From positions 4,679 to 68,678 of the forward strand of contig CALQYT010000003.1 of the NCBI GenBank assembly GCA_943348815.1: a stretch of 64,000 nucleotides of DNA, written 5' to 3'. Source of the stretch: Candidatus Nomurabacteria bacterium. Lineage in GTDB: Bacteria; Patescibacteriota; Minisyncoccia; Phycocordibacterales; SBAW01. Positions 1 to 64,000 of this stretch are shown piece by piece (within the stretch, counting starts at the first letter, position 1; every line of letters begins with the position of its first letter). Position numbers and translations under genes: made by a program. The notes below the pieces were generated by a model, which saw only the letters and a list, made by a program, of their open reading frames with translations, ran no database searches and was not told the DNA's origin.

Positions 1-144
1 ACCAAGGATTGGCCGGGAATCCAGTTGGCATAGACCTCGACATTGATAACCTTAGCCGGCTCGGGCCGAGCAGCTAAGAAACACAGGCTCGCAAGAACAA
101 AAGGGCTCATGGCTCTCCCCAACTTCTGCCGTTTTACTCTATTC

Positions 145-837
145 TCACCACCCCTTTTTGTCGAGCGCGGCCCTTGCGGCGGCCTGCTCGGCCTCTTGTT
201 TGCTTTTGCCCGAACCTTCGGCAAGCAACGTTTCTTTTATATAGACACCCACTTCAAACTTTTTGTCATGGTCGGGGCCGCTCTCGCTTAGCACCACATA
301 GTGCGGCGTAACGCCGTGATGCTCCTGCGCTTTTTCTTGGAGCGACGACTTGGCATCGAGCCACAACTTTTTGCGGACGATGTCGTCAATTTTGGGGAAG
401 AGATTCCTTTCTATAAATCCGCGCGCAGCGTCATAGCCTGAGTCTATATATATTGCGCCAACGAGCGCCTCAAACGCATTGGCAAGCAAAATGCTGCGCG
501 CGCGGCCGGTATCTTTGGCCTCGCCACGACTCAGCAACAAAAAATCATTCATACCGAGTGACTCGGCGACTTCGGCGCACGTAACCGCGTTAACCAACGC
601 CGCGCGGTAGGCGGTCAGCTCGCCCTCATTTTCTTGCGGATACTTCTCATACAAAAAATGCGTCGAAATAAGTTCGAGTACCGCATCGCCCAAAAACTCG
701 AGCCGCTCATTGTGCTCAAGGGTTTCGCCTCGGTGTTCGTTGAGGTAGGAGCGGTGCGTAAACGCCTGCCGCAACAACCCTAGGTCATTAAACTCAACCC
801 CAATCGACGCTTCGAACGATTTAAAATCTTTAGGCAT
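145..837 (-). CDS. rnc: Ribonuclease III
   Basis: 230 aa with the ERLEFLGDAVL RNase III catalytic signature and a C-terminal dsRBD-like region. Its start overlaps the stop of the upstream nusB-like gene by 8 nt. Confidence 0.9.
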   Translation of the reverse strand: MPKDFKSFEASIGVEFNDLGLLRQAFTHRSYLNEHRGETLEHNERLEFLGDAVLELISTHFLYEKYPQENEGELTAYRAALVNAVTCAEVAESLGMNDFLLLSRGEAKDTGRARSILLANAFEALVGAIYIDSGYDAARGFIERNLFPKIDDIVRKKLWLDAKSSLQEKAQEHHGVTPHYVVLSESGPDHDKKFEVGVYIKETLLAEGSGKSKQEAEQAAARAALDKKGW

Positions 838-1762
838 TTTTCTTCTGCTTTTGTTTTTCGGGCCTCGTAAGTTTGTCTACTGCTTTTTGCACAATCGGGA
901 GCATATCTTCGTAAAAATTGAGTTCGAGCGCGTCTTGCAATTTAAACCACCGTGCGTCATCCAACCCTCCTTTTTGCTCGAGCACAATGTCTACAAACGA
1001 TGCTTCGGCCAAAAAGTACGTGACATGTTTGCGCTTTTTGCCGGTCGCGGGGTCCGAAGCTACATACTCGTTCTCCCCCACCTTTTCTTTAAGTTTGATA
1101 TCGAGACCGAGCTCCTCTTTAATCTCGCGGATGGTACCGTCCTCGACCGTCTCGTTGGCAATCTCCGGGCTGTCGCCGATTTTGCCTTTGCTCAATGTCC
1201 AGTGGCCAAAGATATCGTGCACGAGCGCCAAGTATAGCTCGCCCTTATTCCGCGCATACACCACCGCGCCACCCAGTCGCTGCACGGGCATCTGGTCGTA
1301 GGGCACATCCTTTTTCTTTTTAGAAACTTCGTCTTTGCCGGGCTCGCCGAGCTCTTTGTACACGGCGCCCAACACGCCGTTGACAAACCGGCCGCTATTT
1401 TCGCCGCCAAACCGCTTTGCTAGTTCGATCGCCTCGTTGATAGCAACTTTAGCGGGCACTTTGCTGCGGTCGCTAAACAACAGCTCAAAGAGCCCAAGCC
1501 GCAACACGTTGCGGTCAACCGGTGCGATCCGCGGGAGCGGCCACTCAGGTGCGGCCTTAGCAATCACCAAGTCCAAGTCTTTGTGGCGCTCAATAGCGCC
1601 GGCCAACAACTCCTCCATAAACGGCAAATCGCCCGCTGCCGGGGCGAACTCTTGCGCATTACGCGCGAGCGCTTCTTTGGCCACGGCAAGGGACGCAGAG
1701 CGGAGATCCCACTCGAAGAGTGTCTGGAGGACTACTGAGCGTGATAGGTGCCTGTTGGCCAT
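830..1762 (-). CDS. nusB: NusB antitermination factor fused to a C-terminal Nudix hydrolase domain
   Basis: The N-terminal ~140 aa is NusB-like (RSVVLQTLFEWDL...). The C-terminal ~150 aa carries a Nudix box (E-x7-REIKEELGL). It is one uninterrupted ORF; I prefer the ATG at 1762, the track ORF extends to 1807. Confidence 0.65.
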   Translation of the reverse strand: MANRHLSRSVVLQTLFEWDLRSASLAVAKEALARNAQEFAPAAGDLPFMEELLAGAIERHKDLDLVIAKAAPEWPLPRIAPVDRNVLRLGLFELLFSDRSKVPAKVAINEAIELAKRFGGENSGRFVNGVLGAVYKELGEPGKDEVSKKKKDVPYDQMPVQRLGGAVVYARNKGELYLALVHDIFGHWTLSKGKIGDSPEIANETVEDGTIREIKEELGLDIKLKEKVGENEYVASDPATGKKRKHVTYFLAEASFVDIVLEQKGGLDDARWFKLQDALELNFYEDMLPIVQKAVDKLTRPEKQKQKKNA

Positions 1763-1861
1763 TCGTATTTTTAAGAACGCACGTCGCCCGCGACCCAAAC
1801 GATGCAAAGTTCAGATGCCGAAGCCGACGCCTTGGTCGGCTCCCCGACTAAAACGTCGGGG

Positions 1862-2092
1862 CTACTTCTGCGCCTGAGCTTTATCTCTTTTTGCCTTGCG
1901 GGCCGCCTTGGCCGATGCTTTGCCGGCATGGTCAACCACGACGCGTCCGCGGTAGCGCCCGCAGGTCGGGCAGGCACGGTGAGAGACGCGCGGAGCGCCG
2001 CACTCACAGGCCATCACAAACGCCGCCTTAAGCGCATGATGTGAGCGCCGTTGGCGGGTCTGGGAGCGGTTATGTCGCATCCTTACTACCAT
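1862..2092 (-). CDS. rpmF: 50S ribosomal protein L32
   Basis: [17 protein letters not shown]...C.C...CPTCG is a typical L32 N-terminus with a zinc-ribbon. An AAGG RBS sits upstream of the ATG at 2092. Confidence 0.85.
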
Positions 2093-2117
2093 GCCGCTAC
2101 CTTATCATATATACCTA

Positions 2118-2151
2118 AAAATTAAAACACCCTCCTGTTCAACAGGGGGTG
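2118..2151 (-). terminator. Rho-independent terminator-like hairpin
   Basis: Imperfect ~9-bp GC-rich stem (CACCCTCCTG / CAGGGGGTG) with a TTCAA loop. On the minus strand it is followed by TTTTAATTTTT. It lies in the 360-nt gap between rnhB and rpmF. Confidence 0.4.
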
Positions 2152-2451
2152 CTTATTCTTTCTTAACGAAGTGACCACACTGGTCTTGACGAAACGGAGC
2201 CCTGTTCCACCCATTAGCTTCAGGACAGAAAACTGTCGAAGCTATGCCCAGGCCGCTCAGTTCAAAATTGGGGTGCCCGCGATGAACACAGCCGTCGCAG
2301 AGCATTTTTGCTGTTTTTGTGCGTCCCGTTCTCGGCGACGCTTCGGCAGTAGTTAATTCCACGTATCTTCCCCTCGTTCGAGATTCCAGATTTTTTTACG
2401 CACGGAACAACTCGAAAACCATACCATCCCTATTGGCGTATCGTCAAGTGA

Positions 2452-3036
2452 TCAGTTCACACTTCCACAAAAGCTGCGGCGGTGGATGTTGCACAACCCG
2501 TGCCGGCGGATGGCCCGGCGATGGTCTTGCGTGCCATAGCCCATGTGCTGCTCAAACCCATAGTCGGGGTAGAGCATCGAAAGATGTTCCATCGTGCGGT
2601 CGCGGGTAACCTTGGCCAAAATTGAGGCGAGTGATATCAGCGGCACGCGCGCATCGCCGTCTATAACCGTGCGCTGGGTGTAGCCCTCGGGTGCGCGCAA
2701 CAACCCATCGAGCAACACCGTGCTGTGTGCCGCTGGAGCGAGTGCACGTACGCCACTATGCAATGCCACCCGCACGGCGCGCGTGATTCCAAACCGGTCT
2801 ATATACTGATGATCCGAAAAACGGACGATAAACCGCAGGTCGCCACGGCTGGCGCGCCGCTCAACTTCGGTAAAAATAAGCTCGCGTTTTTGCCGCGAGA
2901 GGAGTTTGGAGTCACGCACGAGGGGGAATTCTTTTAACACATCAAACCCGGGCGGTATGGCCACGACGCCCACCGATACAGGGCCGGCGAGCGGGCCTCT
3001 CCCCGCCTCGTCCACCCCGATGATGAACTCCATCAT
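2452..3036 (-). CDS. rnhB: Ribonuclease HII
   Basis: GVDEAGRGPLAGPV N-terminal signature of RNase HII; the C-terminal ...HRRSF is typical. Confidence 0.9.
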   Translation of the reverse strand: MMEFIIGVDEAGRGPLAGPVSVGVVAIPPGFDVLKEFPLVRDSKLLSRQKRELIFTEVERRASRGDLRFIVRFSDHQYIDRFGITRAVRVALHSGVRALAPAAHSTVLLDGLLRAPEGYTQRTVIDGDARVPLISLASILAKVTRDRTMEHLSMLYPDYGFEQHMGYGTQDHRRAIRRHGLCNIHRRSFCGSVN

Positions 3037-3078
3037 TAGATTTATTGTATCAGAGGGCGGGGAGCGTATACTGGGCGT

Positions 3079-6078
3079 ATGTCACAGGGTTTTGTACCGC
3101 TGCATGTCCACTCGCACTACTCGCTTCTAAAAGCATTACCTAAAATCCCCGACCTCGTGGCGCGCGCCAAAGCGTGCGGGTATGAATCGATGGCGCTTAC
3201 CGACCTCGATAATTTGTATGGCGCGCTCGAATTTTATAAAGAGTGTAAAGCGCAAGGTATTAAGCCAATCATTGGTCTTGATGCCAAACTCGAAGGCGGC
3301 GCACGCATATTGTTGTTTGCCCAAAACGAACGCGGCTACAAAAATTTGATGGTGCTGGTTACCAAAACCCACGCGCAAGACGCGCAGGGCGTACCACTGA
3401 CGCACGAACTTTTGCGCGAGCATCAAGAAGGTATTTTGACGCTCGACCCGCGCGATGCAACCGTAGCGCTGCCCGAGATTTATTATCTTGACCCGGAAGA
3501 CCGGCGTGCATGGGAGGTAATGCGCGCGATAGAAAACCGCGGCCCAAGCGAGAGTGGCAATGTGGCCGAAGAAGACGAAGCATACTTCTTCCCCAGCGCC
3601 GACCAAATCGCCGAGCGCTACACACCTGAGCAAATCGTCAAAACCGCTGAAATTGCCGCGCAATGCACAGTAGAACTTGAGCTGGGCAAATGGGTGTTCC
3701 CCGACTTCCCCATCCCCGCAGGCTCAAATTTTAATGACGAACTCCGGAGCAAAATTGAAGATGGAATCAAACGCCGCTTTATTTCGGCGACCACCGAGGT
3801 GCGCGAGCGCGTTGAATACGAATATCAAATTATTACCGACAAAGGCTACGCGCCGTACTTTTTGGTGGTCGCCGACCTGCTCGCTTTTGCGCGGCAAAAC
3901 GGCATCTTGACCACGATCCGCGGTTCGGTTGCCGGCAGTTTGGTTACGTATGTTACGGGGATTACGAATGTGAATCCGCTCGAATATAAATTGCCGTTCG
4001 AACGCTTTTTAAACCCCGAGCGCCCGTCGGCCCCCGATATCGACATGGACTTTGCCGACAACCGCCGCGATGAGGTGATTGAGTATGCGCGCAAAAAATA
4101 TGGCACCGAGCACGTGGCACAGATTGGCACCTTTGGCACCATGTTGGCGCGCGGTGTGGTGCGCGACGTTGCCCGCGCCTTGGGCCACCCCTACGGCTTG
4201 GGCGACCGGCTGGCCAAAGCGGTGCCGTTTGGCTCGCAGGGCTTCCCCATGACACTCGAGCGCGCGCTCGAGGAAAACCCGGAGCTCAAACAAATGTACG
4301 ATTCCGAAGAAGAAACTAAAGAAGTGATCGACCTAGGCAGAAAAATCGAAGGCTGCGCACGCCACGTGGGTGTGCACGCCGCGGGCGTGGTTATCTCACC
4401 ACTCTCCTTGGTCAACTACTCGCCGCTCCAACTCGACCCAAAGGGCGGAAAAATTATTACGCAGTACGACATGTACTCAATCGAGGACGCCGGGCTGTTG
4501 AAGTTTGATTTCCTCGGCATCCGCAACCTGGCCATACTCGCCGACGCGGTGCGCTTGGTAGAAAAAACGCGCAATATAAAAATCGATATTGAAAATGTTC
4601 CCGTCGACGACAAAAGCACCTACGATATGCTCGCGCGCGGCGAAACGGAAGGAATTTTTCAACTCAACGGCGCGGGAATGACGCGCTACCTCAAAGAGCT
4701 GCGCCCCACGACAATCCACGACATCAACGCGATGGTGGCGCTGTTTCGCCCCGGCCCCATGGAAACGATCCCGATGTATATCGAGCGCAAACACAACGCA
4801 GCACTCATCCACTACCTCGACCCACGGATGAAGGAGTACTTAGACTTTTCGTACGGTGTATTGGTCTACCAAGACGACGTGCTTTTGACCGCTATTACGC
4901 TCGGCGGCTACTCGTGGCTCCAGGCCGACATGCTGCGCAAAGCAATGGGTAAAAAAATCCCGGCCGTGATGGAAGCCGAGCGCGAAAAACTGACCAAAGG
5001 GTTTATTGAGTACGGCAAACTTTCGAAACAACTCGCCGACAAATTGTGGAAATTAATCGAGCCCTTTGCCGCGTACGGATTTAACAAAGCGCACGCCGCA
5101 AGCTACGGGCGCGTGGCCTACCAAACCGCGTATATGAAAGCCAACTTCCCCGTCGAGTACATGGCAGCGGTGCTCACGGCCGAGGCGGGCGACATCGACA
5201 CGGTGGCGGTGATGGTCAACGAGTGCAAACGCATGGGCGTGGCGGTGCTGCCGCCGGATGTAAACGAAAGTTTTGGCGACTTTACCGTAATCCTCGCGGC
5301 TCCTAAGGACTCTCCTTTGGAAACGCCTAACCCCCGACGGGGTGCCGATGCGGCAGACGCTATAAGGTTTGGCCTCTATTCAATCAAAAACTTTGGCAGC
5401 GGGGTGGCGGATGAAATTATTAAAGAAAGAAAGGCGGGCGGCAAATTTAAAACCATCGGCGACTTTTTAGAGCGCGTCAAAACGCAAGGACTCAACAAAA
5501 AAGGTTTGGAGAGTTTAATCATGTGCGGAGCGCTCGATAGCCTTGGCGAGCGCGGCGCGATGTTGGCAAGCCTCGAACTTTTGCTCGAGCATCAACGTGC
5601 CGGGCGCGATGGGGCCCACGACTCGCTTTTTGCAGGTATGGACGCTGAGACAACCTTTGTAGTTCCTCCCGCTCCAGCTGCGGAGCTTGCGGTAAAACTT
5701 GGGTGGGAAAAAGAGTTGCTCGGCCTCTACGTGTCGGGCCATCCACTCGACCGCGTTAAAGACAAATTGGAAAAAGCGCATCAAAGCGGCAAGTCGATGA
5801 GTATCAAACAACTGCGCGAGCACGCACAGCCGGGCACTACACTGGTTGCGGCGGGGATGATAGAGACCGTGCGCACCATACTCACCCGCGGCGGCGACCA
5901 GATGGCGTTTATTAAGATCGCAGATTATGGAGGCTCCATTGAGGCAGTAATATTTCCAAAAAGCTTTGTCGAATATAAGGACATTCTCAAGCCCGACTCG
6001 TGCATCGCGCTCAAAGGCCGCGTCTCAAACCGCAATGGCGAGCTGTCCTTGGTTGCCGAGGCACTTAAAGCGTTGTAA
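3079..6078 (+). CDS. dnaE: DNA polymerase III alpha subunit (compact form, 999 aa)
   Basis: PHP-domain N-terminus (HVHSHYSLL...ALTDLDNLYGA), polymerase core motifs, and a C-terminal OB-fold region. Confidence 0.95.
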   Translation: MSQGFVPLHVHSHYSLLKALPKIPDLVARAKACGYESMALTDLDNLYGALEFYKECKAQGIKPIIGLDAKLEGGARILLFAQNERGYKNLMVLVTKTHAQDAQGVPLTHELLREHQEGILTLDPRDATVALPEIYYLDPEDRRAWEVMRAIENRGPSESGNVAEEDEAYFFPSADQIAERYTPEQIVKTAEIAAQCTVELELGKWVFPDFPIPAGSNFNDELRSKIEDGIKRRFISATTEVRERVEYEYQIITDKGYAPYFLVVADLLAFARQNGILTTIRGSVAGSLVTYVTGITNVNPLEYKLPFERFLNPERPSAPDIDMDFADNRRDEVIEYARKKYGTEHVAQIGTFGTMLARGVVRDVARALGHPYGLGDRLAKAVPFGSQGFPMTLERALEENPELKQMYDSEEETKEVIDLGRKIEGCARHVGVHAAGVVISPLSLVNYSPLQLDPKGGKIITQYDMYSIEDAGLLKFDFLGIRNLAILADAVRLVEKTRNIKIDIENVPVDDKSTYDMLARGETEGIFQLNGAGMTRYLKELRPTTIHDINAMVALFRPGPMETIPMYIERKHNAALIHYLDPRMKEYLDFSYGVLVYQDDVLLTAITLGGYSWLQADMLRKAMGKKIPAVMEAEREKLTKGFIEYGKLSKQLADKLWKLIEPFAAYGFNKAHAASYGRVAYQTAYMKANFPVEYMAAVLTAEAGDIDTVAVMVNECKRMGVAVLPPDVNESFGDFTVILAAPKDSPLETPNPRRGADAADAIRFGLYSIKNFGSGVADEIIKERKAGGKFKTIGDFLERVKTQGLNKKGLESLIMCGALDSLGERGAMLASLELLLEHQRAGRDGAHDSLFAGMDAETTFVVPPAPAAELAVKLGWEKELLGLYVSGHPLDRVKDKLEKAHQSGKSMSIKQLREHAQPGTTLVAAGMIETVRTILTRGGDQMAFIKIADYGGSIEAVIFPKSFVEYKDILKPDSCIALKGRVSNRNGELSLVAEALKAL

Positions 6079-6310
6079 AATGGCTCCGTCGTTCCTATAG
6101 GGGGTCTGCAATGAAACCAGTCAAAGGCGTTCCAGGAGCGATGCTCTTGGAAACCGACGAAGAAGCAGCGGCTGCTCTGGCGCGGGCACGAAAGCCTATT
6201 CGCACTGAAAAGCAGCGGACACGAAGCGAGCAGGGCCAAGGAGCCCATGAAATTGACGCGAAGGTCATCCAGATCCGTTCGAGGATGAACTAGAGCCTCG
6301 CCCAATCCAA

Positions 6311-6343
6311 CGGCTCCGACTACAACGTCGGGCCGTTTTTAAT
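6311..6343 (+). terminator. Hairpin plus T-tract between dnaE and thrS (dnaE terminator or thrS leader attenuator)
   Basis: CGGCTCCGAC-TACAAC-GTCGGGCCG stem-loop followed by TTTTTAATTT, 40 nt upstream of the thrS ATG. No T-box consensus was seen. Confidence 0.35.
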
Positions 6344-6381
6344 TTCAATAATTTGGGGTAGTATAGAAAGCACCTTATTTT

Positions 6382-8121
6382 ATGGCCGAAATCGAACATA
6401 TCCGCCATACCCTCGCCCACCTTTTGGCTGCCACGGTGCGCGACCTTTACCCTGGAGCAAAAAATGCGATAGGCCCGTCGATCGACAATGGCTTTTATCA
6501 GGACTTCGACATGGGCTCGCACAAAGTATCCGAAGAAGATTTCCCAAAGATCGAAAAGCGGATGCGCGAAATCTTAAAGACCTGGACAACGTCGTCGCAT
6601 CGCGAAGTAACGGCTGAGGAGGCGCAAAAAGAGTACGCGTGGAATGAGTACAAGGCCGAGCTTGCCAACGAGTTTGCGCAAGGCGGCAAAACTATTACCT
6701 TCTACCGGCTCGGCGACTTTGACGATCTTTGCAAAGGCGGGCACTCAGAAAATCCTGAAAAAGAAGTAAATCCTGACGGTTTTAAGCTCGACCGCGTTGC
6801 CGGTGCCTATTGGCGCGCCGACTCATCCAAGAAAATGCTTACGCGTATTTACGGACTCGCGTTTGAGACCAAGGGGGAGCTTGACCATTACATCGCCATG
6901 CGTGAAGAGGCCAAAAAGCGAGATCATCGGAAAATTGGTAAAGAACTTGATCTGTTTGTTTTCTCCGATCTTGTCGGCGCCGGGCTTCCTTTATTCACAC
7001 CCAAGGGTACCGTGTTGCGTGACGAGATTAGTAACTTCACCCAAGAGTTACGTATAAAACGCGGCTTCCAAAAAGTTTGGATTCCACATATCACCAAGAC
7101 GGACCTATATAAGACCTCAGGACACTGGGCAAAATTCGGCCACGAACTCTTTCTGGTGAAGAGCCAGGAAACAGACACTGATTTCGTGCTCAAGCCCATG
7201 AACTGTCCTCACCATCAGCAGATCTATGCGGGCAAACCCCGCAGCTATCGCGACCTCCCCTTGCGTTATCTCGAGACGACTACGGTGTATCGTGACGAAA
7301 AGACCGGCGAGCTCTCGGGTCTTTCCCGCGTACGCGCCATAACTCAGGATGATAGTCATATATTCTGCACGCCCGAGCAGATCGAGCAGGAATTTCAGAG
7401 CATTATCGAAATGGTAAAGATTTTTTTCACTGCCGTTACCATGCCGTTTAGAGCGCGGCTCTCGTTTAGAGACCCGAAAACTCCAGAAAAGTATCTTGGT
7501 GAGGAAGCGCTGTGGCAGAAAGCGCAGGATATTATTCTCACCATCGCGAAGAATAATAATCTTGACTACTTCATCGCAGAAGGCGAAGCCGCATTCTACG
7601 GCCCGAAGATCGACTTCATGGCCTATGACGCGCTCGGCCGCGAACATCAGCTCGCGACACCACAGCTCGACTTTGTACAGCCAGCGCGTTTCGAACTCAA
7701 GTACTCCGATAAAGACGGGACGGAAAAAACACCTGTTATGATTCATCTCGCCGTTGCGGGCTCATTGGAGCGTTTCTTGTCCGTATACATCGAGCACACG
7801 GCGGGCGTGTTTCCCCTTTGGATTTCGCCCATACAGGCGCGCGTACTACCTATTGGCGAAGGACATCAAGCTTTTGCCCACGAAGTGCTCGAACAACTAA
7901 AAGCAGCGGGCATACGCGCCGAGTTGGATGAAAGTAACGAAAGCCTCGGCAAAAAAATCCGCGAAGCCAAGCAGCAAAAAGTTCCCTACCTTTTGGTAAT
8001 TGGCGATCAGGAAGTTGCCGCTAAAACCGCCACCCTAGAATCCCGCGAAGCAAAAATCGGCGCACTCCCGATTGCTGACATAGTTTCAAAACTTACTGCA
8101 GAAATAAAGGCGCGAGCTTAG
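6382..8121 (+). CDS. thrS: Threonyl-tRNA synthetase, short form lacking the N-terminal TGS domain
   Basis: 579 aa. It starts directly in the editing/second additional domain (HIRHTLAHLLA), then the class II catalytic core and anticodon-binding domain. Confidence 0.95.
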   Translation: MAEIEHIRHTLAHLLAATVRDLYPGAKNAIGPSIDNGFYQDFDMGSHKVSEEDFPKIEKRMREILKTWTTSSHREVTAEEAQKEYAWNEYKAELANEFAQGGKTITFYRLGDFDDLCKGGHSENPEKEVNPDGFKLDRVAGAYWRADSSKKMLTRIYGLAFETKGELDHYIAMREEAKKRDHRKIGKELDLFVFSDLVGAGLPLFTPKGTVLRDEISNFTQELRIKRGFQKVWIPHITKTDLYKTSGHWAKFGHELFLVKSQETDTDFVLKPMNCPHHQQIYAGKPRSYRDLPLRYLETTTVYRDEKTGELSGLSRVRAITQDDSHIFCTPEQIEQEFQSIIEMVKIFFTAVTMPFRARLSFRDPKTPEKYLGEEALWQKAQDIILTIAKNNNLDYFIAEGEAAFYGPKIDFMAYDALGREHQLATPQLDFVQPARFELKYSDKDGTEKTPVMIHLAVAGSLERFLSVYIEHTAGVFPLWISPIQARVLPIGEGHQAFAHEVLEQLKAAGIRAELDESNESLGKKIREAKQQKVPYLLVIGDQEVAAKTATLESREAKIGALPIADIVSKLTAEIKARA

Positions 8122-11100
8122 CTAAGGCTTAGACAAAACTTGGTTGATTCGCTTGTAGATCCGCTCAGGTGGGATAGACGACGCGCCAATCTTCTCGCCA
8201 TTTTCCTCAATGTAGTAACCGCTCTTCCATTTTTGATCCCACAAGAGCGCGTAGGTACCCGTACGCTTGCGATAGTTTTCGAACGCTTTGGCGTGTGTCA
8301 CTCGAATAGTTTTGGGTTCTGACCACTGAATAGGATCGCCCAAAATAAGCATCACGTTGGGGGTGCCCAGTGCTGCAGCAAAATGTCCGAGTCCTGTATC
8401 AGGAGTTACCACCACTTTAGACATAGCAAGAATGGGATTTATAAATTCGGCATTTTCTTTTCCTACTGAAAAACGGCGGCCAAAACGAGTCTTAAGCCGC
8501 TCCATAAGTGACGCGTACCGGCCTCTGCGCTCTGCGCTTGGATCTTCCAAAAATAAGACATGTGCATCTGCGTGTTCCGCAAATATTTTTGTAAGTAGTT
8601 CCTCCCAACGCTCAGGAGCATATTCTTTAGGCTGGACTCCCGCGCCCGCTGAAATAGTTATTACCTTTTCGTTGGGCTGAATATCATATTTGGTACGGAG
8701 TCGTTCAACCTGTTCAGTGTGGTCGGCACGTTTTCCTATAAACGATTCGACCTTCTTAATATCCTCAAACAATTTTTGACCGGTCATGAGCTCGAGATTC
8801 CGCATAACCCTCTGTGGGATCATGTCGTAACGTTTGGTCAATTTACCTTCGCGTGGCGCTTCCTCCATAAGCCAACTGTTCCAGTCGACGGACATGACAT
8901 AGCCGGGGTCACCCGCGCGCCTAGGTGCGACACCCAATGCTGCATAATCCTTATACGTTTTGTCTGCATTAATCACAAACCTCTCTCTGTTGGGCGCACC
9001 CTGCACTAGTGCTTTTACCTCTGCAAGATTGACGACACGCAAACCAGGATACTGTGTTTCCAGTGCTCCAAACAAAGCTTTGTTGTGCTGACTCACTACC
9101 GTAATCTGCTTGGTCGTACCGTTTTGTTTAAAATAGTGGTCGAGCGCCATGATAACCGGCATAGTTACGACGGAGTCGCCGACGGGACCATCAAGCATAA
9201 GGATTACTTCATCGGCACGCTCGAGACCCTTACGCAATGGCGAAGTTTTATAGAATTCCTCAGCAAAAGGCTTTCCTCCTACTTTTGACTCCTCGATAAA
9301 GATGTTTTCAATCTGCCGATAGGTACGGTCTAGCTGCATATCCACAAATCTGGAGAGAGAGTAGTCGGTGTTGTAGCGCTTATTGTGTTGCAACCGCTCT
9401 CCTTCAAATACTTGTTGTGCACGCGCCGGAAGATTTTCAAAATCTTCAAGCTCTTTGAGTCGGTTCAACACCGAACGATATTTAACGCGCAAATCTTTTT
9501 CATACTTAAGACGCTCTACTAACTCTTTCATTCGCTGGGAGTTTTGGGTATTGCGGTACACCTTCTCAAGATCGGTGTAGTCGTTTTTCATGCCGCCTGA
9601 ACCACGCTCATACCCATAGCCCCCTGCAAAGTGCCCTGGCTCTTCGGGCGAAGGTCCGTGTACCGGCGTGCGCAGCGGATCGGGATTCCTAAGACGCTCC
9701 AGTGGCGTGCGCGGAATAAAAGGAATAAAGGGCGGTGGATCAACCTCAGGGTCAGCAGGGACATTGATCGTGGTGTCCCACCACCGGATTGTTTCTTCTC
9801 GCGTAACTCTCCTTGTAATTGCATCTTCTGTACGATACGTAACTTTGTCAGGAACACTCGGCCTATCTTCGCCCACTTGTGTTGCAAGTATGCGTACTCC
9901 TGTGGCATCTTCGCGCACACGCATGGTCTGCGCCACTTCGGCAAAAGCACCTTTAAATACTGCCCGGCCTTTGGCATCAGTTTCAAATAATAGTCTTGCT
10001 ACTTCACTGTCGCGTGGAATGATTGCCTGACCATTGCGATCTATCGCCACCTCAAACACTTGGTTTTGAGTACCCTTAGATACTGAAAGCAGGAGCGAGA
10101 GTTTGCCAGTGCGCATCAATTCCTGCGCGTTAGCGCTATGTGGACCGTGGAACGAACCGTCGGGCCGCATACCTCGCACAGTGTATACATAGTCACCCGC
10201 GGCATTGACTCCGGTATTGTTAGGACCTCCATACCAAAGACGCAATTCATTTTTATCAAATACTGGCTTAGGCGTGTTGTTGTCGTACCATAGCTCGCGT
10301 TTTATGGTCTTGGTGTCGCCACGCTCGGCATAGTCTTGCACTGCCTCCCCGACACTCATGGGCGTGCGCACCGCTACCCGCTTACCCGGCTCGGTTACGG
10401 TAGTATCAATATAATTGATTGCCGTGTGAGGACCCCCCGTGAGGGCAATATCATGCTTTTTGAGCAAATCTTTTGCAGCATCAGTAAAGTTGCCATCACG
10501 GTCGGTGGTGAGCCCACTTACCACCACCTCGCCATTACGTATAAGCGTAACGGTGTCAGCAACTTTGGTGAGCGAAAAGCCGTCAGGCATACGGATATGG
10601 TTACTGCCGATCTGATCCATAACCGGCCCGCCCATAAGCATGTAAGAAGGTTCACCATTGATAAGGTGCGACGCCTTCATACGCACCCACTCAAGTGCCG
10701 TAACACTGTCTGGCGGATTGACCGGTTTTCCTTGCGTAAGCCGTTCAATCAGCCCCATCTGGTTTTTATTAAAGAAAGCCATGGTTTCTTGAGCCACAAG
10801 ACCAACCCCAAGACCAACCAACGCTCCTACGGTTGCTGCCTTAAATACTTTGCGATCTTTAATTTGGGAAAATAAAGCGTCTTTCCTTTCGCGTTCAGTT
10901 TCTCGCTCTCCCCTGACAAGCGCGCGCTGCGCGACCAGCTCAGCATTTACCGTGCTACTCGTCACATAACTATGGAGCTCCGAGTCGGTGCTTAGAGTCC
11001 CGTGAATGGCCGCGCGCAGTTGTGCGCGCAATACGTCAAGCTCACAACGCTCTTTAACAATGTTTTGAGGATTACTAAAATGTATGTAGTCTTTCTTTTC

Positions 11101-12270
11101 TTCATTACCCTTCTGTACCAAATCGTCTACTTCAGCCAAGGCCAAAAAGCCATCCTTAAATAAAACGTACCGCTGCTCAAGCGTCATCCCTGGCGGCTGA
11201 TTGCGTGCTATTATCACGAGCGACGTTTCCAGCCGCTGCGCAAGCTCGCCGGCCGATTTGGTTTCGTACCGGGTCTTTTCCATCTCTTCCCGCCGCTTTT
11301 GACCTGGCTCGATTTTTTTACCCATTGCCATTTCACGACTATGCAACGAACGGTCTTTCTCCATCCTTCGACTCTCACGCACCGCCGCGATACCACCCGC
11401 TACAAGCGCGGTTAAACCTAAACTTGCCCAAGCGGCGCCCCGACTGGTCAGCGCCTTGGCTCCAAAAACGCCTACACTCGCTGCCATGCCGAGTCCTGCC
11501 GCAACGGTCGCTTCGTTTACAAGTAGAAATTTGCCTACTTTGCTGGATTGTATTCTGTCCACAAGACCGTCAACGCGCTTGAGCTCTTGGTCGGTCCTCA
11601 CATTGCTGCGCGCACGGCCCGCAACCACTTCAAACTCCAGATCAAGCAGTTCTGCACCAGTGCCGTGTGCTACCTGTGCTTGCACCTGCCACACCACCTC
11701 CTCGAGATTGTCGGCAAAGAGCCGATTGCGCTCACCTGCTTTTTCATCCAACACCTCGCCCTTAGCTGCGGCTACCGACTCGATAATAGCTTTACGCTCT
11801 ATCGCAAACGCTTCGCGCACCTGTGGATCACGCATATCTTTGAGTGCATACTCCTGCACCATCTCTAGGATTTTCTTTTTTATTTCTTTCTCTGCAGGAG
11901 TATCTTCGAGCACGGCGCGTTTTTCGCCCGCATCTTTATGCACCGCATATTGTGCATACTCACTGGTAAACTGCTTAACCACGGCACGGATAGATGACTC
12001 TACCGCCTCGCGCTCAGGCCCGTCGGCAACGGTCTCCCGTAGGCGCTCCAGCTCGTGAATTTCTTTTTGAGCTTTCGTTATTTCCTTTTGGCGATAGTAA
12101 TCGTATGCATAGTTGTGCTGCCAGAGCTTTTTCAAGAAACCTTTGAACCCTTTTAATTGATCCGCATTTTCAGTAAGACGCGCCTCGGCAGTGTCGCGCG
12201 CGTTCTCTTTAACACTATGCGTGCGCTCGACTATGGCAATCTTAATTTTTTGCTTGCGTGGTGCTTCCAT
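8122..12270 (-). CDS. Large multi-domain membrane protein with a C-terminal GT9 (heptosyltransferase-like) glycosyltransferase domain
   Basis: 1382 aa. The N-terminal ~240 aa is charged/coiled-coil. There are predicted TM helices (KFLLVNEATVAAGLGMAASVGVFGA, WASLGLTALVAGGIAAV, ATVGALVGLGVGLVA). The C-terminal ~350 aa matches GT9 motifs (ILMLDGPVGDSVVTMPV..., TISAGAGVQPKEYAPERW, VVVTPDTGLGHFAAALGTPNVMLILGDP). Confidence 0.6.
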   Translation of the reverse strand: MEAPRKQKIKIAIVERTHSVKENARDTAEARLTENADQLKGFKGFLKKLWQHNYAYDYYRQKEITKAQKEIHELERLRETVADGPEREAVESSIRAVVKQFTSEYAQYAVHKDAGEKRAVLEDTPAEKEIKKKILEMVQEYALKDMRDPQVREAFAIERKAIIESVAAAKGEVLDEKAGERNRLFADNLEEVVWQVQAQVAHGTGAELLDLEFEVVAGRARSNVRTDQELKRVDGLVDRIQSSKVGKFLLVNEATVAAGLGMAASVGVFGAKALTSRGAAWASLGLTALVAGGIAAVRESRRMEKDRSLHSREMAMGKKIEPGQKRREEMEKTRYETKSAGELAQRLETSLVIIARNQPPGMTLEQRYVLFKDGFLALAEVDDLVQKGNEEKKDYIHFSNPQNIVKERCELDVLRAQLRAAIHGTLSTDSELHSYVTSSTVNAELVAQRALVRGERETERERKDALFSQIKDRKVFKAATVGALVGLGVGLVAQETMAFFNKNQMGLIERLTQGKPVNPPDSVTALEWVRMKASHLINGEPSYMLMGGPVMDQIGSNHIRMPDGFSLTKVADTVTLIRNGEVVVSGLTTDRDGNFTDAAKDLLKKHDIALTGGPHTAINYIDTTVTEPGKRVAVRTPMSVGEAVQDYAERGDTKTIKRELWYDNNTPKPVFDKNELRLWYGGPNNTGVNAAGDYVYTVRGMRPDGSFHGPHSANAQELMRTGKLSLLLSVSKGTQNQVFEVAIDRNGQAIIPRDSEVARLLFETDAKGRAVFKGAFAEVAQTMRVREDATGVRILATQVGEDRPSVPDKVTYRTEDAITRRVTREETIRWWDTTINVPADPEVDPPPFIPFIPRTPLERLRNPDPLRTPVHGPSPEEPGHFAGGYGYERGSGGMKNDYTDLEKVYRNTQNSQRMKELVERLKYEKDLRVKYRSVLNRLKELEDFENLPARAQQVFEGERLQHNKRYNTDYSLSRFVDMQLDRTYRQIENIFIEESKVGGKPFAEEFYKTSPLRKGLERADEVILMLDGPVGDSVVTMPVIMALDHYFKQNGTTKQITVVSQHNKALFGALETQYPGLRVVNLAEVKALVQGAPNRERFVINADKTYKDYAALGVAPRRAGDPGYVMSVDWNSWLMEEAPREGKLTKRYDMIPQRVMRNLELMTGQKLFEDIKKVESFIGKRADHTEQVERLRTKYDIQPNEKVITISAGAGVQPKEYAPERWEELLTKIFAEHADAHVLFLEDPSAERRGRYASLMERLKTRFGRRFSVGKENAEFINPILAMSKVVVTPDTGLGHFAAALGTPNVMLILGDPIQWSEPKTIRVTHAKAFENYRKRTGTYALLWDQKWKSGYYIEENGEKIGASSIPPERIYKRINQVLSKP

Positions 12271-12282
12271 TGCGGGTGCGCC

Positions 12283-12585
12283 TTAGGCGGACAAATACAA
12301 AGATTTAAACTCCACCAACTCTTTGGCAATGACTTCGTCGGCATGGGGCACATGGCGCGCGACAAATGCCTGCACTGCGGTGTCGCTCCCCGCGTCGAGT
12401 ATCTTTTCAAAATTAACCACTTCCTCCGGCGGCATTGCCGCAAGCATGGCGATGTTGATCCGTCGCTCCACCCGCTCAAGCAGGTCTTGCTTCATTTGAT
12501 CCTGTACCTCTTGCGGCAGGGCATCCGCACCTTTTTCGAATAAAATTCCCTCTATAAAAGAGCCCAATGCGTCTGAAGTCTCCAT
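12283..12585 (-). CDS. Hypothetical protein (about 100 aa)
   Basis: ORF with an AAGGGG RBS 4 nt upstream of the ATG at 12585 (the track ORF extends to 12648). No recognisable domain. Confidence 0.4.
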   Translation of the reverse strand: METSDALGSFIEGILFEKGADALPQEVQDQMKQDLLERVERRINIAMLAAMPPEEVVNFEKILDAGSDTAVQAFVARHVPHADEVIAKELVEFKSLYLSA

Positions 12586-12602
12586 ACCCCTTAGTATATA
12601 GC

Positions 12603-12632
12603 AAAAAACACCCCCGGCTGGAGGTGTTTTTG
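12603..12632. terminator. Bidirectional intrinsic terminator hairpin
   Basis: AAAAACACCCCC-GGCT-GGAGGTGTTTTT: a 9-bp stem with one mismatch, flanked by an A-run and a T-run. It is immediately downstream of the 12659..13486 gene. Confidence 0.45.
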
Positions 12633-12658
12633 CTGGGTACTTACCCAAGAAAATTAGT

Positions 12659-13486
12659 TTATTTCGCGCGAGAGATCTGCGACGCGATGAACGGGTCGAT
12701 ACCAGCGTACTTAGAAGGAGTGCTGGTAGCAGCCTGACGAACCGGAGCGTGGGTTACCGTTGCACGAGTCGGCGTCGAGCCAACCATCCAAGCAACGATT
12801 TTGTTTTGAATTTTCTTAACCGCTACAAGATATGCCGCGATCAAGCACCAGAGGACGAGGAAGCCCCAGTAGGCTGCCGTGCCCCACGTACCCAAGTCGA
12901 GACCCGTGTACGGAGCGGCTGCCAAAGAGACATACGGCTGCGCGCGGTAAACCGTCGGCTGTTGGTAGACCGGGTACTGTGCAGGATATTGATACTGTTG
13001 AGTGTAGATCGGCTGTTGCGGAGCATAGACCGGCTGTGATACCGGAACATACACCGGGTAAGAGCCGCCGTTGCTGCCACCGCCGGCGATAGTAACCGTC
13101 GTCGGAGCGTTGAAGATCGAGTGATCGTCGACGTTGCAGGAGTTGACTGCCGTACAGGTACTCACTTGAGTGAGCGTGTTGGTATTGGTGTTGACGTTGG
13201 TATTAGACGGCATGCCGCTAAAACCACCGAAGCCGCTGGTGAAGCCGCCGCCGCCAAAAAAGCCCGGCGAGCTGAAGCCACCCATACCACCGCCAAAACC
13301 GCCCATACCGAGATCGCCGCCGCCGATGTCACCGCCCATGGGGATCCACGAGTCGATAGTTTCACCACCGCCAGGGATAACCGGGAGGTCTGCTGCATAC
13401 GCCGGCAGTGCAAGCACAAAGAGCGCCGCAATAGCAAAAGCTGCCACAAGCGAGATTCCAAAAGTTTTCTTAGTAATTGTATTCAT
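12659..13486 (-). CDS. Secreted low-complexity (Gly-rich, then Tyr/Gln/Pro-rich) protein with a C-proximal TM segment
   Basis: Signal peptide (LVAAFAIAALFVLALPAYA), GGFGGGMGGF-type glycine repeats, a PVYxxPQQPIYTQQYQYP region, and a hydrophobic helix followed by KKIQNK. Confidence 0.55.
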   Translation of the reverse strand: MNTITKKTFGISLVAAFAIAALFVLALPAYAADLPVIPGGGETIDSWIPMGGDIGGGDLGMGGFGGGMGGFSSPGFFGGGGFTSGFGGFSGMPSNTNVNTNTNTLTQVSTCTAVNSCNVDDHSIFNAPTTVTIAGGGSNGGSYPVYVPVSQPVYAPQQPIYTQQYQYPAQYPVYQQPTVYRAQPYVSLAAAPYTGLDLGTWGTAAYWGFLVLWCLIAAYLVAVKKIQNKIVAWMVGSTPTRATVTHAPVRQAATSTPSKYAGIDPFIASQISRAK

Positions 13487-13533
13487 AAATTGTTTGCTTA
13501 CCGTCTCGCCTGTAATAATGGCTTAACAGCACT

Positions 13534-13561
13534 ATTATATCAGAACCTTATAATTTGTCAA
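13534..13561 (-). promoter_or_regulatory. Consensus sigma70-type promoter for the Gly-rich secreted protein gene
   Basis: The minus strand reads TTGACA-16 nt-TATAAT, about 45 nt upstream of the ATG at 13486. Confidence 0.45.
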
Positions 13562-13623
13562 TACCCACGCTCCGAGCTCAATTTTTAGTTAGATTAAGCT
13601 CAGAGAATGAAATTAACGAGCCC

Positions 13624-13656
13624 CGGCGACCACGATTCCTAAATCGTGGTCGCCGA
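13624..13656 (-). terminator. Perfect 14-bp stem hairpin downstream of the 13672..14385 gene
   Basis: CGGCGACCACGATT-CCTAA-AATCGTGGTCGCCG, 15 nt after the stop. There is no strong U-tract. Confidence 0.4.
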
Positions 13657-13671
13657 AAGCTTTGGCAGGGC

Positions 13672-14385
13672 CTACAGGCCCAACCGATTGATCGTCCCAT
13701 CCGGGCAAGAATGCCGGATAAGGATCATCCGCGTCTGCGGATCAGGGACTTGGATAGTCTTGCATCCCTTGATCTGTGCGATGCCGCCACGGGCGGTATG
13801 CTTTGTCGTCTTTGCGGCGCCGAGGACTTGCACCACCCGGGCCGGCATCGCAGCCTCGTTTACCTTTCCCTTGCGGGGACTGGCAGTCCGAGTGGCTGGC
13901 GGCGTGACCGGTTGTGCATCAGCGTCGGGATCAGCCTGCGGAGGTGGCGGCACTTGCGGCGCCGCGACCTTAGCCTTTTGTTCGAGAGCCTGAGCCTTCT
14001 TGATGAAGGCGGGCCATTCACCCTTGCAGTTGGCGAACAGCTTTTCAGCCTCGGCCTGGGAATAGCTGTCCAGGACTTCGCGGAAGATTTCGGCGTCGAT
14101 GGTGCCCCACTGAACCTGGCCGCTGCACTGGCCATTCAGCAGGTTAAGCCTGGCGGCCGGTTTGAGCGAGTCCCAGTTTTTGAGTGCGGCAGCCATTGCA
14201 GGATTAGTCACCGTCGGAGGTGCCTTCTGCTGCGGACCGGCGATAGGCGCCGGCGGAGGCGTCGTGTTGGTAGTCGTAAACGCCGTCTTCATCCACGGAG
14301 GCACTCCATCGCTGAAGGCCCAAAATGAGATGCTGACGATCGCAACAGCTCCTGCTGCGAGCAGGTAGCGTTTGTTGACAGGCAT
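13672..14385 (-). CDS. Pro-rich membrane-anchored hypothetical protein
   Basis: N-terminal TM (LLAAGAVAIVSISFWAF) and two proline-rich linkers (TPPPAPIAGPQQKAPP; QVPPPPQADPDADAQP). The antisense Arg-rich ORF 13555..14328 is judged spurious. Confidence 0.5.
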   Translation of the reverse strand: MPVNKRYLLAAGAVAIVSISFWAFSDGVPPWMKTAFTTTNTTPPPAPIAGPQQKAPPTVTNPAMAAALKNWDSLKPAARLNLLNGQCSGQVQWGTIDAEIFREVLDSYSQAEAEKLFANCKGEWPAFIKKAQALEQKAKVAAPQVPPPPQADPDADAQPVTPPATRTASPRKGKVNEAAMPARVVQVLGAAKTTKHTARGGIAQIKGCKTIQVPDPQTRMILIRHSCPDGTINRLGL

Positions 14386-14527
14386 GGCGAGTCACCTTTC
14401 AGGTTTGCGCCGCGTGATGCGGCATGAGAGTTAGAGGAACGTCTGCCTTCGGGACTCTTACGAGCCATTTCCGAAGGTATAGTTGGTCGCAAAATTCTGC
14501 GCGCAACTATACCCTCACAAAAAACTT

Positions 14528-15145
14528 TTATGAATTACTCACCGACGACTGATACGCACCGACAAAGTCGGCCGTGACGATGTAGCGTTGAGACTTCGTG
14601 CCAAAGGAGTCGCACGTAACCAAGGTGAGGAACTTGCCCGTTGCAGGGAGTTCTACCACATCTTCGGTGGCATTGGCAAGCCTTACGCTAGTGACGCGGT
14701 AGCGATACTCCAAAGTACCCGAGTAGACGCTCACCACGTCCCCTGTTTTGAGATTTTGGATACCGTTGAAGGCTTTGAAGTTTTGGTTGTGGACAATAGG
14801 CAGGTAAGATGAGTGGCCAAATAACAGCACCGTGCCATCAACGCCCAGCTGCGCCGAGGTCGGATAGCGTACCGCGCCCTTAAGCAAGTCTTCGTCGAGC
14901 GCCTCGACATCGGTCGAGTCGGGGTTGGCGACGCTTACATCCAAACCAACTTTGGCTGCGACAACGCGCACCGGCAACTCGGCTACAAAGTTTTGAGTAT
15001 TAGTAACTTCGACACTCGTGTCGACAGGGGTGGAAGCGTGGTTGGAGATGGGGTCGGGCAGCAAGTCGAGCGCGCCAAATACGGCAAAAGCGAGCACAAA
15101 AAGTGCCACAAAGGTTACTGCAAAGCTCCAATACGTCTTTGCCAT
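14528..15145 (-). CDS. Sortase family transpeptidase
   Basis: N-terminal TM anchor, a conserved His (LLFGHSS) and the TLVTCD...R catalytic Cys/Arg signature. I prefer the MAKTYW start at 15145; the track ORF extends to 15199. Confidence 0.8.
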   Translation of the reverse strand: MAKTYWSFAVTFVALFVLAFAVFGALDLLPDPISNHASTPVDTSVEVTNTQNFVAELPVRVVAAKVGLDVSVANPDSTDVEALDEDLLKGAVRYPTSAQLGVDGTVLLFGHSSYLPIVHNQNFKAFNGIQNLKTGDVVSVYSGTLEYRYRVTSVRLANATEDVVELPATGKFLTLVTCDSFGTKSQRYIVTADFVGAYQSSVSNS

Positions 15146-15211
15146 GGTCGCTCTAGAGTACCACAGATTTAGTAGAGGGTCAACTTGCACACTTGACAAG
15201 TAATTGGTAGT

Positions 15212-16327
15212 ATGCTACCCTCATCAGGTAAAACTTTATATATGACTATTAAGCATACTTTTAAAGAAAACGTGCTCCGGGTTGTTGCCGTTATAGGCCT
15301 TATTGCCGTGCTCTTGCTGGGTGCGTGGGGTATTATCCAGCTCGCCTTTGTACTCCCGGGATTCTTTTCGGGTTCTAACTCGGGCAACACCGCTAGCGCT
15401 AAAGAGACGCTCGTAGTTTCTCTCCCCTCTGCCGTTACGTCCGAACAAGCTTTCCCTATTAGCTGGAATCATCGCGGCCAGAGCGGCACGTACTCGTACG
15501 CTATTTCTTACTCGTGTACCGACGGTGTCTCGATGAAGACGCTCGTTCCGACCGGTGCTTGGCAAACGGTTGCGTGCAACACGCCGTTTAATTACACCAA
15601 CGCGTCTACGACGACGGGGCTGGTGCCGATTCTCACGGGCACTAAAAATGTTCCGGTCACTATTACCGTGGCGGCAACTAAACTTGCAACCGGCGCCGTA
15701 ACGGCAACCGGCAGCGGCACTACGATGGTGGGCGGTGCACAAAAAGTTACGGCACAAAAAACGGTTACGGCTAAAACTTCGAGCTCGAGCACCAAATATG
15801 TGCCGGCTGCTCGCACGACTAATCTTTACGGCTATGCCGACCTCGCGGTCTCGGTCGTAAGCGCTCCGAGCGCCGTGCCTGCTGGCTCGCGCACGTCGAT
15901 CCAGTTTGTGGTCCAAAATATTGGCACCAACGTTGCTCCGGCTGGTTGGACGCTCAACACGACGCTTCCGTACACTCCTGTTTACACGTATGACGCCGGC
16001 CCGCAGCGCGCGCTTTACCCTGGCGACAAAGTGGTCTATACGCTGACGTTTGATGCGCCGTACAACTACAACAATAATTACAATCCGTGCACCGGTTGGA
16101 GCTTCCCTTGCACACAACCGACGCCGGTTAATGGTGGCCCGGGTACGTGCAACCAGTATGGTCCGTGCAACGTCCCCGGCTATCCTGCCAACAACTACGC
16201 TTACACCTACCCAACGCCCAACTATGGCGGCACCTCGGTCATCACGATCCAGGTCGACCCGTACAACGCGCTTTGGGAAATGAGCGAGGTTAACAACACC
16301 GCCACGATCCCTCTCCAGGTTTACTAA
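15212..16327 (+). CDS. Secreted/TM-anchored protein with a CARDB-like domain
   Basis: N-terminal TM, Thr/Ser-rich linker, a DLAVSVVSAPSAVPAGSRTSIQFVVQNIG CARDB-type strand pattern, and a C-terminal E..EVNNTATI motif. Confidence 0.65.
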   Translation: MLPSSGKTLYMTIKHTFKENVLRVVAVIGLIAVLLLGAWGIIQLAFVLPGFFSGSNSGNTASAKETLVVSLPSAVTSEQAFPISWNHRGQSGTYSYAISYSCTDGVSMKTLVPTGAWQTVACNTPFNYTNASTTTGLVPILTGTKNVPVTITVAATKLATGAVTATGSGTTMVGGAQKVTAQKTVTAKTSSSSTKYVPAARTTNLYGYADLAVSVVSAPSAVPAGSRTSIQFVVQNIGTNVAPAGWTLNTTLPYTPVYTYDAGPQRALYPGDKVVYTLTFDAPYNYNNNYNPCTGWSFPCTQPTPVNGGPGTCNQYGPCNVPGYPANNYAYTYPTPNYGGTSVITIQVDPYNALWEMSEVNNTATIPLQVY

Positions 16328-16329
16328 AT

Positions 16330-16380
16330 CGGAAGGTTAAACCTTCCGACAAAACCCCGCTCATTTGAGCGGGGTTTTGT
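16330..16380 (+). terminator. Tandem hairpins, the second a rho-independent terminator
   Basis: CGGAAGGTTTAAACCTTCCG, then AAAACCCCGCTCA-TT-TGAGCGGGGTTTTGTTTG, right after the CARDB gene stop. Confidence 0.55.
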
Positions 16381-16409
16381 TTGACATTTTATAAAAAAAT
16401 TGGTATTAC
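16381..16409 (+). promoter_or_regulatory. Sigma70-like promoter
   Basis: TTGACA-17 nt-TATTAC directly after the terminator. A GGGAG RBS lies about 9 nt before the ATG at 16449. Confidence 0.45.
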
Positions 16410-16448
16410 TGTCGCGAACGCTCTGCAAACAAAACGGGAGAGACCGCC

Positions 16449-17249
16449 ATGGATAGATATGGCAAAGGTCGGTGCCCGTCTTGTAGGGAACCGATCCAGT
16501 GGGACATGAACAGTCCCCAAAATCACTACTGCCAGAATTGTGGCAAGAGTTTTGTTGTTCAAGAAAAGAAGCCGCCTTCTCCTCCCCCACCCCATGACCC
16601 TGTAGCAAACTCGCTCCAAATGGCCAGACGGTGGGTGGATCGATATGAAAGTGGTACCAAAAAACCACCGGAAAGGTCGGTGCAACGCCGCTATAAACTT
16701 AGACGCGTTGGCCAAGGCTGGTTAACAGAATACCCGAAGCCAGTGGAGGTAAATCGTCATCTGGCTTTGCTTGATGACAACATCGATCTGTTGTACTGGA
16801 TCGCGACGCGCGAACGGCTGTACGGTGTCCACTACAATCAGTTTCAAGTTGGATCCGCAATCCTGGCCTACAATCCAAATAATCCGGGGAGACCGTATCG
16901 CATCTTTAGCGGGATGAACTCCAAGGTTGTCAGTAATGGACGACCCACCTGTGCCGAGGTTGTGGCGACTGCTGAACTTTGGAAACATGGTTACACCCAG
17001 GTGATCGCCATCATGGTGGTAGGGCTTCTGCGAGACGAGGACAAGGGGGTGCTCAAGACATTACATCCTTGCGACTCGTGCCAACTGTTCTGCGCCCATC
17101 ATCCTGCATACCGCCCATGGAGCCGGATCATCACCGCTTATCCTCCGAGCCAAGAAGATGAGCAAACCGGCGTCTATTCGGGTGTTTACGAAGTGCATTC
17201 ACTACAGATGATGTTGCGAGTGCACAACCAACCCTTCAGCTGCACCTAA
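16449..17249 (+). CDS. Cytidine/deoxycytidine deaminase-fold protein with an N-terminal zinc ribbon and Pro-rich linker
   Basis: N-terminal CPSC...CQNCG zinc ribbon, a PPSPPPPHDP linker, then a CDA core (QVGSAILAY...TCAEVVA...HPCDSCQLF, i.e. CAE plus PCxxC zinc ligands). Confidence 0.6.
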   Translation: MDRYGKGRCPSCREPIQWDMNSPQNHYCQNCGKSFVVQEKKPPSPPPPHDPVANSLQMARRWVDRYESGTKKPPERSVQRRYKLRRVGQGWLTEYPKPVEVNRHLALLDDNIDLLYWIATRERLYGVHYNQFQVGSAILAYNPNNPGRPYRIFSGMNSKVVSNGRPTCAEVVATAELWKHGYTQVIAIMVVGLLRDEDKGVLKTLHPCDSCQLFCAHHPAYRPWSRIITAYPPSQEDEQTGVYSGVYEVHSLQMMLRVHNQPFSCT

Positions 17250-17264
17250 CCCGTGCAGCTGTTT

Positions 17265-17915
17265 TTAATTTAAAAACAAAGAGGGTTCGATTGCCTTCAG
17301 CGCGTCGGCGTACTCGATTAGTGCGGGGGGAATTTTGCTTTTTAATTCGGCTTCCCGCTCGAGATTCACCTTTGCGGCACCCGCACCGGGCAGCTCGGCA
17401 CGCAGCGCATTCCAGAGTTCTTGGTCGCCATGGTAGGAAAGTTCTGTTTTGTCTTTCTCATAGGCATCCGGTTGCAGCGTCGGATTGACCCCCGCCCAAA
17501 GCGCAAACCCTGCCAGCAATGGTCGAAAATTTTTCTGAGCTTTGATTGCTTCTTTAACCGAATTATATTGTGCTTCAACTTCATCCGCTATTTTTATGAG
17601 TTCTTCTTCAGCGGCAGGCCCTTTTGCTACAGCATCCCTCTCCCATACCTCAAACGCCTTCTGCACCCGCTCGGGCAACTCCTCTGCTTCTCTTTCGGCA
17701 GGAGTCAGACTATCAATGACCGGCTGCAGTGACGCCGGCACAGGCGGGAGTGGGAATGGTGGTTTTTCTTCTAAATAAAAATACGGATCAAGGTCTGCGT
17801 ACTGTAGTTTTTCTGCAAAAATTTTTGCCAGCGGCAGGAGTGCCCGCAACCGCACCGTGTATCGATCGGCTAAACCATCTAGCGTACTCCCGGGTCCTCC
17901 TTCGGCCGATACCAT
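17265..17915 (-). CDS. Hypothetical protein
   Basis: ORF with an ATG at 17915 (the track start at 17939 is a TTG). Acidic protein with no recognisable domain. Confidence 0.4.
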   Translation of the reverse strand: MVSAEGGPGSTLDGLADRYTVRLRALLPLAKIFAEKLQYADLDPYFYLEEKPPFPLPPVPASLQPVIDSLTPAEREAEELPERVQKAFEVWERDAVAKGPAAEEELIKIADEVEAQYNSVKEAIKAQKNFRPLLAGFALWAGVNPTLQPDAYEKDKTELSYHGDQELWNALRAELPGAGAAKVNLEREAELKSKIPPALIEYADALKAIEPSLFLN

Positions 17916-17939
17916 GGGCACATTATACAGGGCACCCAA

Positions 17940-17956
17940 GCAAGGTTCGACCTTGC
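17940..17956. repeat. Solo REP-like palindrome (GCAAGGTTCGACCTTGC)
   Basis: It has the same AAGGTTCGACCTT core as the palindromes flanking the Y1 transposase at about 38.8-39.4 kb. It is intergenic between two minus-strand genes. Confidence 0.4.
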
Positions 17957-18415
17957 TTACAACACTGCTTTTTCAAACGCCTCGATAATCGGCAGGAGAT
18001 ATTTGGAGATTCTTTCTTTGGCAGCGGGAATAGCAAAAAACTCGCCACGATCACACTCGGGTATCTCAATCTTTTTACCCGAGCGCGGCGGCCACTCGAT
18101 CACAATTTTATTGCTCACGAGCTTAGTCGTATCGCAATCACCCTCAAACATCCACGCCTCAACGGTTTTGCCTGTTCGCTGCGCAGAGCCCACATAGATA
18201 AAATTTCCTTCAGGTTTAAGCCCTGTCTCTTCTTCAAACTCGCGCTTGGCAACATCAATAAGTTGCTCCCCTTCTTTAGACTCACCTTTGGGGAAGCTCC
18301 AACACGCAAAATCTTTTTTAGCCCAAAAAGGGCCGCCCGGATGTACGAGCAACACCTCAACAACGCCGTCGGTGCGGCGATACATCAGCAGCCCGGCGCT
18401 CAGCACCTGCGCCAT
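17957..18415 (-). CDS. Nudix hydrolase
   Basis: Nudix box G-x5-E-x7-REFEEETGL; 152 aa. Confidence 0.8.
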   Translation of the reverse strand: MAQVLSAGLLMYRRTDGVVEVLLVHPGGPFWAKKDFACWSFPKGESKEGEQLIDVAKREFEEETGLKPEGNFIYVGSAQRTGKTVEAWMFEGDCDTTKLVSNKIVIEWPPRSGKKIEIPECDRGEFFAIPAAKERISKYLLPIIEAFEKAVL

Positions 18416-18417
18416 AC

Positions 18418-20505
18418 TTAAATATCTAGGTTAGCGAGCTTGGCGTTGGATTGGATAAACGATTTGCGGCTCGAGACGTCCTCGCCCATCAGGATATCAA
18501 AGATTTTATCAGCGTCTTGCGCGTCTTCAATATTGACCAACTTGAGCACGCGGTTGTCTGGGTTCATGGTCGTCTCCCACAGCTCTTCGGGGTTCATTTC
18601 GCCCAAGCCTTTGTAACGTTGGATCGAAACCTTGCTGCTTTTCTTTTTGACCTCAACTTCTTCCACACCTTTTTCTTCGTCCGCCACAGCGTTGGCGTCG
18701 GCGGGGTCATCACCCGAAAGCTCAGTCTCTATCTCGTCTTTGCCAACCTTGGCGTTTTTTTCCTCATCAGAATAGGCGTAGCTAATTTCTTTGCCTTTTT
18801 TGATTTTATACAACGGCGGTTGCGCAATAAACAGGTAGCCGCCCTCAACTACCGGACGGAAGTGCCGGAAAAAGAGTGTGAGGAGGAGCGTGCGGATGTG
18901 TGCGCCGTCTACATCGGCATCGGTCGCGATAATTATTTTGTGATAGCGGAGTTTAGAAAGATCAAACACATCGCCTATCGCGGTACCCAGCGCCAAAATA
19001 AGGTGCTTAATTTCTTGCGACATGAGCATTTTGTCCAAGCGCGCACGCTCAACGTTGAGTATCTTGCCGCGCAACGGGAGTATTGCTTGCGTGCGGCGAT
19101 CGCGGCCTTGTTTGGCCGAGCCGCCTGCGGAGTCGCCCTCTACGATAAAGATCTCCGACTCGCTTGCCTCTTTGCTTTGACAATCCGCTAGTTTGCCCGG
19201 CAGACCAAAACCCTCGAGGGCGCCTTTGCGCAGCACCGAGTCTTTGGCCGCCTTAGCCGCTTTGCGCGCCTTAAGCGCTAATACCGCCTTGCCGGCTATA
19301 AAGCGCGCGTCCTCCGGATTTTCCTCGAGCCAGGCCGAAAAGGCTTCGCTAAATACGGTTTCTACCGCGCCGCGTGCCTCAACACTGCCTAGTTTTGCCT
19401 TAGTTTGCCCTTCAAACTGGATTTCGCGCAGCTTAACCGAGACGACGGCCGACAAGCCTTCGAGTACATCCTCGCCGGTAAAGTTTTCTTCGCTTTCCTT
19501 CAGTGCGCCGGATTTGCGCGCGTAAGCGTTGAGGGTGCGCGTGAGCGAAGTCCTAAATCCGGTTACATGCGCACCGCCCTCACTCGTGTAGATATTGTTG
19601 GCAAACGGGAGCACGCGCGCGGTGATGTCGTCGACATACTGGAGTGCAATCTCCACGCCGACACCGGCCTCCTCCTTCTCTACATAAAAAATATTTTTGT
19701 GCACCGGCTTTTGGCTCCGGTTAGTAAACGAAATGAGCGAGCGCAAGCCGCCCTCGAAATAAAATGACTGCGAGGGCTCCGCGTGCAAAAGATTGCGGAT
19801 ATACAACTCTTCGCCCACTGCCGGAATTTTTACCTCGGCCTTACGGGCATCAATGATCGTGATCCGCAGTCCTTTAACCAAGTAGGCTTGCTCGCGGAGG
19901 TGCGCCACTATTTTGTCAAAGTCGTAGGTAACGCCGCCGGTAAAGATGTCAGGGTCTGCCGCAAACGAAGTCACCGTGCCGTGGAGTTTGGAGCTGCCAA
20001 GCTTTTTGACCGCGGCCTTCTTTTTGCCGAGCCCGTATTCCTGCACATACGCACTGCCTTCGCGGTGCACCTCGACCACCACCTTAGTCGAGAGCGCGTT
20101 GACTACCGCGGCACCCACACCGTGAAGACCGCCGGAGACTTTGTACCCTTCGCCGCCAAATTTACCACCAGCGTGCAGCGTGGTCATAACCGTCTCGAGT
20201 GCGCTTACTTTGGTTTGTTTGTGGACATCAACCGGGATACCGCGGCCGTTGTCGGCAACACGCACAACACTACCGGGCAAGAGTACTACCTCAATATCGT
20301 CGGCAAAGCCGCCCATTGCCTCGTCGCGTGAGTTGTCAAAAATTTCCCACACCAGGTGATGCAGGCCATCGGGGCCGGTGGTGCCGATGTACATGCCGGG
20401 GCGACGGCGTACGGCCTCGAGCCCTTCCAACACCGTAATATCGGCAGCGGAATAACTGCCCTGCCTGCCGGCAGGCAGGCTTTTTTTGTCTTTAGAGTCG
20501 GCCAT
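18418..20505 (-). CDS. gyrB: DNA gyrase subunit B (type IIA topoisomerase ATPase subunit)
   Basis: GHKL ATPase N-terminus (LEAVRRRPGMYIG), Toprim domain, and a C-terminal QRYKGLGEMNPEELWETTMNP tail. ParE cannot be excluded. Confidence 0.85.
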   Translation of the reverse strand: MADSKDKKSLPAGRQGSYSAADITVLEGLEAVRRRPGMYIGTTGPDGLHHLVWEIFDNSRDEAMGGFADDIEVVLLPGSVVRVADNGRGIPVDVHKQTKVSALETVMTTLHAGGKFGGEGYKVSGGLHGVGAAVVNALSTKVVVEVHREGSAYVQEYGLGKKKAAVKKLGSSKLHGTVTSFAADPDIFTGGVTYDFDKIVAHLREQAYLVKGLRITIIDARKAEVKIPAVGEELYIRNLLHAEPSQSFYFEGGLRSLISFTNRSQKPVHKNIFYVEKEEAGVGVEIALQYVDDITARVLPFANNIYTSEGGAHVTGFRTSLTRTLNAYARKSGALKESEENFTGEDVLEGLSAVVSVKLREIQFEGQTKAKLGSVEARGAVETVFSEAFSAWLEENPEDARFIAGKAVLALKARKAAKAAKDSVLRKGALEGFGLPGKLADCQSKEASESEIFIVEGDSAGGSAKQGRDRRTQAILPLRGKILNVERARLDKMLMSQEIKHLILALGTAIGDVFDLSKLRYHKIIIATDADVDGAHIRTLLLTLFFRHFRPVVEGGYLFIAQPPLYKIKKGKEISYAYSDEEKNAKVGKDEIETELSGDDPADANAVADEEKGVEEVEVKKKSSKVSIQRYKGLGEMNPEELWETTMNPDNRVLKLVNIEDAQDADKIFDILMGEDVSSRKSFIQSNAKLANLDI

Positions 20506-20533
20506 ATTCTTACTCCTTTATTGTACCAAAATA

Positions 20534-22333
20534 CTAGCGTATTTCAAAGCCCTTATCCACCAAAATAGCCCCTATTTTAGCCATAATTTGGTTGACTTCC
20601 ACCTCGGTTAGTGTCCTATCAAACGACTGAAAGATTATGCGGTAGGCGAGCGAAGTTTTGCCTACTTTTTCGAACCGGTCAAACAGGGTTACTTTGTGCG
20701 CCAATTCCCCTGCTGCTTGTTTAATCTGGTTCAGTACCTCGACAGGCTCGGTAGCATTTGGTACCCAAATGGCAACATCGCGCACAATATAGGGATATTG
20801 CGAAAATGGTTTAAATGGACTGAGATCATAGCGCTTTGGCTCGTACTCCTTACCGTACTCCTCAAGTTTGGCGACATTTAGATTGTCGTGCGTTGGAGTA
20901 CCCTCCCATGCAACTTCTGTCATACACAATTCCACATATTCGCCCGCTGTTGGAAATACCGAACCGACTTCAAACAATTTTGGCTTCCTGTTAGGCGGCA
21001 AGATGAGCGGCGCGTATTCTTTTGCTTTCTTGAGCGCGTCTGTAAGCCCTTCTTCAAGTGAAGTTCGCAGATACGGTCTACTCTTATCCAATGGATTTGC
21101 GAGCAAAATGTCACCCTTTTTTGCAAACGACTGTGTCGAAACCTCAATGAATCCTTGTTCGACCAATTCATCTTTCATGCGCTCGATACCGCAAAATCGC
21201 GCCTGATCCGGTGACACAGATGGTGCGGGAAGCTCTTTAGGCGCAACGCGGTCGTAGCCCAAAATACGACCCGTCTCTTCCGCGAGATCTTCGGGGATAG
21301 TTAGATCAGTACGCTCGAAGGGTGGAGTCACCGTAAATTCCTCACCATCCACTTTGGTTATAAGATTGAGGCGTTTAAATACATTGAGAATTTCTTCTTG
21401 CGAGAAATCGGAACCCAAGAGTCCGTTGATACGACTTCGGGTCGTTGTGACTGATGCAAGTTGCTTCGGGGACGGATAAAAATCCACAGCACCGATGAAT
21501 TCCCCACCCGCAATCTCTTTGAGGAGTGCAAGGATGTCGCGCATGCCATAGGCACATAGTTGTGGTGACGGGCGGTTTTGATAACGCTGGCTCGCGTCCG
21601 TAAAGAGTTTTAACTTCTGACTCGCACGGCGGATTAACGTACCATCGTAATTCCCCACCGAAAGAAAAATGTCTGTCGTAGATTCTGTTACGCCTGAATC
21701 AAGGCCGCCCTTAATACCCGCGATGTCGAGCAGTGTCCCCCCGACCGCATCAGTAAAGACAAACATATCTTCCGAAAGCTCATATGTTTCTCCGGTGAGC
21801 ACCTTAATCTTTTCTCCGGTTTTTGCGCGGCGGATAGAAATCTTCGTGACGCCATTTTCAAGTTGAATTTTGCCGAGATCGAATACGCCTGAGGGTTGTC
21901 CGATGTCGAGCAAAACATAATTCAAGATGTCTACGACATTGTTAATGGAGCGTTGACCAACCGTGGCGAGCGCGTCTTTGAGCCACTCTGGAGACGGCCC
22001 AACTTTTACACCACGGATGATAGCGCCCATATGCCTTACAACGTACGCAGGGTCAGTCTCGATAACGAGCTTGTCGGTTTCTTTAAGCGGGGTCAATGGC
22101 TCACGTAGAGGATCGTATTTTAAAGGAATACCGAGGGTAGCAGAAAGTTCATAGGCAATTCCTCGATGTGAGAGTGCATAGCCGGCCCTGTCTGGAAGCA
22201 CTTTTAGATCGAGTAGGTCTCCTTCTTGTTCCTCAACTTCAAATGCATGAAAAGTGAAGGTATCGGCAAAAACCTGCCCTTCGGGCAGCTCCTCGTTAAA
22301 GTATTTTTGTAGCCATTTACGCGAGACTTTCAT
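20534..22333 (-). CDS. pheT: Phenylalanyl-tRNA synthetase beta subunit (short 599-aa form)
   Basis: B3/B4, B5 and catalytic-like domains plus a C-terminal FDX anticodon-binding domain. It overlaps pheS by 4 nt. Confidence 0.9.
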   Translation of the reverse strand: MKVSRKWLQKYFNEELPEGQVFADTFTFHAFEVEEQEGDLLDLKVLPDRAGYALSHRGIAYELSATLGIPLKYDPLREPLTPLKETDKLVIETDPAYVVRHMGAIIRGVKVGPSPEWLKDALATVGQRSINNVVDILNYVLLDIGQPSGVFDLGKIQLENGVTKISIRRAKTGEKIKVLTGETYELSEDMFVFTDAVGGTLLDIAGIKGGLDSGVTESTTDIFLSVGNYDGTLIRRASQKLKLFTDASQRYQNRPSPQLCAYGMRDILALLKEIAGGEFIGAVDFYPSPKQLASVTTTRSRINGLLGSDFSQEEILNVFKRLNLITKVDGEEFTVTPPFERTDLTIPEDLAEETGRILGYDRVAPKELPAPSVSPDQARFCGIERMKDELVEQGFIEVSTQSFAKKGDILLANPLDKSRPYLRTSLEEGLTDALKKAKEYAPLILPPNRKPKLFEVGSVFPTAGEYVELCMTEVAWEGTPTHDNLNVAKLEEYGKEYEPKRYDLSPFKPFSQYPYIVRDVAIWVPNATEPVEVLNQIKQAAGELAHKVTLFDRFEKVGKTSLAYRIIFQSFDRTLTEVEVNQIMAKIGAILVDKGFEIR

Positions 22334-23085
22334 GCTGATTTTTTATAAAACGCATCGACAAAACGGGCGTCACCATTATGAAAAAGGCGCACGTCAGGAA
22401 CGCCATATTTCACCATTATCGCGCGCTCAAGACCCGGACCAAAAGCAAAGCCTGCGACCTTTTCAGGATCAAGCCCGGCATTACGAATAACATTCGGGTG
22501 GAGCATGCCCGCGCCGAACATCTCGAGCCACCGCCCTTCTTTACCCGGAGCCTCGAACCACAGATCAACTTCTACAGATGGTTCGGTAAATGGGAAGAAG
22601 CTGGGGCGAAAGCGCACTTTTGCATCAATGCCGAGAAACTCTTGATAAAACCGCACCCAGGTACCTTTAAGATGGGCAAGCGTTACGCTACCGATTGGAC
22701 CAACGGCAAAACCGTCATACTGGTGAAATTGTGCCTCATGGGTGGCATCTGTCGCCTCGTTTCGGAAAGCCTTGCCGATGCAAAGCATGCGCTTCTCCGT
22801 CTCGCCTGCTTTCGCCATCTTCTCGAGCTCGCGAATAGTGACGGCCGTAGTGTGTGTGCGCAAAACCGTGCCGGGAAAGTCTTTAACCCAGAAGGTATCC
22901 TGCATATCGCGCGCAGGGTGATCCGGGGGGACATTGAGTGCAGTAAAGTTGTACCACTCACTCTCCATTTCAGGACCATAGGCGATCCCGAACCCCATCT
23001 TGCCGAAGATAGTCGCAATATCGCGCGTAGCGACACTCATAGGGTGCAAATGCCCCTTTACATCGGCTCCCCCTTCATTGTTCAT
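22330..23085 (-). CDS. pheS: Phenylalanyl-tRNA synthetase alpha subunit (short 251-aa form)
   Basis: Class II core motifs (FFPFTEPSVEVD, GAGMLHPNV, GFAFGPGLERAIM). Confidence 0.9.
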   Translation of the reverse strand: MNNEGGADVKGHLHPMSVATRDIATIFGKMGFGIAYGPEMESEWYNFTALNVPPDHPARDMQDTFWVKDFPGTVLRTHTTAVTIRELEKMAKAGETEKRMLCIGKAFRNEATDATHEAQFHQYDGFAVGPIGSVTLAHLKGTWVRFYQEFLGIDAKVRFRPSFFPFTEPSVEVDLWFEAPGKEGRWLEMFGAGMLHPNVIRNAGLDPEKVAGFAFGPGLERAIMVKYGVPDVRLFHNGDARFVDAFYKKSA

Positions 23086-23105
23086 ACAGGGGATTATACG
23101 CTATA

Positions 23106-24350
23106 GTGGCTGTCATGGATATTGGGGCCCTTGGCCTTTATGTATGCCTGTTTGTGGCCCTCTATTTTGAGGTCTTTTTGATGATTTCTTTCCTCGAAAA
23201 GCGCCCCGAAAAAAAGACCAAAATCTTGCCCCGTCACTACCCGACGGTTTCCATGCTCGTACCCTGCTTTAACGAGGGCAAGACGCTCGCCGGCACACTC
23301 GACTCCTTGTTGGCACTTGAGTACCCCAAAGACAAGTTGGACATCGTAGTTATCGACGATGGTTCGCGCGACAATACGGCAACGATCGCACAAGAGTACG
23401 TGGCAAAGCATCCGGAGCGGATTTCTTTCTTCCAAAAACCAAATGGTGGCAAATACACCGCGCTTAACTTGGGGATAGAAAAGAGCCACGGCGAAATTTT
23501 GGGCTGCCTCGATGCCGACTCGTTTGTAGTGGCTGATGCGCTAATAGAAGCGGTCAAAAAGTTTGAGACCGACGCCTCGATTATGGCCATTACTCCGGCA
23601 ATGAAAGTGTACCGTCCGCGTACGATTTTGGAGCTGATACAGCAGGTCGAATATACGTTCGGCATCTTTTATAAAAAAATGTTCGACAACCTTTCGGCCA
23701 TCAACGTATTGCCCGGCCCCTTCTCTATTTACAAACGTGCGGTGTTTGAAAAGATAGGCAACTTCCGCCACGCCCACAATACCGAAGACATGGAGATAGC
23801 CTTCCGCATGCACGCCAACGGGCTGCGTATTGTCAATGCACACACGGCCGAGGTATACACCACCGTGCCTAAGACGATTCGCGCTCTGCTGCGCCAGCGC
23901 ACGCGCTGGTCGCAAGGATTCCTCCAAAACGCCCGCGACTATGCCTACATGTTTTTTAACCGCCGCTACGGAAATTTTGGTCTCTTAATCTTGCCGTTTT
24001 GTCTTGTCTCGATGTGCGCCGGCATATACACCGCGCTCTACGCCGCCTACCGGGTATGCTCGTTTGCAACCGCGCGAGCACTAGAGTTTTTTGCCGCGGG
24101 TGTACCGCCGCACTTCCCCGTGGCACACCTCGACTGGTTTTACGTCAACACCACCATGATGACGTTTGTCGTCGGCTCGGTACTTTCGCTCACCCTCGTT
24201 GCTATCTTGCTTGGCAGCCGGTTGTCTGAAGCGCGACTGACCTTTAAATCGTTTGTCGTCTACTTTGCGTTTTTTGGTCTGCTTGCACCGCTTTGGTTGA
24301 TGCGCGCTACCTGGGGCGCACTCCTTGCACAAGAGAGCCGTTGGCGTTAG
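23106..24350 (+). CDS. Family 2 processive glycosyltransferase (PgaC/IcaA/NodC-like synthase) with C-terminal TM helices
   Basis: DDGSRDNT, LDADSF and QRTRWSQG (QxxRW) motifs, and four or more C-terminal TM segments. Confidence 0.8.
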   Translation: MAVMDIGALGLYVCLFVALYFEVFLMISFLEKRPEKKTKILPRHYPTVSMLVPCFNEGKTLAGTLDSLLALEYPKDKLDIVVIDDGSRDNTATIAQEYVAKHPERISFFQKPNGGKYTALNLGIEKSHGEILGCLDADSFVVADALIEAVKKFETDASIMAITPAMKVYRPRTILELIQQVEYTFGIFYKKMFDNLSAINVLPGPFSIYKRAVFEKIGNFRHAHNTEDMEIAFRMHANGLRIVNAHTAEVYTTVPKTIRALLRQRTRWSQGFLQNARDYAYMFFNRRYGNFGLLILPFCLVSMCAGIYTALYAAYRVCSFATARALEFFAAGVPPHFPVAHLDWFYVNTTMMTFVVGSVLSLTLVAILLGSRLSEARLTFKSFVVYFAFFGLLAPLWLMRATWGALLAQESRWR

Positions 24351-24359
24351 AGTGCTCTC

Positions 24360-25037
24360 GTGAATTATCAAAAGTATGCACTTGCGTTTGTCATTACGGC
24401 AGCCATTTTTGGCACCGCGTTTTATATTGCCAACCGGCTCGACGCTCGCCGCATTTCTGACATCCGCACCACGCAAGAGGCGGTAGCAACCGATATACTC
24501 TCGCTCGAAACCCAGTTTGACCTCTTAGGTAGCATCGACTGTGCCACACTCCCTGACACGCCTATTCTCTCCGAAGAGCTCGCTTCGCTAGCCTCGCGCC
24601 TTAGTGTGGCCGAGCAAAATTTAGGGAGTAACAATGTCGAGGTCTTGGCGCTCAAAAAACAATATACGCTGTTGGAACTAAAAGACTACGTGCTGATGCG
24701 TCAGATAACACAAAAATGCCCGAAGTTTAAACCGGTCTACGTTTTGTATTTTTATTCTAACCAAGGCGACTGCCCACAGTGCACGGCGATGGGCGACGTC
24801 CTCACCTACCTGCGACAAGAATACCCGGCGCTGCGCGTCTACTCGTTTGACTATCACCTCGACCTCTCGGCTCTGCGCACCCTACTTACCCTGCGCAAAA
24901 TCGATGCAGAAAAAGGTCTCCCTGCCTTTGCGGTCAACAATCGCGCCGCGGTCTATGGGGTTAAAGATCTCGAGGAGACCACCAAGCTGATCCCCGAACT
25001 GAAAACCCTTGCTACAAGTACTCCTTCCTCTCAGTAA
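24360..25037 (+). CDS. Membrane-anchored thioredoxin-like protein with a CPQC motif
   Basis: N-terminal TM, then YFYSNQGDCPQCTAMGDVL, a CxxC in a thioredoxin-fold context. The track start at 24360 is a GTG. Confidence 0.4.
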   Translation: MNYQKYALAFVITAAIFGTAFYIANRLDARRISDIRTTQEAVATDILSLETQFDLLGSIDCATLPDTPILSEELASLASRLSVAEQNLGSNNVEVLALKKQYTLLELKDYVLMRQITQKCPKFKPVYVLYFYSNQGDCPQCTAMGDVLTYLRQEYPALRVYSFDYHLDLSALRTLLTLRKIDAEKGLPAFAVNNRAAVYGVKDLEETTKLIPELKTLATSTPSSQ

Positions 25038-25084
25038 CACTCACCTCTGTAGATTGCAGAGCATTCTTGCCCGCAATATCCGGA

Positions 25085-26089
25085 TTAGCCTTGCTTGCTG
25101 AGAACAAGCGCGATTTCGTCTTTGGAATCCTCATCCAGTTCAGGCAACGCTGCGGGTATACCCGCAGCGTGAGTAAAACCGTGTTCAATTTCGGTGAGGA
25201 TCACCCCATCAAGATCGTGTGGTGTGATGTTGATTCCCATAGTGGAACAGTGTTCTCTCATAAACTCTTGGCTCATATGCTGTATATATTCTTTTACAGC
25301 TTCCTCGTCTATCTCTCTTAAAAGATCCCTACTAAGCAAACCGTGTCTGCGCAGCTCCTCCATAGAAATTTCTTGGTCGTATATATCTGGATACGCCCGT
25401 ACCGCAGTCCAAAAAGTTCCCAGTTTTCTTCTATAGAGGTTTAACACGTCGTCAACTTTACCACCATCGATATTTTTGTCTTTAAAGTGCTGACGTAACG
25501 CCTCTCGATTTTCCATTTCCTTTTTCAAAACATCGCTGAGCAAATTACCTTGCTTATGGCCGCTCATTCCGCCGAGTCCGTGTTCCCAGTGCGGCATCGC
25601 TTCCATAAAAGTGTCTCGGTCATTTTTATCCATCAACCCGTTTTCTACCAAATCTTGGAATGCGCCACGCAAGGCCAATCTGGTGGCAAAAACATGAGGA
25701 AGTGGGAGGGTGGCGCCACCATGAAGAAACCGCCGCGCTAAATCAGCGTCCGCTTTAGCTTGCGGAGACCTAAAGTCCTTGCTGCGCTCATCGATTGAAA
25801 GTTTGAGGTTAGGACGAACCTCGCGATCGAATCTCGTTTCAACTGCGTGAATAAACTTTGGCCAGAATCCTTTTTTATAAATATGGGAATTCGCGTCAGT
25901 GTCTTTTTCTAAATCATCCAAAAAAACATCAACTTTTTTGCATTCATTGAAAAATTGCTCAACCGAAGAAATGCCTTCCGGTGACGCCCCTACAATCCCC
26001 CGATGGGCTTTCTTATCTGACCCAAGTGTATCGTCGTCAGGTCGGGCAAATACTGGTCTGTTTTCCTTCATATGCTCAAATAGTAGCAT
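25085..26089 (-). CDS. Hypothetical protein (334 aa)
   Basis: Long ORF with no recognisable domain and no TM segment. Confidence 0.4.
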   Translation of the reverse strand: MLLFEHMKENRPVFARPDDDTLGSDKKAHRGIVGASPEGISSVEQFFNECKKVDVFLDDLEKDTDANSHIYKKGFWPKFIHAVETRFDREVRPNLKLSIDERSKDFRSPQAKADADLARRFLHGGATLPLPHVFATRLALRGAFQDLVENGLMDKNDRDTFMEAMPHWEHGLGGMSGHKQGNLLSDVLKKEMENREALRQHFKDKNIDGGKVDDVLNLYRRKLGTFWTAVRAYPDIYDQEISMEELRRHGLLSRDLLREIDEEAVKEYIQHMSQEFMREHCSTMGINITPHDLDGVILTEIEHGFTHAAGIPAALPELDEDSKDEIALVLSKQG

Positions 26090-26108
26090 CGCTTAAATCT
26101 TTCATTTC

Positions 26109-26184
26109 TGGAGCCAGCGCGAGGATTCGAACCCCGGACCAATCCCTTACAAAGGGACCGCTCTACCAACTGAGCTACGCTGGC
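26109..26184 (-). tRNA. tRNA-Thr (anticodon UGU)
   Basis: The reverse complement folds as a 76-nt cloverleaf: GCCAGCG acceptor, D-arm GCTC/GAGC, anticodon loop TTTGTAA, T-arm GGTTCGAATCC, and an encoded CCA. Confidence 0.85.
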
Positions 26185-26782
26185 CTAAAACACTGTATTC
26201 AGCTATCCAACTCACGATATGTTTTAACAGCACCATATCCGAATACTGCACTGATACCGTACCATATTGCGACTTCTTTTTGTAACTCCCCTTCGTATTG
26301 AGGTGGGTATGGGAACGGTAAAACTGTTTGGGGGCAATATTGAGAGTCTTGCTCCAAAATTTCTTTATTAATTCCTCATTTTGATCTTGGTAATGATGCA
26401 GTGTTACGTGTAGACGACTTTCATCAATACCACAAATTTCTCTCAAGAATCGGACAAAAAGGGTGACCATGGCGGGATCAGAATTCGCCAAAGCAACGGT
26501 ATAACCCTTCTTTGTGCCCTCTCCCCAATAAAGCATGCTACCCGCGAGTTTAAGCTTTTCTTGCTTAGTAGTAAGTTTGGTAGCTAAAACAAATTCTTTC
26601 TTTTTGAACTTAGTGATATGGATATAGCGGACTGCTTCGCTAATACTTCTTTTTTGAACTTTGTATTTCTTAAGAACCCAACGGACGCGAGACGGATTAA
26701 CTTTGAGACGAAGAGCTATTTGTGTTTCAGAGAGTTTAGAAACCTTATATAGATCAACTATCTTTTTTTCCTCTTTATCCAC
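26147..26782 (-). CDS. HTH plus LAGLIDADG-like (homing-endonuclease-like) protein in a low-GC islet
   Basis: N-terminal HTH-like region (IVDLYKVSKLSETQIALRLKVNPSRV), then a KLAGSMLYWGEGTKKGYTVALANSD motif resembling LAGLIDADG (LAG...GEG). The gene is markedly AT-rich relative to its flanks. It starts with GTG, and its last ~12 codons overlap the tRNA-Thr gene. Confidence 0.45.
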   Translation of the reverse strand: MDKEEKKIVDLYKVSKLSETQIALRLKVNPSRVRWVLKKYKVQKRSISEAVRYIHITKFKKKEFVLATKLTTKQEKLKLAGSMLYWGEGTKKGYTVALANSDPAMVTLFVRFLREICGIDESRLHVTLHHYQDQNEELIKKFWSKTLNIAPKQFYRSHTHLNTKGSYKKKSQYGTVSVQYSDMVLLKHIVSWIAEYSVLGQRSSVGRAVPL

Positions 26783-26836
26783 TCATCAATTATAGTAGAC
26801 TGCCTATCTTAAAACAATTGGTCTGCTGTTGATAAA

Positions 26837-27241
26837 CTAATCCTCATAAATAGCGCCCTGCTCGCCATTTTGGAGGGCTTTTTTGTGTTCGGCAACCTCG
26901 CGCAAAAACTCTGAAGGCTGCTCGCCGCGCGGGGCCGAGGTGCTGTGGCGCAACAAGTGGAGCGTCCGCTCCAACAAACGCTCGGCATACAGCACCAAGA
27001 GCGCTACGAGGCGCAAGACAAACGCAAAGATGCGACGGTACCAATAGTGCACGGCACGACGCACGAGCGCGGGCAAGTGCCGCTCGACCGCCACTGCCGC
27101 TGAGCCCAAAAAGGCTCCGACATGCGGGCGACTCTGTGAGAGCAACATTTTGCCGGTCGTAAGCTCCCAGCGCTTAATGCTGAGCAGTGCCACCAGCCCC
27201 ACAATAGAAATACCAAGCAATACGACAAGGAAGATAACCAT
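26837..27241 (-). CDS. Small membrane protein (hypothetical)
   Basis: N-terminal TM (IFLVVLLGISIVGLVALL) and a second hydrophobic helix. It is in the same orientation as the downstream islet and upstream tsf. Confidence 0.35.
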   Translation of the reverse strand: MVIFLVVLLGISIVGLVALLSIKRWELTTGKMLLSQSRPHVGAFLGSAAVAVERHLPALVRRAVHYWYRRIFAFVLRLVALLVLYAERLLERTLHLLRHSTSAPRGEQPSEFLREVAEHKKALQNGEQGAIYED

Positions 27242-27278
27242 ACGTATAAGTATCAGGTATCAGGTGACAAGTATCAAG

Positions 27279-27734
27279 TTAACGCACAGAAAAGCAGCTC
27301 ATCTGGGTTATTTCAACACGCTCACCAAACTTTTGCGTCGCAGCAGCAATAAGGTCGGCAACGGTCTTAGACGGATCTTTAATGAAGGCTTGCCCCATCA
27401 ACTCCTCTACATTTTGCGGGCGCATCGCGGCAACATGCATAGCAATATCGCGTGCGAGCGTCGCAAAGTCCTCGTGTTTAGAAACAAAGTCGGTCTCGGA
27501 CTGGAGCAGTACAAGCGCGCCCACTTGGCCGGTGTTGTGCGTGTAGGCCGCAACGGTGCCGGCACCCAGCGCACGGTCAGCCTTTTTGCCGACCGACGCT
27601 TGCGCGCGAGCACTCAGCACCTCGAGCGCTTTTTGCAAGTCACCGTTGGCCTCGGTAAGCGCTTTTTTGCACTCCGCAAACGAAACGCCGGTGCGCTCGC
27701 GCAGCTCTTTGACCTGCTCGGAAGTAATATCCAT
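27279..27734 (-). CDS. tsf: Elongation factor Ts (short 151-aa form)
   Basis: UBA-like N-terminus ITSEQVKELRERTGVSFAECKKALTEANGDL. It is adjacent to rpsB, the classic rpsB-tsf operon. Confidence 0.85.
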   Translation of the reverse strand: MDITSEQVKELRERTGVSFAECKKALTEANGDLQKALEVLSARAQASVGKKADRALGAGTVAAYTHNTGQVGALVLLQSETDFVSKHEDFATLARDIAMHVAAMRPQNVEELMGQAFIKDPSKTVADLIAAATQKFGERVEITQMSCFSVR

Positions 27735-27746
27735 GTGCGTATGTTA

Positions 27747-28439
27747 CTACGCTACCGGGAGAGACTCCAGGTAACTCTTAGTAAGTTGATCGAGTACAAA
27801 CGAGATGGTTTCGCGCGAGGAGTCATTGCACGGTATCGGATACGCGATTTTTGTGCGGTCACAGTCGGAGTTCATAAGCGAGATAACGGGGATACCCAAC
27901 TGCACCGCCTCGGCAACCGCACCGGATTCTTTGCGCGGGTCTACCACGAGGAGTGCGTCGGGGAGTTTGGTCATGCCGCGCAAACCGCCAAACATGAGTT
28001 CGAGATCGGCAATCTCTTTATCAATGAGGCTGCGTTCGCGTTTGGTAAATTTGGCCAGCTCGCCCTTCTCGCGCATCGAGGAAAGTTCCTCAAGCCGCGC
28101 CAAACGTTTTTTGATTTCAGAAAAGTTGGTGAGCGACCCGCCGATCCAGCGGCCTGCACAGTACGGATGGCCAAGCACCCCGGCCGCGCGGCGGACGCTC
28201 TCGCGTGCCTGCGGTTGACCACCTACAAAGAGGATAGTTTTGCGCTCGGCAGCCAACGATTTGACGTACGCGACGGCCGCATCAAGGAGCGCCGCTACTT
28301 GCTCGAGATCAAACAGCTCTACCCCACCCTTTTGTCCAAAAATGTAGCGGGAGGTCGACGGATGACGGCGCGACGGTATAAGCCCAAAGTGTGCTCCGGC
28401 GGCAAAAAGCTTTTCGATGATTGGATTTTGTTCAGCCAT
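27747..28439 (-). CDS. rpsB: 30S ribosomal protein S2
   Basis: AGAHFGH-like N-terminus and the conserved S2 core; 230 aa. Confidence 0.9.
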   Translation of the reverse strand: MAEQNPIIEKLFAAGAHFGLIPSRRHPSTSRYIFGQKGGVELFDLEQVAALLDAAVAYVKSLAAERKTILFVGGQPQARESVRRAAGVLGHPYCAGRWIGGSLTNFSEIKKRLARLEELSSMREKGELAKFTKRERSLIDKEIADLELMFGGLRGMTKLPDALLVVDPRKESGAVAEAVQLGIPVISLMNSDCDRTKIAYPIPCNDSSRETISFVLDQLTKSYLESLPVA

Positions 28440-28477
28440 ATCAAAAAGGGCGCGAGCCCTTTAGTAGCAAGAGAATA

Positions 28478-29449
28478 TCATGGCAGGGTAAAGTCCGCAA
28501 TACCCGCTGCCGTAAGGATTTTTTGCCTATGCTCCCCCTGGGCTACGCTCACTTGTTGATCCTCAATAGTGAGCGGCACCAAGACAAACGAGGTGTTTTG
28601 CTCTCCAAAATCAACCCGCACCGCTAAGCTATGGGTGGTCTCCCAGGAGAAGTTTTGGTCAAACAAAAAATTGCCCAGCGAGTAAAAAATAGCCTTACCC
28701 TTGTAAGTCTCAACCTCTTCTACCACATGAGGGTGCGATCCAATAACCAAATCGGCTCCTGCATCGATAAATGCGTGGGCATCCTGTTGCTGTGCTTGGT
28801 TAGAGTGCGTCTGATACTCCTGCCCCCAGTGGGCAAACACCACTATTTTCCAACAATTATTGGCATGCAGACGCACAACCTCGGCGAGTACCGGGGTGGA
28901 CGAGGCGTCAAAGGTTGCATTGTAGCCGACCAAGCAAAATGACCCATCTTTTGTCTGGAGTGTTGTAGAGGGATTCGATTCATTAAACGGTTGACCGAAG
29001 GACGGTACGCCCCACTGCCCTAAATTAAAACGGGTATCATCATATCCAAACTTTCCAAAATCTAAGGTGTGATTATTAGCGAGTGACACCGCATTGAAAT
29101 GCAAAGTAGTGAGAACATATTCCGCTAATTTTGGATCAAACGTAAATCGCAATATCTTGCTATTGCGCTGTGCAATGGACGCATTGGTAGTAATCGTCCC
29201 CTCCAAATTCCCTACCCGCAAATCTGCACTGGCAAACAAGTCCCGGGTGCTCGTGGCAATGAGTGACTCTTGCCCGAGATCATGCGCGGCGACAGCGACA
29301 TTTCTATCGAGCATAAGGTCGCCTACAAACAACACCCGCACCGGTTTGGGTAGCATAGGCGTCTCCGGAGCCCGCACCGGCGCAGGACTAGCACCAAGCT
29401 CGGCAGCAACAACCAGCAGTACGGCCGCGCCGATGATTACGTCCTTCAT
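28478..29449 (-). CDS. CapA/PgsA-family metallophosphatase-like capsule (poly-gamma-glutamate-type) biosynthesis protein
   Basis: Signal peptide, then [18 protein letters not shown] and GSHPH motifs typical of the CapA family. Confidence 0.7.
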
Positions 29450-30324
29450 TGCGCGGGAGTCGCCGCAAGCAGAGCGTCGATAATCGGCTCGATGCCACCC
29501 GCAAAAATCTTGGGCAGGTTATGCCAGTCTTCTTTTATCCGGTGGTCGGTAACGCGGTCTTGCAAAATGTTATAGGTGCGGATCTTTTCTGACCGGTCGG
29601 CGGTGCCTATTTGGTCTTTGCGCACCTGGGCGTGTTTTTTAGCCTCCTGTTCTTCCTGCAAACTCTCGAGTTTGGCTATCAGCACGGACATCGCGCGCTC
29701 GCGGTTGGCGTTTTGCGAGCGCTCCTCCTGACTGCGCGCATCGAGCCCCGTTGGTTTGTGGATGATACGCACGGCGGTCTCAACCTTGTTGACGTTTTGT
29801 CCGCCTGCACCACCCGCACGGCTAAACTCCATTTCCAAATCGGCAGGATTAATTTCTATCTTGTGCTTTTTGCGGATCGGCAAGACCGCAACCGTGGCCG
29901 TCGAAGTATGTACGCGGCCGGATTTTTCGGTTGACGGCACTCGCTGGATGCGGTGCACGCCCGTCTCGAACCGCAACTTTTCGTACACACCAAGACCGCG
30001 CAGCTCAAACGCCGCTTCTTTATAGCCACCTAGGTCAGTCTTGTTTTCGTAGAGCAGGCGGCTCTGCCAACCCTGGGCATCGGCGTAGGCTCGGTACATG
30101 TTGCCAAGCTCCTCGGCAAAAAGAGCCGCCTCTTGACCACCCACGCCCGCGCGCACTTCTACCACCGCTTCGTTAGGAAACTGATCGTTCCCCTCCTCGA
30201 CGGCGAGGATTTTATCCATCTCGGCGATGAGCATCTTTTGTTGCTCTTCGTCACCCTCCATCATCTCGACCGCTTTGGCGAGATAGGCGGTCTTTGGGTT
30301 TTGTTTATAGTTGCTGAGGTCCAT
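29446..30324 (-). CDS. prfA: Peptide chain release factor 1 (short form)
   Basis: GGQ motif ([12 protein letters not shown]) and an RF1-type tripeptide region [23 protein letters not shown] (PST variant of PxT). No SPF motif is present. Confidence 0.8.
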
Positions 30325-30549
30325 CTACTTCGACTTTTTTGTCGTAGCAGCTTTCGACTTGCGGGCTTTAAACTTCTCCACGCGGCCGGCGGCGTCGAGA
30401 ATCTTCTCGTTGCCGGTATAAAACGGATGGCAGTTAGAGCAGATTTCTATCTCCAATTTTTCCTTGGTTGAGCCCACGGTAAAGGTCCGCCCGCATGCGC
30501 AGACAACTTTAGCCGAAGCATAATAGGTCGGATGAATATCAGCTTTCAT
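30325..30549 (-). CDS. rpmE: 50S ribosomal protein L31
   Basis: [10 protein letters not shown]...CACG...[10 protein letters not shown] zinc-ribbon L31 signature. Confidence 0.9.
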
Positions 30550-30589
30550 GCAAAGTAAGATAGCACGCGGAAAATGCCTTGTAAAGAAA

Positions 30590-31999
30590 CTAATTTTCTT
30601 TCAGGAAGTCGATATTGTCCTGGAAGGTTTGTGCCTTTTTAACTACCGAATCGCCATAGGTGTAGTTGGTCGGGCGCCTCGTATCACACGAGCGGCCCGA
30701 ATAATACTTGCATGCCGCGTTGCGCTCGCCGCTGTAGGTTTGCGAGCCAGCACCTAAGTCGGCGAGGTAGAGCGCGGTGGCCATAATAGCGTCTTGCGGA
30801 TTCCACGGGTTGGGTTGCGATACACCGAGCGCCGTTTGTAGCCGCGGGCTAAAGATCTGCCAGGTCGACGGTATAAACTGCGACGGCCCCATTGCCCCAC
30901 CGTAGCCGCGGCTGCTGCTGTAGACCTTGCCGAGCGGGCAGGACACCGGCGTTGTGGCCCAGGCTAACCCGAGCGCGGAGGTTATCGCCTGAAAGGGCCC
31001 GGTATCGCGCGGGGCTTTCATAACCTTTTCGTAAAATGAGTTGTTGGTTTTGCCAATACCATCGCCCGTGTCGATGTTGGTGACCAGGCACGAACCGATG
31101 TTTTTGCCCAAGTCGGACTCTTGGGAGAGTATCGCGAGTATCATCGCCGCACGCACGCCGGTCTTCCCCTCGGCCACCGTGGCGTACTGGAGCGCCGATT
31201 CAAACGAGATCCCCTGTGTGTCGCGCAGGTCAAAGAGCGCGTTGCGGATGGCTTCGGCCTTGCGCTGCCGCTCGGCTAACACTTGGGCGTACTCGGCTTC
31301 TTGGTTTTTAGTGATGGCGAGGAGCTGCTTTTTTTGGTCTTGGTCGGTCTTAATTTGTTTTTGTTTGGTTTGCACCACAAACCGCGCATCTTCCTGTGCG
31401 CTTTTTTTTGCAGCCAGCACATCCTTTTCTTTCTGAGTTTGGTCTTTGGTTTGCCGCAAATCTTCAAACAACACCTGTAGGTCGCGATCTATCGAGTCGA
31501 CCGCCTGCGCGTCGCTAAAAAAGTCAGAGAGGTTGTCCGAGGAGAGTGCAAGTATGGCGAGCGGCTGCTGCTCGGCCTCGTTTTTTTGCCGCATCAGCTT
31601 GGCAAGCGAGTCCATGCCGGTAGCAAGCTTGTCTTCGAGCGTCTGCACGGTTGCCGCTTTTTGTTGGATCTGATCTTGCAACTGACCAATCGAAACCGTG
31701 CGCTGCTTAATCTCCGCCTGCGCTTTGTTTATTTGTGCAGTTAGCGCCGATACATCGCCGGTTAAAGTATTTTTTTTGGCGCGGGTGTCGTCGAGCACCT
31801 TTTGCCACTCTGCTATCTCTTGCTGCAGTTGGTCATACTCGGCCTGGCATTGGGCTTTTTGGGCCGGAGTGTCACACAACGGCGGTGCCGTAGCGTCGAC
31901 TTGGGCAAAAGCGAGCGGAGCGAAGGCAGCACAATAGCCGCTTACCCCAACGGCAACACCGACCATGAGCGCGAGACTATAGCCCCGAGTAACTTTCAT
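30590..31999 (-). CDS. Secreted coiled-coil protein with a C-terminal lytic transglycosylase (SLT-like) domain
   Basis: Signal peptide from [17 protein letters not shown], about 250 aa of Q/E/K-rich coiled coil, then [10 protein letters not shown]...[13 protein letters not shown] (catalytic Glu and GxMQ-like motif). The track ORF extends upstream to 32233; that extension is judged non-coding. Confidence 0.6.
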
Positions 32000-32023
32000 C
32001 GATTCTTCAATTGTATCAGACGC

Positions 32024-32056
32024 AGAAAAGCTCAGAAGATTACTTCTGAGCTTTTC
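32024..32056 (-). terminator. Hairpin terminator after rplY
   Basis: Perfect 14-bp inverted repeat GAAAAGCTCAGAAG-ATTA-CTTCTGAGCTTTTC, 20 nt after the rplY stop. Confidence 0.45.
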
Positions 32057-32078
32057 ATTCTCTCCAAAATAACGAGTG

Positions 32079-32765
32079 CTACTCTTTCTTTTCTTTCGGT
32101 TTGCTTTCAGCCTTAGGCTCAGCAGCAGGGGCGGCACCTTCCTCGCCCTCTTCGGGCTTCTTGCCGCGCTCTTCGGAGATCTCGATTTGCGAGATATCGG
32201 CAACGGGTGCATCAACCGGCTCTTCTTTAGCAACCGAAATCATCGCCACCACTTCATCCGCATCGATAGAAATTTTGGCCGAGGCCGGAAGCTTGAGATC
32301 TTTGACTTTAATCTGGTCTTCGAGCGTTGCGAGGGTCGAGACATCCACGTGGATCGCGTGTGGCAGTTCGGTCGGGTCACACTCGATCTCGAGCTCGTGC
32401 ATAACCTTGGTCAAAATACCGCCCAGATCTTTAACCGCCGGCGGGGTGCCCTCAAACTCGAGCGGGACCGACACGGTCACCGTTTGACCCTTTTCAATGG
32501 CATAAAAATCGGCGTGCATGGCGACACCCGTTACCGGGTGCACCTCCACCTCCTGAATAAGTGCCTGCTTGTCGGCATCGAGCCCTTTGAGGGTAATTAC
32601 CGTTGTTTCGCCGGCGGTACTAAGCAGCTTTTCAAACGCTTTGCGGTTGACGGCGATAGGGGTCGAGGCCTCGGAACGGCCGTAGACGACCGCGGGTAAA
32701 ACACCCTCCAAGCGGAGCGTATTAGGACTTTTGGTGTTGTCGCGCTTCGTAACCGTCAGTTCCAT
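32079..32765 (-). CDS. rplY: 50S ribosomal protein L25 / general stress protein Ctc
   Basis: RLEGVLPAVVYG N-terminal signature and an acidic/lysine-rich C-terminal tail. Confidence 0.9.
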   Translation of the reverse strand: MELTVTKRDNTKSPNTLRLEGVLPAVVYGRSEASTPIAVNRKAFEKLLSTAGETTVITLKGLDADKQALIQEVEVHPVTGVAMHADFYAIEKGQTVTVSVPLEFEGTPPAVKDLGGILTKVMHELEIECDPTELPHAIHVDVSTLATLEDQIKVKDLKLPASAKISIDADEVVAMISVAKEEPVDAPVADISQIEISEERGKKPEEGEEGAAPAAEPKAESKPKEKKE

Positions 32766-32877
32766 TGCCCGAACACTATATATAAGTTTCGTGCTATCCG
32801 CAAGCCGTATCGTTGACTTTACTGACCTTTTTTAATCTAATACTTATGAACCGTCCTCCATCCAACGGAGTCTGCCC

Positions 32878-33120
32878 ATGCAGGTACACTCGCCTAGTGC
32901 ACCACTAAGTTCCGGACAGACTGCACTTACGTCTGTCGGTTTGTTCGCGCTAATCAGCCTGTTGGTAGGGGTTATTCTCTACCTTGTGCTTGACACCGCG
33001 TTTCCCGCAGTACTCCATCCCAAGACCAAAGGAATCATGGTTGGAATCGGGATGTGGGCGGTGTGTTCGTCACTCATGTTCTGCTATTACCTCGTGAGAT
33101 ACCTCTGCCGTCGTGGATGA
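32878..33120 (+). CDS. Small two-TM membrane protein (hypothetical)
   Basis: A GGAG RBS lies about 7 nt upstream. Two hydrophobic helices. No homolog recognised. Confidence 0.3.
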   Translation: MQVHSPSAPLSSGQTALTSVGLFALISLLVGVILYLVLDTAFPAVLHPKTKGIMVGIGMWAVCSSLMFCYYLVRYLCRRG

Positions 33121-33171
33121 GCACGAGGGTCTCATGGATCACTCCATCGCCCCGTCTCTGACGTGGCGATT

Positions 33172-34029
33172 TTATTGTCCTGCAAAAACTTTTAACTTGC
33201 CCGCCACATACTCCTTCATCCGTTTGACTGCCGGCTCAAGAAACCGGTACGGCGCGACTTCGCCGGGGTTAGAGCGTATCGAGTCAAACAACCCGTCGCG
33301 GTATATGACACGCAACTCGGTATTGATATGCACAATGGCCACGCCCGCCGCAATGCACGCTTTAATATCCTCTTCGGTATTTCCTGACGCGCCGTGCAAG
33401 ACGAGCGGAATAGTAAGCGCCTCAGAAATTTCTTTAACCCGCTCAGGATGCAACCGCGGCTCGGCGGCGTTTTTTAACATCCCGTGGATGTTACCCACCG
33501 CCGGCGCAAAGCAGTCGACTCCGGTCGAGCCCACAAACTCTTTGGCGTCGGCAACGGTAGTGAGATTCTCTATACTTACTCCTTCCGGCAAGGCATCCAA
33601 TTGTTTTGAAGAAGTGCCGATGTAGCCAAGTTCGCCCTCCACCACCACATCGCGGTGGCTTGAGCGCGCATAGCTAACTACCTGTTTGACCATTAAAATA
33701 TTTTCGTCCATTTTGAGCTTGGCACCGTCGACCACAATCGAGTCTACGCCGTCGTCTATCGCTTTCTGCGCTTTTTCTAAACTGTACGTATGGTCGGCGT
33801 TTAAATAGAGTTGCAGCCCTTTGGATTGATAGATGGTCACGAGCGCACGAGCGTGCGACAGTGGAAAATAATCGCGCTCCCCTTCGGAGAGCCCGATGAT
33901 TGCCGGGAGGTTAGTTTCTTTGCTCGCAAGGGCAATCGCGTGGAGTTGGTTAGAGTCGGAGATATTAAAGTGCCCTATTGCTTTGTGTGCCTGTTTATAG
34001 TCGGCGACGGCCTCGCGCAAAGATCGCAT
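33172..34029 (-). CDS. fba: Class II fructose-bisphosphate aldolase
   Basis: HFNISDSNQ...LHGASG motifs of class II FBA/tagatose-bisphosphate aldolase. Confidence 0.9.
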   Translation of the reverse strand: MRSLREAVADYKQAHKAIGHFNISDSNQLHAIALASKETNLPAIIGLSEGERDYFPLSHARALVTIYQSKGLQLYLNADHTYSLEKAQKAIDDGVDSIVVDGAKLKMDENILMVKQVVSYARSSHRDVVVEGELGYIGTSSKQLDALPEGVSIENLTTVADAKEFVGSTGVDCFAPAVGNIHGMLKNAAEPRLHPERVKEISEALTIPLVLHGASGNTEEDIKACIAAGVAIVHINTELRVIYRDGLFDSIRSNPGEVAPYRFLEPAVKRMKEYVAGKLKVFAGQ

Positions 34030-34044
34030 ATACTATAAGTATAT

Positions 34045-35076
34045 ATGGACTTTTTAGCGGTGGGTGACACGGTGGTAGATGACTTTATCCGGTTGAAGGA
34101 TGCAACGGTGCACTGCAACATCGACCACGAAGCCTGCGAAATAAGTATGCGTTGGGGCGACAAGATCCCCTACGAGTTTCATAAACTGATTCCCGCCGTC
34201 GGCAACGCGGCTAATGCAGCTGTCTCGGCGGCGCGCCTCGGAGTATCTTCCGCATTTCGCGCTTACGTGGGCAAAGATGCGTACGGCGCACAGTGTCTTG
34301 ATGCCCTCCGCAAAGAAGGCATCGACACCACCTACGTCGAGACGGTTGAGGGAAAGTTCACCAATTATCACTACGTACTTTGGTTTGAGTCGCAACGCAC
34401 GATACTGGTTAAACACGAGCAGTTTGACTACCGTGCGCCTACGCTTGCGACCGCCCCCAAATGGCTTTACCTTTCTTCGCTCGGGGAAACATCGCTTCCT
34501 TACCACCATGCACTCATGGATATGCTCAAAAAATATCCTGAGTGCAAACTCGCATTCCAACCGGGGACGTACCAGATCAACTTTAGCGAGCACTGGGTCA
34601 ACCACAAAGAAGATTTTGCTGACGTGTATGCGCGTACTGAAATCTTTTTTTGCAACAAAGAAGAGGCTGAGCGGATTTTGGACAAACCTACGGGGAGCGA
34701 CCTCAAAGACTTACTCCGCAGCATCAAAGCACTCGGTCCAAAAATGATAGTCATTACTGACGATGCCCGCGGAGCCTACTCGATAGACGAGAGTGGCGCT
34801 ATGCTCCACTGCCCGCGCTACCCCGACCCTAGAGCTCCGTATGAAATAACCGGTGCCGGCGATGCGCTCGCGTCAACGACGACCGTAGCACTGTCGCTCG
34901 GCAAAGATTTGGCCACCGCATTGCAATGGGGCGCAACCAACGCCTCGGCAGTGCTACAAAAAATTGGGGCCCAAGAGGGCCTGCTCACGCGCGAACAGTT
35001 GGAAAAAAACTTGGCTAACCCACCGGCACCGTTTGTGGTAGAGTCGCTAGATAATAGCCCGGGCAAAGCATCATGA
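34045..35076 (+). CDS. PfkB-family carbohydrate/nucleoside kinase
   Basis: Ribokinase-fold with a C-terminal TGAGDA motif. Confidence 0.8.
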   Translation: MDFLAVGDTVVDDFIRLKDATVHCNIDHEACEISMRWGDKIPYEFHKLIPAVGNAANAAVSAARLGVSSAFRAYVGKDAYGAQCLDALRKEGIDTTYVETVEGKFTNYHYVLWFESQRTILVKHEQFDYRAPTLATAPKWLYLSSLGETSLPYHHALMDMLKKYPECKLAFQPGTYQINFSEHWVNHKEDFADVYARTEIFFCNKEEAERILDKPTGSDLKDLLRSIKALGPKMIVITDDARGAYSIDESGAMLHCPRYPDPRAPYEITGAGDALASTTTVALSLGKDLATALQWGATNASAVLQKIGAQEGLLTREQLEKNLANPPAPFVVESLDNSPGKAS

Positions 35077-35642
35077 TTATTGGGATAACCGCCCCCTCGG
35101 GCGTTGGCAAATCCTCTTTTGTAAAAGCCTTTTTTGACGCACAACGGAACGCGCACTTTTTGGTAAGTACCACCACACGCGTGGCGCGCGAGCGCGACCT
35201 GCAGCTGCATGGCGAGAGCGAATATGAGCACGTAAGCGAGGTTGAGTTTGAAAAGATGGTACCGCAGTTTTTGCAGCCCTTTGGCCACTACGACGCACGC
35301 TACGGTACCCTGCGCTCGCGGTTTGAAGAAGCGTTGCGCTCGAGCGAACCGTATTTGGCAGCATTGGTGATCCCCGCCGCGGAACGTATGTTTGCCGAAG
35401 CACAAAAAATAAATCTGCAAAATAATCTGCAGTTGTTGTATTTGGACCTACCCAACGAAGAGGAGCGTTTGCGGCGGCTCGGCGAGCGCGGCGAAGAAAA
35501 TAAAACGCGCTTCGTCCCCGAGTTGGAGCAATGGCGCACGCAGGCGCAGGCGAGCAAACTCCCCTATGTATTTATCGAGGCCACTAAACCGCCGCAAGAG
35601 TTAGTGGAAGAAGCGCTACGGCAGCTGCGTCTCGGTCTCTAA
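35073..35642 (+). CDS. gmk: Guanylate kinase
   Basis: P-loop GITAPSGVGKSS plus VSTTTRVARERDLQLHGESEYEHVSEVEFEKM, matching the S.TTR..R.GE..G..Y.FVS..EF guanylate kinase pattern. Confidence 0.7.
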   Translation: MIIGITAPSGVGKSSFVKAFFDAQRNAHFLVSTTTRVARERDLQLHGESEYEHVSEVEFEKMVPQFLQPFGHYDARYGTLRSRFEEALRSSEPYLAALVIPAAERMFAEAQKINLQNNLQLLYLDLPNEEERLRRLGERGEENKTRFVPELEQWRTQAQASKLPYVFIEATKPPQELVEEALRQLRLGL

Positions 35643-35793
35643 ATATTTTGAAAGAGTACTTTCAACCGGATCATGACCGTTTGCTGCGTGCCATACCAAA
35701 AGCCCTGCTCCTCCACCCCACACTAACAAAAACAAACTGCCGATAAGTGTTCCTACGCGGGCCTTCAATACATGAGCTTCAGAAATAAGCATA

Positions 35794-36753
35794 CTATTTT
35801 CGTCCCGCTACTTTGCGGATTGCATCGGCGATATGCGGTGCGGTAAGTTTGTAGTGCTCGAGCAGCTCTTTTGGTTCGCCGGATTGTCCGAACATGTCTT
35901 TGACGCCAACAAACTCTATGGGAGTCGGACATTGTTGTGCCAGAACTTCGGCAATCGCACTTCCCAAACCACCGGCCACCTGATGTTCTTCGACTACCAC
36001 CACCGCGCGCGCTTCTTTGGCGTGTTGCACGATAGTTTGTACGTCTAATGGTTTGATGGTGTGTACATTAATGACCACCGTTGGTACTGCTTGCTCGATT
36101 TGTTTGGCAGCCGCGAGTGCTTCGTACAATAGCGGCCCTGTGGCAAACACCGCCACCTCGGCACCATGTGCAGACTCCCACATTACAGTAGCCTTACCAA
36201 TTGCAAAGGGTGTCTCGCGGGTCGTCATGACTGGCGTCTTTTCGCGGGCAAGGCGGATATACACGGGGCCCGGATGTGTCGCGGCCGCGAGCGTTGCTTT
36301 GCGCGCCTCTTCCTTGTCGCACGGGCTTACTACCGTCATCCGCGGTTGCACGCGCATGAGCGCCATATCCTCAAGCGCCTGATGCGTCGCTCCATCAGGA
36401 CCAACCGAGAGCCCGGCATGTGAACCGACAATTTTAACCGGCACATTGTTTAACGAAATAGTGGTGCGGATCTGCTCGTTGTTGCGGCCGGGGCTAAACG
36501 TCGCATACGAAGCAATAAATGGAATTTTACCGTAGTTAGCGAGGCCTGAGGCCACCGTGGCCAAATTTTGCTCGGCGACGCCCAGCTCGATGTAACGTTC
36601 GGGATATTTTTCTTTAAACGCCAACATGCGCGTGCTCTCGGCCAGGTCGGCACAGAGTGCCACGACATTCGGGTTGGTCGCTCCCAACTCAAGGAGCGCC
36701 TCGCCAAATCCGTCACGCGTATATGCAACTTTTATTTCTTCTTTATCACTCAT
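35794..36753 (-). CDS. Transketolase, C-terminal (pyrimidine-binding) subunit of a split enzyme
   Basis: ELGVAEQNLATVASGLA...SHAGLSVGPDGATHQALEDMALMR motifs. It overlaps the N-terminal subunit gene by 8 nt. Confidence 0.9.
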   Translation of the reverse strand: MSDKEEIKVAYTRDGFGEALLELGATNPNVVALCADLAESTRMLAFKEKYPERYIELGVAEQNLATVASGLANYGKIPFIASYATFSPGRNNEQIRTTISLNNVPVKIVGSHAGLSVGPDGATHQALEDMALMRVQPRMTVVSPCDKEEARKATLAAATHPGPVYIRLAREKTPVMTTRETPFAIGKATVMWESAHGAEVAVFATGPLLYEALAAAKQIEQAVPTVVINVHTIKPLDVQTIVQHAKEARAVVVVEEHQVAGGLGSAIAEVLAQQCPTPIEFVGVKDMFGQSGEPKELLEHYKLTAPHIADAIRKVAGRK

Positions 36754-37600
36754 GTTCGCTTTGTATTTTGCCCTTTAGCGTCCGCAGTTCGGTCAAAAAC
36801 TTTTGCGCCTCTTCTTTGTTGGGCGCCTTGCCGTGCCAGTGATAATCAAATTCTATTTCTTTAATCCCTTTCCCGGGGATCGTATGCGCAATAATGACCG
36901 TGGGCTTTTCGTATATTGCTTTGGCTTGCTCGACGCACGAAATAAAACCGGCGATATTGTGGCCGTCGCACTCGAGCACATGCCAATTAAAAGCCTCGTA
37001 CTTTTCGCGCAAACGCTCGAGCGGCATTACCTCTTCGGTGTAGCCGTTAATTTGTATGTTGTTGCGGTCTACAACGCCGGTAAGGTTAGAGAGTTTGTTG
37101 TTACCCGCAAACATCGCCGCCTCCCAAAGGGCACCCGCGTCGTGCTCGCCGTCGCTCATAAGGCAGTAGGTGCGGAAGGTCTTTTTATCCATACGCGCAC
37201 CGTAGGCAATACCCGCTGCTTGGCCAAGCCCCGCACCGAGCGGGCCGGAGGTTGTTTCGACGCCCGGCAACTTTTCGCGCTCAGGGTGACCCTGCAGGCG
37301 CGAGCCAAATTTGCGCAGCGTCAAACACTCTTCTACTGCAAAGTACCCCGCGTGTGCCATCGCCGAGTAGCGGACGGGCGTGATGTGACCGTTGGAAAGT
37401 ATCAAACGGTCGCGCTCCGGCCACTCAGGGTTTTTTGGATCATGGTTAAGTAAATAAAAATAAAAGGCAGTAAAAATATCGGCCATACCAAGCGGCCCTG
37501 CCGTGTGGCCGGAGCCGGCAGCAAGAAGCATCTCGATTAGCGTCTCGCGTACCGCCTCGGCTTGCAACTCAAGCTCTTTTATTTTTTGTGGAGTAATCAT
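36746..37600 (-). CDS. Transketolase, N-terminal (TPP-binding) subunit of a split enzyme
   Basis: GSGHTAGPLGMADIFTAFYF...SNGH...GPLGAGLGQAAG TPP-binding motifs. Confidence 0.9.
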   Translation of the reverse strand: MITPQKIKELELQAEAVRETLIEMLLAAGSGHTAGPLGMADIFTAFYFYLLNHDPKNPEWPERDRLILSNGHITPVRYSAMAHAGYFAVEECLTLRKFGSRLQGHPEREKLPGVETTSGPLGAGLGQAAGIAYGARMDKKTFRTYCLMSDGEHDAGALWEAAMFAGNNKLSNLTGVVDRNNIQINGYTEEVMPLERLREKYEAFNWHVLECDGHNIAGFISCVEQAKAIYEKPTVIIAHTIPGKGIKEIEFDYHWHGKAPNKEEAQKFLTELRTLKGKIQSEHE

Positions 37601-37612
37601 ACTACCTGGAGC

Positions 37613-38314
37613 TTACGGATTGACTATATTGTACAACTCTTTGTACGCGGCAACCGGGTCTTTGGCACCAAAAATTGCGTGGCCTACCACGAGCCGGTTA
37701 GCTCCTGCTTGCGCCAATTTTGCAGCATCGTCCACCGTGACCGACCCATCAACCTGGAGCGGCAACTCCGGGTAGCGGTTGCGCAACCGCTCGACCAAAA
37801 AGAGCGCGCGCTCGTCAAACGGCTCGCCCTGTTTGCCCTCGTGGTCGATCCCCATCACCTGGACAAAATCAAACTGTGCTTCAAACGGTTCGAGTTCGTC
37901 GGGCTGTGCCTGCGCACCAAGCGCCACCCCCGCTTGCACCGCAAAGGTTCCCATCTCATCGCGGCGGTCAACTACTAGTTGAACCGCTTCAACCGCGCCG
38001 GGCGCGTGGGCATGCACGACTATTTGGGTTGCCCCCGCCGCCAAAAAATCTTTTAGCTGCAACTCCGGATGCTCAATCATCAAGTCAAACTGAAAATCCA
38101 ACTCATCCCAAAACGGCAGTCCGTGCTCGGCCTCAACAATTTTTTTAAAACTCTCGGTGTCACGGTAGGGCCAGGTTTTGTGTTTGGCGTAGCGACCGTC
38201 AACCACATCGATCTGTACGTGCTTAGCGACACCACGCACCAAAGCTAAATGTTCTTCTAAGTCTTTAAACGACTGTGGCAACACCGCAGGAATTATTTCG
38301 ACCTTAGTGCTCAT
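37613..38314 (-). CDS. rpe: Ribulose-phosphate 3-epimerase-like
   Basis: (beta/alpha)8 ribulose-phosphate-binding barrel pattern (IIPAVLPQSF...VQVMGIDHEGKQGEPF). It sits in an operon with rpiB and tkt. Confidence 0.7.
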   Translation of the reverse strand: MSTKVEIIPAVLPQSFKDLEEHLALVRGVAKHVQIDVVDGRYAKHKTWPYRDTESFKKIVEAEHGLPFWDELDFQFDLMIEHPELQLKDFLAAGATQIVVHAHAPGAVEAVQLVVDRRDEMGTFAVQAGVALGAQAQPDELEPFEAQFDFVQVMGIDHEGKQGEPFDERALFLVERLRNRYPELPLQVDGSVTVDDAAKLAQAGANRLVVGHAIFGAKDPVAAYKELYNIVNP

Positions 38315-38750
38315 GGTCTAACTTTTCTATCCGGCGGACGTGCCGTGCGTCGCCTGAAAACGGCGTTTGTAAAAAAAGTTCCACGGCGCGCTTGGCTTCG
38401 TCTGTGGTTATAAACCGCACACCGAGCGACAGTACATTGGCGTCGTTGTGTTCGCGCGCAACTTTAACCACCTCGAGATTACCCCCGTAAAACTCCGCCG
38501 CGCGCACGCCATCAATCCGGTTAGCACTCATCGCCTCACCCTCGCCCGAGCCGCCAAGTACAATACCAAAACTCCCCTCATTGAGGGCGACCTTGTGCGC
38601 CATAGGCGCAATAAAATCTGGGTAGTCGTCTTGCGGATTAAGTTCCGAGGGCCCACAGTCCTCGACCTCGTGGTCAAGCGATCTTAAAAACTCGAGCAAT
38701 ACTTTTTTTAATTCAAACCCCGCGTGGTCGGATGCAATAAAAACTTTCAT
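38304..38750 (-). CDS. rpiB: Ribose-5-phosphate isomerase B
   Basis: MKVFIASDHAGFELK RpiB/LacAB signature. Confidence 0.9.
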   Translation of the reverse strand: MKVFIASDHAGFELKKVLLEFLRSLDHEVEDCGPSELNPQDDYPDFIAPMAHKVALNEGSFGIVLGGSGEGEAMSANRIDGVRAAEFYGGNLEVVKVAREHNDANVLSLGVRFITTDEAKRAVELFLQTPFSGDARHVRRIEKLDHEH

Positions 38751-38758
38751 ACTGTTTA

Positions 38759-47711: not shown

Positions 47712-48602
47712 ATGCGATGGGTATTGGTAAGCGGGATCCTACTCCTCCTAGGAATTGGGGCGTTTTTCTTTGCAAAAACTCGCCCCGCGGCGGAAGAGCC
47801 TGGGTGGCGAGCCATGATCGAAAAGGCCGGGCCGGAAAAAGCATACGCACAGTTTGCCGAATCGGTGGCTGCAGAGCCCCCCGGCGAGCAACACACCGCC
47901 GCACACAACTTTGGCGATGCGCTTTACGAGGAAAAAGGGCTCGCCGGACTGTCCGCGTGTGATAGTCGTTTTGGATACGGCTGCTTCCATCAATTGGTTG
48001 GACGAGTTATTGCAGAGCATGGACTCGGGGCAATTGCAGAAATACAACATGTGGTCGGTACATCGAGCGACTCCAACCACGGCGTTGGCCACGGCATACT
48101 CGCCTACCTCGGATACACACTGCCCAAACTCAAACAAGCACTCGCCGTTTGCCCAAGTGGTGGCCCGGCGCCGTGGGATTGCTCGGGGGGTGTGTTTATG
48201 GAATACAACTTCCGTACCATGCTCGGAGAGGGGCCGCGACTACCGGGCAACAATCCGTACGCTCCCTGCGATGCGCTCGAGGGTGTTCAAAAAACAGCTT
48301 GCACTTTTTGGCTGCCCGAATGGTGGGACCGTACTACGTTTGGAGCCGCCGCGACCTCAAGCCAGTCGTTTGCAAACATTGGCGCATACTGCGACGGACT
48401 CCCCAAGGCAGTGCACGGTGCATGTTACGGAGGCACCGGGTACGCGGCTGCCGCTGCGACAGAACAAAATGCGGAAGTCTCGACGTATCTTTGTAACGCA
48501 AGTACAGCCAATACTGCCTATCGTACACTTTGCAATCACTGCGCGGCATATGTCTTTACTACCCGCGGCAAACGTCCAAGCTGCACTCTAAACGAGTTTT
48601 AA
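47712..48602 (+). CDS. Cys/His-rich membrane-anchored protein, distant fifth member of the tandem paralog family at 56.4-61.0 kb
   Basis: N-terminal TM, then QHTAAHNFGDALY (H-x3-H-x2-GD), FGYGCFHQL and SNHGVGHGIL motifs shared with the four tandem paralogs. Many paired Cys. Confidence 0.55.
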   Translation: MRWVLVSGILLLLGIGAFFFAKTRPAAEEPGWRAMIEKAGPEKAYAQFAESVAAEPPGEQHTAAHNFGDALYEEKGLAGLSACDSRFGYGCFHQLVGRVIAEHGLGAIAEIQHVVGTSSDSNHGVGHGILAYLGYTLPKLKQALAVCPSGGPAPWDCSGGVFMEYNFRTMLGEGPRLPGNNPYAPCDALEGVQKTACTFWLPEWWDRTTFGAAATSSQSFANIGAYCDGLPKAVHGACYGGTGYAAAAATEQNAEVSTYLCNASTANTAYRTLCNHCAAYVFTTRGKRPSCTLNEF

Positions 48603-48603
48603 A

Positions 48604-49902
48604 TTACTGGAGAGCTTTGAGAAGGTCCTCGGCCTGTGTGTAATCGCTTTTTAATTGTAGCGCTGCTTTTGCAAAATTACGTGCCGCGGAAGTATCCCCT
48701 TGTTGCCGGGCCAACACGCCGCGCAAATAGGAGACTTCCGGACGCAGTGGAGAAAGTTTTTCCGCTTTCGCAAGCGAAGAAGTCGCCTCAAAATCCGCCT
48801 GTGGATAATTGACTGACGCAAGGGCAATAAAAAGAGAGGCGCGGGAAATGTGACTTGCGTACTCACTTGGGTTTACTCCCACCGCACGATCGGCATATTG
48901 AATTGCATTCGTTATTTGGAATTTCAAAGCACTTTCATCACCCTGCGTCTGATAGGTGGTAAAGGCTGCTTGCAGAATAGCGCGCGACGCATCACGGTCG
49001 TACTCGGAGACCTCCCAGAGTTTTGCTGCGGTTACCAGTGTTTGCGAACCTTCGAACGCCTGCGCCTCAAACGCTGCAACACCTTGGGTGTGTGTCGACG
49101 ACGCTTGTGTTTGGCGGACAAAAATCCATCCCCCGCCGGCAAATACCCCCGTGACCATTAACAATCCCAAGGCCAGCCACCACCTGCGCAGCGTGTACGA
49201 ACTCTCTCCGGCGAGGCGTGCGCCTAACCCGAGCGCTGCTGCGCCAACATACCACATCCACGGCGAGACGATGGTAAAGCATAAAAATCCAAACACTACT
49301 ACCGCCATGCCAATACAGAGTATTTCGGCGATAGAAAAAGATCGTGCACGCACCGCGCGATAGCCGAGCATCACCGCGGGAGTAAATGCCAACAATACCG
49401 TAAGTATCCCTAAGACACCGATCGTGGCGGCAAACGTAGTGAGCGTACTATACCCATAAAAAAACGACGCATCCCACCACGGAACACTGTTGACCTCAAT
49501 CGGGCGGTATCGTTGCCACACCATATCAAACAGATGCGGTCCCTCACCAACAAGCGCATGCGGAAGCGACTCAAGATACAGCGGTGCGGTGACCACCATG
49601 GTTGCCGTAAGAGAGGGTCGTATTTCAACTTTGTCTTTAGACACAAACCAACCTAGACCGAGTGTGGCTATAAGGATACTCGCAAGAGCAATCGAACAAA
49701 TTTTTATGTAGGCGCGCGGCACAAGCGACGCAAGTGCAATCACCAATACAAAAATAAAAATTGATGCGACGGTGCCCACCTCCATCTGCGCACCCCATAT
49801 CGACCACGCTTGTGCCGGCGAGAGCGCGGTCGAAATACTTGCGACCACGAGTAGTGGTATCCCCGAGAGCACCAACCAACTGCGTGGAATCTCGACTCTC
49901 AT
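48604..49902 (-). CDS. Polytopic membrane protein with a C-terminal TPR-like region (O-antigen ligase/Wzy_C-like architecture)
   Basis: About 9 predicted TM helices, followed by a ~130-aa soluble helical-repeat C-terminus (AYAFN..., YASHISRASLFIAL, ARNFAKAALQLKSDY). The preferred start is MRVEIPRSW at 49902. Confidence 0.45.
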   Translation of the reverse strand: MRVEIPRSWLVLSGIPLLVVASISTALSPAQAWSIWGAQMEVGTVASIFIFVLVIALASLVPRAYIKICSIALASILIATLGLGWFVSKDKVEIRPSLTATMVVTAPLYLESLPHALVGEGPHLFDMVWQRYRPIEVNSVPWWDASFFYGYSTLTTFAATIGVLGILTVLLAFTPAVMLGYRAVRARSFSIAEILCIGMAVVVFGFLCFTIVSPWMWYVGAAALGLGARLAGESSYTLRRWWLALGLLMVTGVFAGGGWIFVRQTQASSTHTQGVAAFEAQAFEGSQTLVTAAKLWEVSEYDRDASRAILQAAFTTYQTQGDESALKFQITNAIQYADRAVGVNPSEYASHISRASLFIALASVNYPQADFEATSSLAKAEKLSPLRPEVSYLRGVLARQQGDTSAARNFAKAALQLKSDYTQAEDLLKALQ

Positions 49903-49921
49903 TTCATATATACTAACAGGT

Positions 49922-50320
49922 ATGCGCATGGTAGCCGCCGCTTTGTATATTTTGGGGGGCACAATTGTGGGAGTAAGTATCGGATTGTGGTGTGCCAAAC
50001 CGCTCGCCTCCACTTATACTGACGATCAATTTCTACAAAAAAGAATCTCCCTAGACGACGCGCCGAGGTACGTATCTCTCACCGCGATTGTGGGGTCGAT
50101 CGACCGCAACGCACGCACCATTACCACACAGACAAAGGATCCTTATAGTAAAGAGCGTGTAGGGTTGGTAGTTGGGTACGACGCCAACACCACGGTATTC
50201 AATAACGGAGCCCAAAAATCAGCGGAGACGCTGCGCGCTGGCGACACCATCATTCTTACGGTGGCCCGGACCAGCGGCGTCCTGTATGCCTTTAGTATTG
50301 TTAAGCGCTCATATTTATAG
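49922..50320 (+). CDS. Small TM-anchored protein (paralog a)
   Basis: MRMVAAALYILGGTIVGVSIGLW TM, then a ~110-aa domain. The same architecture and motif order (TLTVR...RLVV.Y...GDRV.V) as the next gene. Confidence 0.4.
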   Translation: MRMVAAALYILGGTIVGVSIGLWCAKPLASTYTDDQFLQKRISLDDAPRYVSLTAIVGSIDRNARTITTQTKDPYSKERVGLVVGYDANTTVFNNGAQKSAETLRAGDTIILTVARTSGVLYAFSIVKRSYL

Positions 50321-50322
50321 TC

Positions 50323-50763
50323 ATGCAGACGTTAAAATACGGACTCGGATTACTAGCGGGGGCAGGAGTCATATCTTTTGTTCTGTTCATGGCCTTCGAA
50401 AATTACTACACCTATATACGAGTGCAGGGACAACTGCATAGACTTGAGGCATCACTCTCAGTCGCCCGGATACTCACGTACGGTATTGTTGATTCTGTCG
50501 ATATATCAAAAAAAACACTCACCGTTCGTATGCCAGACCCGTATGAAGACGGGGCGCAACGACTGGTTGTGATATATCTGTTGCCGGAAACCTATATAGC
50601 CCGACAGACACTACTTGGTGACAAAAAGATGTATACCGGTCTCTCCCCCCAGACACCCACACCGCTTGCGGACATTGCCCCTGGTGAGCGAGTCGCCGTA
50701 TTTGTGCAGCAAAATAACGAGCGATTTGTGGCACTAATCGTACTAGTCGGCAATCCACTATGA
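50323..50763 (+). CDS. Small TM-anchored protein (paralog b)
   Basis: GLGLLAGAGVISFVLFMAF TM, then ~110 aa. It begins 3 nt after the paralog a stop. Confidence 0.45.
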   Translation: MQTLKYGLGLLAGAGVISFVLFMAFENYYTYIRVQGQLHRLEASLSVARILTYGIVDSVDISKKTLTVRMPDPYEDGAQRLVVIYLLPETYIARQTLLGDKKMYTGLSPQTPTPLADIAPGERVAVFVQQNNERFVALIVLVGNPL

Positions 50764-51392
50764 GTGCTCATATCCTACCGGCCTTTGACTCTCCCCAAGC
50801 GCTCAAACCGTTCTTTCCCACAGAAAAAGAGCCTTGGGAAACACTGCCCTTGTTTGTCAAGAAAAAAAACGTCCAATTACTGTTGGGCGTCTTTCCTCTG
50901 TGGACACAGCTTGAGCGTTCTTTTTCTCGTACCGTTCGAACGCTTGGTGTGCCGGTGCTGTCCCTACCCTCGGAACGTATAGCGCTCGTTCCTACACTTG
51001 TCCGCGACCTGCCTGTAGGAAAAATAGTGGCGACAAGCCGCGACCTCCCCGCACTCGAGCGTATGAGTAGCACTCATGCCCCTATGCGCGATCTTATATT
51101 CCACATCGTCCTTACTCCCGAGGAACGTCCAATAATCTCGAGTCTCCAGATTGTTTTTGAAGTCCATCTTGTGCCCGGTGCGGTTGGGCTTTTCCAGTGC
51201 GAAGCACTCGCGAGCAAAAAAGAACTTCTGTTTCACCTGAGTAGCCGTTTTTACTGGGAGTTTGAGGACCAAACACTACTAGTTACCGATGACGCTCGTA
51301 CGGCTCGGTTTTCCCAAGCCCCGCTGCCTCTCCATTACAAAAAAAGAAACGCTCCGTGTCCGTGTGGACACCAGGTAGTCTTGCTTATATGA
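50760..51392 (+). CDS. Hypothetical protein (210 aa)
   Basis: It overlaps neighbours by 4 and 37 nt, consistent with operon packing. No recognisable domain. Confidence 0.4.
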   Translation: MSAHILPAFDSPQALKPFFPTEKEPWETLPLFVKKKNVQLLLGVFPLWTQLERSFSRTVRTLGVPVLSLPSERIALVPTLVRDLPVGKIVATSRDLPALERMSSTHAPMRDLIFHIVLTPEERPIISSLQIVFEVHLVPGAVGLFQCEALASKKELLFHLSSRFYWEFEDQTLLVTDDARTARFSQAPLPLHYKKRNAPCPCGHQVVLLI

Positions 51393-52588
51393 CGGAACTC
51401 GAAAAAGCTTGCACAGCCGCCGACAGAGCCCGGAGTAACCGCTGCTCCTCTTTTTATCGCGATCTCTATCAAGGATTGGCCCAACCTATTACTCCCGAGC
51501 AATGGACCCAAGTCCCCTTCCTTACTAAATCAGACATACTGCGAGTGCCTTTTATGCAGCGATTATTTGTCCCGTGGGAGAAGGTCGATACTATTGCACT
51601 TACGTCGGGGACTACGGGGAGCGGAGTATGCATACTGCCTCGACGGTTTTCTTTAGACTTGCCCTCGGATTTTCCGTATTACAAAGATCATCGGTTAATG
51701 ACCTTCTACTACTACTCCTATCGAATCCGTGCCGAATCAAAAACAATTTCTGGCGATCAGACTCGCTATGAGGCGAGCGCACAGCTTGCGGCACAAGCAG
51801 GCGTGGACGCACTCCACGGATCAATATCGCAATTGATAGCATTTGCTCCTCATGCAAAACGTGCGGGCCTCATTTCGAACATTCGCGCGCTATGTTCGAC
51901 CGGGGAGAGGATAAGCAAGCTCCAGCTCAATACCATACGCACTCTCTATCCTGGTGCCGAATTGCGCACGGTGTATGGTATGCAAGAAGTAAGTGTGGCC
52001 GGCTACTCTCCTCTCGTGCCACGGCCCGATCGCCCGCTCGCAGTAAAGCTCGTCCCCCACTATTATTTTGAAATACTGACTGAAGAAGGCCTTGTGGCGG
52101 ACAGCGGCACCGGCGAGCTGGTAGTGACCTCGCTTGAGGAAGATCCTTTCCCACTGATGCGCTATCGTACGGGCGATAAAGTCTCTGTGTTCGAAGACCG
52201 GGGCGAAAGACTTTTGGAGCCTCTCTCGCGGGTTGAAGAAGAACGGGTCCGTATCGGAGGAGGAGAGATAGTGTTGGACGAATTAGAGCGAGCTATTACT
52301 AAAACATTTGGAGAAAGTGTCGCCGACTTTGAGTGCACGGTAAAAGAGACTCTAGACGGAGAGACTATTCGTAGTGGCCTTGATCTGACCTTGTTTATAA
52401 AAAACAATCCTCCCCCGTGGTCGTCTACCGATGCAGCGCTCAAGCTCGCCACCGAGCTTCAGGCTAATCAACAGCGTACCTATCTTGACGGTATAGTGGC
52501 GGGACTCTATACCCCCATTACTTGCAGCTTCATGCTAGTGGGAGGCACACAGCTCCAAAAAAGGCGCCATCTAAGGGACGGGCGATAA
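51389..52588 (+). CDS. PaaK/CapK/F390-synthetase-like adenylate-forming enzyme
   Basis: LTSGTTGSG (AMP-binding P-loop) and YRTGD motifs. The length (~400 aa) and motif spacing are typical of the phenylacetate-CoA ligase-like family. Confidence 0.65.
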   Translation: MTELEKACTAADRARSNRCSSFYRDLYQGLAQPITPEQWTQVPFLTKSDILRVPFMQRLFVPWEKVDTIALTSGTTGSGVCILPRRFSLDLPSDFPYYKDHRLMTFYYYSYRIRAESKTISGDQTRYEASAQLAAQAGVDALHGSISQLIAFAPHAKRAGLISNIRALCSTGERISKLQLNTIRTLYPGAELRTVYGMQEVSVAGYSPLVPRPDRPLAVKLVPHYYFEILTEEGLVADSGTGELVVTSLEEDPFPLMRYRTGDKVSVFEDRGERLLEPLSRVEEERVRIGGGEIVLDELERAITKTFGESVADFECTVKETLDGETIRSGLDLTLFIKNNPPPWSSTDAALKLATELQANQQRTYLDGIVAGLYTPITCSFMLVGGTQLQKRRHLRDGR

Positions 52589-52604
52589 ATGCTAGTATAT
52601 AGAT

Positions 52605-52805
52605 ATGGAGCTTACTAAAACACTTTCTCTTTTGCCTCTACTGGCGATCGCAAGTATGTTGTTGGTTGGCCGAATTATGTGGACTCCCGAACACGTTTCT
52701 CTCGCTCCTACCGCCCTTGCTCTTGCCGAACAGCCGGGACCGACATGCGATCTTCCCACTCAAGAGAGCACCATTCTTTTTGTCGGTTGCGGGGGGTTTT
52801 TCTGA
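52605..52805 (+). CDS. Small hydrophobic-leader peptide ending ...LFVGCGGFF
   Basis: A 66-aa ORF 17 nt after the adenylating-enzyme gene. Hydrophobic N-terminal half; two Cys; GG followed by FF at the C-terminus. Confidence 0.3.
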   Translation: MELTKTLSLLPLLAIASMLLVGRIMWTPEHVSLAPTALALAEQPGPTCDLPTQESTILFVGCGGFF

Positions 52806-52808
52806 CCT

Positions 52809-53297
52809 ATGGCTCGCATCATAAAGCGATCTCAAAAAAACAAGAAGCCGCGGGTATTTAGCTTCCGTGTGGGAGACGGACACACCGCGAGCGAGCTTTT
52901 GCACGCCGGTCGTTACAACTGGATAGGCGACGTCGTGCGGGAGTTTACCGAATCAAAACAATTCAGAATAGACCCTGAGCCTAAAAAGATCGAGTTGGAG
53001 TTGGTTGAGTTAGACTACGACCCGACCACCACGCAGGTACTCAAAGAATTTAAAAAAAGAGGCCTGGTAGAGCCGACCGAGGAGGACGCCCTTCGATTTG
53101 GAAAAAAATATCCAGATCTCCAACACAAATTTCCTATTGTGTTTCTCAACGCTCACCACCCCTGGCTCGTCGATCGGGGCCTTCCTCGAGTCATTGTACT
53201 GCGACGCTTTTCAGGCGGACGTGGAATCGTAGGATACTGGCTGCAGAGTGGATGGTTTCGTCATTACCGTTTTGCCGGGCGTCGAATACACAAATAA
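52809..53297 (+). CDS. Hypothetical basic protein (162 aa)
   Basis: It starts 4 nt after the small peptide ORF. No recognisable domain. Confidence 0.4.
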   Translation: MARIIKRSQKNKKPRVFSFRVGDGHTASELLHAGRYNWIGDVVREFTESKQFRIDPEPKKIELELVELDYDPTTTQVLKEFKKRGLVEPTEEDALRFGKKYPDLQHKFPIVFLNAHHPWLVDRGLPRVIVLRRFSGGRGIVGYWLQSGWFRHYRFAGRRIHK

Positions 53298-53377
53298 TTT
53301 CATTGACTTTTTAGCTCTTGGCCGTATAGTCGGAATGGGTTCTGTTGCCCAAGAAGACAAGAAGGGAAGAGGTCTAA

Positions 53378-54268
53378 ATGTGGAAGATTGTTTTGGGACT
53401 GTGTCTTGCCGTGGCAGGGGTAACGTCTGCCGCAGCAGACCCGTATCCAACCAGGCCCATTCGGATCATCGTACCGTATGGGCCGGGGGTTGCCCCCGAC
53501 GTCATCGTGCGGCTCTACGTCGACGTGATGAAAAGCTCGGGGATACACTTCTTCATCGAAAACCAGCCTCAGGCGTATGGAGTGGTGGGGACCCGCAATC
53601 TCTATCACGCCGAGCCGGACGGCTATACGATGGGAGTCATCTCTGCGAGCCTGCTGTACCCGCACAAAGAGTACGACGCTCAAAGGTTTGAGTACGTGAG
53701 CGTCGTATCGCGTGACAAAATGTTCCTGGTAGTACCAAGCGCCTCACCGGTGCGGACGCTCCAAGAACTTATCGCGAGCGTACCCAAAAACTACAGTGCC
53801 CCCAATCCTGGGGCACAGCGTTTTGCGGCGGAGTTTATGCGCGTAACCGGGCTCACTGCCGTACAACTTCCCTACCGAGGGGGTTCTGCGGCGGCGGTGC
53901 TCGACCTTAAGGTCGGACGCGTCGACTACACCTTCCTCTTCGGTTTCCAGGTCAAACAGGGAATCGATGAGGGAATCTTGCGCCCGCTTGCGGTGGTGGA
54001 CCCGGAACGAAGCTTGTTCATCCCGGAAGTACCAACAATGAACGAGGCGCTCCTCAAAGCCGGCCGGTCTACACTGCCGGTGCGCTATATACAAATGGGG
54101 GTGGTGTTTCCTCCGGGTACACCTCCGACGTACGTACAAAAACTGGCGCAACTTATTTGTACGGCATCGCGCGACGAGGAGTTGCGCGAAAGGCTCCGAA
54201 AAACGTGGGTGGAAGCGATCTGCTCTACCCCAAAGGAGTACCGCGCTTTTGCGTCTGGCTTCCAATGA
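53378..54268 (+). CDS. Bug/TctC-family periplasmic substrate-binding protein (orphan; no tctA/tctB nearby)
   Basis: Signal peptide, then the DPYPTRPIRIIVPYGPG signature, GYTMGV and LPYRGG motifs characteristic of the TctC/Bug family. Confidence 0.75.
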   Translation: MWKIVLGLCLAVAGVTSAAADPYPTRPIRIIVPYGPGVAPDVIVRLYVDVMKSSGIHFFIENQPQAYGVVGTRNLYHAEPDGYTMGVISASLLYPHKEYDAQRFEYVSVVSRDKMFLVVPSASPVRTLQELIASVPKNYSAPNPGAQRFAAEFMRVTGLTAVQLPYRGGSAAAVLDLKVGRVDYTFLFGFQVKQGIDEGILRPLAVVDPERSLFIPEVPTMNEALLKAGRSTLPVRYIQMGVVFPPGTPPTYVQKLAQLICTASRDEELRERLRKTWVEAICSTPKEYRAFASGFQ

Positions 54269-54335
54269 TATGAACCATCCGAACTTGACCGGCCCCACTA
54301 GGGCCGGTTTTTGTACCCTGTAGTAGAGTAGGCAT

Positions 54336-55895
54336 ATGCGTACGATTTTCTATACGGCCACGCTTGGTTTTATTGCTTTGGCAGCCTGGCTTATTTTTAA
54401 CAAACAACACGCAGCTGCTTTTTTTTCAGATGTCTTGGAAGCACAGCGTATCTCGGAGACTGTCTCCGTGGGAGGTAGTCCGTACCAAGTGAAAGACGGC
54501 AATGTGTGGCAAAAAGACCGAGTCATTACCGGAGAAGAAGCACTCCCCATTCTTAAACTTACCTACGCGCTCACGCTCGCAAAGCGACACCCTCTTTTTT
54601 CGCTTGAAGGCAGCGACCCATGGGTGCTTGCCACCGCCACCGAAATGCTTGCCCGCGTCCAAGAAGGATACGTCGAGCTCCAATCGACGGCAGCGGAGCA
54701 GGCCTTAGTCCGCAATCTATATCCTATTAATTTTTTGAGCAACGAAGCTCAGACAGAAATTGCCCGCCGCGCCTTCATAGAGTCCCCATCGGACCGAACA
54801 TACCAACGGTACGACGCATCACTCACCCGGACACTCGTGGCGTATAAAAAAGATTTGTCCGTATTTCGAACTGCCTTTACCAAAGCGGTACCTTCCTTGC
54901 ACCGATCTTACTTCACTCTCGAGGGCATCACCGGAACGAGCAGCGCAATCGCATCACTCGATAGTTTGGCCTTGGGTGCACAAAAAACTGCTGCTCTACT
55001 CGATCGACGGACACAATGTCTACGAGACGCAACGTATCTATGTGACTCTCAAGATATACAACTCCCGCAACTGTATGCCCCCGAATCCGCCGCGGTGTCC
55101 AGCAATGCTCCACCCGCAGTGAGTTCTGTCGTTAATGAATATAAGCTTCAACGAACGAGAACATCTCCTGCTATAATCGTGGCCCTCGCACAGAGCGACT
55201 GCGCGCGCGGCCTTGCCGCGCCATATTATTTTGCAGTATATGAGGAGCGACCTTTGCGGTTGAGCGCCATCGATTTTATTAATGACATTCTTTTTCTTCC
55301 GATACGCGATGGGGGAGAAGATTCACTTTTCCATTATTTTATGAGTCGAGGAGCATCCTACTTTCCTCTCGTGCCTACGGCTCCCTACCAGTGTCCATCA
55401 GCGGGAAGCGACTTTAGTCGTATCTACGCGACCCTACAGGTCGCACGCACTCTAGGAAAACAGCCGGGGGTATTATCGGAAGATGACGTTATATCCTCGT
55501 TCAAAACAGCCTTAGACCACGCGGAGACAAACGGCGGTACGCAAAAAGACACGCTCACGGCACTTACTCTGATGCTCCACGACAAAAGTGCTGGGCTAGA
55601 TTGGTTGGTAGAAGAGATAGCGCGCTTTGGGGAAACCAACTTGCGAATGAAGCAGGGCGGTGTACCTATAGCGACAGCTCCGGACTTTTTGTTTCTTGCT
55701 GAAAGTAGTTTCTTTTCTCTGTTTCAGGGGTATAACCTTTCGGTAGGTCAAGGGGTTGGGGTATCTCCCGCGACCGCCGACCCACTCAGACAATACCAAA
55801 AAAACATACACTCGTGGCTCAAAGCGTCGGACGCCACCCGTGATGAAATGAACGTGAGTTTGCGTTTATTTGTTTCGATACATAAACAAATATAA
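54336..55895 (+). CDS. Membrane-anchored hypothetical protein (519 aa)
   Basis: N-terminal TM (TATLGFIALAAWLIF), then a large soluble domain with several Cys. No recognisable domain. Confidence 0.45.
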   Translation: MRTIFYTATLGFIALAAWLIFNKQHAAAFFSDVLEAQRISETVSVGGSPYQVKDGNVWQKDRVITGEEALPILKLTYALTLAKRHPLFSLEGSDPWVLATATEMLARVQEGYVELQSTAAEQALVRNLYPINFLSNEAQTEIARRAFIESPSDRTYQRYDASLTRTLVAYKKDLSVFRTAFTKAVPSLHRSYFTLEGITGTSSAIASLDSLALGAQKTAALLDRRTQCLRDATYLCDSQDIQLPQLYAPESAAVSSNAPPAVSSVVNEYKLQRTRTSPAIIVALAQSDCARGLAAPYYFAVYEERPLRLSAIDFINDILFLPIRDGGEDSLFHYFMSRGASYFPLVPTAPYQCPSAGSDFSRIYATLQVARTLGKQPGVLSEDDVISSFKTALDHAETNGGTQKDTLTALTLMLHDKSAGLDWLVEEIARFGETNLRMKQGGVPIATAPDFLFLAESSFFSLFQGYNLSVGQGVGVSPATADPLRQYQKNIHSWLKASDATRDEMNVSLRLFVSIHKQI

Positions 55896-56384
55896 TACGA
55901 AAGCGCCAAGCAATGCTCCCAAGAGCCCACTTGCGATTACAAACAGGTACGCAAGCGGAACCGTTTGAGATACTGTAAAAGGAAAAACAGCGGCAGCAAT
56001 CTCGTCTCCGGTAACGGTTCTGAAACTCACCTGAAGCGAATACGATCCTCCTTGTTCAAAAGTATAGAGCAACGTGGTGGGCCCGAGCGGTTGGCGTCGG
56101 ATACCTGTTGCAAGTAGAGTATTTTTGTCCTGCGAAACGACGCGTGTCCATACCTCGTCAAATTTGGCCGGCTTTGTTTTAACGGTATCACTCCAGAGAC
56201 TAAAATCGAACCGCGCGCTTTGTCCCGCTGTAATACTGATTGGATCGTACCCAACATCAATGAAGTAGGTAGTACCTACTGGCTGCTCCCACGAAGCGCC
56301 AGTGCTATGAGCACTCACATACAAAGGAGCGCACAAAAGAGCAGCTGCAACGAGAGAGAAAATTATATTCATAAACTTGACCAT
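55866..56384 (-). CDS. Secreted, C-terminally TM-anchored beta-sandwich-like protein, possibly YcnI/CopC-like
   Basis: Signal peptide ...LYVSA, then a mature N-terminus starting with His (HSTGASWEQ). About 120 aa, then a C-terminal TM LAYLFVIASGLLGALLGAFVLYLF and a basic tail. Confidence 0.4.
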   Translation of the reverse strand: MVKFMNIIFSLVAAALLCAPLYVSAHSTGASWEQPVGTTYFIDVGYDPISITAGQSARFDFSLWSDTVKTKPAKFDEVWTRVVSQDKNTLLATGIRRQPLGPTTLLYTFEQGGSYSLQVSFRTVTGDEIAAAVFPFTVSQTVPLAYLFVIASGLLGALLGAFVLYLFMYRNK

Positions 56385-57547
56385 ACGGCCCAGGCTGCTT
56401 CGCACGACTGGGTAGCCAACGGAGCCAGCACACACGAAGTTTGGATTTTTTCCTTAGACCAAAAGTCGGCCAGTTGTTGAAACGCCGCTTCAAAACAGTG
56501 TGTGTGCCACTCGTCCGGCAGCACCTTGCTCGAGCAAAAGGCGTACGCACCTTTTTGTTTATCGTCCGGTGTCCCTGCTTGTACGAGCCCACTTACGTAG
56601 GAACCTAAGCAATATTCTTGCAAGTCGGGGGCAAGCCCCAAACAGGCCGGGACCGCCTGGGCTGCAGTATTGAGCTGCCGCGCAAACATAGCTGCAAAGG
56701 TAGAGATTGTTCGCTGCAGATACTTGCTCGGTGTGTAGCGATACGCCAAATCAATTGCCTCTTGTAGTGTTTTGTCCGGAGTGAGGTTAAACACCACCGA
56801 AGCTAAGTTGGCGTAACACTCCTCCGGCACGCCGTCTGCGCCCAACTCTCTACAGATTTTAAAAGGGTCTTGTTTATCTATCTTTTTTGCATAGTTTTCA
56901 TCATACGAAATGCCGTTGTATGCGCCGCCAGCACATTTAACGAAATCCTCGTCGGTCTCCGCCGCCTGACGACACAAAGAAAGAGTCTGCTGCACTATTG
57001 CCACTGGGTCGCTCCACTCCCGGACGTCGTGGTGTATCACCGAACCATGTCCTACGCCGTGGAAGCATGCAGCACGGGAATAACTTTTTTGTCCGTTGGA
57101 GTCGTCACCTTGCATGGTGGTGCAAAACTCGCCTATCTCCTTGCCTACCTCTTTGCGGTTGCCTGACTCAAATAAAAATTCAGTGACAAATCCGTGGAAG
57201 AAACCAAAATCACAGACCTGCATATCGGGTGTAAAGGAGAGCCTCTCGCCTGCTTTAAACGATGTATAGGCTCGCTCCCCCACTTGGTGCGCAAAGGCGT
57301 GGCACATCTGTATAAAATCAGGCGACTGTTTCGAAAATATTTGGAGCTGTTGCAGAGCTTGAGGTATCTTATCTTCGACAAGCAGCTCCGAGACGGCAGA
57401 GTTCCAACATTGATACTTTGCGGAGAGACTTCCGCTGCACGTAACACTCCCTTGGGAAGCAAACACCCACCCACCCAACCCAACCCCCACTAACATAACC
57501 GGGACCATCCAAAACACTTTCTTCATCTCTACACTATATCTCAACAT
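56369..57547 (-). CDS. Cys/His-rich membrane-anchored protein, tandem paralog 1
   Basis: N-terminal TM, then CHAFAHQVGERAY, CDFGFFHGFV and CFHGVGHGSV motifs plus about 20 Cys. Confidence 0.6.
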   Translation of the reverse strand: MLRYSVEMKKVFWMVPVMLVGVGLGGWVFASQGSVTCSGSLSAKYQCWNSAVSELLVEDKIPQALQQLQIFSKQSPDFIQMCHAFAHQVGERAYTSFKAGERLSFTPDMQVCDFGFFHGFVTEFLFESGNRKEVGKEIGEFCTTMQGDDSNGQKSYSRAACFHGVGHGSVIHHDVREWSDPVAIVQQTLSLCRQAAETDEDFVKCAGGAYNGISYDENYAKKIDKQDPFKICRELGADGVPEECYANLASVVFNLTPDKTLQEAIDLAYRYTPSKYLQRTISTFAAMFARQLNTAAQAVPACLGLAPDLQEYCLGSYVSGLVQAGTPDDKQKGAYAFCSSKVLPDEWHTHCFEAAFQQLADFWSKEKIQTSCVLAPLATQSCEAAWAVWSSL

Positions 57548-58695
57548 GACGGTTGATACTGGGCCGGAAGCAACCTACAGAAGCCTCCTCGACCCTGCGC
57601 ATCTCCAAACAACTGTCGTGCGTCGCGCGCCAAACCACTGTAACATTCTTGGGCGACGCTTCCCTGCGCTCGGGCACAAAAAGAAACCGCCTCTGCTGCT
57701 GCCGATCGACTCTCCTCGACTATTGCCTGCGCGCTGCCTTCATAACACATCCCTTGCCAAGCCACAGGAAAATTATCACACGCATGCTGTGCCTCTGTTG
57801 CATCACCAAGTGACAGGCGACCGATAATCGCAGAGATGCCCCGCCAGCAGTACTCCTCTTCTTGCGCATTAGGATAGCCCGAGCAGTACGCCTGCACGCC
57901 TATACCACGCAGCAACTCTTCGCGGAAGAGCGGCCAGCTTTCTTCCCTGCACGAGCCGATATACTCAGGATCTTTAAACGTCGCACAAAACTGCCGCACC
58001 GTTGTTTTGGTCGGTTTTGTTTTCATCCGAGCAATCAACTGATAGTCATCGGGCTCAAGCGGTTGATAAATTTGCATAAACACGCCTTGGATACAGACCC
58101 GCTGCGCGTCTTTAGGAAGGGTCCGGCGGCACAAATCGAGCGCCTGCGGCAAATTGGCATCGGTAATAAAGTCGTATAAGTGCCCCATGCCGTGCTCGCA
58201 CACCGCTTGGTCAAAGGGTGTGGGCTGCCACCCTGCGTGCGGTTTGCAGGCGAGAGAGAAATCAGGGATTAGTTTTTCTATGGTGGCCACATCCAGCACT
58301 TCGGAGCGGAAGCGTCCGCCCACCACACCATGCAGGTACCCGTTCGAACAAAGACTGTCGGGCGGATTATACGCTAAATCATCGAGCCATCTTGTAGGAT
58401 CTTCGGCCACTACCCGCTCGCCTATTTTGTGCCCAAGCACATGACAAAATTGATAGCTCGGATCTTGCGCACGCAACGCTCGTACCACGTCAAAAAGCTG
58501 CGCCACCCCGTGCTGTGGGTATAGTTGTGGCACCAACGATTCGTAACACACCTCATGTGTCTTTTCTTTGGCACATTGCGCGGCAAACCCGGCAGCGACC
58601 GCGCGCGCGTCAAACGCGCTTGCCTTGAGAATGGAGAGGGTTGCTCCACCGCATAATATAAGTATCAAGGCGAGGACGGCAATTTTTAGACGCAT
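57541..58695 (-). CDS. Cys/His-rich membrane-anchored protein, tandem paralog 2
   Basis: CHVLGHKIGERVV, CSNGYLHGVV and CEHGMGHLYD. It overlaps its neighbours by 7 and 10 nt. Confidence 0.6.
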   Translation of the reverse strand: MRLKIAVLALILILCGGATLSILKASAFDARAVAAGFAAQCAKEKTHEVCYESLVPQLYPQHGVAQLFDVVRALRAQDPSYQFCHVLGHKIGERVVAEDPTRWLDDLAYNPPDSLCSNGYLHGVVGGRFRSEVLDVATIEKLIPDFSLACKPHAGWQPTPFDQAVCEHGMGHLYDFITDANLPQALDLCRRTLPKDAQRVCIQGVFMQIYQPLEPDDYQLIARMKTKPTKTTVRQFCATFKDPEYIGSCREESWPLFREELLRGIGVQAYCSGYPNAQEEEYCWRGISAIIGRLSLGDATEAQHACDNFPVAWQGMCYEGSAQAIVEESRSAAAEAVSFCARAQGSVAQECYSGLARDARQLFGDAQGRGGFCRLLPAQYQPSC

Positions 58696-59837
58696 AGATT
58701 TTGTTTATACCGATCGGGAACACTGGTGCATACCTCTCGCAAACCCACGCTACCATAAAACTGTTTTGTCGCTGAGAGAAGCGTGCTATAGCAGGCGGGT
58801 AGCAGGCTCGCTTGTATATCGGGCGAGCCGCACAGCAGCAGCATGTCGGTATACTCCGCCCCGGGAGTGCCAAACTCTTGTATACCTACAACTACTCCCG
58901 TGATACAAGCATCGGCATCATGGGTAAGAGCGCTGCAGACACCCGAAACTTCTTTCGGTGAGACGATCATTTTTCTACCGCGCGCAGTACTGAAGTACGT
59001 CCCCGCAACACCGCGCACCGCCAACTCTCGATAGTGCGGGTCGGAAATCTCTTCGGTAAATGCTATCGCCTTGCCGAAGTGGTAGTTGGCCGCAAAAGTG
59101 GCGAGCGTATTCATTTGATCGTAACAGGCATCTTTTTCGGTCGTAGTAAAGTTTGGCGAACCACAGAGACTAAAGGGCTCTCCACCTATAGTGAGCTGGT
59201 ACTTAGCATCGCGATACATAAGCGCAACTGCATTAAACACACCCGAGGCGCAGCGGTAGGCGTGGTCTGTGTTCCCACCTGCGACTTCTTTGCATAAAGC
59301 GAGCCCAGGTGCGGCAATCTTTTGCGCGTCGCCCCACACTCTAGGGTCGGTGCCATCGGTCACTCCATGTCCAACACCGTGATAACAGGCGCCCTCAGCG
59401 TAGCCTGGTGGGTTTGGCACGACCGTACCTGCGTAGCTACAAAATGCGCGCGCCTCGTCAAAATTATTATTTTCATAGATAAGCTCCTCCATAAACCCGT
59501 GATAAAAGCCGTACCCGCAATAGCTTGTTTTATCACTGAGTTCTACCCTGCCGGTGGCATGAAATTCTTTATACGCCTCTTTGCCAAGTTCGTGCGTCTC
59601 GGCGTGACACGTTGCCAAATAACCCGGGTCGGCGTTGTACGCCTCGGCGAGCAGATCGAATGCCGCGCTGAGCCCATGGGTTTTTAGTGTTGCGTCGATG
59701 GCTTTGTTGTAACAATTGTTCTTGTCTTGTACGTCTTGTTGGCATACCAAAAGTGGGTCGGCACGCATGTGCCACGCATACACGGCTCCTCCAACCACCA
59801 AAATACACCCTGCCGTAATAAAAATTATTTTTTGCAC
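58686..59837 (-). CDS. Cys/His-rich membrane-anchored protein, tandem paralog 3
   Basis: CHAETHELGKEAY, CGYGFYHGFM and CYHGVGHGVT. Confidence 0.6.
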   Translation of the reverse strand: MQKIIFITAGCILVVGGAVYAWHMRADPLLVCQQDVQDKNNCYNKAIDATLKTHGLSAAFDLLAEAYNADPGYLATCHAETHELGKEAYKEFHATGRVELSDKTSYCGYGFYHGFMEELIYENNNFDEARAFCSYAGTVVPNPPGYAEGACYHGVGHGVTDGTDPRVWGDAQKIAAPGLALCKEVAGGNTDHAYRCASGVFNAVALMYRDAKYQLTIGGEPFSLCGSPNFTTTEKDACYDQMNTLATFAANYHFGKAIAFTEEISDPHYRELAVRGVAGTYFSTARGRKMIVSPKEVSGVCSALTHDADACITGVVVGIQEFGTPGAEYTDMLLLCGSPDIQASLLPACYSTLLSATKQFYGSVGLREVCTSVPDRYKQNLCV

Positions 59838-61015
59838 GTCGGTTGATAGTAAGCGGGCAAAAGAACGCAGACCTCTGTGCGCCCAGGCAGATATTGCGCG
59901 ATCGCATGGGTGAGCTCATCCCAACAGGCACTTTGTGAGCCAGTCGGCGCGTCGGTACAAAAACGTACCGATGCCTGCGGATTGTTTTCTCCGCCCCAAA
60001 ATACCGATTGCAATGCTTCGCGGACGCACGCCTCTTGGCCCTCGTGAGTTTGTGCGAGCGTGCACCACTGTGCCGCCCGTGTGTATTCCTCGTCACCGAA
60101 CTGGTCGACGTGCCGTATATCCCGTGCGCCTGCGATCGTCACGAACTCCTTACCAAAACCGCCATAGCACGCGCGGCGTAATTCCGGGCGCCCTGCAGGC
60201 ACTGCATCGCAAAATCCAAATGCTTTAGGGAACGTGGCTGGATCGGGCGACGTAAGTTCTGCACCCGCTTGGGCAAAGAGCTCGGGCGTCAAATACTCAA
60301 AACAAAATGTTTTTGCACTATCGGGGATCAAGGACCCCAAACAGAGCGCCGTCGGATCGTGCGGGTTAAGATACTTTTCTCGCGCAACGACCCACGCACC
60401 GTGGTCGTGCCCGCCGCCGCCCATGAGTTCCATCACTGCGCCGCCGACGCACTGTGTATATTGTTCGTCGTTGTATTGTGACGTCCCCATGCGCTTGCAA
60501 AAAGAGACCGTCTTTTGTAAGTCGTATCCGAAGTATGCAAACACTCCGTGTCCTAAACCGTGGTAACACATGGTGTACGCACCCAAACCGCCGGGGGCCT
60601 GGCGACAAGCATCGTCTATTTTTTTGAGCGTTGCGTCGCTCGTACCAAATTCGTTGAGTGCGCCTATCACCACCGCGTGTGAGCAGGCGTTACGGAAATC
60701 TTGCGTGCAGTAGGCTATCCCGCCCATACCCTGCTGTTTGTACAACTCATCCCCCACGGCGTGGCCGAGCAAGTGCAAGTCGGTATTAGACGGGAGGTTG
60801 GCGATTTTCAAAACAGCAAAAGCATATACGGCGCCCTTGTCCTTAGCGAGGGCAACAAAACGATCCGATAACTCTTTAAAGCTTTCAACATTCTTACCTA
60901 TACTCTGTGCCTCGGCATACGGCAGCGGATGCGAGCGCCCCAAAAGCATCAACACACCAACCGTAAGCACCGCGGCGGCTATAAGAATTTTTTTTATCCG
61001 CGGCGTCTCAACCAC
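59825..61015 (-). CDS. Cys/His-rich membrane-anchored protein, tandem paralog 4
   Basis: LHLLGHAVGDELY, CSHAVVIGAL and CYHGLGHGVF. Confidence 0.6.
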   Translation of the reverse strand: MVETPRIKKILIAAAVLTVGVLMLLGRSHPLPYAEAQSIGKNVESFKELSDRFVALAKDKGAVYAFAVLKIANLPSNTDLHLLGHAVGDELYKQQGMGGIAYCTQDFRNACSHAVVIGALNEFGTSDATLKKIDDACRQAPGGLGAYTMCYHGLGHGVFAYFGYDLQKTVSFCKRMGTSQYNDEQYTQCVGGAVMELMGGGGHDHGAWVVAREKYLNPHDPTALCLGSLIPDSAKTFCFEYLTPELFAQAGAELTSPDPATFPKAFGFCDAVPAGRPELRRACYGGFGKEFVTIAGARDIRHVDQFGDEEYTRAAQWCTLAQTHEGQEACVREALQSVFWGGENNPQASVRFCTDAPTGSQSACWDELTHAIAQYLPGRTEVCVLLPAYYQPTCKK

Positions 61016-61749
61016 ACTATCAACAATACCGCAGCTCCAAGAACTACGACAGAGGGGAGCGGATTACCGACCATCGGTCGCGCTCCTCCAAAGAGATATT
61101 CTCCCTTGTTAGCAAGCTGCGTAGGCCCTTTTTCAACCTCAGGGATAACCGGGTTAGCAAGAATGTAGGGATCATGTCGGTTCCCTGTTAGTTGCCAGGA
61201 GACTTTACCTCCAGCCACCCCACCTCCGATCGTAAATTGGTTATTTTTCTCTTCCTTTTTTATATAGAGGTTCGGCATGGTGGCCCCCACTGGTTTTAGC
61301 TGGTAGCGAGCATCTCGGTTAAGTAAATCCCAATAGGCGGGGAGTATAACCACCGCCTCGCCTTTGGTGTCCAGTGTGGCGATCCCGTCGTAGAGATTTT
61401 TTGAATCAGGCGACTCAACAAACGAGTGGTAGAGGAGTTTGTTAGCCGCATCGATGGGGTCGTCGATCACAAACGAGCCGGAGCCTTTAGAGAGGTTACC
61501 AACACTGAGAGCCGATGCACCGCTTTGAGCTACTTGAACATTTTTAGTAAAGGTTTTTTGGTACAGGCCTTGATAATACGATTGGTAGTAAGACTGATAA
61601 TACGATTGGTAGTAAGACTGATAATACGATTCGTAGTAGGACTGATAATACGATTCCCCGTACGTTGCAAGTGCGAAGAAAGGTTGTGTTAAGAAGGTTG
61701 CGCCAAAAAGAAAAGTAACAAGAAGGGCGAAGGTGGTCTTTATTTGCAT
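60994..61749 (-). CDS. Secreted protein with a (SYYQ)n repeat, a conserved family-B domain, and a C-terminal TM plus RRRG tail
   Basis: Signal peptide, ESYYQSYYESYYQSYYQSYYQSYYQSYYQ, then FVIDDPIDAANKLLYHSFVESPDSKNLYDG...NLYIKKEEKNNQF...VSWQLTGNRHDPYILANP. It ends with a hydrophobic helix plus RRRG. Confidence 0.6.
   Translation of the reverse strand: MQIKTTFALLVTFLFGATFLTQPFFALATYGESYYQSYYESYYQSYYQSYYQSYYQSYYQGLYQKTFTKNVQVAQSGASALSVGNLSKGSGSFVIDDPIDAANKLLYHSFVESPDSKNLYDGIATLDTKGEAVVILPAYWDLLNRDARYQLKPVGATMPNLYIKKEEKNNQFTIGGGVAGGKVSWQLTGNRHDPYILANPVIPEVEKGPTQLANKGEYLFGGARPMVGNPLPSVVVLGAAVLLIVWLRRRG
61566..61657 (-). repeat. About 3.75 tandem copies of a 24-nt unit encoding YYQSYYQS
   Basis: TTGGTAGTAAGACTGATAATACGA repeated head-to-tail with one variant copy (TTCGTAGTAGGACTG...). 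Confidence 0.7.
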
Positions 61750-62288
61750 AGTGGTTCAAAAATACACTCACCTTTAGGTACCGACTGCGTTGGGCCCTTT
61801 TCCACCTCGACCGGTTGCGGATGGGCCAGAATGTATGGGTCGTGGCGCGTACCAGTAACTTGCCAGGACACGGTGCCGCCAGGAGCGCCTCCTCCAATAC
61901 TAAACTGGTTATTCTTTTCCTCCTGCTTGATATAGAGGTTGGGCATGGGCTGCTCTAATGCAAAAAATTGATAACGCGCATCTTTGTTTAGAGCATCCCA
62001 ATACGCCGGCAGCACGATAGTCACTTCCCCTTTAGAATCGAGCGTTGCAGTACCGTCATACAAGTTTTCAGGAGCATTAGACTCTACGAAGGAGTGATAC
62101 AAGATTTTGTTAGCGGGATCGAGCGGGTGATCGATAGCAAAAGTGCCGGAGGTTTTGGTGAGGGTACCCACGACCGTGAGATTACCTTTTATCTTAACGC
62201 TCCCCGTCACATTGATCGTCGCCGCAAGACCTACCAACGGCAAACACAACAAAAACAGCACGATGCTTTGGTAGAGTTTATTTCGCAT
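61740..62288 (-). CDS. Secreted family-B paralog 2
   Basis: Signal peptide (LYQSIVLFLLCLPLVGLAA), then FAIDHPLDPANKILYHSFVESNAPENLYDG...NLYIKQEEKNNQF...VSWQVTGTRHDPYILAHP. Confidence 0.6.
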   Translation of the reverse strand: MRNKLYQSIVLFLLCLPLVGLAATINVTGSVKIKGNLTVVGTLTKTSGTFAIDHPLDPANKILYHSFVESNAPENLYDGTATLDSKGEVTIVLPAYWDALNKDARYQFFALEQPMPNLYIKQEEKNNQFSIGGGAPGGTVSWQVTGTRHDPYILAHPQPVEVEKGPTQSVPKGECIFEPLCK

Positions 62289-62895
62289 AGAGATCGGGGA
62301 AGAGATAATCGCCCTGTTGGACAAGGGTATCCGGACCTTTCTTGACCTCAGGCACTATCGGGTTGGCAAGAATAAATGGATCATGCCGAATACCGGTTAC
62401 TTGCCAAGAAATCTTGCCGCCCGGTGCGCCGCCGGCAATTTTGAGTACCGGCGAGCCAAATAGGCCGAAGAACTTTCTACCCACTTCGGAAGTAAGGTGC
62501 AAATTCGGCATCGGTTGTCCTATCGGCGTTGCAAGGTAGCGAAAGTCTTTATTGAGCGCGAGGAAATATTCTGGCAGTTCGATAGTGACTTCTCCGTTGT
62601 TATTGAGTGTTTCGAGACCATCATAAATATTTTTAACCTCTGGCGACTCAACATTGAAGTGATAAAGCAACTTGTTTTTTGGATCAAGTGGATCGTCGAT
62701 GACGAAGCTTTTAGCGCCGGCAGTGACCGACCCCGTGACATTGGTGGAGGTACCCAAAAAGCTTGTACTGTAGCTTAGTGTAATGACGTTGTGACTAAAA
62801 TCGGCCTGTGCATCACAGGGGAGCGATCCGGCGGCAAAAGCACACGCCGTCATTACGAACACCGACCAAAAGATACGCGGGTGAGACATCTTCAT
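62278..62895 (-). CDS. Secreted family-B paralog 3
   Basis: Signal peptide (IFWSVFVMTACAFAAGS), then FVIDDPLDPKNKLLYHFNVESPEVKNIYDG...ISWQVTGIRHDPFILANP. A TATACT -10 lies upstream. Confidence 0.6.
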   Translation of the reverse strand: MKMSHPRIFWSVFVMTACAFAAGSLPCDAQADFSHNVITLSYSTSFLGTSTNVTGSVTAGAKSFVIDDPLDPKNKLLYHFNVESPEVKNIYDGLETLNNNGEVTIELPEYFLALNKDFRYLATPIGQPMPNLHLTSEVGRKFFGLFGSPVLKIAGGAPGGKISWQVTGIRHDPFILANPIVPEVKKGPDTLVQQGDYLFPDLYAK

Positions 62896-62920
62896 CTCTT
62901 CTAGTATACTGTACGACCAT

Positions 62921-63394
62921 ATGGAACAAAAAAGCTTGTGGACTGTTGGGGGGATCCTCCTGTGCGCCGCGGTGGGAGGCATCCTCATTTGGCACCACCT
63001 TTCACAATCTCCTTCCTATACTCCACCCGCACAAGAACCGCCAGGCAAGGGAGTTGTTGGTAACGTAAAGTTAAATAAAGACTCGTACGACACGCTGATC
63101 ACTTACACCGATAGCGGATTTACGCCGAGCGATATCACTATTGCACAAGGCACCCGCGTGCGGTTCTTAAATAACTCTGCGCAAGAAATTTGGCCTGCTT
63201 CGGGTATCCACCCAACCCACACGCTGTATCCCGAAAAAGAAAGTGGCGATTGTTTAGGTAGCTCGTTCGACTCCTGCACCACGCTAGCCAAAGGTGAGTT
63301 TTATGACTTCACCTTCTACTACGTAGGCGCGTGGCCGTACCACGACCACTTGCACGCCTACCAAACCGGCACCATAACGGTTACGGCGAAATAG
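62921..63394 (+). CDS. TM-anchored cupredoxin-like domain protein
   Basis: N-terminal TM, then FTPSDITIAQGTRVRFLNNSAQEIWPASGIHPTH...YDFTFYYVGAWPYHDHLHAYQTGTITV. This is a plastocyanin/azurin-like strand order with a His-rich putative metal site, but no canonical Cys/Met ligands. Confidence 0.4.
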   Translation: MEQKSLWTVGGILLCAAVGGILIWHHLSQSPSYTPPAQEPPGKGVVGNVKLNKDSYDTLITYTDSGFTPSDITIAQGTRVRFLNNSAQEIWPASGIHPTHTLYPEKESGDCLGSSFDSCTTLAKGEFYDFTFYYVGAWPYHDHLHAYQTGTITVTAK

Positions 63395-64000
63395 AAGCTT
63401 TAGCGTTTATTTCAAATCCTGGGTAACTCTTATCCTCTTGGTCGGGACGGAGGTTCGGCCACTTGGCGTTGTCGAAGCGAAGCGCCGAGAGCCGCATCGA
63501 AACCTCGCCCGGCTGGCTCGAAACAATTTTGAGCGTGTTATGCGCTGCGTCTTTTTCGTAATGTACACTGCCGTCGAATGCGGGAGTAAGCGCAACTACC
63601 AAGTCCTTCCAGTTGGTGCCAAAGTCGGTGATTTGGTAAAAGAGCCACACGTCGCTGCCCTTCTCGAGCGAGTTAAAGGAGATCGTGTATTCATACTTGC
63701 CGCTGGCGCCTTTTTGCGAAAGTTCGATGGTCTGCATTACTTCTTCGTGCACGCCAACCGCTGACTGGCCATACGTTGCGTACTTAATGCCATCGATGGT
63801 GTACACCGGGTCGATGGTGGCAACATCGAGTTTGCCCGCTATCTTGATGTCGCCGTAGAAGGTCGAGGTCGCTAAACCAAGCGTCGTCTGGCCGCGGGCG
63901 CCCACAAACAAGCGGTCATTGATTGCAAATTGTTGTGCGGGTGATGAAGTGCCGACGCCCACATAGCCGCTGCTTGCGCCCGTGCCACCAATGACCGAGA
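63381..64000 (-). CDS. Partial CDS (N-terminus lies beyond the window end), hypothetical Gly/Ser-rich then beta-rich protein
   Basis: The reading frame stays open to the window edge (...SVIGGTGASSGYVGVGTSSPAQQFAINDRLFVGARGQ...). The stop is at 63381. Confidence 0.4.
   Translation of the reverse strand, partial: SVIGGTGASSGYVGVGTSSPAQQFAINDRLFVGARGQTTLGLATSTFYGDIKIAGKLDVATIDPVYTIDGIKYATYGQSAVGVHEEVMQTIELSQKGASGKYEYTISFNSLEKGSDVWLFYQITDFGTNWKDLVVALTPAFDGSVHYEKDAAHNTLKIVSSQPGEVSMRLSALRFDNAKWPNLRPDQEDKSYPGFEINAKASISP

What the first reader, a model, noticed from the sequence alone, without database searches (positions are those of the whole stretch)
56369..61015. Four tandem, overlapping paralogs of an unassigned Cys/His-rich membrane-anchored family, with a fifth copy at 47.7 kb
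Four consecutive minus-strand genes of 383-396 aa have start/stop overlaps of 7-13 nt, so they are operon-like and probably translationally coupled. Each has an N-terminal TM anchor followed by an ordered set of motifs: C-H-x3-H-x2-G-(E/D)-x2-Y, then C-x2-G-(Y/F)-x-HG, then C-x-HG-x-GHG, and about 18-22 cysteines in conserved pairs. That pattern suggests a disulfide-rich extracytoplasmic domain with a 4-His cluster. A fifth, more divergent copy (47712..48602) carries the same three motifs. I cannot match the motif set to any protease, hydrolase or metal-chaperone family I know. Recent local amplification of a His-cluster ectodomain suggests either a metal (Cu/Zn) binding or redox function or a diversifying surface or defence role.
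Basis: seen in the sequence. Interest (0 to 1): 0.8.

Follow-up and report, generated by a model that had tools for sequence, protein, structure and literature searches.

The report
Copper-linked His-cluster surface protein array
Four adjacent genes and a fifth nearby encode old, distinct members of a very large uncharacterised family of membrane-anchored helical proteins with five invariant histidines; in ultra-small CPR (Candidate Phyla Radiation) bacteria these genes almost always sit beside, or are fused to, a copper-protein domain (cupredoxin) that has lost its copper-binding cysteine, which points to an undescribed cell-surface metal system.

Summary
Four minus-strand ORFs (396, 383, 384 and 392 aa; overlaps 13, 10 and 7 nt) and a fifth copy at 47712-48602 are homologous. 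The copies are 18-25% identical to each other but 48-59% identical to orthologues in Kaiserbacteria, so they are ancient classes, not a recent amplification. No defence or diversifying signal was found.

In 71 of 78 loci the family lies next to an amicyanin-like cupredoxin domain, and 26% of members are fused to it. In that domain the copper-ligand Cys is Asp (H-D-H). The window operon ends with a small CopC/YcnI-like protein whose mature N-terminus is an invariant His.

Best reading, inferred and not shown: a cell-surface copper-binding or redox module. The family is unassigned, with no described counterpart.

The parts
59825..61015 (-). Family member, class 4 (396 aa). This class occurs exactly once per locus in 45 loci. 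It has L-H-x3-H and C-S-H variants and lacks Cys 32, 42 and 77.
   Evidence: (59% identity to Kaiserbacteria L001 6793-8004)
58686..59837 (-). Family member, class 1 (383 aa). This is the class that carries an N-terminal cupredoxin domain in 65% of its members; here it is unfused. It is the protein that was modelled.
   Evidence: (pLDDT 95)
57541..58695 (-). Family member, class 2 (384 aa). This class is never fused to the cupredoxin domain and is found in 58 loci.
   Evidence: (55% identity to L001 9329-10534)
56369..57547 (-). Divergent family member (392 aa, or 385 aa if it starts at M8). No close orthologue in the sampled loci (27% identity at most).
47712..48602 (+). Fifth copy, class 3 (the short class, about 344 aa; 296 aa here). 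All five His are kept. In related genomes its orthologues lie inside the array.
   Evidence: (34-39% identity to L006, L042, L060, L067)
55866..56372 (-). Last gene of the operon (168 aa; its ATG overlaps the preceding stop as ATGA). It has a signal peptide, an invariant Ala|His junction that would make His the mature N-terminus, an Ig-like beta-sandwich and a C-terminal membrane helix. CopC/YcnI-like.
62921..63394 (+). Stand-alone membrane-anchored cupredoxin-like protein (157 aa) with no Cys ligand. It carries WPAS-x2-HPTH and HDH motifs and is transcribed divergently from the operon.
   Evidence: Cupredoxin_1, E 2.7e-4; family profile against amicyanin, E 3e-8
60994..62988 (-). Three tandem paralogues (236, 194 and 251 aa) that share a 'DHPLDPxNKLLYH' domain. 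They are the first three genes of the same overlapping gene run. Function unknown; whether they belong to the system is uncertain.
   Evidence: (13 loci)
54336..55895 (+). Conserved neighbour (519 aa) with an N-terminal membrane segment and no family assignment. It converges on the end of the operon.
   Evidence: 17 loci

Best explanation
The genes encode distinct, ancient classes of a CPR-wide family. Each protein has an N-terminal signal or anchor helix that should place an all-alpha helical-repeat domain outside the membrane. The even number of cysteines suggests the domain is braced by about eight disulfides.

Three neighbouring helices carry five invariant histidines (HxxxH, H, HxxxH) set among conserved glycines. 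I read this as a buried metal site. No carboxylate is invariant, so copper or zinc is more likely than iron.

The family works together with a cupredoxin domain, either fused to it or encoded nearby. That domain has lost the blue-copper Cys (H-C-H has become H-D-H) but keeps four histidines of its own. The system also includes a membrane-tethered CopC/YcnI-like protein with an N-terminal His.

The most likely function is binding, relaying or using copper for redox chemistry at the cell surface. The different classes would act as non-redundant subunits or steps.

What is shown: homology, array structure, age of the classes, fold class, the invariant residues, and the fusion and neighbourhood link to the cupredoxin domain. 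What is inferred: topology, disulfides, metal binding, the identity of the metal, and any catalysis.
For: Genes and homology:
- Tandem overlapping genes and their homology.

Location and disulfides:
- One N-terminal hydrophobic segment in every member, in the cupredoxin protein and in the 519-aa neighbour.
- A confident all-alpha model.
- The ectodomain Cys count is even in 494 of 520 members, most often 16. Lost cysteines are replaced one helical turn away (C133 to C136 in 63 of 74 cases).
- DsbA or VKOR genes lie beside arrays in 7 of 82 loci.

The His cluster:
- The five His are 91-99% conserved in 514 sequences and invariant in classes 1 to 3. In class 4 the third His is displaced in the profile alignment (C-S-H), where the H113 column reads V or I.

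Link to the cupredoxin domain:
- The domain is present in 71 of 78 loci. 110 of 416 members are fused to it, and 65% of class 1.
- The reverse test also holds: 4 of 4 stand-alone cupredoxin proteins on long contigs lie inside family arrays.
- The domain is homologous to amicyanin (E 3e-8). Its Y-H-D-H aligns with Y-H-C-T of amicyanin and with Y-H-C-H of a NirK (copper nitrite reductase) chain.

The small protein:
- An invariant Ala|His cleavage junction, plus invariant D39 and W75.
- A beta-sandwich with a C-terminal membrane helix.
- Its best structural neighbour is CrdA, which is a member of the CopC/PcoC family.
- The same layout as the copper-binding protein YcnI.
Against: - There is no direct evidence for any metal.
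- I could not inspect model coordinates, so the spatial clustering of the five His and the Cys pairing rest on helix register and parity only.
- The cupredoxin domain lacks the Cys, His and Met blue-copper ligands, and cupredoxin folds without metal exist.
- The gene numbers are uneven: five family genes to one cupredoxin gene in the window.
- No copper pump, copper regulator or known copper enzyme lies in the window or among the conserved neighbours.
- Rare fusions to a GH3 glycosidase and to an esterase point elsewhere.
Confidence: 0.5

Rival explanations
1. The proteins are structural or adaptor proteins of the cell envelope. In this view they are disulfide-braced helical repeats that serve as scaffolds or adhesins, as in Sel1-like or Helicobacter cysteine-rich proteins, and the His cluster holds at most a structural zinc.
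For: - The only fold neighbours are generic solenoids, TPR, PPR, ARM and designed repeat proteins.
- There are many copies per genome, and polyproteins with 5-7 domains exist.
- The window neighbours are surface-type proteins: three 'DHP' proteins, an 1883-aa Gly-rich protein and a tail-fibre-like protein.
- There is a weak internal-repeat signal.
Against: - What is invariant across all classes is a compact His and Gly cluster, not a repeat consensus.
- There is no Sel1, TPR or HEAT match in Pfam.
- A scaffold role does not explain the tight fusion and neighbourhood link to a His-bearing cupredoxin domain.
Confidence: 0.2
2. The proteins are metal-dependent enzymes, hydrolytic or oxidative, that process host or environmental polymers such as glycans, esters or cell wall for these scavenging bacteria. 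The cupredoxin domain would be an accessory module.
For: - One polyprotein joins seven family domains to a GH3 glycosidase domain (E 6e-61). Another member is fused to an Abhydrolase_2 esterase.
- GH3 and Abhydrolase_2 genes also occur as neighbours.
Against: - These links are rare: GH3 in 1 of 82 loci and the esterase in 4 of 82.
- No acid or base residue is invariant across the family.
- There is no fold similarity to alpha/alpha-toroid hydrolases or lyases.
- The long polyproteins could be gene-calling artefacts; this was not checked.
Confidence: 0.12
3. The genes are a recently amplified, diversifying surface or defence family.
For: The tandem arrangement and predicted surface location.
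Against: - Paralogues are 18-25% identical, while orthologues in other genomes are 48-59% identical.
- 97% of 401 members have a closer relative in another genome than in their own array, and no within-array pair exceeds 70% identity.
- There is no PADLOC match.
- The locus lies among core chromosomal genes.
Confidence: 0.03

Closest known systems
Amicyanin/plastocyanin-type cupredoxins (type 1 blue copper proteins); applies to the partner domain
   Same: Significant sequence homology: profile against amicyanin E 3e-8, against plastocyanin E 1e-4. Matches Pfam Cupredoxin_1 in 42 of 57 fused members at E below 0.01; most scores are below Pfam's gathering threshold. Small, and anchored to or fused at the membrane outside the cell.
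   Different: The Cys ligand is Asp. The C-terminal His and Met ligands are absent. The N-terminal His ligand position aligns ambiguously. Four other His are conserved at 96-99% instead (HPxH and HDH). A classical electron-carrier role is therefore doubtful.
Interface copper sites of multicopper oxidases and copper nitrite reductase (the H-C-H triad)
   Same: The domain's Y-H-D-H aligns with Y-H-C-H of a NirK chain, and its G-x-W-x-Y-H-D-H region gives weak matches to the laccase and ascorbate oxidase region around residues 77-116. From textbook knowledge, the two His flanking that Cys bind copper at a domain or subunit interface.
   Different: There is only one cupredoxin domain and no type 1 Cys. 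The partner would be an all-alpha domain, not a second cupredoxin. The laccase-level matches are not significant (E 0.02-0.08). An interface site is a hypothesis only.
YcnI (DUF1775) and CopC of the Bacillus subtilis ycnKJI copper-uptake system; applies to the small last gene
   Same: Signal peptide, then a conserved His as the mature N-terminus, then a beta-sandwich, then a C-terminal membrane helix, exactly as described for YcnI. The best structural neighbour is the CopC-family protein CrdA. A conserved acidic residue lies 17 positions after the His, and a Trp is invariant.
   Different: No Pfam CopC or DUF1775 match at E up to 0.1, and no sequence match in the PDB. No CopD/YcnJ-type membrane importer is nearby.
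EfeO of the EfeUOB iron-uptake system (N-terminal cupredoxin domain plus an all-alpha M75 metal-binding domain)
   Same: The same overall architecture: a Cupredoxin_1-type domain followed by an all-alpha domain predicted to bind metal outside the cytoplasm. The EfeO architecture itself is from my own knowledge.
Helicobacter cysteine-rich proteins (Sel1-like repeats with one disulfide per helical hairpin)
   Same: Secreted or anchored alpha/alpha repeats with regularly spaced Cys pairs. This resemblance is from my own knowledge, together.
   Different: No Sel1 match in Pfam. Not among the structural hits. Those proteins have no invariant His cluster and no cupredoxin partner.
Helical-bundle His sites of type 3 copper proteins (tyrosinase, haemocyanin) and haemerythrin
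   Same: HxxxH motifs on adjacent helices give five or six His around a two-metal site. This analogy is from my own knowledge.
   Different: No sequence or fold match. Only five His are conserved, and none of the carboxylates that haemerythrin needs.

Membership tests
Any curated protein family (Pfam-A, NCBIfam) | A match above the curated threshold | tested here: not met
   The best Pfam and NCBIfam hits for the five copies have E of 0.017 or worse and bit scores far below the cut-offs.
Type 1 blue copper cupredoxin (partner domain) | Sequence homology to the cupredoxin fold family | tested here: met
   Profile A6 against amicyanin E 3.2e-8 and plastocyanin E 1.2e-4. Cupredoxin_1 matches 42 of 57 fused members at E below 0.01, mostly below the gathering score.
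Type 1 blue copper cupredoxin (partner domain) | The His-Cys-His-Met copper ligand set | tested here: not met
   The Cys position is Asp in 92% of sequences. The positions of His95 and Met98 of amicyanin are not conserved.
Multicopper oxidase / NirK | Two or more cupredoxin domains with an H-C-H motif and HxH motifs | tested here: not met
   There is a single cupredoxin domain with H-D-H instead of H-C-H, and matches to laccases have E of 0.02 or worse.
CopC / YcnI copper-binding proteins (small last gene) | A signal peptide followed by a conserved His as the mature N-terminus | tested here: met
   A21 and H22 are invariant in 10 or 11 homologues, directly after a hydrophobic leader. Actual cleavage was not tested.
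CopC / YcnI copper-binding proteins (small last gene) | A CopC- or cupredoxin-type beta-sandwich | tested here: inconclusive
CopC / YcnI copper-binding proteins (small last gene) | A sequence match to Pfam CopC or DUF1775 | tested here: not met
   No such hit at E up to 0.1, and no PDB sequence hit.
CopC / YcnI copper-binding proteins (small last gene) | Copper(II) binding | not testable with these tools
   This needs purified protein with its native N-terminus.
EfeO (cupredoxin domain plus M75 domain) | A C-terminal Peptidase_M75 (imelysin-like) domain with an HxxE site | tested here: not met
   No M75 hit in Pfam and no such chain among the fold matches.
Sel1-like / Helicobacter cysteine-rich repeat proteins | The Sel1 repeat signature | tested here: not met
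   No Sel1 or TPR match at E up to 1.
Alpha-solenoid (helical repeat) architecture | Stacked helical hairpins; the nearest structures are repeat proteins | tested here: met
Anti-phage defence systems (PADLOC) | A match to any defence-protein model | tested here: not met
   No hits for nine proteins of the locus.

The most novel reading that the evidence does not exclude
The all-alpha domain and the Cys-free cupredoxin domain together form a new kind of multi-copper centre. Five His from three helices of the helical domain would combine with the His pair that flanks the former copper-Cys position (H-D-H), plus the HPxH motif of the cupredoxin domain. Together these give eight or nine histidine ligands at a domain interface, much like the trinuclear cluster of multicopper oxidases. 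The CopC/YcnI-like protein would load the copper. That would make this an undescribed class of extracellular copper oxidase or oxygen- and metal-handling enzyme, widespread in CPR bacteria, which are thought to have almost no redox machinery.
Probability: 0.15. Interest if true: 0.9.

Novelty: categorically new. Interest (0 to 1): 0.72.

Why it matters
CPR/Patescibacteria make up a large part of bacterial diversity, have tiny genomes, and most of their surface proteins have no known function. This family spans more than 6000 sequence clusters. It can occupy up to 14 consecutive genes, roughly 17 kb of a genome that I assume, without measuring it here, to be about 1 Mb.

Linking the family to a modified cupredoxin domain and a CopC/YcnI-like protein turns an anonymous gene array into a testable hypothesis about metal or redox chemistry at the cell surface of these bacteria.

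It also raises a caution. CPR proteins annotated as 'plastocyanin' or 'cupredoxin' have been proposed as electron donors to nitrite reductase (PMC5581439). If those proteins are of this type, they lack the copper-binding Cys and may not be electron carriers. I did not check whether they are the same proteins.

If a His-only metal centre in a disulfide-braced helical repeat is confirmed, it would be a new metalloprotein design.

Tried and rejected
- Fold search against the AlphaFold database (afdb50) was not available. Fold comparison therefore covers solved structures only.
- Model coordinates are not exposed. I could not measure Cys-Cys or His-His distances.
- Covariation of Cys presence gave one strong pair (C42 with C77, phi 0.93) and weaker pairs (301/311, 370/382). 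It is confounded by subfamily structure, and most Cys are invariant, so the disulfide map stays open.
- A first iterative cupredoxin profile drifted into the fused family. I replaced it with a profile limited to the domain.
The nearest DNA in hand (48-59% amino-acid identity) is also saturated, so I did not compute it.
- The weak polysaccharide-deacetylase/NodB similarities do not align the histidines. I dismissed them as chance.
- LanC-like, HD-domain, haemerythrin and tyrosinase ideas came from memory of their motifs. No sequence or fold support appeared.
- Literature searches found no description of the family.
- Consensus promoter and terminator scans were uninformative.
- I used both structure-prediction jobs, on the 383-aa protein and on the small protein. 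A cupredoxin-fused member could therefore not be modelled.


Full report
**1. The observation**

ORF listing reproduces the four minus-strand genes exactly: 59825-61015 (396 aa), 58686-59837 (383), 57541-58695 (384) and 56369-57547 (392). It also reproduces the plus-strand copy at 47712-48602 (296 aa). Stop/start overlaps are 13, 10 and 7 nt.

The five proteins are truly homologous. BLASTP gives 5e-37 and 4e-16 for two of the most distant pairs. They are only 18-25% identical. In the five-way alignment 17 columns are invariant, among them five His and seven Cys.

- There are 16-19 cysteines per protein (12 in the fifth copy), not 18-22.
- Five His are conserved, not four.
- The three motifs are a family consensus that individual copies depart from.
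- Two of the overlaps depend on the start codon chosen.

The overlapping run is also longer than reported. Eight co-directional genes from 62988 to 55866 overlap by 47, 10, 22, 13, 10, 7 and 4 nt. The last is a 168-aa gene whose ATG overlaps the stop of the 392-aa gene (ATGA).

**2. Size and distribution of the family**

No Pfam, NCBIfam or PADLOC model matches. A profile finds no solved structure by sequence.

A word-indexed search found 279 homologues, all 'hypothetical'. Those that carry a name are from Kaiserbacteria, Sungbacteria and Parcubacteria. An exhaustive profile search of 1.84 billion cluster representatives found 6167 clusters at E up to 1e-3 and 4227 at E up to 1e-10. These include polyproteins with five to seven copies of the domain.

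A scan of one genome per species returned 74 loci from many CPR lineages: Kaiser-, Nomura-, Sung-, Doudna-, Yanofsky-, Davies-, Adler- and Colwellbacteria, Microgenomates and others. A few bulk-submitted genomes are labelled Gammaproteobacteria or Verrucomicrobiia; I did not verify those labels.

The window itself is ordinary CPR chromosome. It carries DNA polymerase III alpha, gyrase B, tRNA synthetases, a release factor, a split transketolase, GAPDH and aldolase.

**3. Old classes, not recent copies**

I called ORFs in all loci and searched them with family profiles. This gave 416 family ORFs in 78 loci, in arrays of 1 to 14 genes.

Among 401 members in 75 non-redundant loci:
- the best identity to another member of the same locus has a median of 30% and never exceeds 70%;
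- the best identity to a member of another genome has a median of 53%;
- 97% have a closer relative elsewhere than in their own array.

Single-linkage clustering at 38% identity gives four large classes, and four of the five window copies represent one class each:

| Class | Members / loci | Window copy | Note |
|---|---|---|---|
| 1 | 127 / 73 | 58686-59837 | 65% fused to cupredoxin |
| 2 | 75 / 58 | 57541-58695 | never fused |
| 3 | 60 / 38 | 47712-48602 | short form, about 344 aa |
| 4 | 45 / 45 | 59825-61015 | exactly one per locus |

The 392-aa protein belongs to no large class.

A Kaiserbacteria contig (L001) shows the same gene order as the window, with orthologues at 48-59% identity. 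This refutes recent amplification and argues that the copies are not redundant.

**4. Structure**

AlphaFold2 with a 61-sequence alignment gives mean pLDDT 95 and pTM 0.90 for the 383-aa protein. The model has an N-terminal helix (residues 2-24) followed by about 19 helices and no strands.

**5. Conserved chemistry**

In 514 aligned sequences, sixteen Cys columns are conserved at 80% to about 100%. H78, H82, H113, H153 and H157 are conserved at 91-99%. All five His are invariant in classes 1 to 3. In class 4 the third His sits in a shifted C-S-H context.

The His lie on helices 71-95, 102-123 and 146-159, as two i/i+4 pairs plus one single His. They sit among conserved Gly and aromatic residues (C-H-x3-H-x2-G; C-G-x-G-F-Y-H-G-F; C-Y-H-G-x-G-H-G). 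From helix register alone I infer that they sit at about the same height in an inter-helix cavity. No Asp or Glu is invariant across the family, which by general coordination chemistry favours copper or zinc over iron or manganese.

The ectodomain Cys count is even in 494 of 520 sequences, most often 16. When C133 is missing, a Cys appears at 136 in 63 of 74 cases. When C77 is missing, a Cys appears at 100 in 40 of 40 cases. Each protein has a single N-terminal hydrophobic segment. DsbA or VKOR genes lie beside arrays in 7 of 82 loci. Together these point to an extracytoplasmic, fully disulfide-bonded domain. The pairing scheme is unresolved.

**6. The partner domain**

About a quarter of family members are roughly 490 aa long. 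They carry a 100-residue domain between the membrane segment and the helical domain. 42 of 57 such proteins match Pfam Cupredoxin_1 at E below 0.01.

A profile limited to this domain finds it in 151 ORFs: 110 fused and 41 stand-alone proteins, mostly of 100-180 aa. It is present in 71 of 78 loci. The window has a stand-alone copy at 62921-63394, divergent from the operon. In class 1, 65% of members are fused; class 2 and class 4 members never are.

In the reverse direction, four stand-alone cupredoxin proteins chosen from long contigs all lie inside arrays of 3 to 9 family genes.

The domain consensus is GF-P ... G-x-x-V-x-F ... W-P-A-S-x2-H-P-x-H ... F-D-P ... G-x-W-x-Y-H-D-H ... G-x-I-x-V. 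The W, P, A, S, the four His and the D are conserved at 92-100%.

The profile matches amicyanin at E 3e-8 and plastocyanin at 1e-4. Y-H-D-H aligns with Y-H-C-T of amicyanin and with Y-H-C-H of a NirK chain. So the blue-copper Cys has become Asp, and the downstream His and Met ligands are gone, while the two residues flanking the old Cys position are conserved His. In multicopper oxidases and nitrite reductase those flanking His bind copper at a domain or subunit interface (textbook knowledge). This is the basis for the more speculative interface-site reading.

**7. The last gene of the operon**

The 168-aa protein has ten detectable homologues and occurs in 27 of 78 loci. The Ala|His junction after the leader is invariant, as are D39, Y42, W75 and R77. 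It is the only invariant His in the protein.

The layout of signal peptide, N-terminal His, beta-sandwich and C-terminal membrane helix is that of B. subtilis YcnI. YcnI binds Cu(II) through its N-terminal His, a Glu 23 residues later and a nearby Trp (PMC8424229). There is no sequence-level membership.

**8. Other neighbours**

Clustering 1262 neighbouring genes shows, besides the above:
- the 519-aa membrane-anchored protein (17 loci);
- an AMP-binding-like protein (16 loci);
- the three 'DHP' paralogues (13 loci).

None has an informative family match. No copper pump, copper regulator, permease or known copper enzyme recurs. Rare fusions and neighbours include a GH3 glycosidase and an Abhydrolase_2 esterase.

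**9. Synthesis**

*Shown:* a conserved, ancient, multi-class array of unassigned helical proteins with signal or anchor segments and an invariant five-His, sixteen-Cys core. It is tightly coupled, by fusion and by neighbourhood in both directions, to a Cys-free amicyanin homologue. It is often closed by a protein with the YcnI layout.

*Inferred:* extracellular location, disulfide bracing, a copper (or zinc) site, and cooperation between classes.

I put 0.5 on a cell-surface copper-binding or redox module. I put 0.2 on a mainly structural role, 0.12 on a polymer-processing enzyme and 0.03 on the diversifying or defence idea. The most novel reading not excluded is an interface multi-copper centre built from the helical His cluster and the cupredoxin H-D-H and HPxH motifs (probability 0.15).

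**10. Novelty**

No literature describing the family was found in four searches. CPR 'cupredoxins' have been mentioned only as presumed electron donors to NirK (PMC5581439). I rate the family and its module as categorically new in the sense that no described family or system accommodates it. Its function remains an inference.

Noticed in passing
window 60994-61749, 61740-62324, 62278-62988 (-): Three tandem paralogues share a conserved domain (F-x-I-D-H-P-L-D-P-x-N-K-L-L-Y-H ... V-S-W-Q-x-T-G-x-R-H-D). They have no Pfam or PDB match. They overlap each other and the family array, and lie next to such arrays in 13 loci. The 251-aa copy carries a run of tandem YYQS/YYES repeats.
   Followed up: partly
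window 54336-55895 (+): A 519-aa protein with an N-terminal membrane segment and no family match. It converges on the end of the operon, with 3' ends overlapping by 30 nt, and is conserved next to arrays in 17 loci.
   Followed up: partly
window 51356-52588 (+) and 50760-51392 (+): An AMP-binding-like 410-aa protein (Pfam E 2.8e-6, below threshold) recurs near arrays in 16 loci. Just upstream lies a 210-aa ORF ending in C-P-C-G-H, which resembles a 273-aa neighbour in other loci.
   Followed up: no
window 41050-46701 (-): A giant 1883-aa ORF, rich in Gly, Ser and Thr, with an N-terminal membrane segment. It looks like a cell-surface protein. The gene at 46723-47904 next to it has a bacterial Ig-like surface domain.
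   Followed up: no
window 63381-63962 (-): A tail-fibre-like protein fragment (G-V-G-T-S-S-P motif) that runs off the window. Its cluster occurs in 9 loci near arrays. One related locus (L082) has a Peptidase_S74 gene in the same position.
   Followed up: no
window 53378-54268 (+): A TctC-family solute receptor (E 7e-34) in a CPR genome. The syntenic Kaiserbacteria contig has a DctP-type receptor nearby instead.
   Followed up: no
window 58686-59837 (-); public protein P0001: The public gene call starts 18 codons late (GTG at V19) and cuts the membrane helix. Full-length homologues support the longer start.
   Followed up: yes
window 62921-63394 (+): The window's cupredoxin-like protein has an insertion of about 15 residues containing two Cys (E-K-E-S-G-D-C-L-G-S-S-F-D-S-C) in place of the usual F-D-P loop. 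Kaiserbacteria relatives share it.
   Followed up: partly
proteins P0131 (3580 aa) and P0209 (2143 aa); no window coordinates: Polyproteins with seven and five family domains. P0131 also carries a GH3 glycosidase domain and LRV/HEAT repeats. Whether these are real genes or gene-calling artefacts was not checked.
   Followed up: partly
loci L012, L019, L031, L040, L046, L063, L068: Bulk-submitted genomes labelled Verrucomicrobiia or Gammaproteobacteria carry 2 to 14 family genes. The labels look doubtful for a family otherwise confined to CPR.
   Followed up: no

Follow-up and report, generated by a model that had tools for sequence, protein, structure and literature searches.

Why would a bacterial chromosome keep three copies of one small, apparently exported protein side by side, with the end of each gene running into the start of the next? 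The question is raised by a trio of minus-strand genes in the window, the stretch of 64,000 nucleotides analysed here, which comes from an uncultured Kaiserbacteria-like bacterium. Gene A (62278..62895, 205 aa) is the first in the operon and corresponds to the third paralog of the initial annotation. The start of gene B (61740..62288, 182 aa) overlaps the stop of gene A by 11 nt (ATGCGAAATAA). The start of gene C (60994..61749, 251 aa) overlaps the stop of gene B by 10 nt (ATGCAAATAA), and its ATG sits within the Leu-Cys codons of gene B's conserved PLC ending. Direct reading of the sequence recovered these overlapping reading frames exactly where the initial annotation had placed them, and the 182-aa start of gene B is backed by an identical database protein (P0001, 182 aa).

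Are the three proteins truly paralogs, and are they secreted? Their pairwise identities to the first paralog are 60% and 47%, and the family HMM matches A, B and C at E = 5e-74, 3e-89 and 4.6e-80, respectively, values that place the paralogy beyond chance. The motif block quoted in the initial annotation is present in the alignment of the trio proteins. The shared domain is likewise real, but it spans about 135-160 aa and not the ~120 aa first proposed. In gene A, a short beta linker joins a signal-peptide-like N-terminus (MKMSHPRIFWSVFVMTACAFAAGSLPCDAQA) to the C-terminal domain of tail-fibre type. In gene B, a similar N-terminus (MRNKLYQSIVLFLLCLPLVGLA) is followed by a linker (TINVTGSVKIKGNLTVVGTLTK) and the domain. 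Gene C is the most elaborate, with a signal-peptide-like N-terminus, a Tyr/Gln/Ser repeat, the domain, a C-terminal hydrophobic helix and RRRG. Secretion of the trio is judged from the N-termini of all three, which resemble Sec signal peptides in their basic n-region, hydrophobic core and ALA/GLA/AQA sites; it is from this resemblance that we infer export, presumably via the Sec pathway.

The Tyr-rich stretch, which the initial annotation had noticed in one paralog, occupies 61558..61662 (-) in gene C (aa 30-64, YGESYYQSYYESYYQ...GLYQ) and consists of (S/E)YYQ-type units. Part of its coding sequence is a 24-nt tandem repeat at 61571-61655 (3.5 copies, 96% matches; TRF, period 24). In most related loci the third gene likewise has repeats of this kind (YYSQ, YYQ, YYYAQG), and at least two YY are found in 72 of 89 tailed homologues. 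The repeat is thus a kept feature of the third gene.

To what family does the domain belong? As the initial annotation had found, it could not be assigned to a known one: neither Pfam nor NCBIfam gave a match, and neither did a search of PDB sequences. Profile searches nonetheless define a large family of 15,652 members at E <= 1e-3 and 6,966 at E <= 1e-30, counted as cluster representatives. Of the 149 top representatives, 143 have no more than 60 aa between the end of the domain and their C-terminus, and 119 have more than 150 aa ahead of the domain. Its N-terminal partners across the family include LamG, Gly-rich domains, DUF7483 and fibre repeats.

The domain is homologous to a C-terminal module of phage tail fibres. 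A tblastn search with a family member detected gp19 of Arthrobacter phage Mufasa8 (39.5% identity, E = 5e-12) and a tail fibre of Prochlorococcus phage P-SSM2 (36% identity, E = 9e-10). The family HMM places the module at residues 184-299 of 352 in Mufasa8 gp19 (48 bits) and at residues 1012-1138 of 1170 in P-SSM2 gp295 (PSSM2_295; 36 bits). In both proteins the module is C-terminal, as in the rest of the family, and both share with the trio the core motif F-x-I-(D/P)-H-P ... H-S-F-x-E-(S/G)-P ... Y-x-G ... L-P-x-Y-F. Three 'minor tail protein' genes follow the tape-measure gene in Mufasa8, and gp19 is the last of them. The PHROGs that hold the phage homologues (17490 and 28536) are annotated 'unknown function'. 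A phage tail-fibre context, raised as a possibility in the initial annotation, therefore exists for homologues of the trio.

Structural comparison points in the same direction. In the AF2 model of gene B, the core is a beta-sandwich with pLDDT above 90, and the N-terminal strands, which are rich in the motifs, are ill-defined in this monomeric model. Foldseek gave 17 viral matches in BFVD at E < 1e-3; the Mufasa8 minor tail protein was the best (2.6e-10), and a P-SSM2 tail fiber-like protein was also among them. The best PDB fold matches are provided by the beta-sandwiches at the C-terminal end of trimeric tailspikes and fibres (7eea, 6cl6, 4mtm); they are weak and not significant (E >= 0.01, range 0.01-0.2; TM about 0.3) and come with no sequence relationship. 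The C-terminal domains of tailspike, pyocin and gp53 align with the trio's beta-sandwich core over 71-81 residues at 2.8-3.8 A. A conserved globular C-terminal domain on otherwise variable fibres is likewise found in the T4 fibritin foldon, the adenovirus fibre knob and the knobs of R-type pyocins and AP22 gp53. The Peptidase_S74 chaperone domain of endosialidases and tail fibres is another conserved C-terminal module of otherwise unrelated trimers. There is no Pfam Peptidase_S74 match in the trio domain, and a purely cis-acting chaperone role is disfavoured because the trio domain stands alone, with nothing upstream to fold.

The trio differs from phage fibres in several respects. It has no fibre shaft, only a signal-peptide-like N-terminus and 20-60 aa before the domain. 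It consists of three conserved paralogs that are cellular and chromosomal and whose non-phage neighbours are conserved, and conservation within this cellular subfamily far exceeds that among the phage versions.

When did the three copies arise? Exactly three tandem copies in the same order are present in about 28 related loci, and an NJ tree of 109 sequences resolves three clades that match gene positions 1, 2 and 3, into which A, B and C fall in turn. An ancient triplication in Parcubacteria thus gave three orthologous classes. A lack of synteny or conservation, which the initial annotation had offered as the sign of a spurious family, was not what these loci displayed, and the family is genuine. 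Class A is marked by RYLATP, an extra loop (RKFFGLFGSPVLK) and the ending DYLFPDLYAK, class B by RYQFF and a C-terminal Cys pair (KGECIFEPLCK), and class C by RYQLKP in the domain; the tail and the Tyr-rich arm are restricted to class C. Overlaps of 10, 11 or 4 nt occur at 42 of about 75 trio junctions. Some genomes have a second, diverged trio that again comprises all three genes, which fits duplication of the whole trio as a unit.

Taken together, we tentatively favour, at somewhat less than an even chance, a trimeric and probably heterotrimeric knob of the tail-fibre type that is held at the membrane by subunit C. We infer the following course of export, trimer formation, heteromeric assembly, membrane anchoring and biological role. 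Each trio protein consists of a signal-peptide-like N-terminus and essentially one conserved beta-sandwich module. Thousands of bacterial fibre-like proteins, as well as some phage tail fibres, end in the same module, which by analogy with other trimeric fibres would act as a C-terminal knob for trimerisation and registration. With their fixed order and overlapping stop and start codons, A, B and C should be made together in equal amounts. They would come together as a single knob on the outer side of the membrane, most likely an A:B:C heterotrimer; mixed assembly is expected to be feasible, since 67 alignment columns are identical across the three classes. Subunit C would supply a flexible Tyr-rich arm and, with its C-terminal helix, keep the complex attached to the membrane. 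The knob would belong to a conserved cell-surface locus, with a probable role in surface architecture or attachment. In the globular head of complement C1q, the A, B and C chains, the products of three paralogous genes in tandem, form a heterotrimer. The two systems are alike only in the logic of their arrangement, three tandem beta-sandwich paralogs in distinct orthologous classes; the fold family and organisms differ, the trio heterotrimer is hypothetical, and the likeness is an analogy.

Could each paralog instead form its own homotrimer? Three separate homotrimers are possible, in which case each protein would have a role of its own and the tandem layout would reflect shared regulation only. 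The domain presumably can homo-oligomerise, because the three copies are homogenised at one locus (L029) and most non-CPR relatives are single genes. Class-specific columns are few (at the 70% level, three two-state and no three-state columns), too few to give a clear sign of an asymmetric interface. In some lineages A or B has a large N-terminal domain of its own (Gly-rich, LamG or Ig-like), as independent adhesins would. However, the anchor is in C, and A and B have none of their own. Moreover, three classes with a fixed order and coupled translation have been kept across a wide phylogenetic span, and the second type of trio also comes as a full set. Overall, we regard separate homotrimers as rather unlikely.

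The locus around the trio is conserved. Its other members are a giant fibre protein anchored in the membrane, a cupredoxin-like protein rich in His and, after the trio, alpha-solenoid paralogs rich in Cys and His. The 3' end of the giant fibre gene lies at 63381..64000 (-), and the gene runs past the window edge with no in-frame stop to the window end. The protein has at least 501 aa on contig L084, and full-length relatives have 1000-1957 aa. In these relatives, an N-terminal HTH-like segment, a TM helix and S/T/G/A-rich repeats are followed by GNVGIGTTSP-type repeats and a conserved C-terminal domain (GDIKIxGKLDVxTIDPVYTIDGxKYATYG...).

Might the trio serve this fibre? Fibre genes followed by small genes are a classical phage layout, as in the fibre modules of T4, T2, Mu and P2. 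Tail-fibre assembly proteins are encoded just downstream of the fibre genes in phages, and gp38 is the tip adaptor on T2-type long tail fibres. By the same logic, the trio proteins could attach to the giant fibre at its distal C-terminal domain and act there as tip adaptors or adhesins, or as helpers of folding in trans. The giant fibre gene is directly upstream of the trio in 12 of the 22 loci where this is visible, but no such gene is seen in the other 10, and the second type of trio comes without these partners. The giant-fibre C-terminal domain shares a ...VS.RL...R.D motif with the trio domain; the similarity is faint and not significant (hhalign E = 0.002, probability 13%), and a relationship between the two is only suggestive. 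Nothing similar was found among the known Tfa or gp38 families. An accessory role to the fibre is quite unlikely on this evidence.

The conservation of the domain raises a further question. Kaiserbacteria proteins have 55-60% identity to proteins of Acidobacteriota, Chloroflexota or Verrucomicrobiota, which is unusually high, and about 30 alignment columns are invariant, many of them polar or aromatic (D, H, S, E, N, Y, R, W). Such residues would equally suit a ligand-, metal- or substrate-binding site, and the alternation of H and D in the IDHP/IDDP motif would suit a metal ligand. The trio proteins would then be lectins or enzymes that act, through a glycan, metal or catalytic site, on a widely shared surface polymer. 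This seems improbable, as searches found no resemblance to any enzyme or lectin family and the folds that match are those of structural knobs on fibres and tailspikes. Receptor-binding tips, moreover, are normally the most variable part of fibres and not the most conserved.

How, then, would the proposed knob be held at the membrane? Gene C ends in NPLPSVVVLGAAVLLIVWLRRRG, with a hydrophobic helix at 61009..61053 (-) (SVVVLGAAVLLIVWL, aa 233-247) followed directly by RRRG and the stop (60994-61008, -), and no alternative reading frame would give it another tail. The initial annotation had read this tail as a sortase or exosortase signal, which would make gene C a substrate that is cleaved and attached covalently to the cell wall. 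The tripartite look of the tail (a short Pro-rich segment, the hydrophobic helix and RRRG) is in keeping with this, as LPXTG and PEP-CTERM signals also have a hydrophobic helix and then basic residues at the extreme C-terminus. The window does encode a sortase, as had been reported (14528-15199; Pfam Sortase E = 1.2e-18), but it is 46 kb away from the trio, and none of the proteins in the window was recognised as an exosortase-like polytopic protein. The tail has no LPXTG-like or PEP motif and no match to NCBIfam sorting-signal models even at E <= 10. Nor is it conserved. Its maximal 15-residue hydropathy is 2.81, as against <=1.66 in 40 syntenic orthologues; only about 6 of 89 tailed database homologues have a TM-plus-Arg tail, with no shared motif ahead of it, and the tails of most gene C orthologues are amphipathic and non-TM. 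The sorting-signal reading is largely refuted by the missing motif, HMM match and conservation, and we consider it very improbable. A plain stop-transfer anchor is the better fit; judged from its sequence, the tail is most likely a membrane anchor of this kind with a cytoplasmic basic end. The helix of subunit C would thus be truly transmembrane with RRRG in this genome and amphipathic in most relatives.

For all its homology to phage tail-fibre C-terminal modules, the trio has practically no chance of being a prophage remnant without a cellular role, a reading refuted for practical purposes by the signal-peptide-like N-terminus of every trio protein, a gene order kept with non-phage partners in dozens of Parcubacteria genomes, the absence of phage genes nearby, the unremarkable base composition of the trio part of the window, the housekeeping genes around non-CPR relatives, and the scarcity of viral relatives (no near relatives in 50,697 phage genomes and only three loci in IMG/VR).

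The non-phage partners themselves are distinctive. Downstream of the trio are four tandem paralogs (56369..61015, -; 59825-61015, 58686-59837, 57541-58695 and 56369-57547), the first of which shares 22 nt with the end of gene C. Each is a protein of 383-396 aa in which an N-terminal TM helix precedes an all-alpha solenoid rich in Cys and His. The family has no Pfam match, and the AF2 model (pLDDT 93.6) is all-alpha and matches only generic ARM/HEAT/TPR folds. The family is confined to Parcubacteria, has HMM matches in nearly all CPR loci and follows 22 of the 26 type-1 trios with room downstream. The gene for the cupredoxin-like protein (62921..63394, +; 157 aa, N-terminal TM helix) separates gene A from the giant fibre gene and is read from the other strand. 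The Pfam Cupredoxin_1 match of its product (E = 2.7e-4) falls below the curated cutoff. His97, His100, His141, Asp142 and His143 are conserved in this protein, and there is no conserved Cys. Its homologues (E = 1e-57 to 1e-68) adjoin the trio elsewhere, a cupredoxin being next to the trio in 8 of 29 loci. In other proteins, the cupredoxin domain is fused to versions of the Cys-rich family of about 450-520 aa.

Three minus-strand genes, here called A, B and C in operon order, encode paralogs of 205 aa (A, 62278-62895), 182 aa (B, 61740-62288) and 251 aa (C, 60994-61749). The start of B is backed by an identical database protein (P0001). Read directly from the sequence, the stop of A and the ATG of B overlap by 11 nt, the stop of B and the ATG of C overlap by 10 nt, and the gene after C begins 22 nt ahead of the C stop. 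The three ORFs were described correctly in the initial annotation, and the motif block that it reported is seen in an alignment of ~160 residues with 47-60% identity. The paralogy is upheld by a family HMM, which matches A, B and C with E = 5e-74 to 3e-89. Their secretion, also claimed, is probable: the N-termini can be read as Sec signal peptides because each combines one or two basic residues with a hydrophobic segment and a small-x-small site (AQA, GLA and ALA). The Tyr-rich repeat noted in C was found as an (S/E)YYQ run at aa 30-64, part of which is encoded by a 24-nt tandem repeat, and the protein ends in SVVVLGAAVLLIVWLRRRG.

The shared domain could not initially be assigned to a known family, and Pfam and NCBIfam scans of A, B and C likewise gave no match. 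Single-sequence and profile searches of PDB sequences found no relative (nothing below E = 0.07 in the profile search), and no description of the family was found in the searchable literature, with the motif string included among the queries. The family is nevertheless large. A word-indexed search returned more than 800 close relatives of ~180 aa each, and those with an organism name were all from Patescibacteria (Kaiserbacteria, Adlerbacteria, Paceibacterota), also known as the CPR. A profile search of 1.84 billion representatives returned 15,652 proteins at E <= 1e-3, with 6,966 at E <= 1e-30. The domain is characteristically C-terminal: of 149 top representatives, 143 have its end no more than 60 residues from the C-terminus, and 119 have more than 150 residues ahead of it. 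Among the N-terminal partners are LamG, Gly-rich domains, DUF7483 and lengthy segments with GNVGIGTTSP-type fibre repeats. With each GTDB species represented by a single genome, 581 relatives were found. The Patescibacteria members are short; in Acidobacteriota, Chloroflexota, Verrucomicrobiota, Planctomycetota, Ignavibacteria, Bacteroidia, Xanthomonadales and Hyphomicrobiales the domain forms the C-terminal end of 300-1100-aa proteins with 55-60% identity to the window protein. One JGI homologue (P0082) is labelled a trimeric autotransporter adhesin; this identity is not supported for the window proteins, since Pfam found no YadA-type head, stalk or membrane-anchor domain in A, B or C. At 50% identity the family comprises over 15,000 clusters, spread over at least ten phyla as well as phages, and it has neither a Pfam or NCBIfam model nor a solved structure. 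Defining it would give an annotation to thousands of fibre-like surface proteins now called 'hypothetical'.

The structure of the domain connects it to phage tail fibres. In an AF2 model of B, the beta-sandwich core is confident (residues ~75-150, pLDDT > 90) and the motif-rich strands preceding it (residues ~45-72) are ill-defined. The best PDB fold matches (7eea, 9k4a, 6cl6/6ct8 and 4mtm) are weak (E = 0.01-0.2) and are C-terminal beta-sandwich domains of trimeric tailspikes and fibres, including the gp53-like and pyocin-fibre knobs (4mtm, 6cl6, 6ct8). Among predicted viral structures there were 17 matches at E < 1e-3, led by an Arthrobacter phage Mufasa8 minor tail protein (2.6e-10) and including a P-SSM2 tail fiber-like protein. 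Paralog B alone had no match in 50,697 phage genomes by single-sequence tblastn, and the phage link emerged only from searches with the family profile, with the structure or with a family member from outside the CPR. That member's C-terminal domain is 39.5% identical to Mufasa8 gp19 (E = 5e-12) and 36% identical to P-SSM2 PSSM2_295 (9e-10), and it also matches several fibre-like proteins from cyanophages and Flavobacterium phages. In gp19 (352 aa) the family HMM covers residues 184-299, and in PSSM2_295 (1170 aa) residues 1012-1138. In Mufasa8, gp19 is the last of three 'minor tail protein' genes after the tape-measure gene. No Pfam model covers the module region of the phage homologues at E <= 0.01; the PHROGs that do cover it (17490 and 28536) have no assigned function, and window paralogs match PHROG 17490 weakly (E = 2.8e-4 and 5.4e-3).

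The earlier suggestion to look for homologs in phage tail-fibre contexts was thus well placed, as Mufasa8 gp19 and PSSM2_295 are related to the family by both sequence and fold. This likeness, together with the lack of phage neighbours, marks the domain as a cellular relative of a so far uncharacterised phage tail-fibre C-terminal module and not as a prophage remnant. When 107 genes next to non-CPR homologues were scanned with Pfam, they proved to be unrelated housekeeping genes with no conserved context and no phage genes, and a prophage context for those homologues was rejected. The conserved cellular subfamily is rare in IMG/VR, where a scan with the conserved peptides of the family found 3 loci, in one of which the family gene adjoins a tailspike-like gene. 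An intramolecular chaperone of the Peptidase_S74 type is not supported, as PF13884 had no match in window proteins at E <= 1 or in phage homologues at E <= 0.01. The domain belongs to a known kind of protein, the tail-fibre end-modules. Whereas the phage module stands at the C-terminal end of a long protein, in A, B and C only 20-60 residues separate the signal-peptide-like N-terminus from the domain. They lack a fibre shaft and are therefore a minimal variant. What is new is this shaft-less, triplicated, cell-encoded form and its conserved locus in Parcubacteria.

The trio is an ancient, conserved unit, as judged from the homologous sequences. Exactly three tandem family genes were found in 28 of ~40 Patescibacteria loci, so the trio is not the spurious family that a lack of synteny would have suggested. 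In a neighbour-joining tree of 109 domains, three clades correspond to gene positions 1, 2 and 3, with few exceptions (the homogenised locus L029 and a second trio type). The classes differ in the motif after RY. Class A has LATP, an extra loop and the ending EYxxPE(L/F)Y; class B has QFF and ends in KGEC(I/L)xEPLC(K/E). Class C has QLKP, and its signal peptide is followed by a Tyr-rich repeat of variable length (YYSQ, YYQ, YYYAQG), the protein closing with a C-terminal tail of 20-45 aa. The junction overlaps are also conserved (of ~75, 23 are of 10 nt, 13 of 11 nt and 6 of 4 nt), and the ATG of C sits within the Leu-Cys codons of the PLC ending of B. Scanning the operon for promoters and terminators yielded no informative signal. 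In one related genome (L003 8548-10577, and L004), a YcaO and a nitroreductase-family protein are encoded on the opposite strand between B and C. Some genomes carry a second, diverged trio, which is consistent with duplication of the trio as a unit. In this second type (L020, L037, L073/L048), the first gene ends in MY(V/I)HPELYA..., and the third has a Gly-rich N-terminal domain in place of Tyr repeats and a different tail with the motif GNAPxCST..C.W..F. Two Acidobacteriota loci (L053 3886-11142 and L056 4228-11512) each encode three tandem paralogs of 700-885 aa that end in the domain; such triplets may therefore extend beyond Patescibacteria.

The C-terminal tail of C was initially read as a sortase or exosortase sorting signal. 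It consists of SVVVLGAAVLLIVWL followed by RRRG, with a hydropathy of 2.81. A hydrophobic segment and a short basic tail are indeed present, and they are equally a feature of any tail or stop-transfer anchor. A sortase is encoded at 14528-15199, as had been reported. The last 45 aa of C contain nothing that fits the LPXTG-like pattern [LIVFMP]P.[TSAG][GANSD]; the residues at the expected position are GNPLPSVVV. Neither a PEP motif nor a PEP-CTERM model was found in an NCBIfam scan of the tail, where the only match at E <= 10 was Heimdall-CTERM (E = 0.1, with 13 bits where the cutoff is 24). The only two polytopic membrane proteins of the window are encoded at 48604-50013 and 23106-24350, and the former has TPR and weak DUF4131 matches and no exosortase match. 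The tail is also not conserved. In 40 syntenic loci the orthologue tails are amphipathic and aromatic (ending ...LFGR, ...LLAR, ...LFH), with a maximal hydropathy of 1.66 or less compared with 2.81 in the window. The median among 89 tailed database homologues is 0.89, and only ~6 of the 89 have a TM helix with an Arg cluster, with no common motif ahead of the helix. With no pentapeptide, curated model match or orthologue conservation, the tail is most unlikely to mark an LPXTG-type sortase substrate, and the sorting-signal reading is not supported. A C-terminal hydrophobic helix with basic residues does not by itself make a sorting signal. A frameshift origin of the TM tail was also rejected, as no other frame encodes an orthologue-like tail. 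Tails in this family vary between amphipathic and fully hydrophobic, which suggests that their job is to associate with the membrane. After Sec export, the tail of the window C would act as a stop-transfer anchor, with RRRG presumably on the cytoplasmic side.

Only one other ORF in the window has a C-terminal TM helix and a basic end. It is the last gene of the operon-like run (55866-56435, minus strand, 189 aa), encodes N- and C-terminal TM helices (...LGALLGAFVLYLFMYRNK), also lacks a motif, and has a homologue in one other locus only (L034). Near the sortase gene, a 275-aa protein (12659-13486, minus strand) begins with a hydrophobic segment, continues with a region rich in Gly and in Q/Y/P, and then has AAPYTGLDLG, a TM helix and a ~50-aa tail. 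By its PYTG and TM helix it might be a candidate non-canonical sortase substrate; the long post-helix tail is atypical.

Folding of trimeric fibres generally proceeds from a globular registration domain at the C-terminus; the foldon of fibritin and the knobs of adenovirus and of tail fibres are examples. The domain may serve as such a registration knob, because it is C-terminal, is highly conserved beside variable N-terminal parts, and has motif strands that are ill-defined in the monomer model. A ligand- or metal-binding module is a less favoured account of the domain. In Parcubacteria the module has been reduced to three minimal, co-translated paralogs, with an arm and an anchor in C alone. 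We therefore propose that A, B and C assemble into a knob held at the membrane, the most likely form being an A:B:C heterotrimer. Where a lineage has its own N-terminal domain on A or B (LamG, Gly-rich, Ig-like), that domain would project from the knob as an arm. The main alternative is that A, B and C form three separate homotrimers. A heterotrimer, if true, would be an unusual mode of assembly for a fold that otherwise serves phages as a homotrimer, and an obligate A:B:C knob would be a rare heteromeric 'tail-fibre tip'.

A further alternative to the self-standing heterotrimer is that the trio is the tip or an assembly accessory of a giant fibre. The 3' end of a giant fibre gene lies at 63381-64000 on the minus strand (listed ORF 63381-63962), and the gene runs off the window. 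The gene was also seen at L084 2-1507 and L029 125-5998. Full-length relatives have 1000-1957 aa and run from an HTH-like N-terminal segment, presumably cytoplasmic, through a TM helix and extended repeats (S/T/G/A-rich and GNVGIGTTSP) to a conserved C-terminal domain, whose motif is GKLDVxTIDPVYTIDGxKYATYG. In 12 of 22 loci this gene immediately precedes the trio, and its C-terminal domain has a faint likeness to the trio family (hhalign probability 13%).

Downstream of C, four tandem Cys/His-rich paralogs (56369-61015, minus strand, 383-396 aa each) have an N-terminal TM helix and an all-alpha solenoid. The family is found only in Parcubacteria, has no Pfam match and follows 22 of 26 Tyr-type trios; the second trio type is not followed by it. 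Its invariant residues include H81, H85, C137, C150, H152 and H156, within a CYHGxGHG motif. AF2 predicts an all-alpha solenoid with very high confidence (pLDDT 93.6), and its fold matches are generic ARM/HEAT/TPR alpha-solenoids only. On the strand opposite to the trio, a 157-aa cupredoxin-like protein is encoded at 62921-63394 (plus strand). Its gene adjoins the trio in 8 of 29 loci, and its domain is fused to ~450-520-aa versions of the Cys-rich family. It conserves His97, His100, His141, Asp142 and His143 (WPAS..HPTH ... HDH) and no Cys, and therefore has no classical type-1 copper site. This neighbour and the Tyr-rich repeat of C raise the idea of copper-dependent Tyr chemistry. To our knowledge, the surface-building and host-contact molecules of Patescibacteria are largely uncharacterised outside type IV pili. 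The giant fibre, three knob proteins, copper protein and Cys/His-rich solenoids constitute a testable candidate surface or attachment structure in Parcubacteria. The most far-reaching reading would be that Parcubacteria domesticated a phage end-module as an obligate A:B:C surface knob that caps or decorates the giant membrane-anchored fibre, with the Tyr-rich arm oxidatively cross-linked (e.g., as dityrosine) by the copper protein and the Cys/His-rich alpha-solenoids of the locus, the whole being an attachment organelle of presumed episymbionts. Taken in its entirety, we consider this proposal improbable.

Elsewhere in the window, a 1883-aa protein (41050-46701, minus strand) combines SPRY and a Gly-rich domain with DUF7483, which matches in two stretches (E = 1.2e-81). 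Because the distant homologue P0160 joins DUF7483 to the tail-fibre-type C-terminal domain, this protein may be a further surface-fibre component. Towards the C-terminus of a 1382-aa protein (8122-12270, minus strand) lies a heptosyltransferase-like domain of glycosyltransferase family 9, which is unusual for a presumed monoderm member of the CPR.
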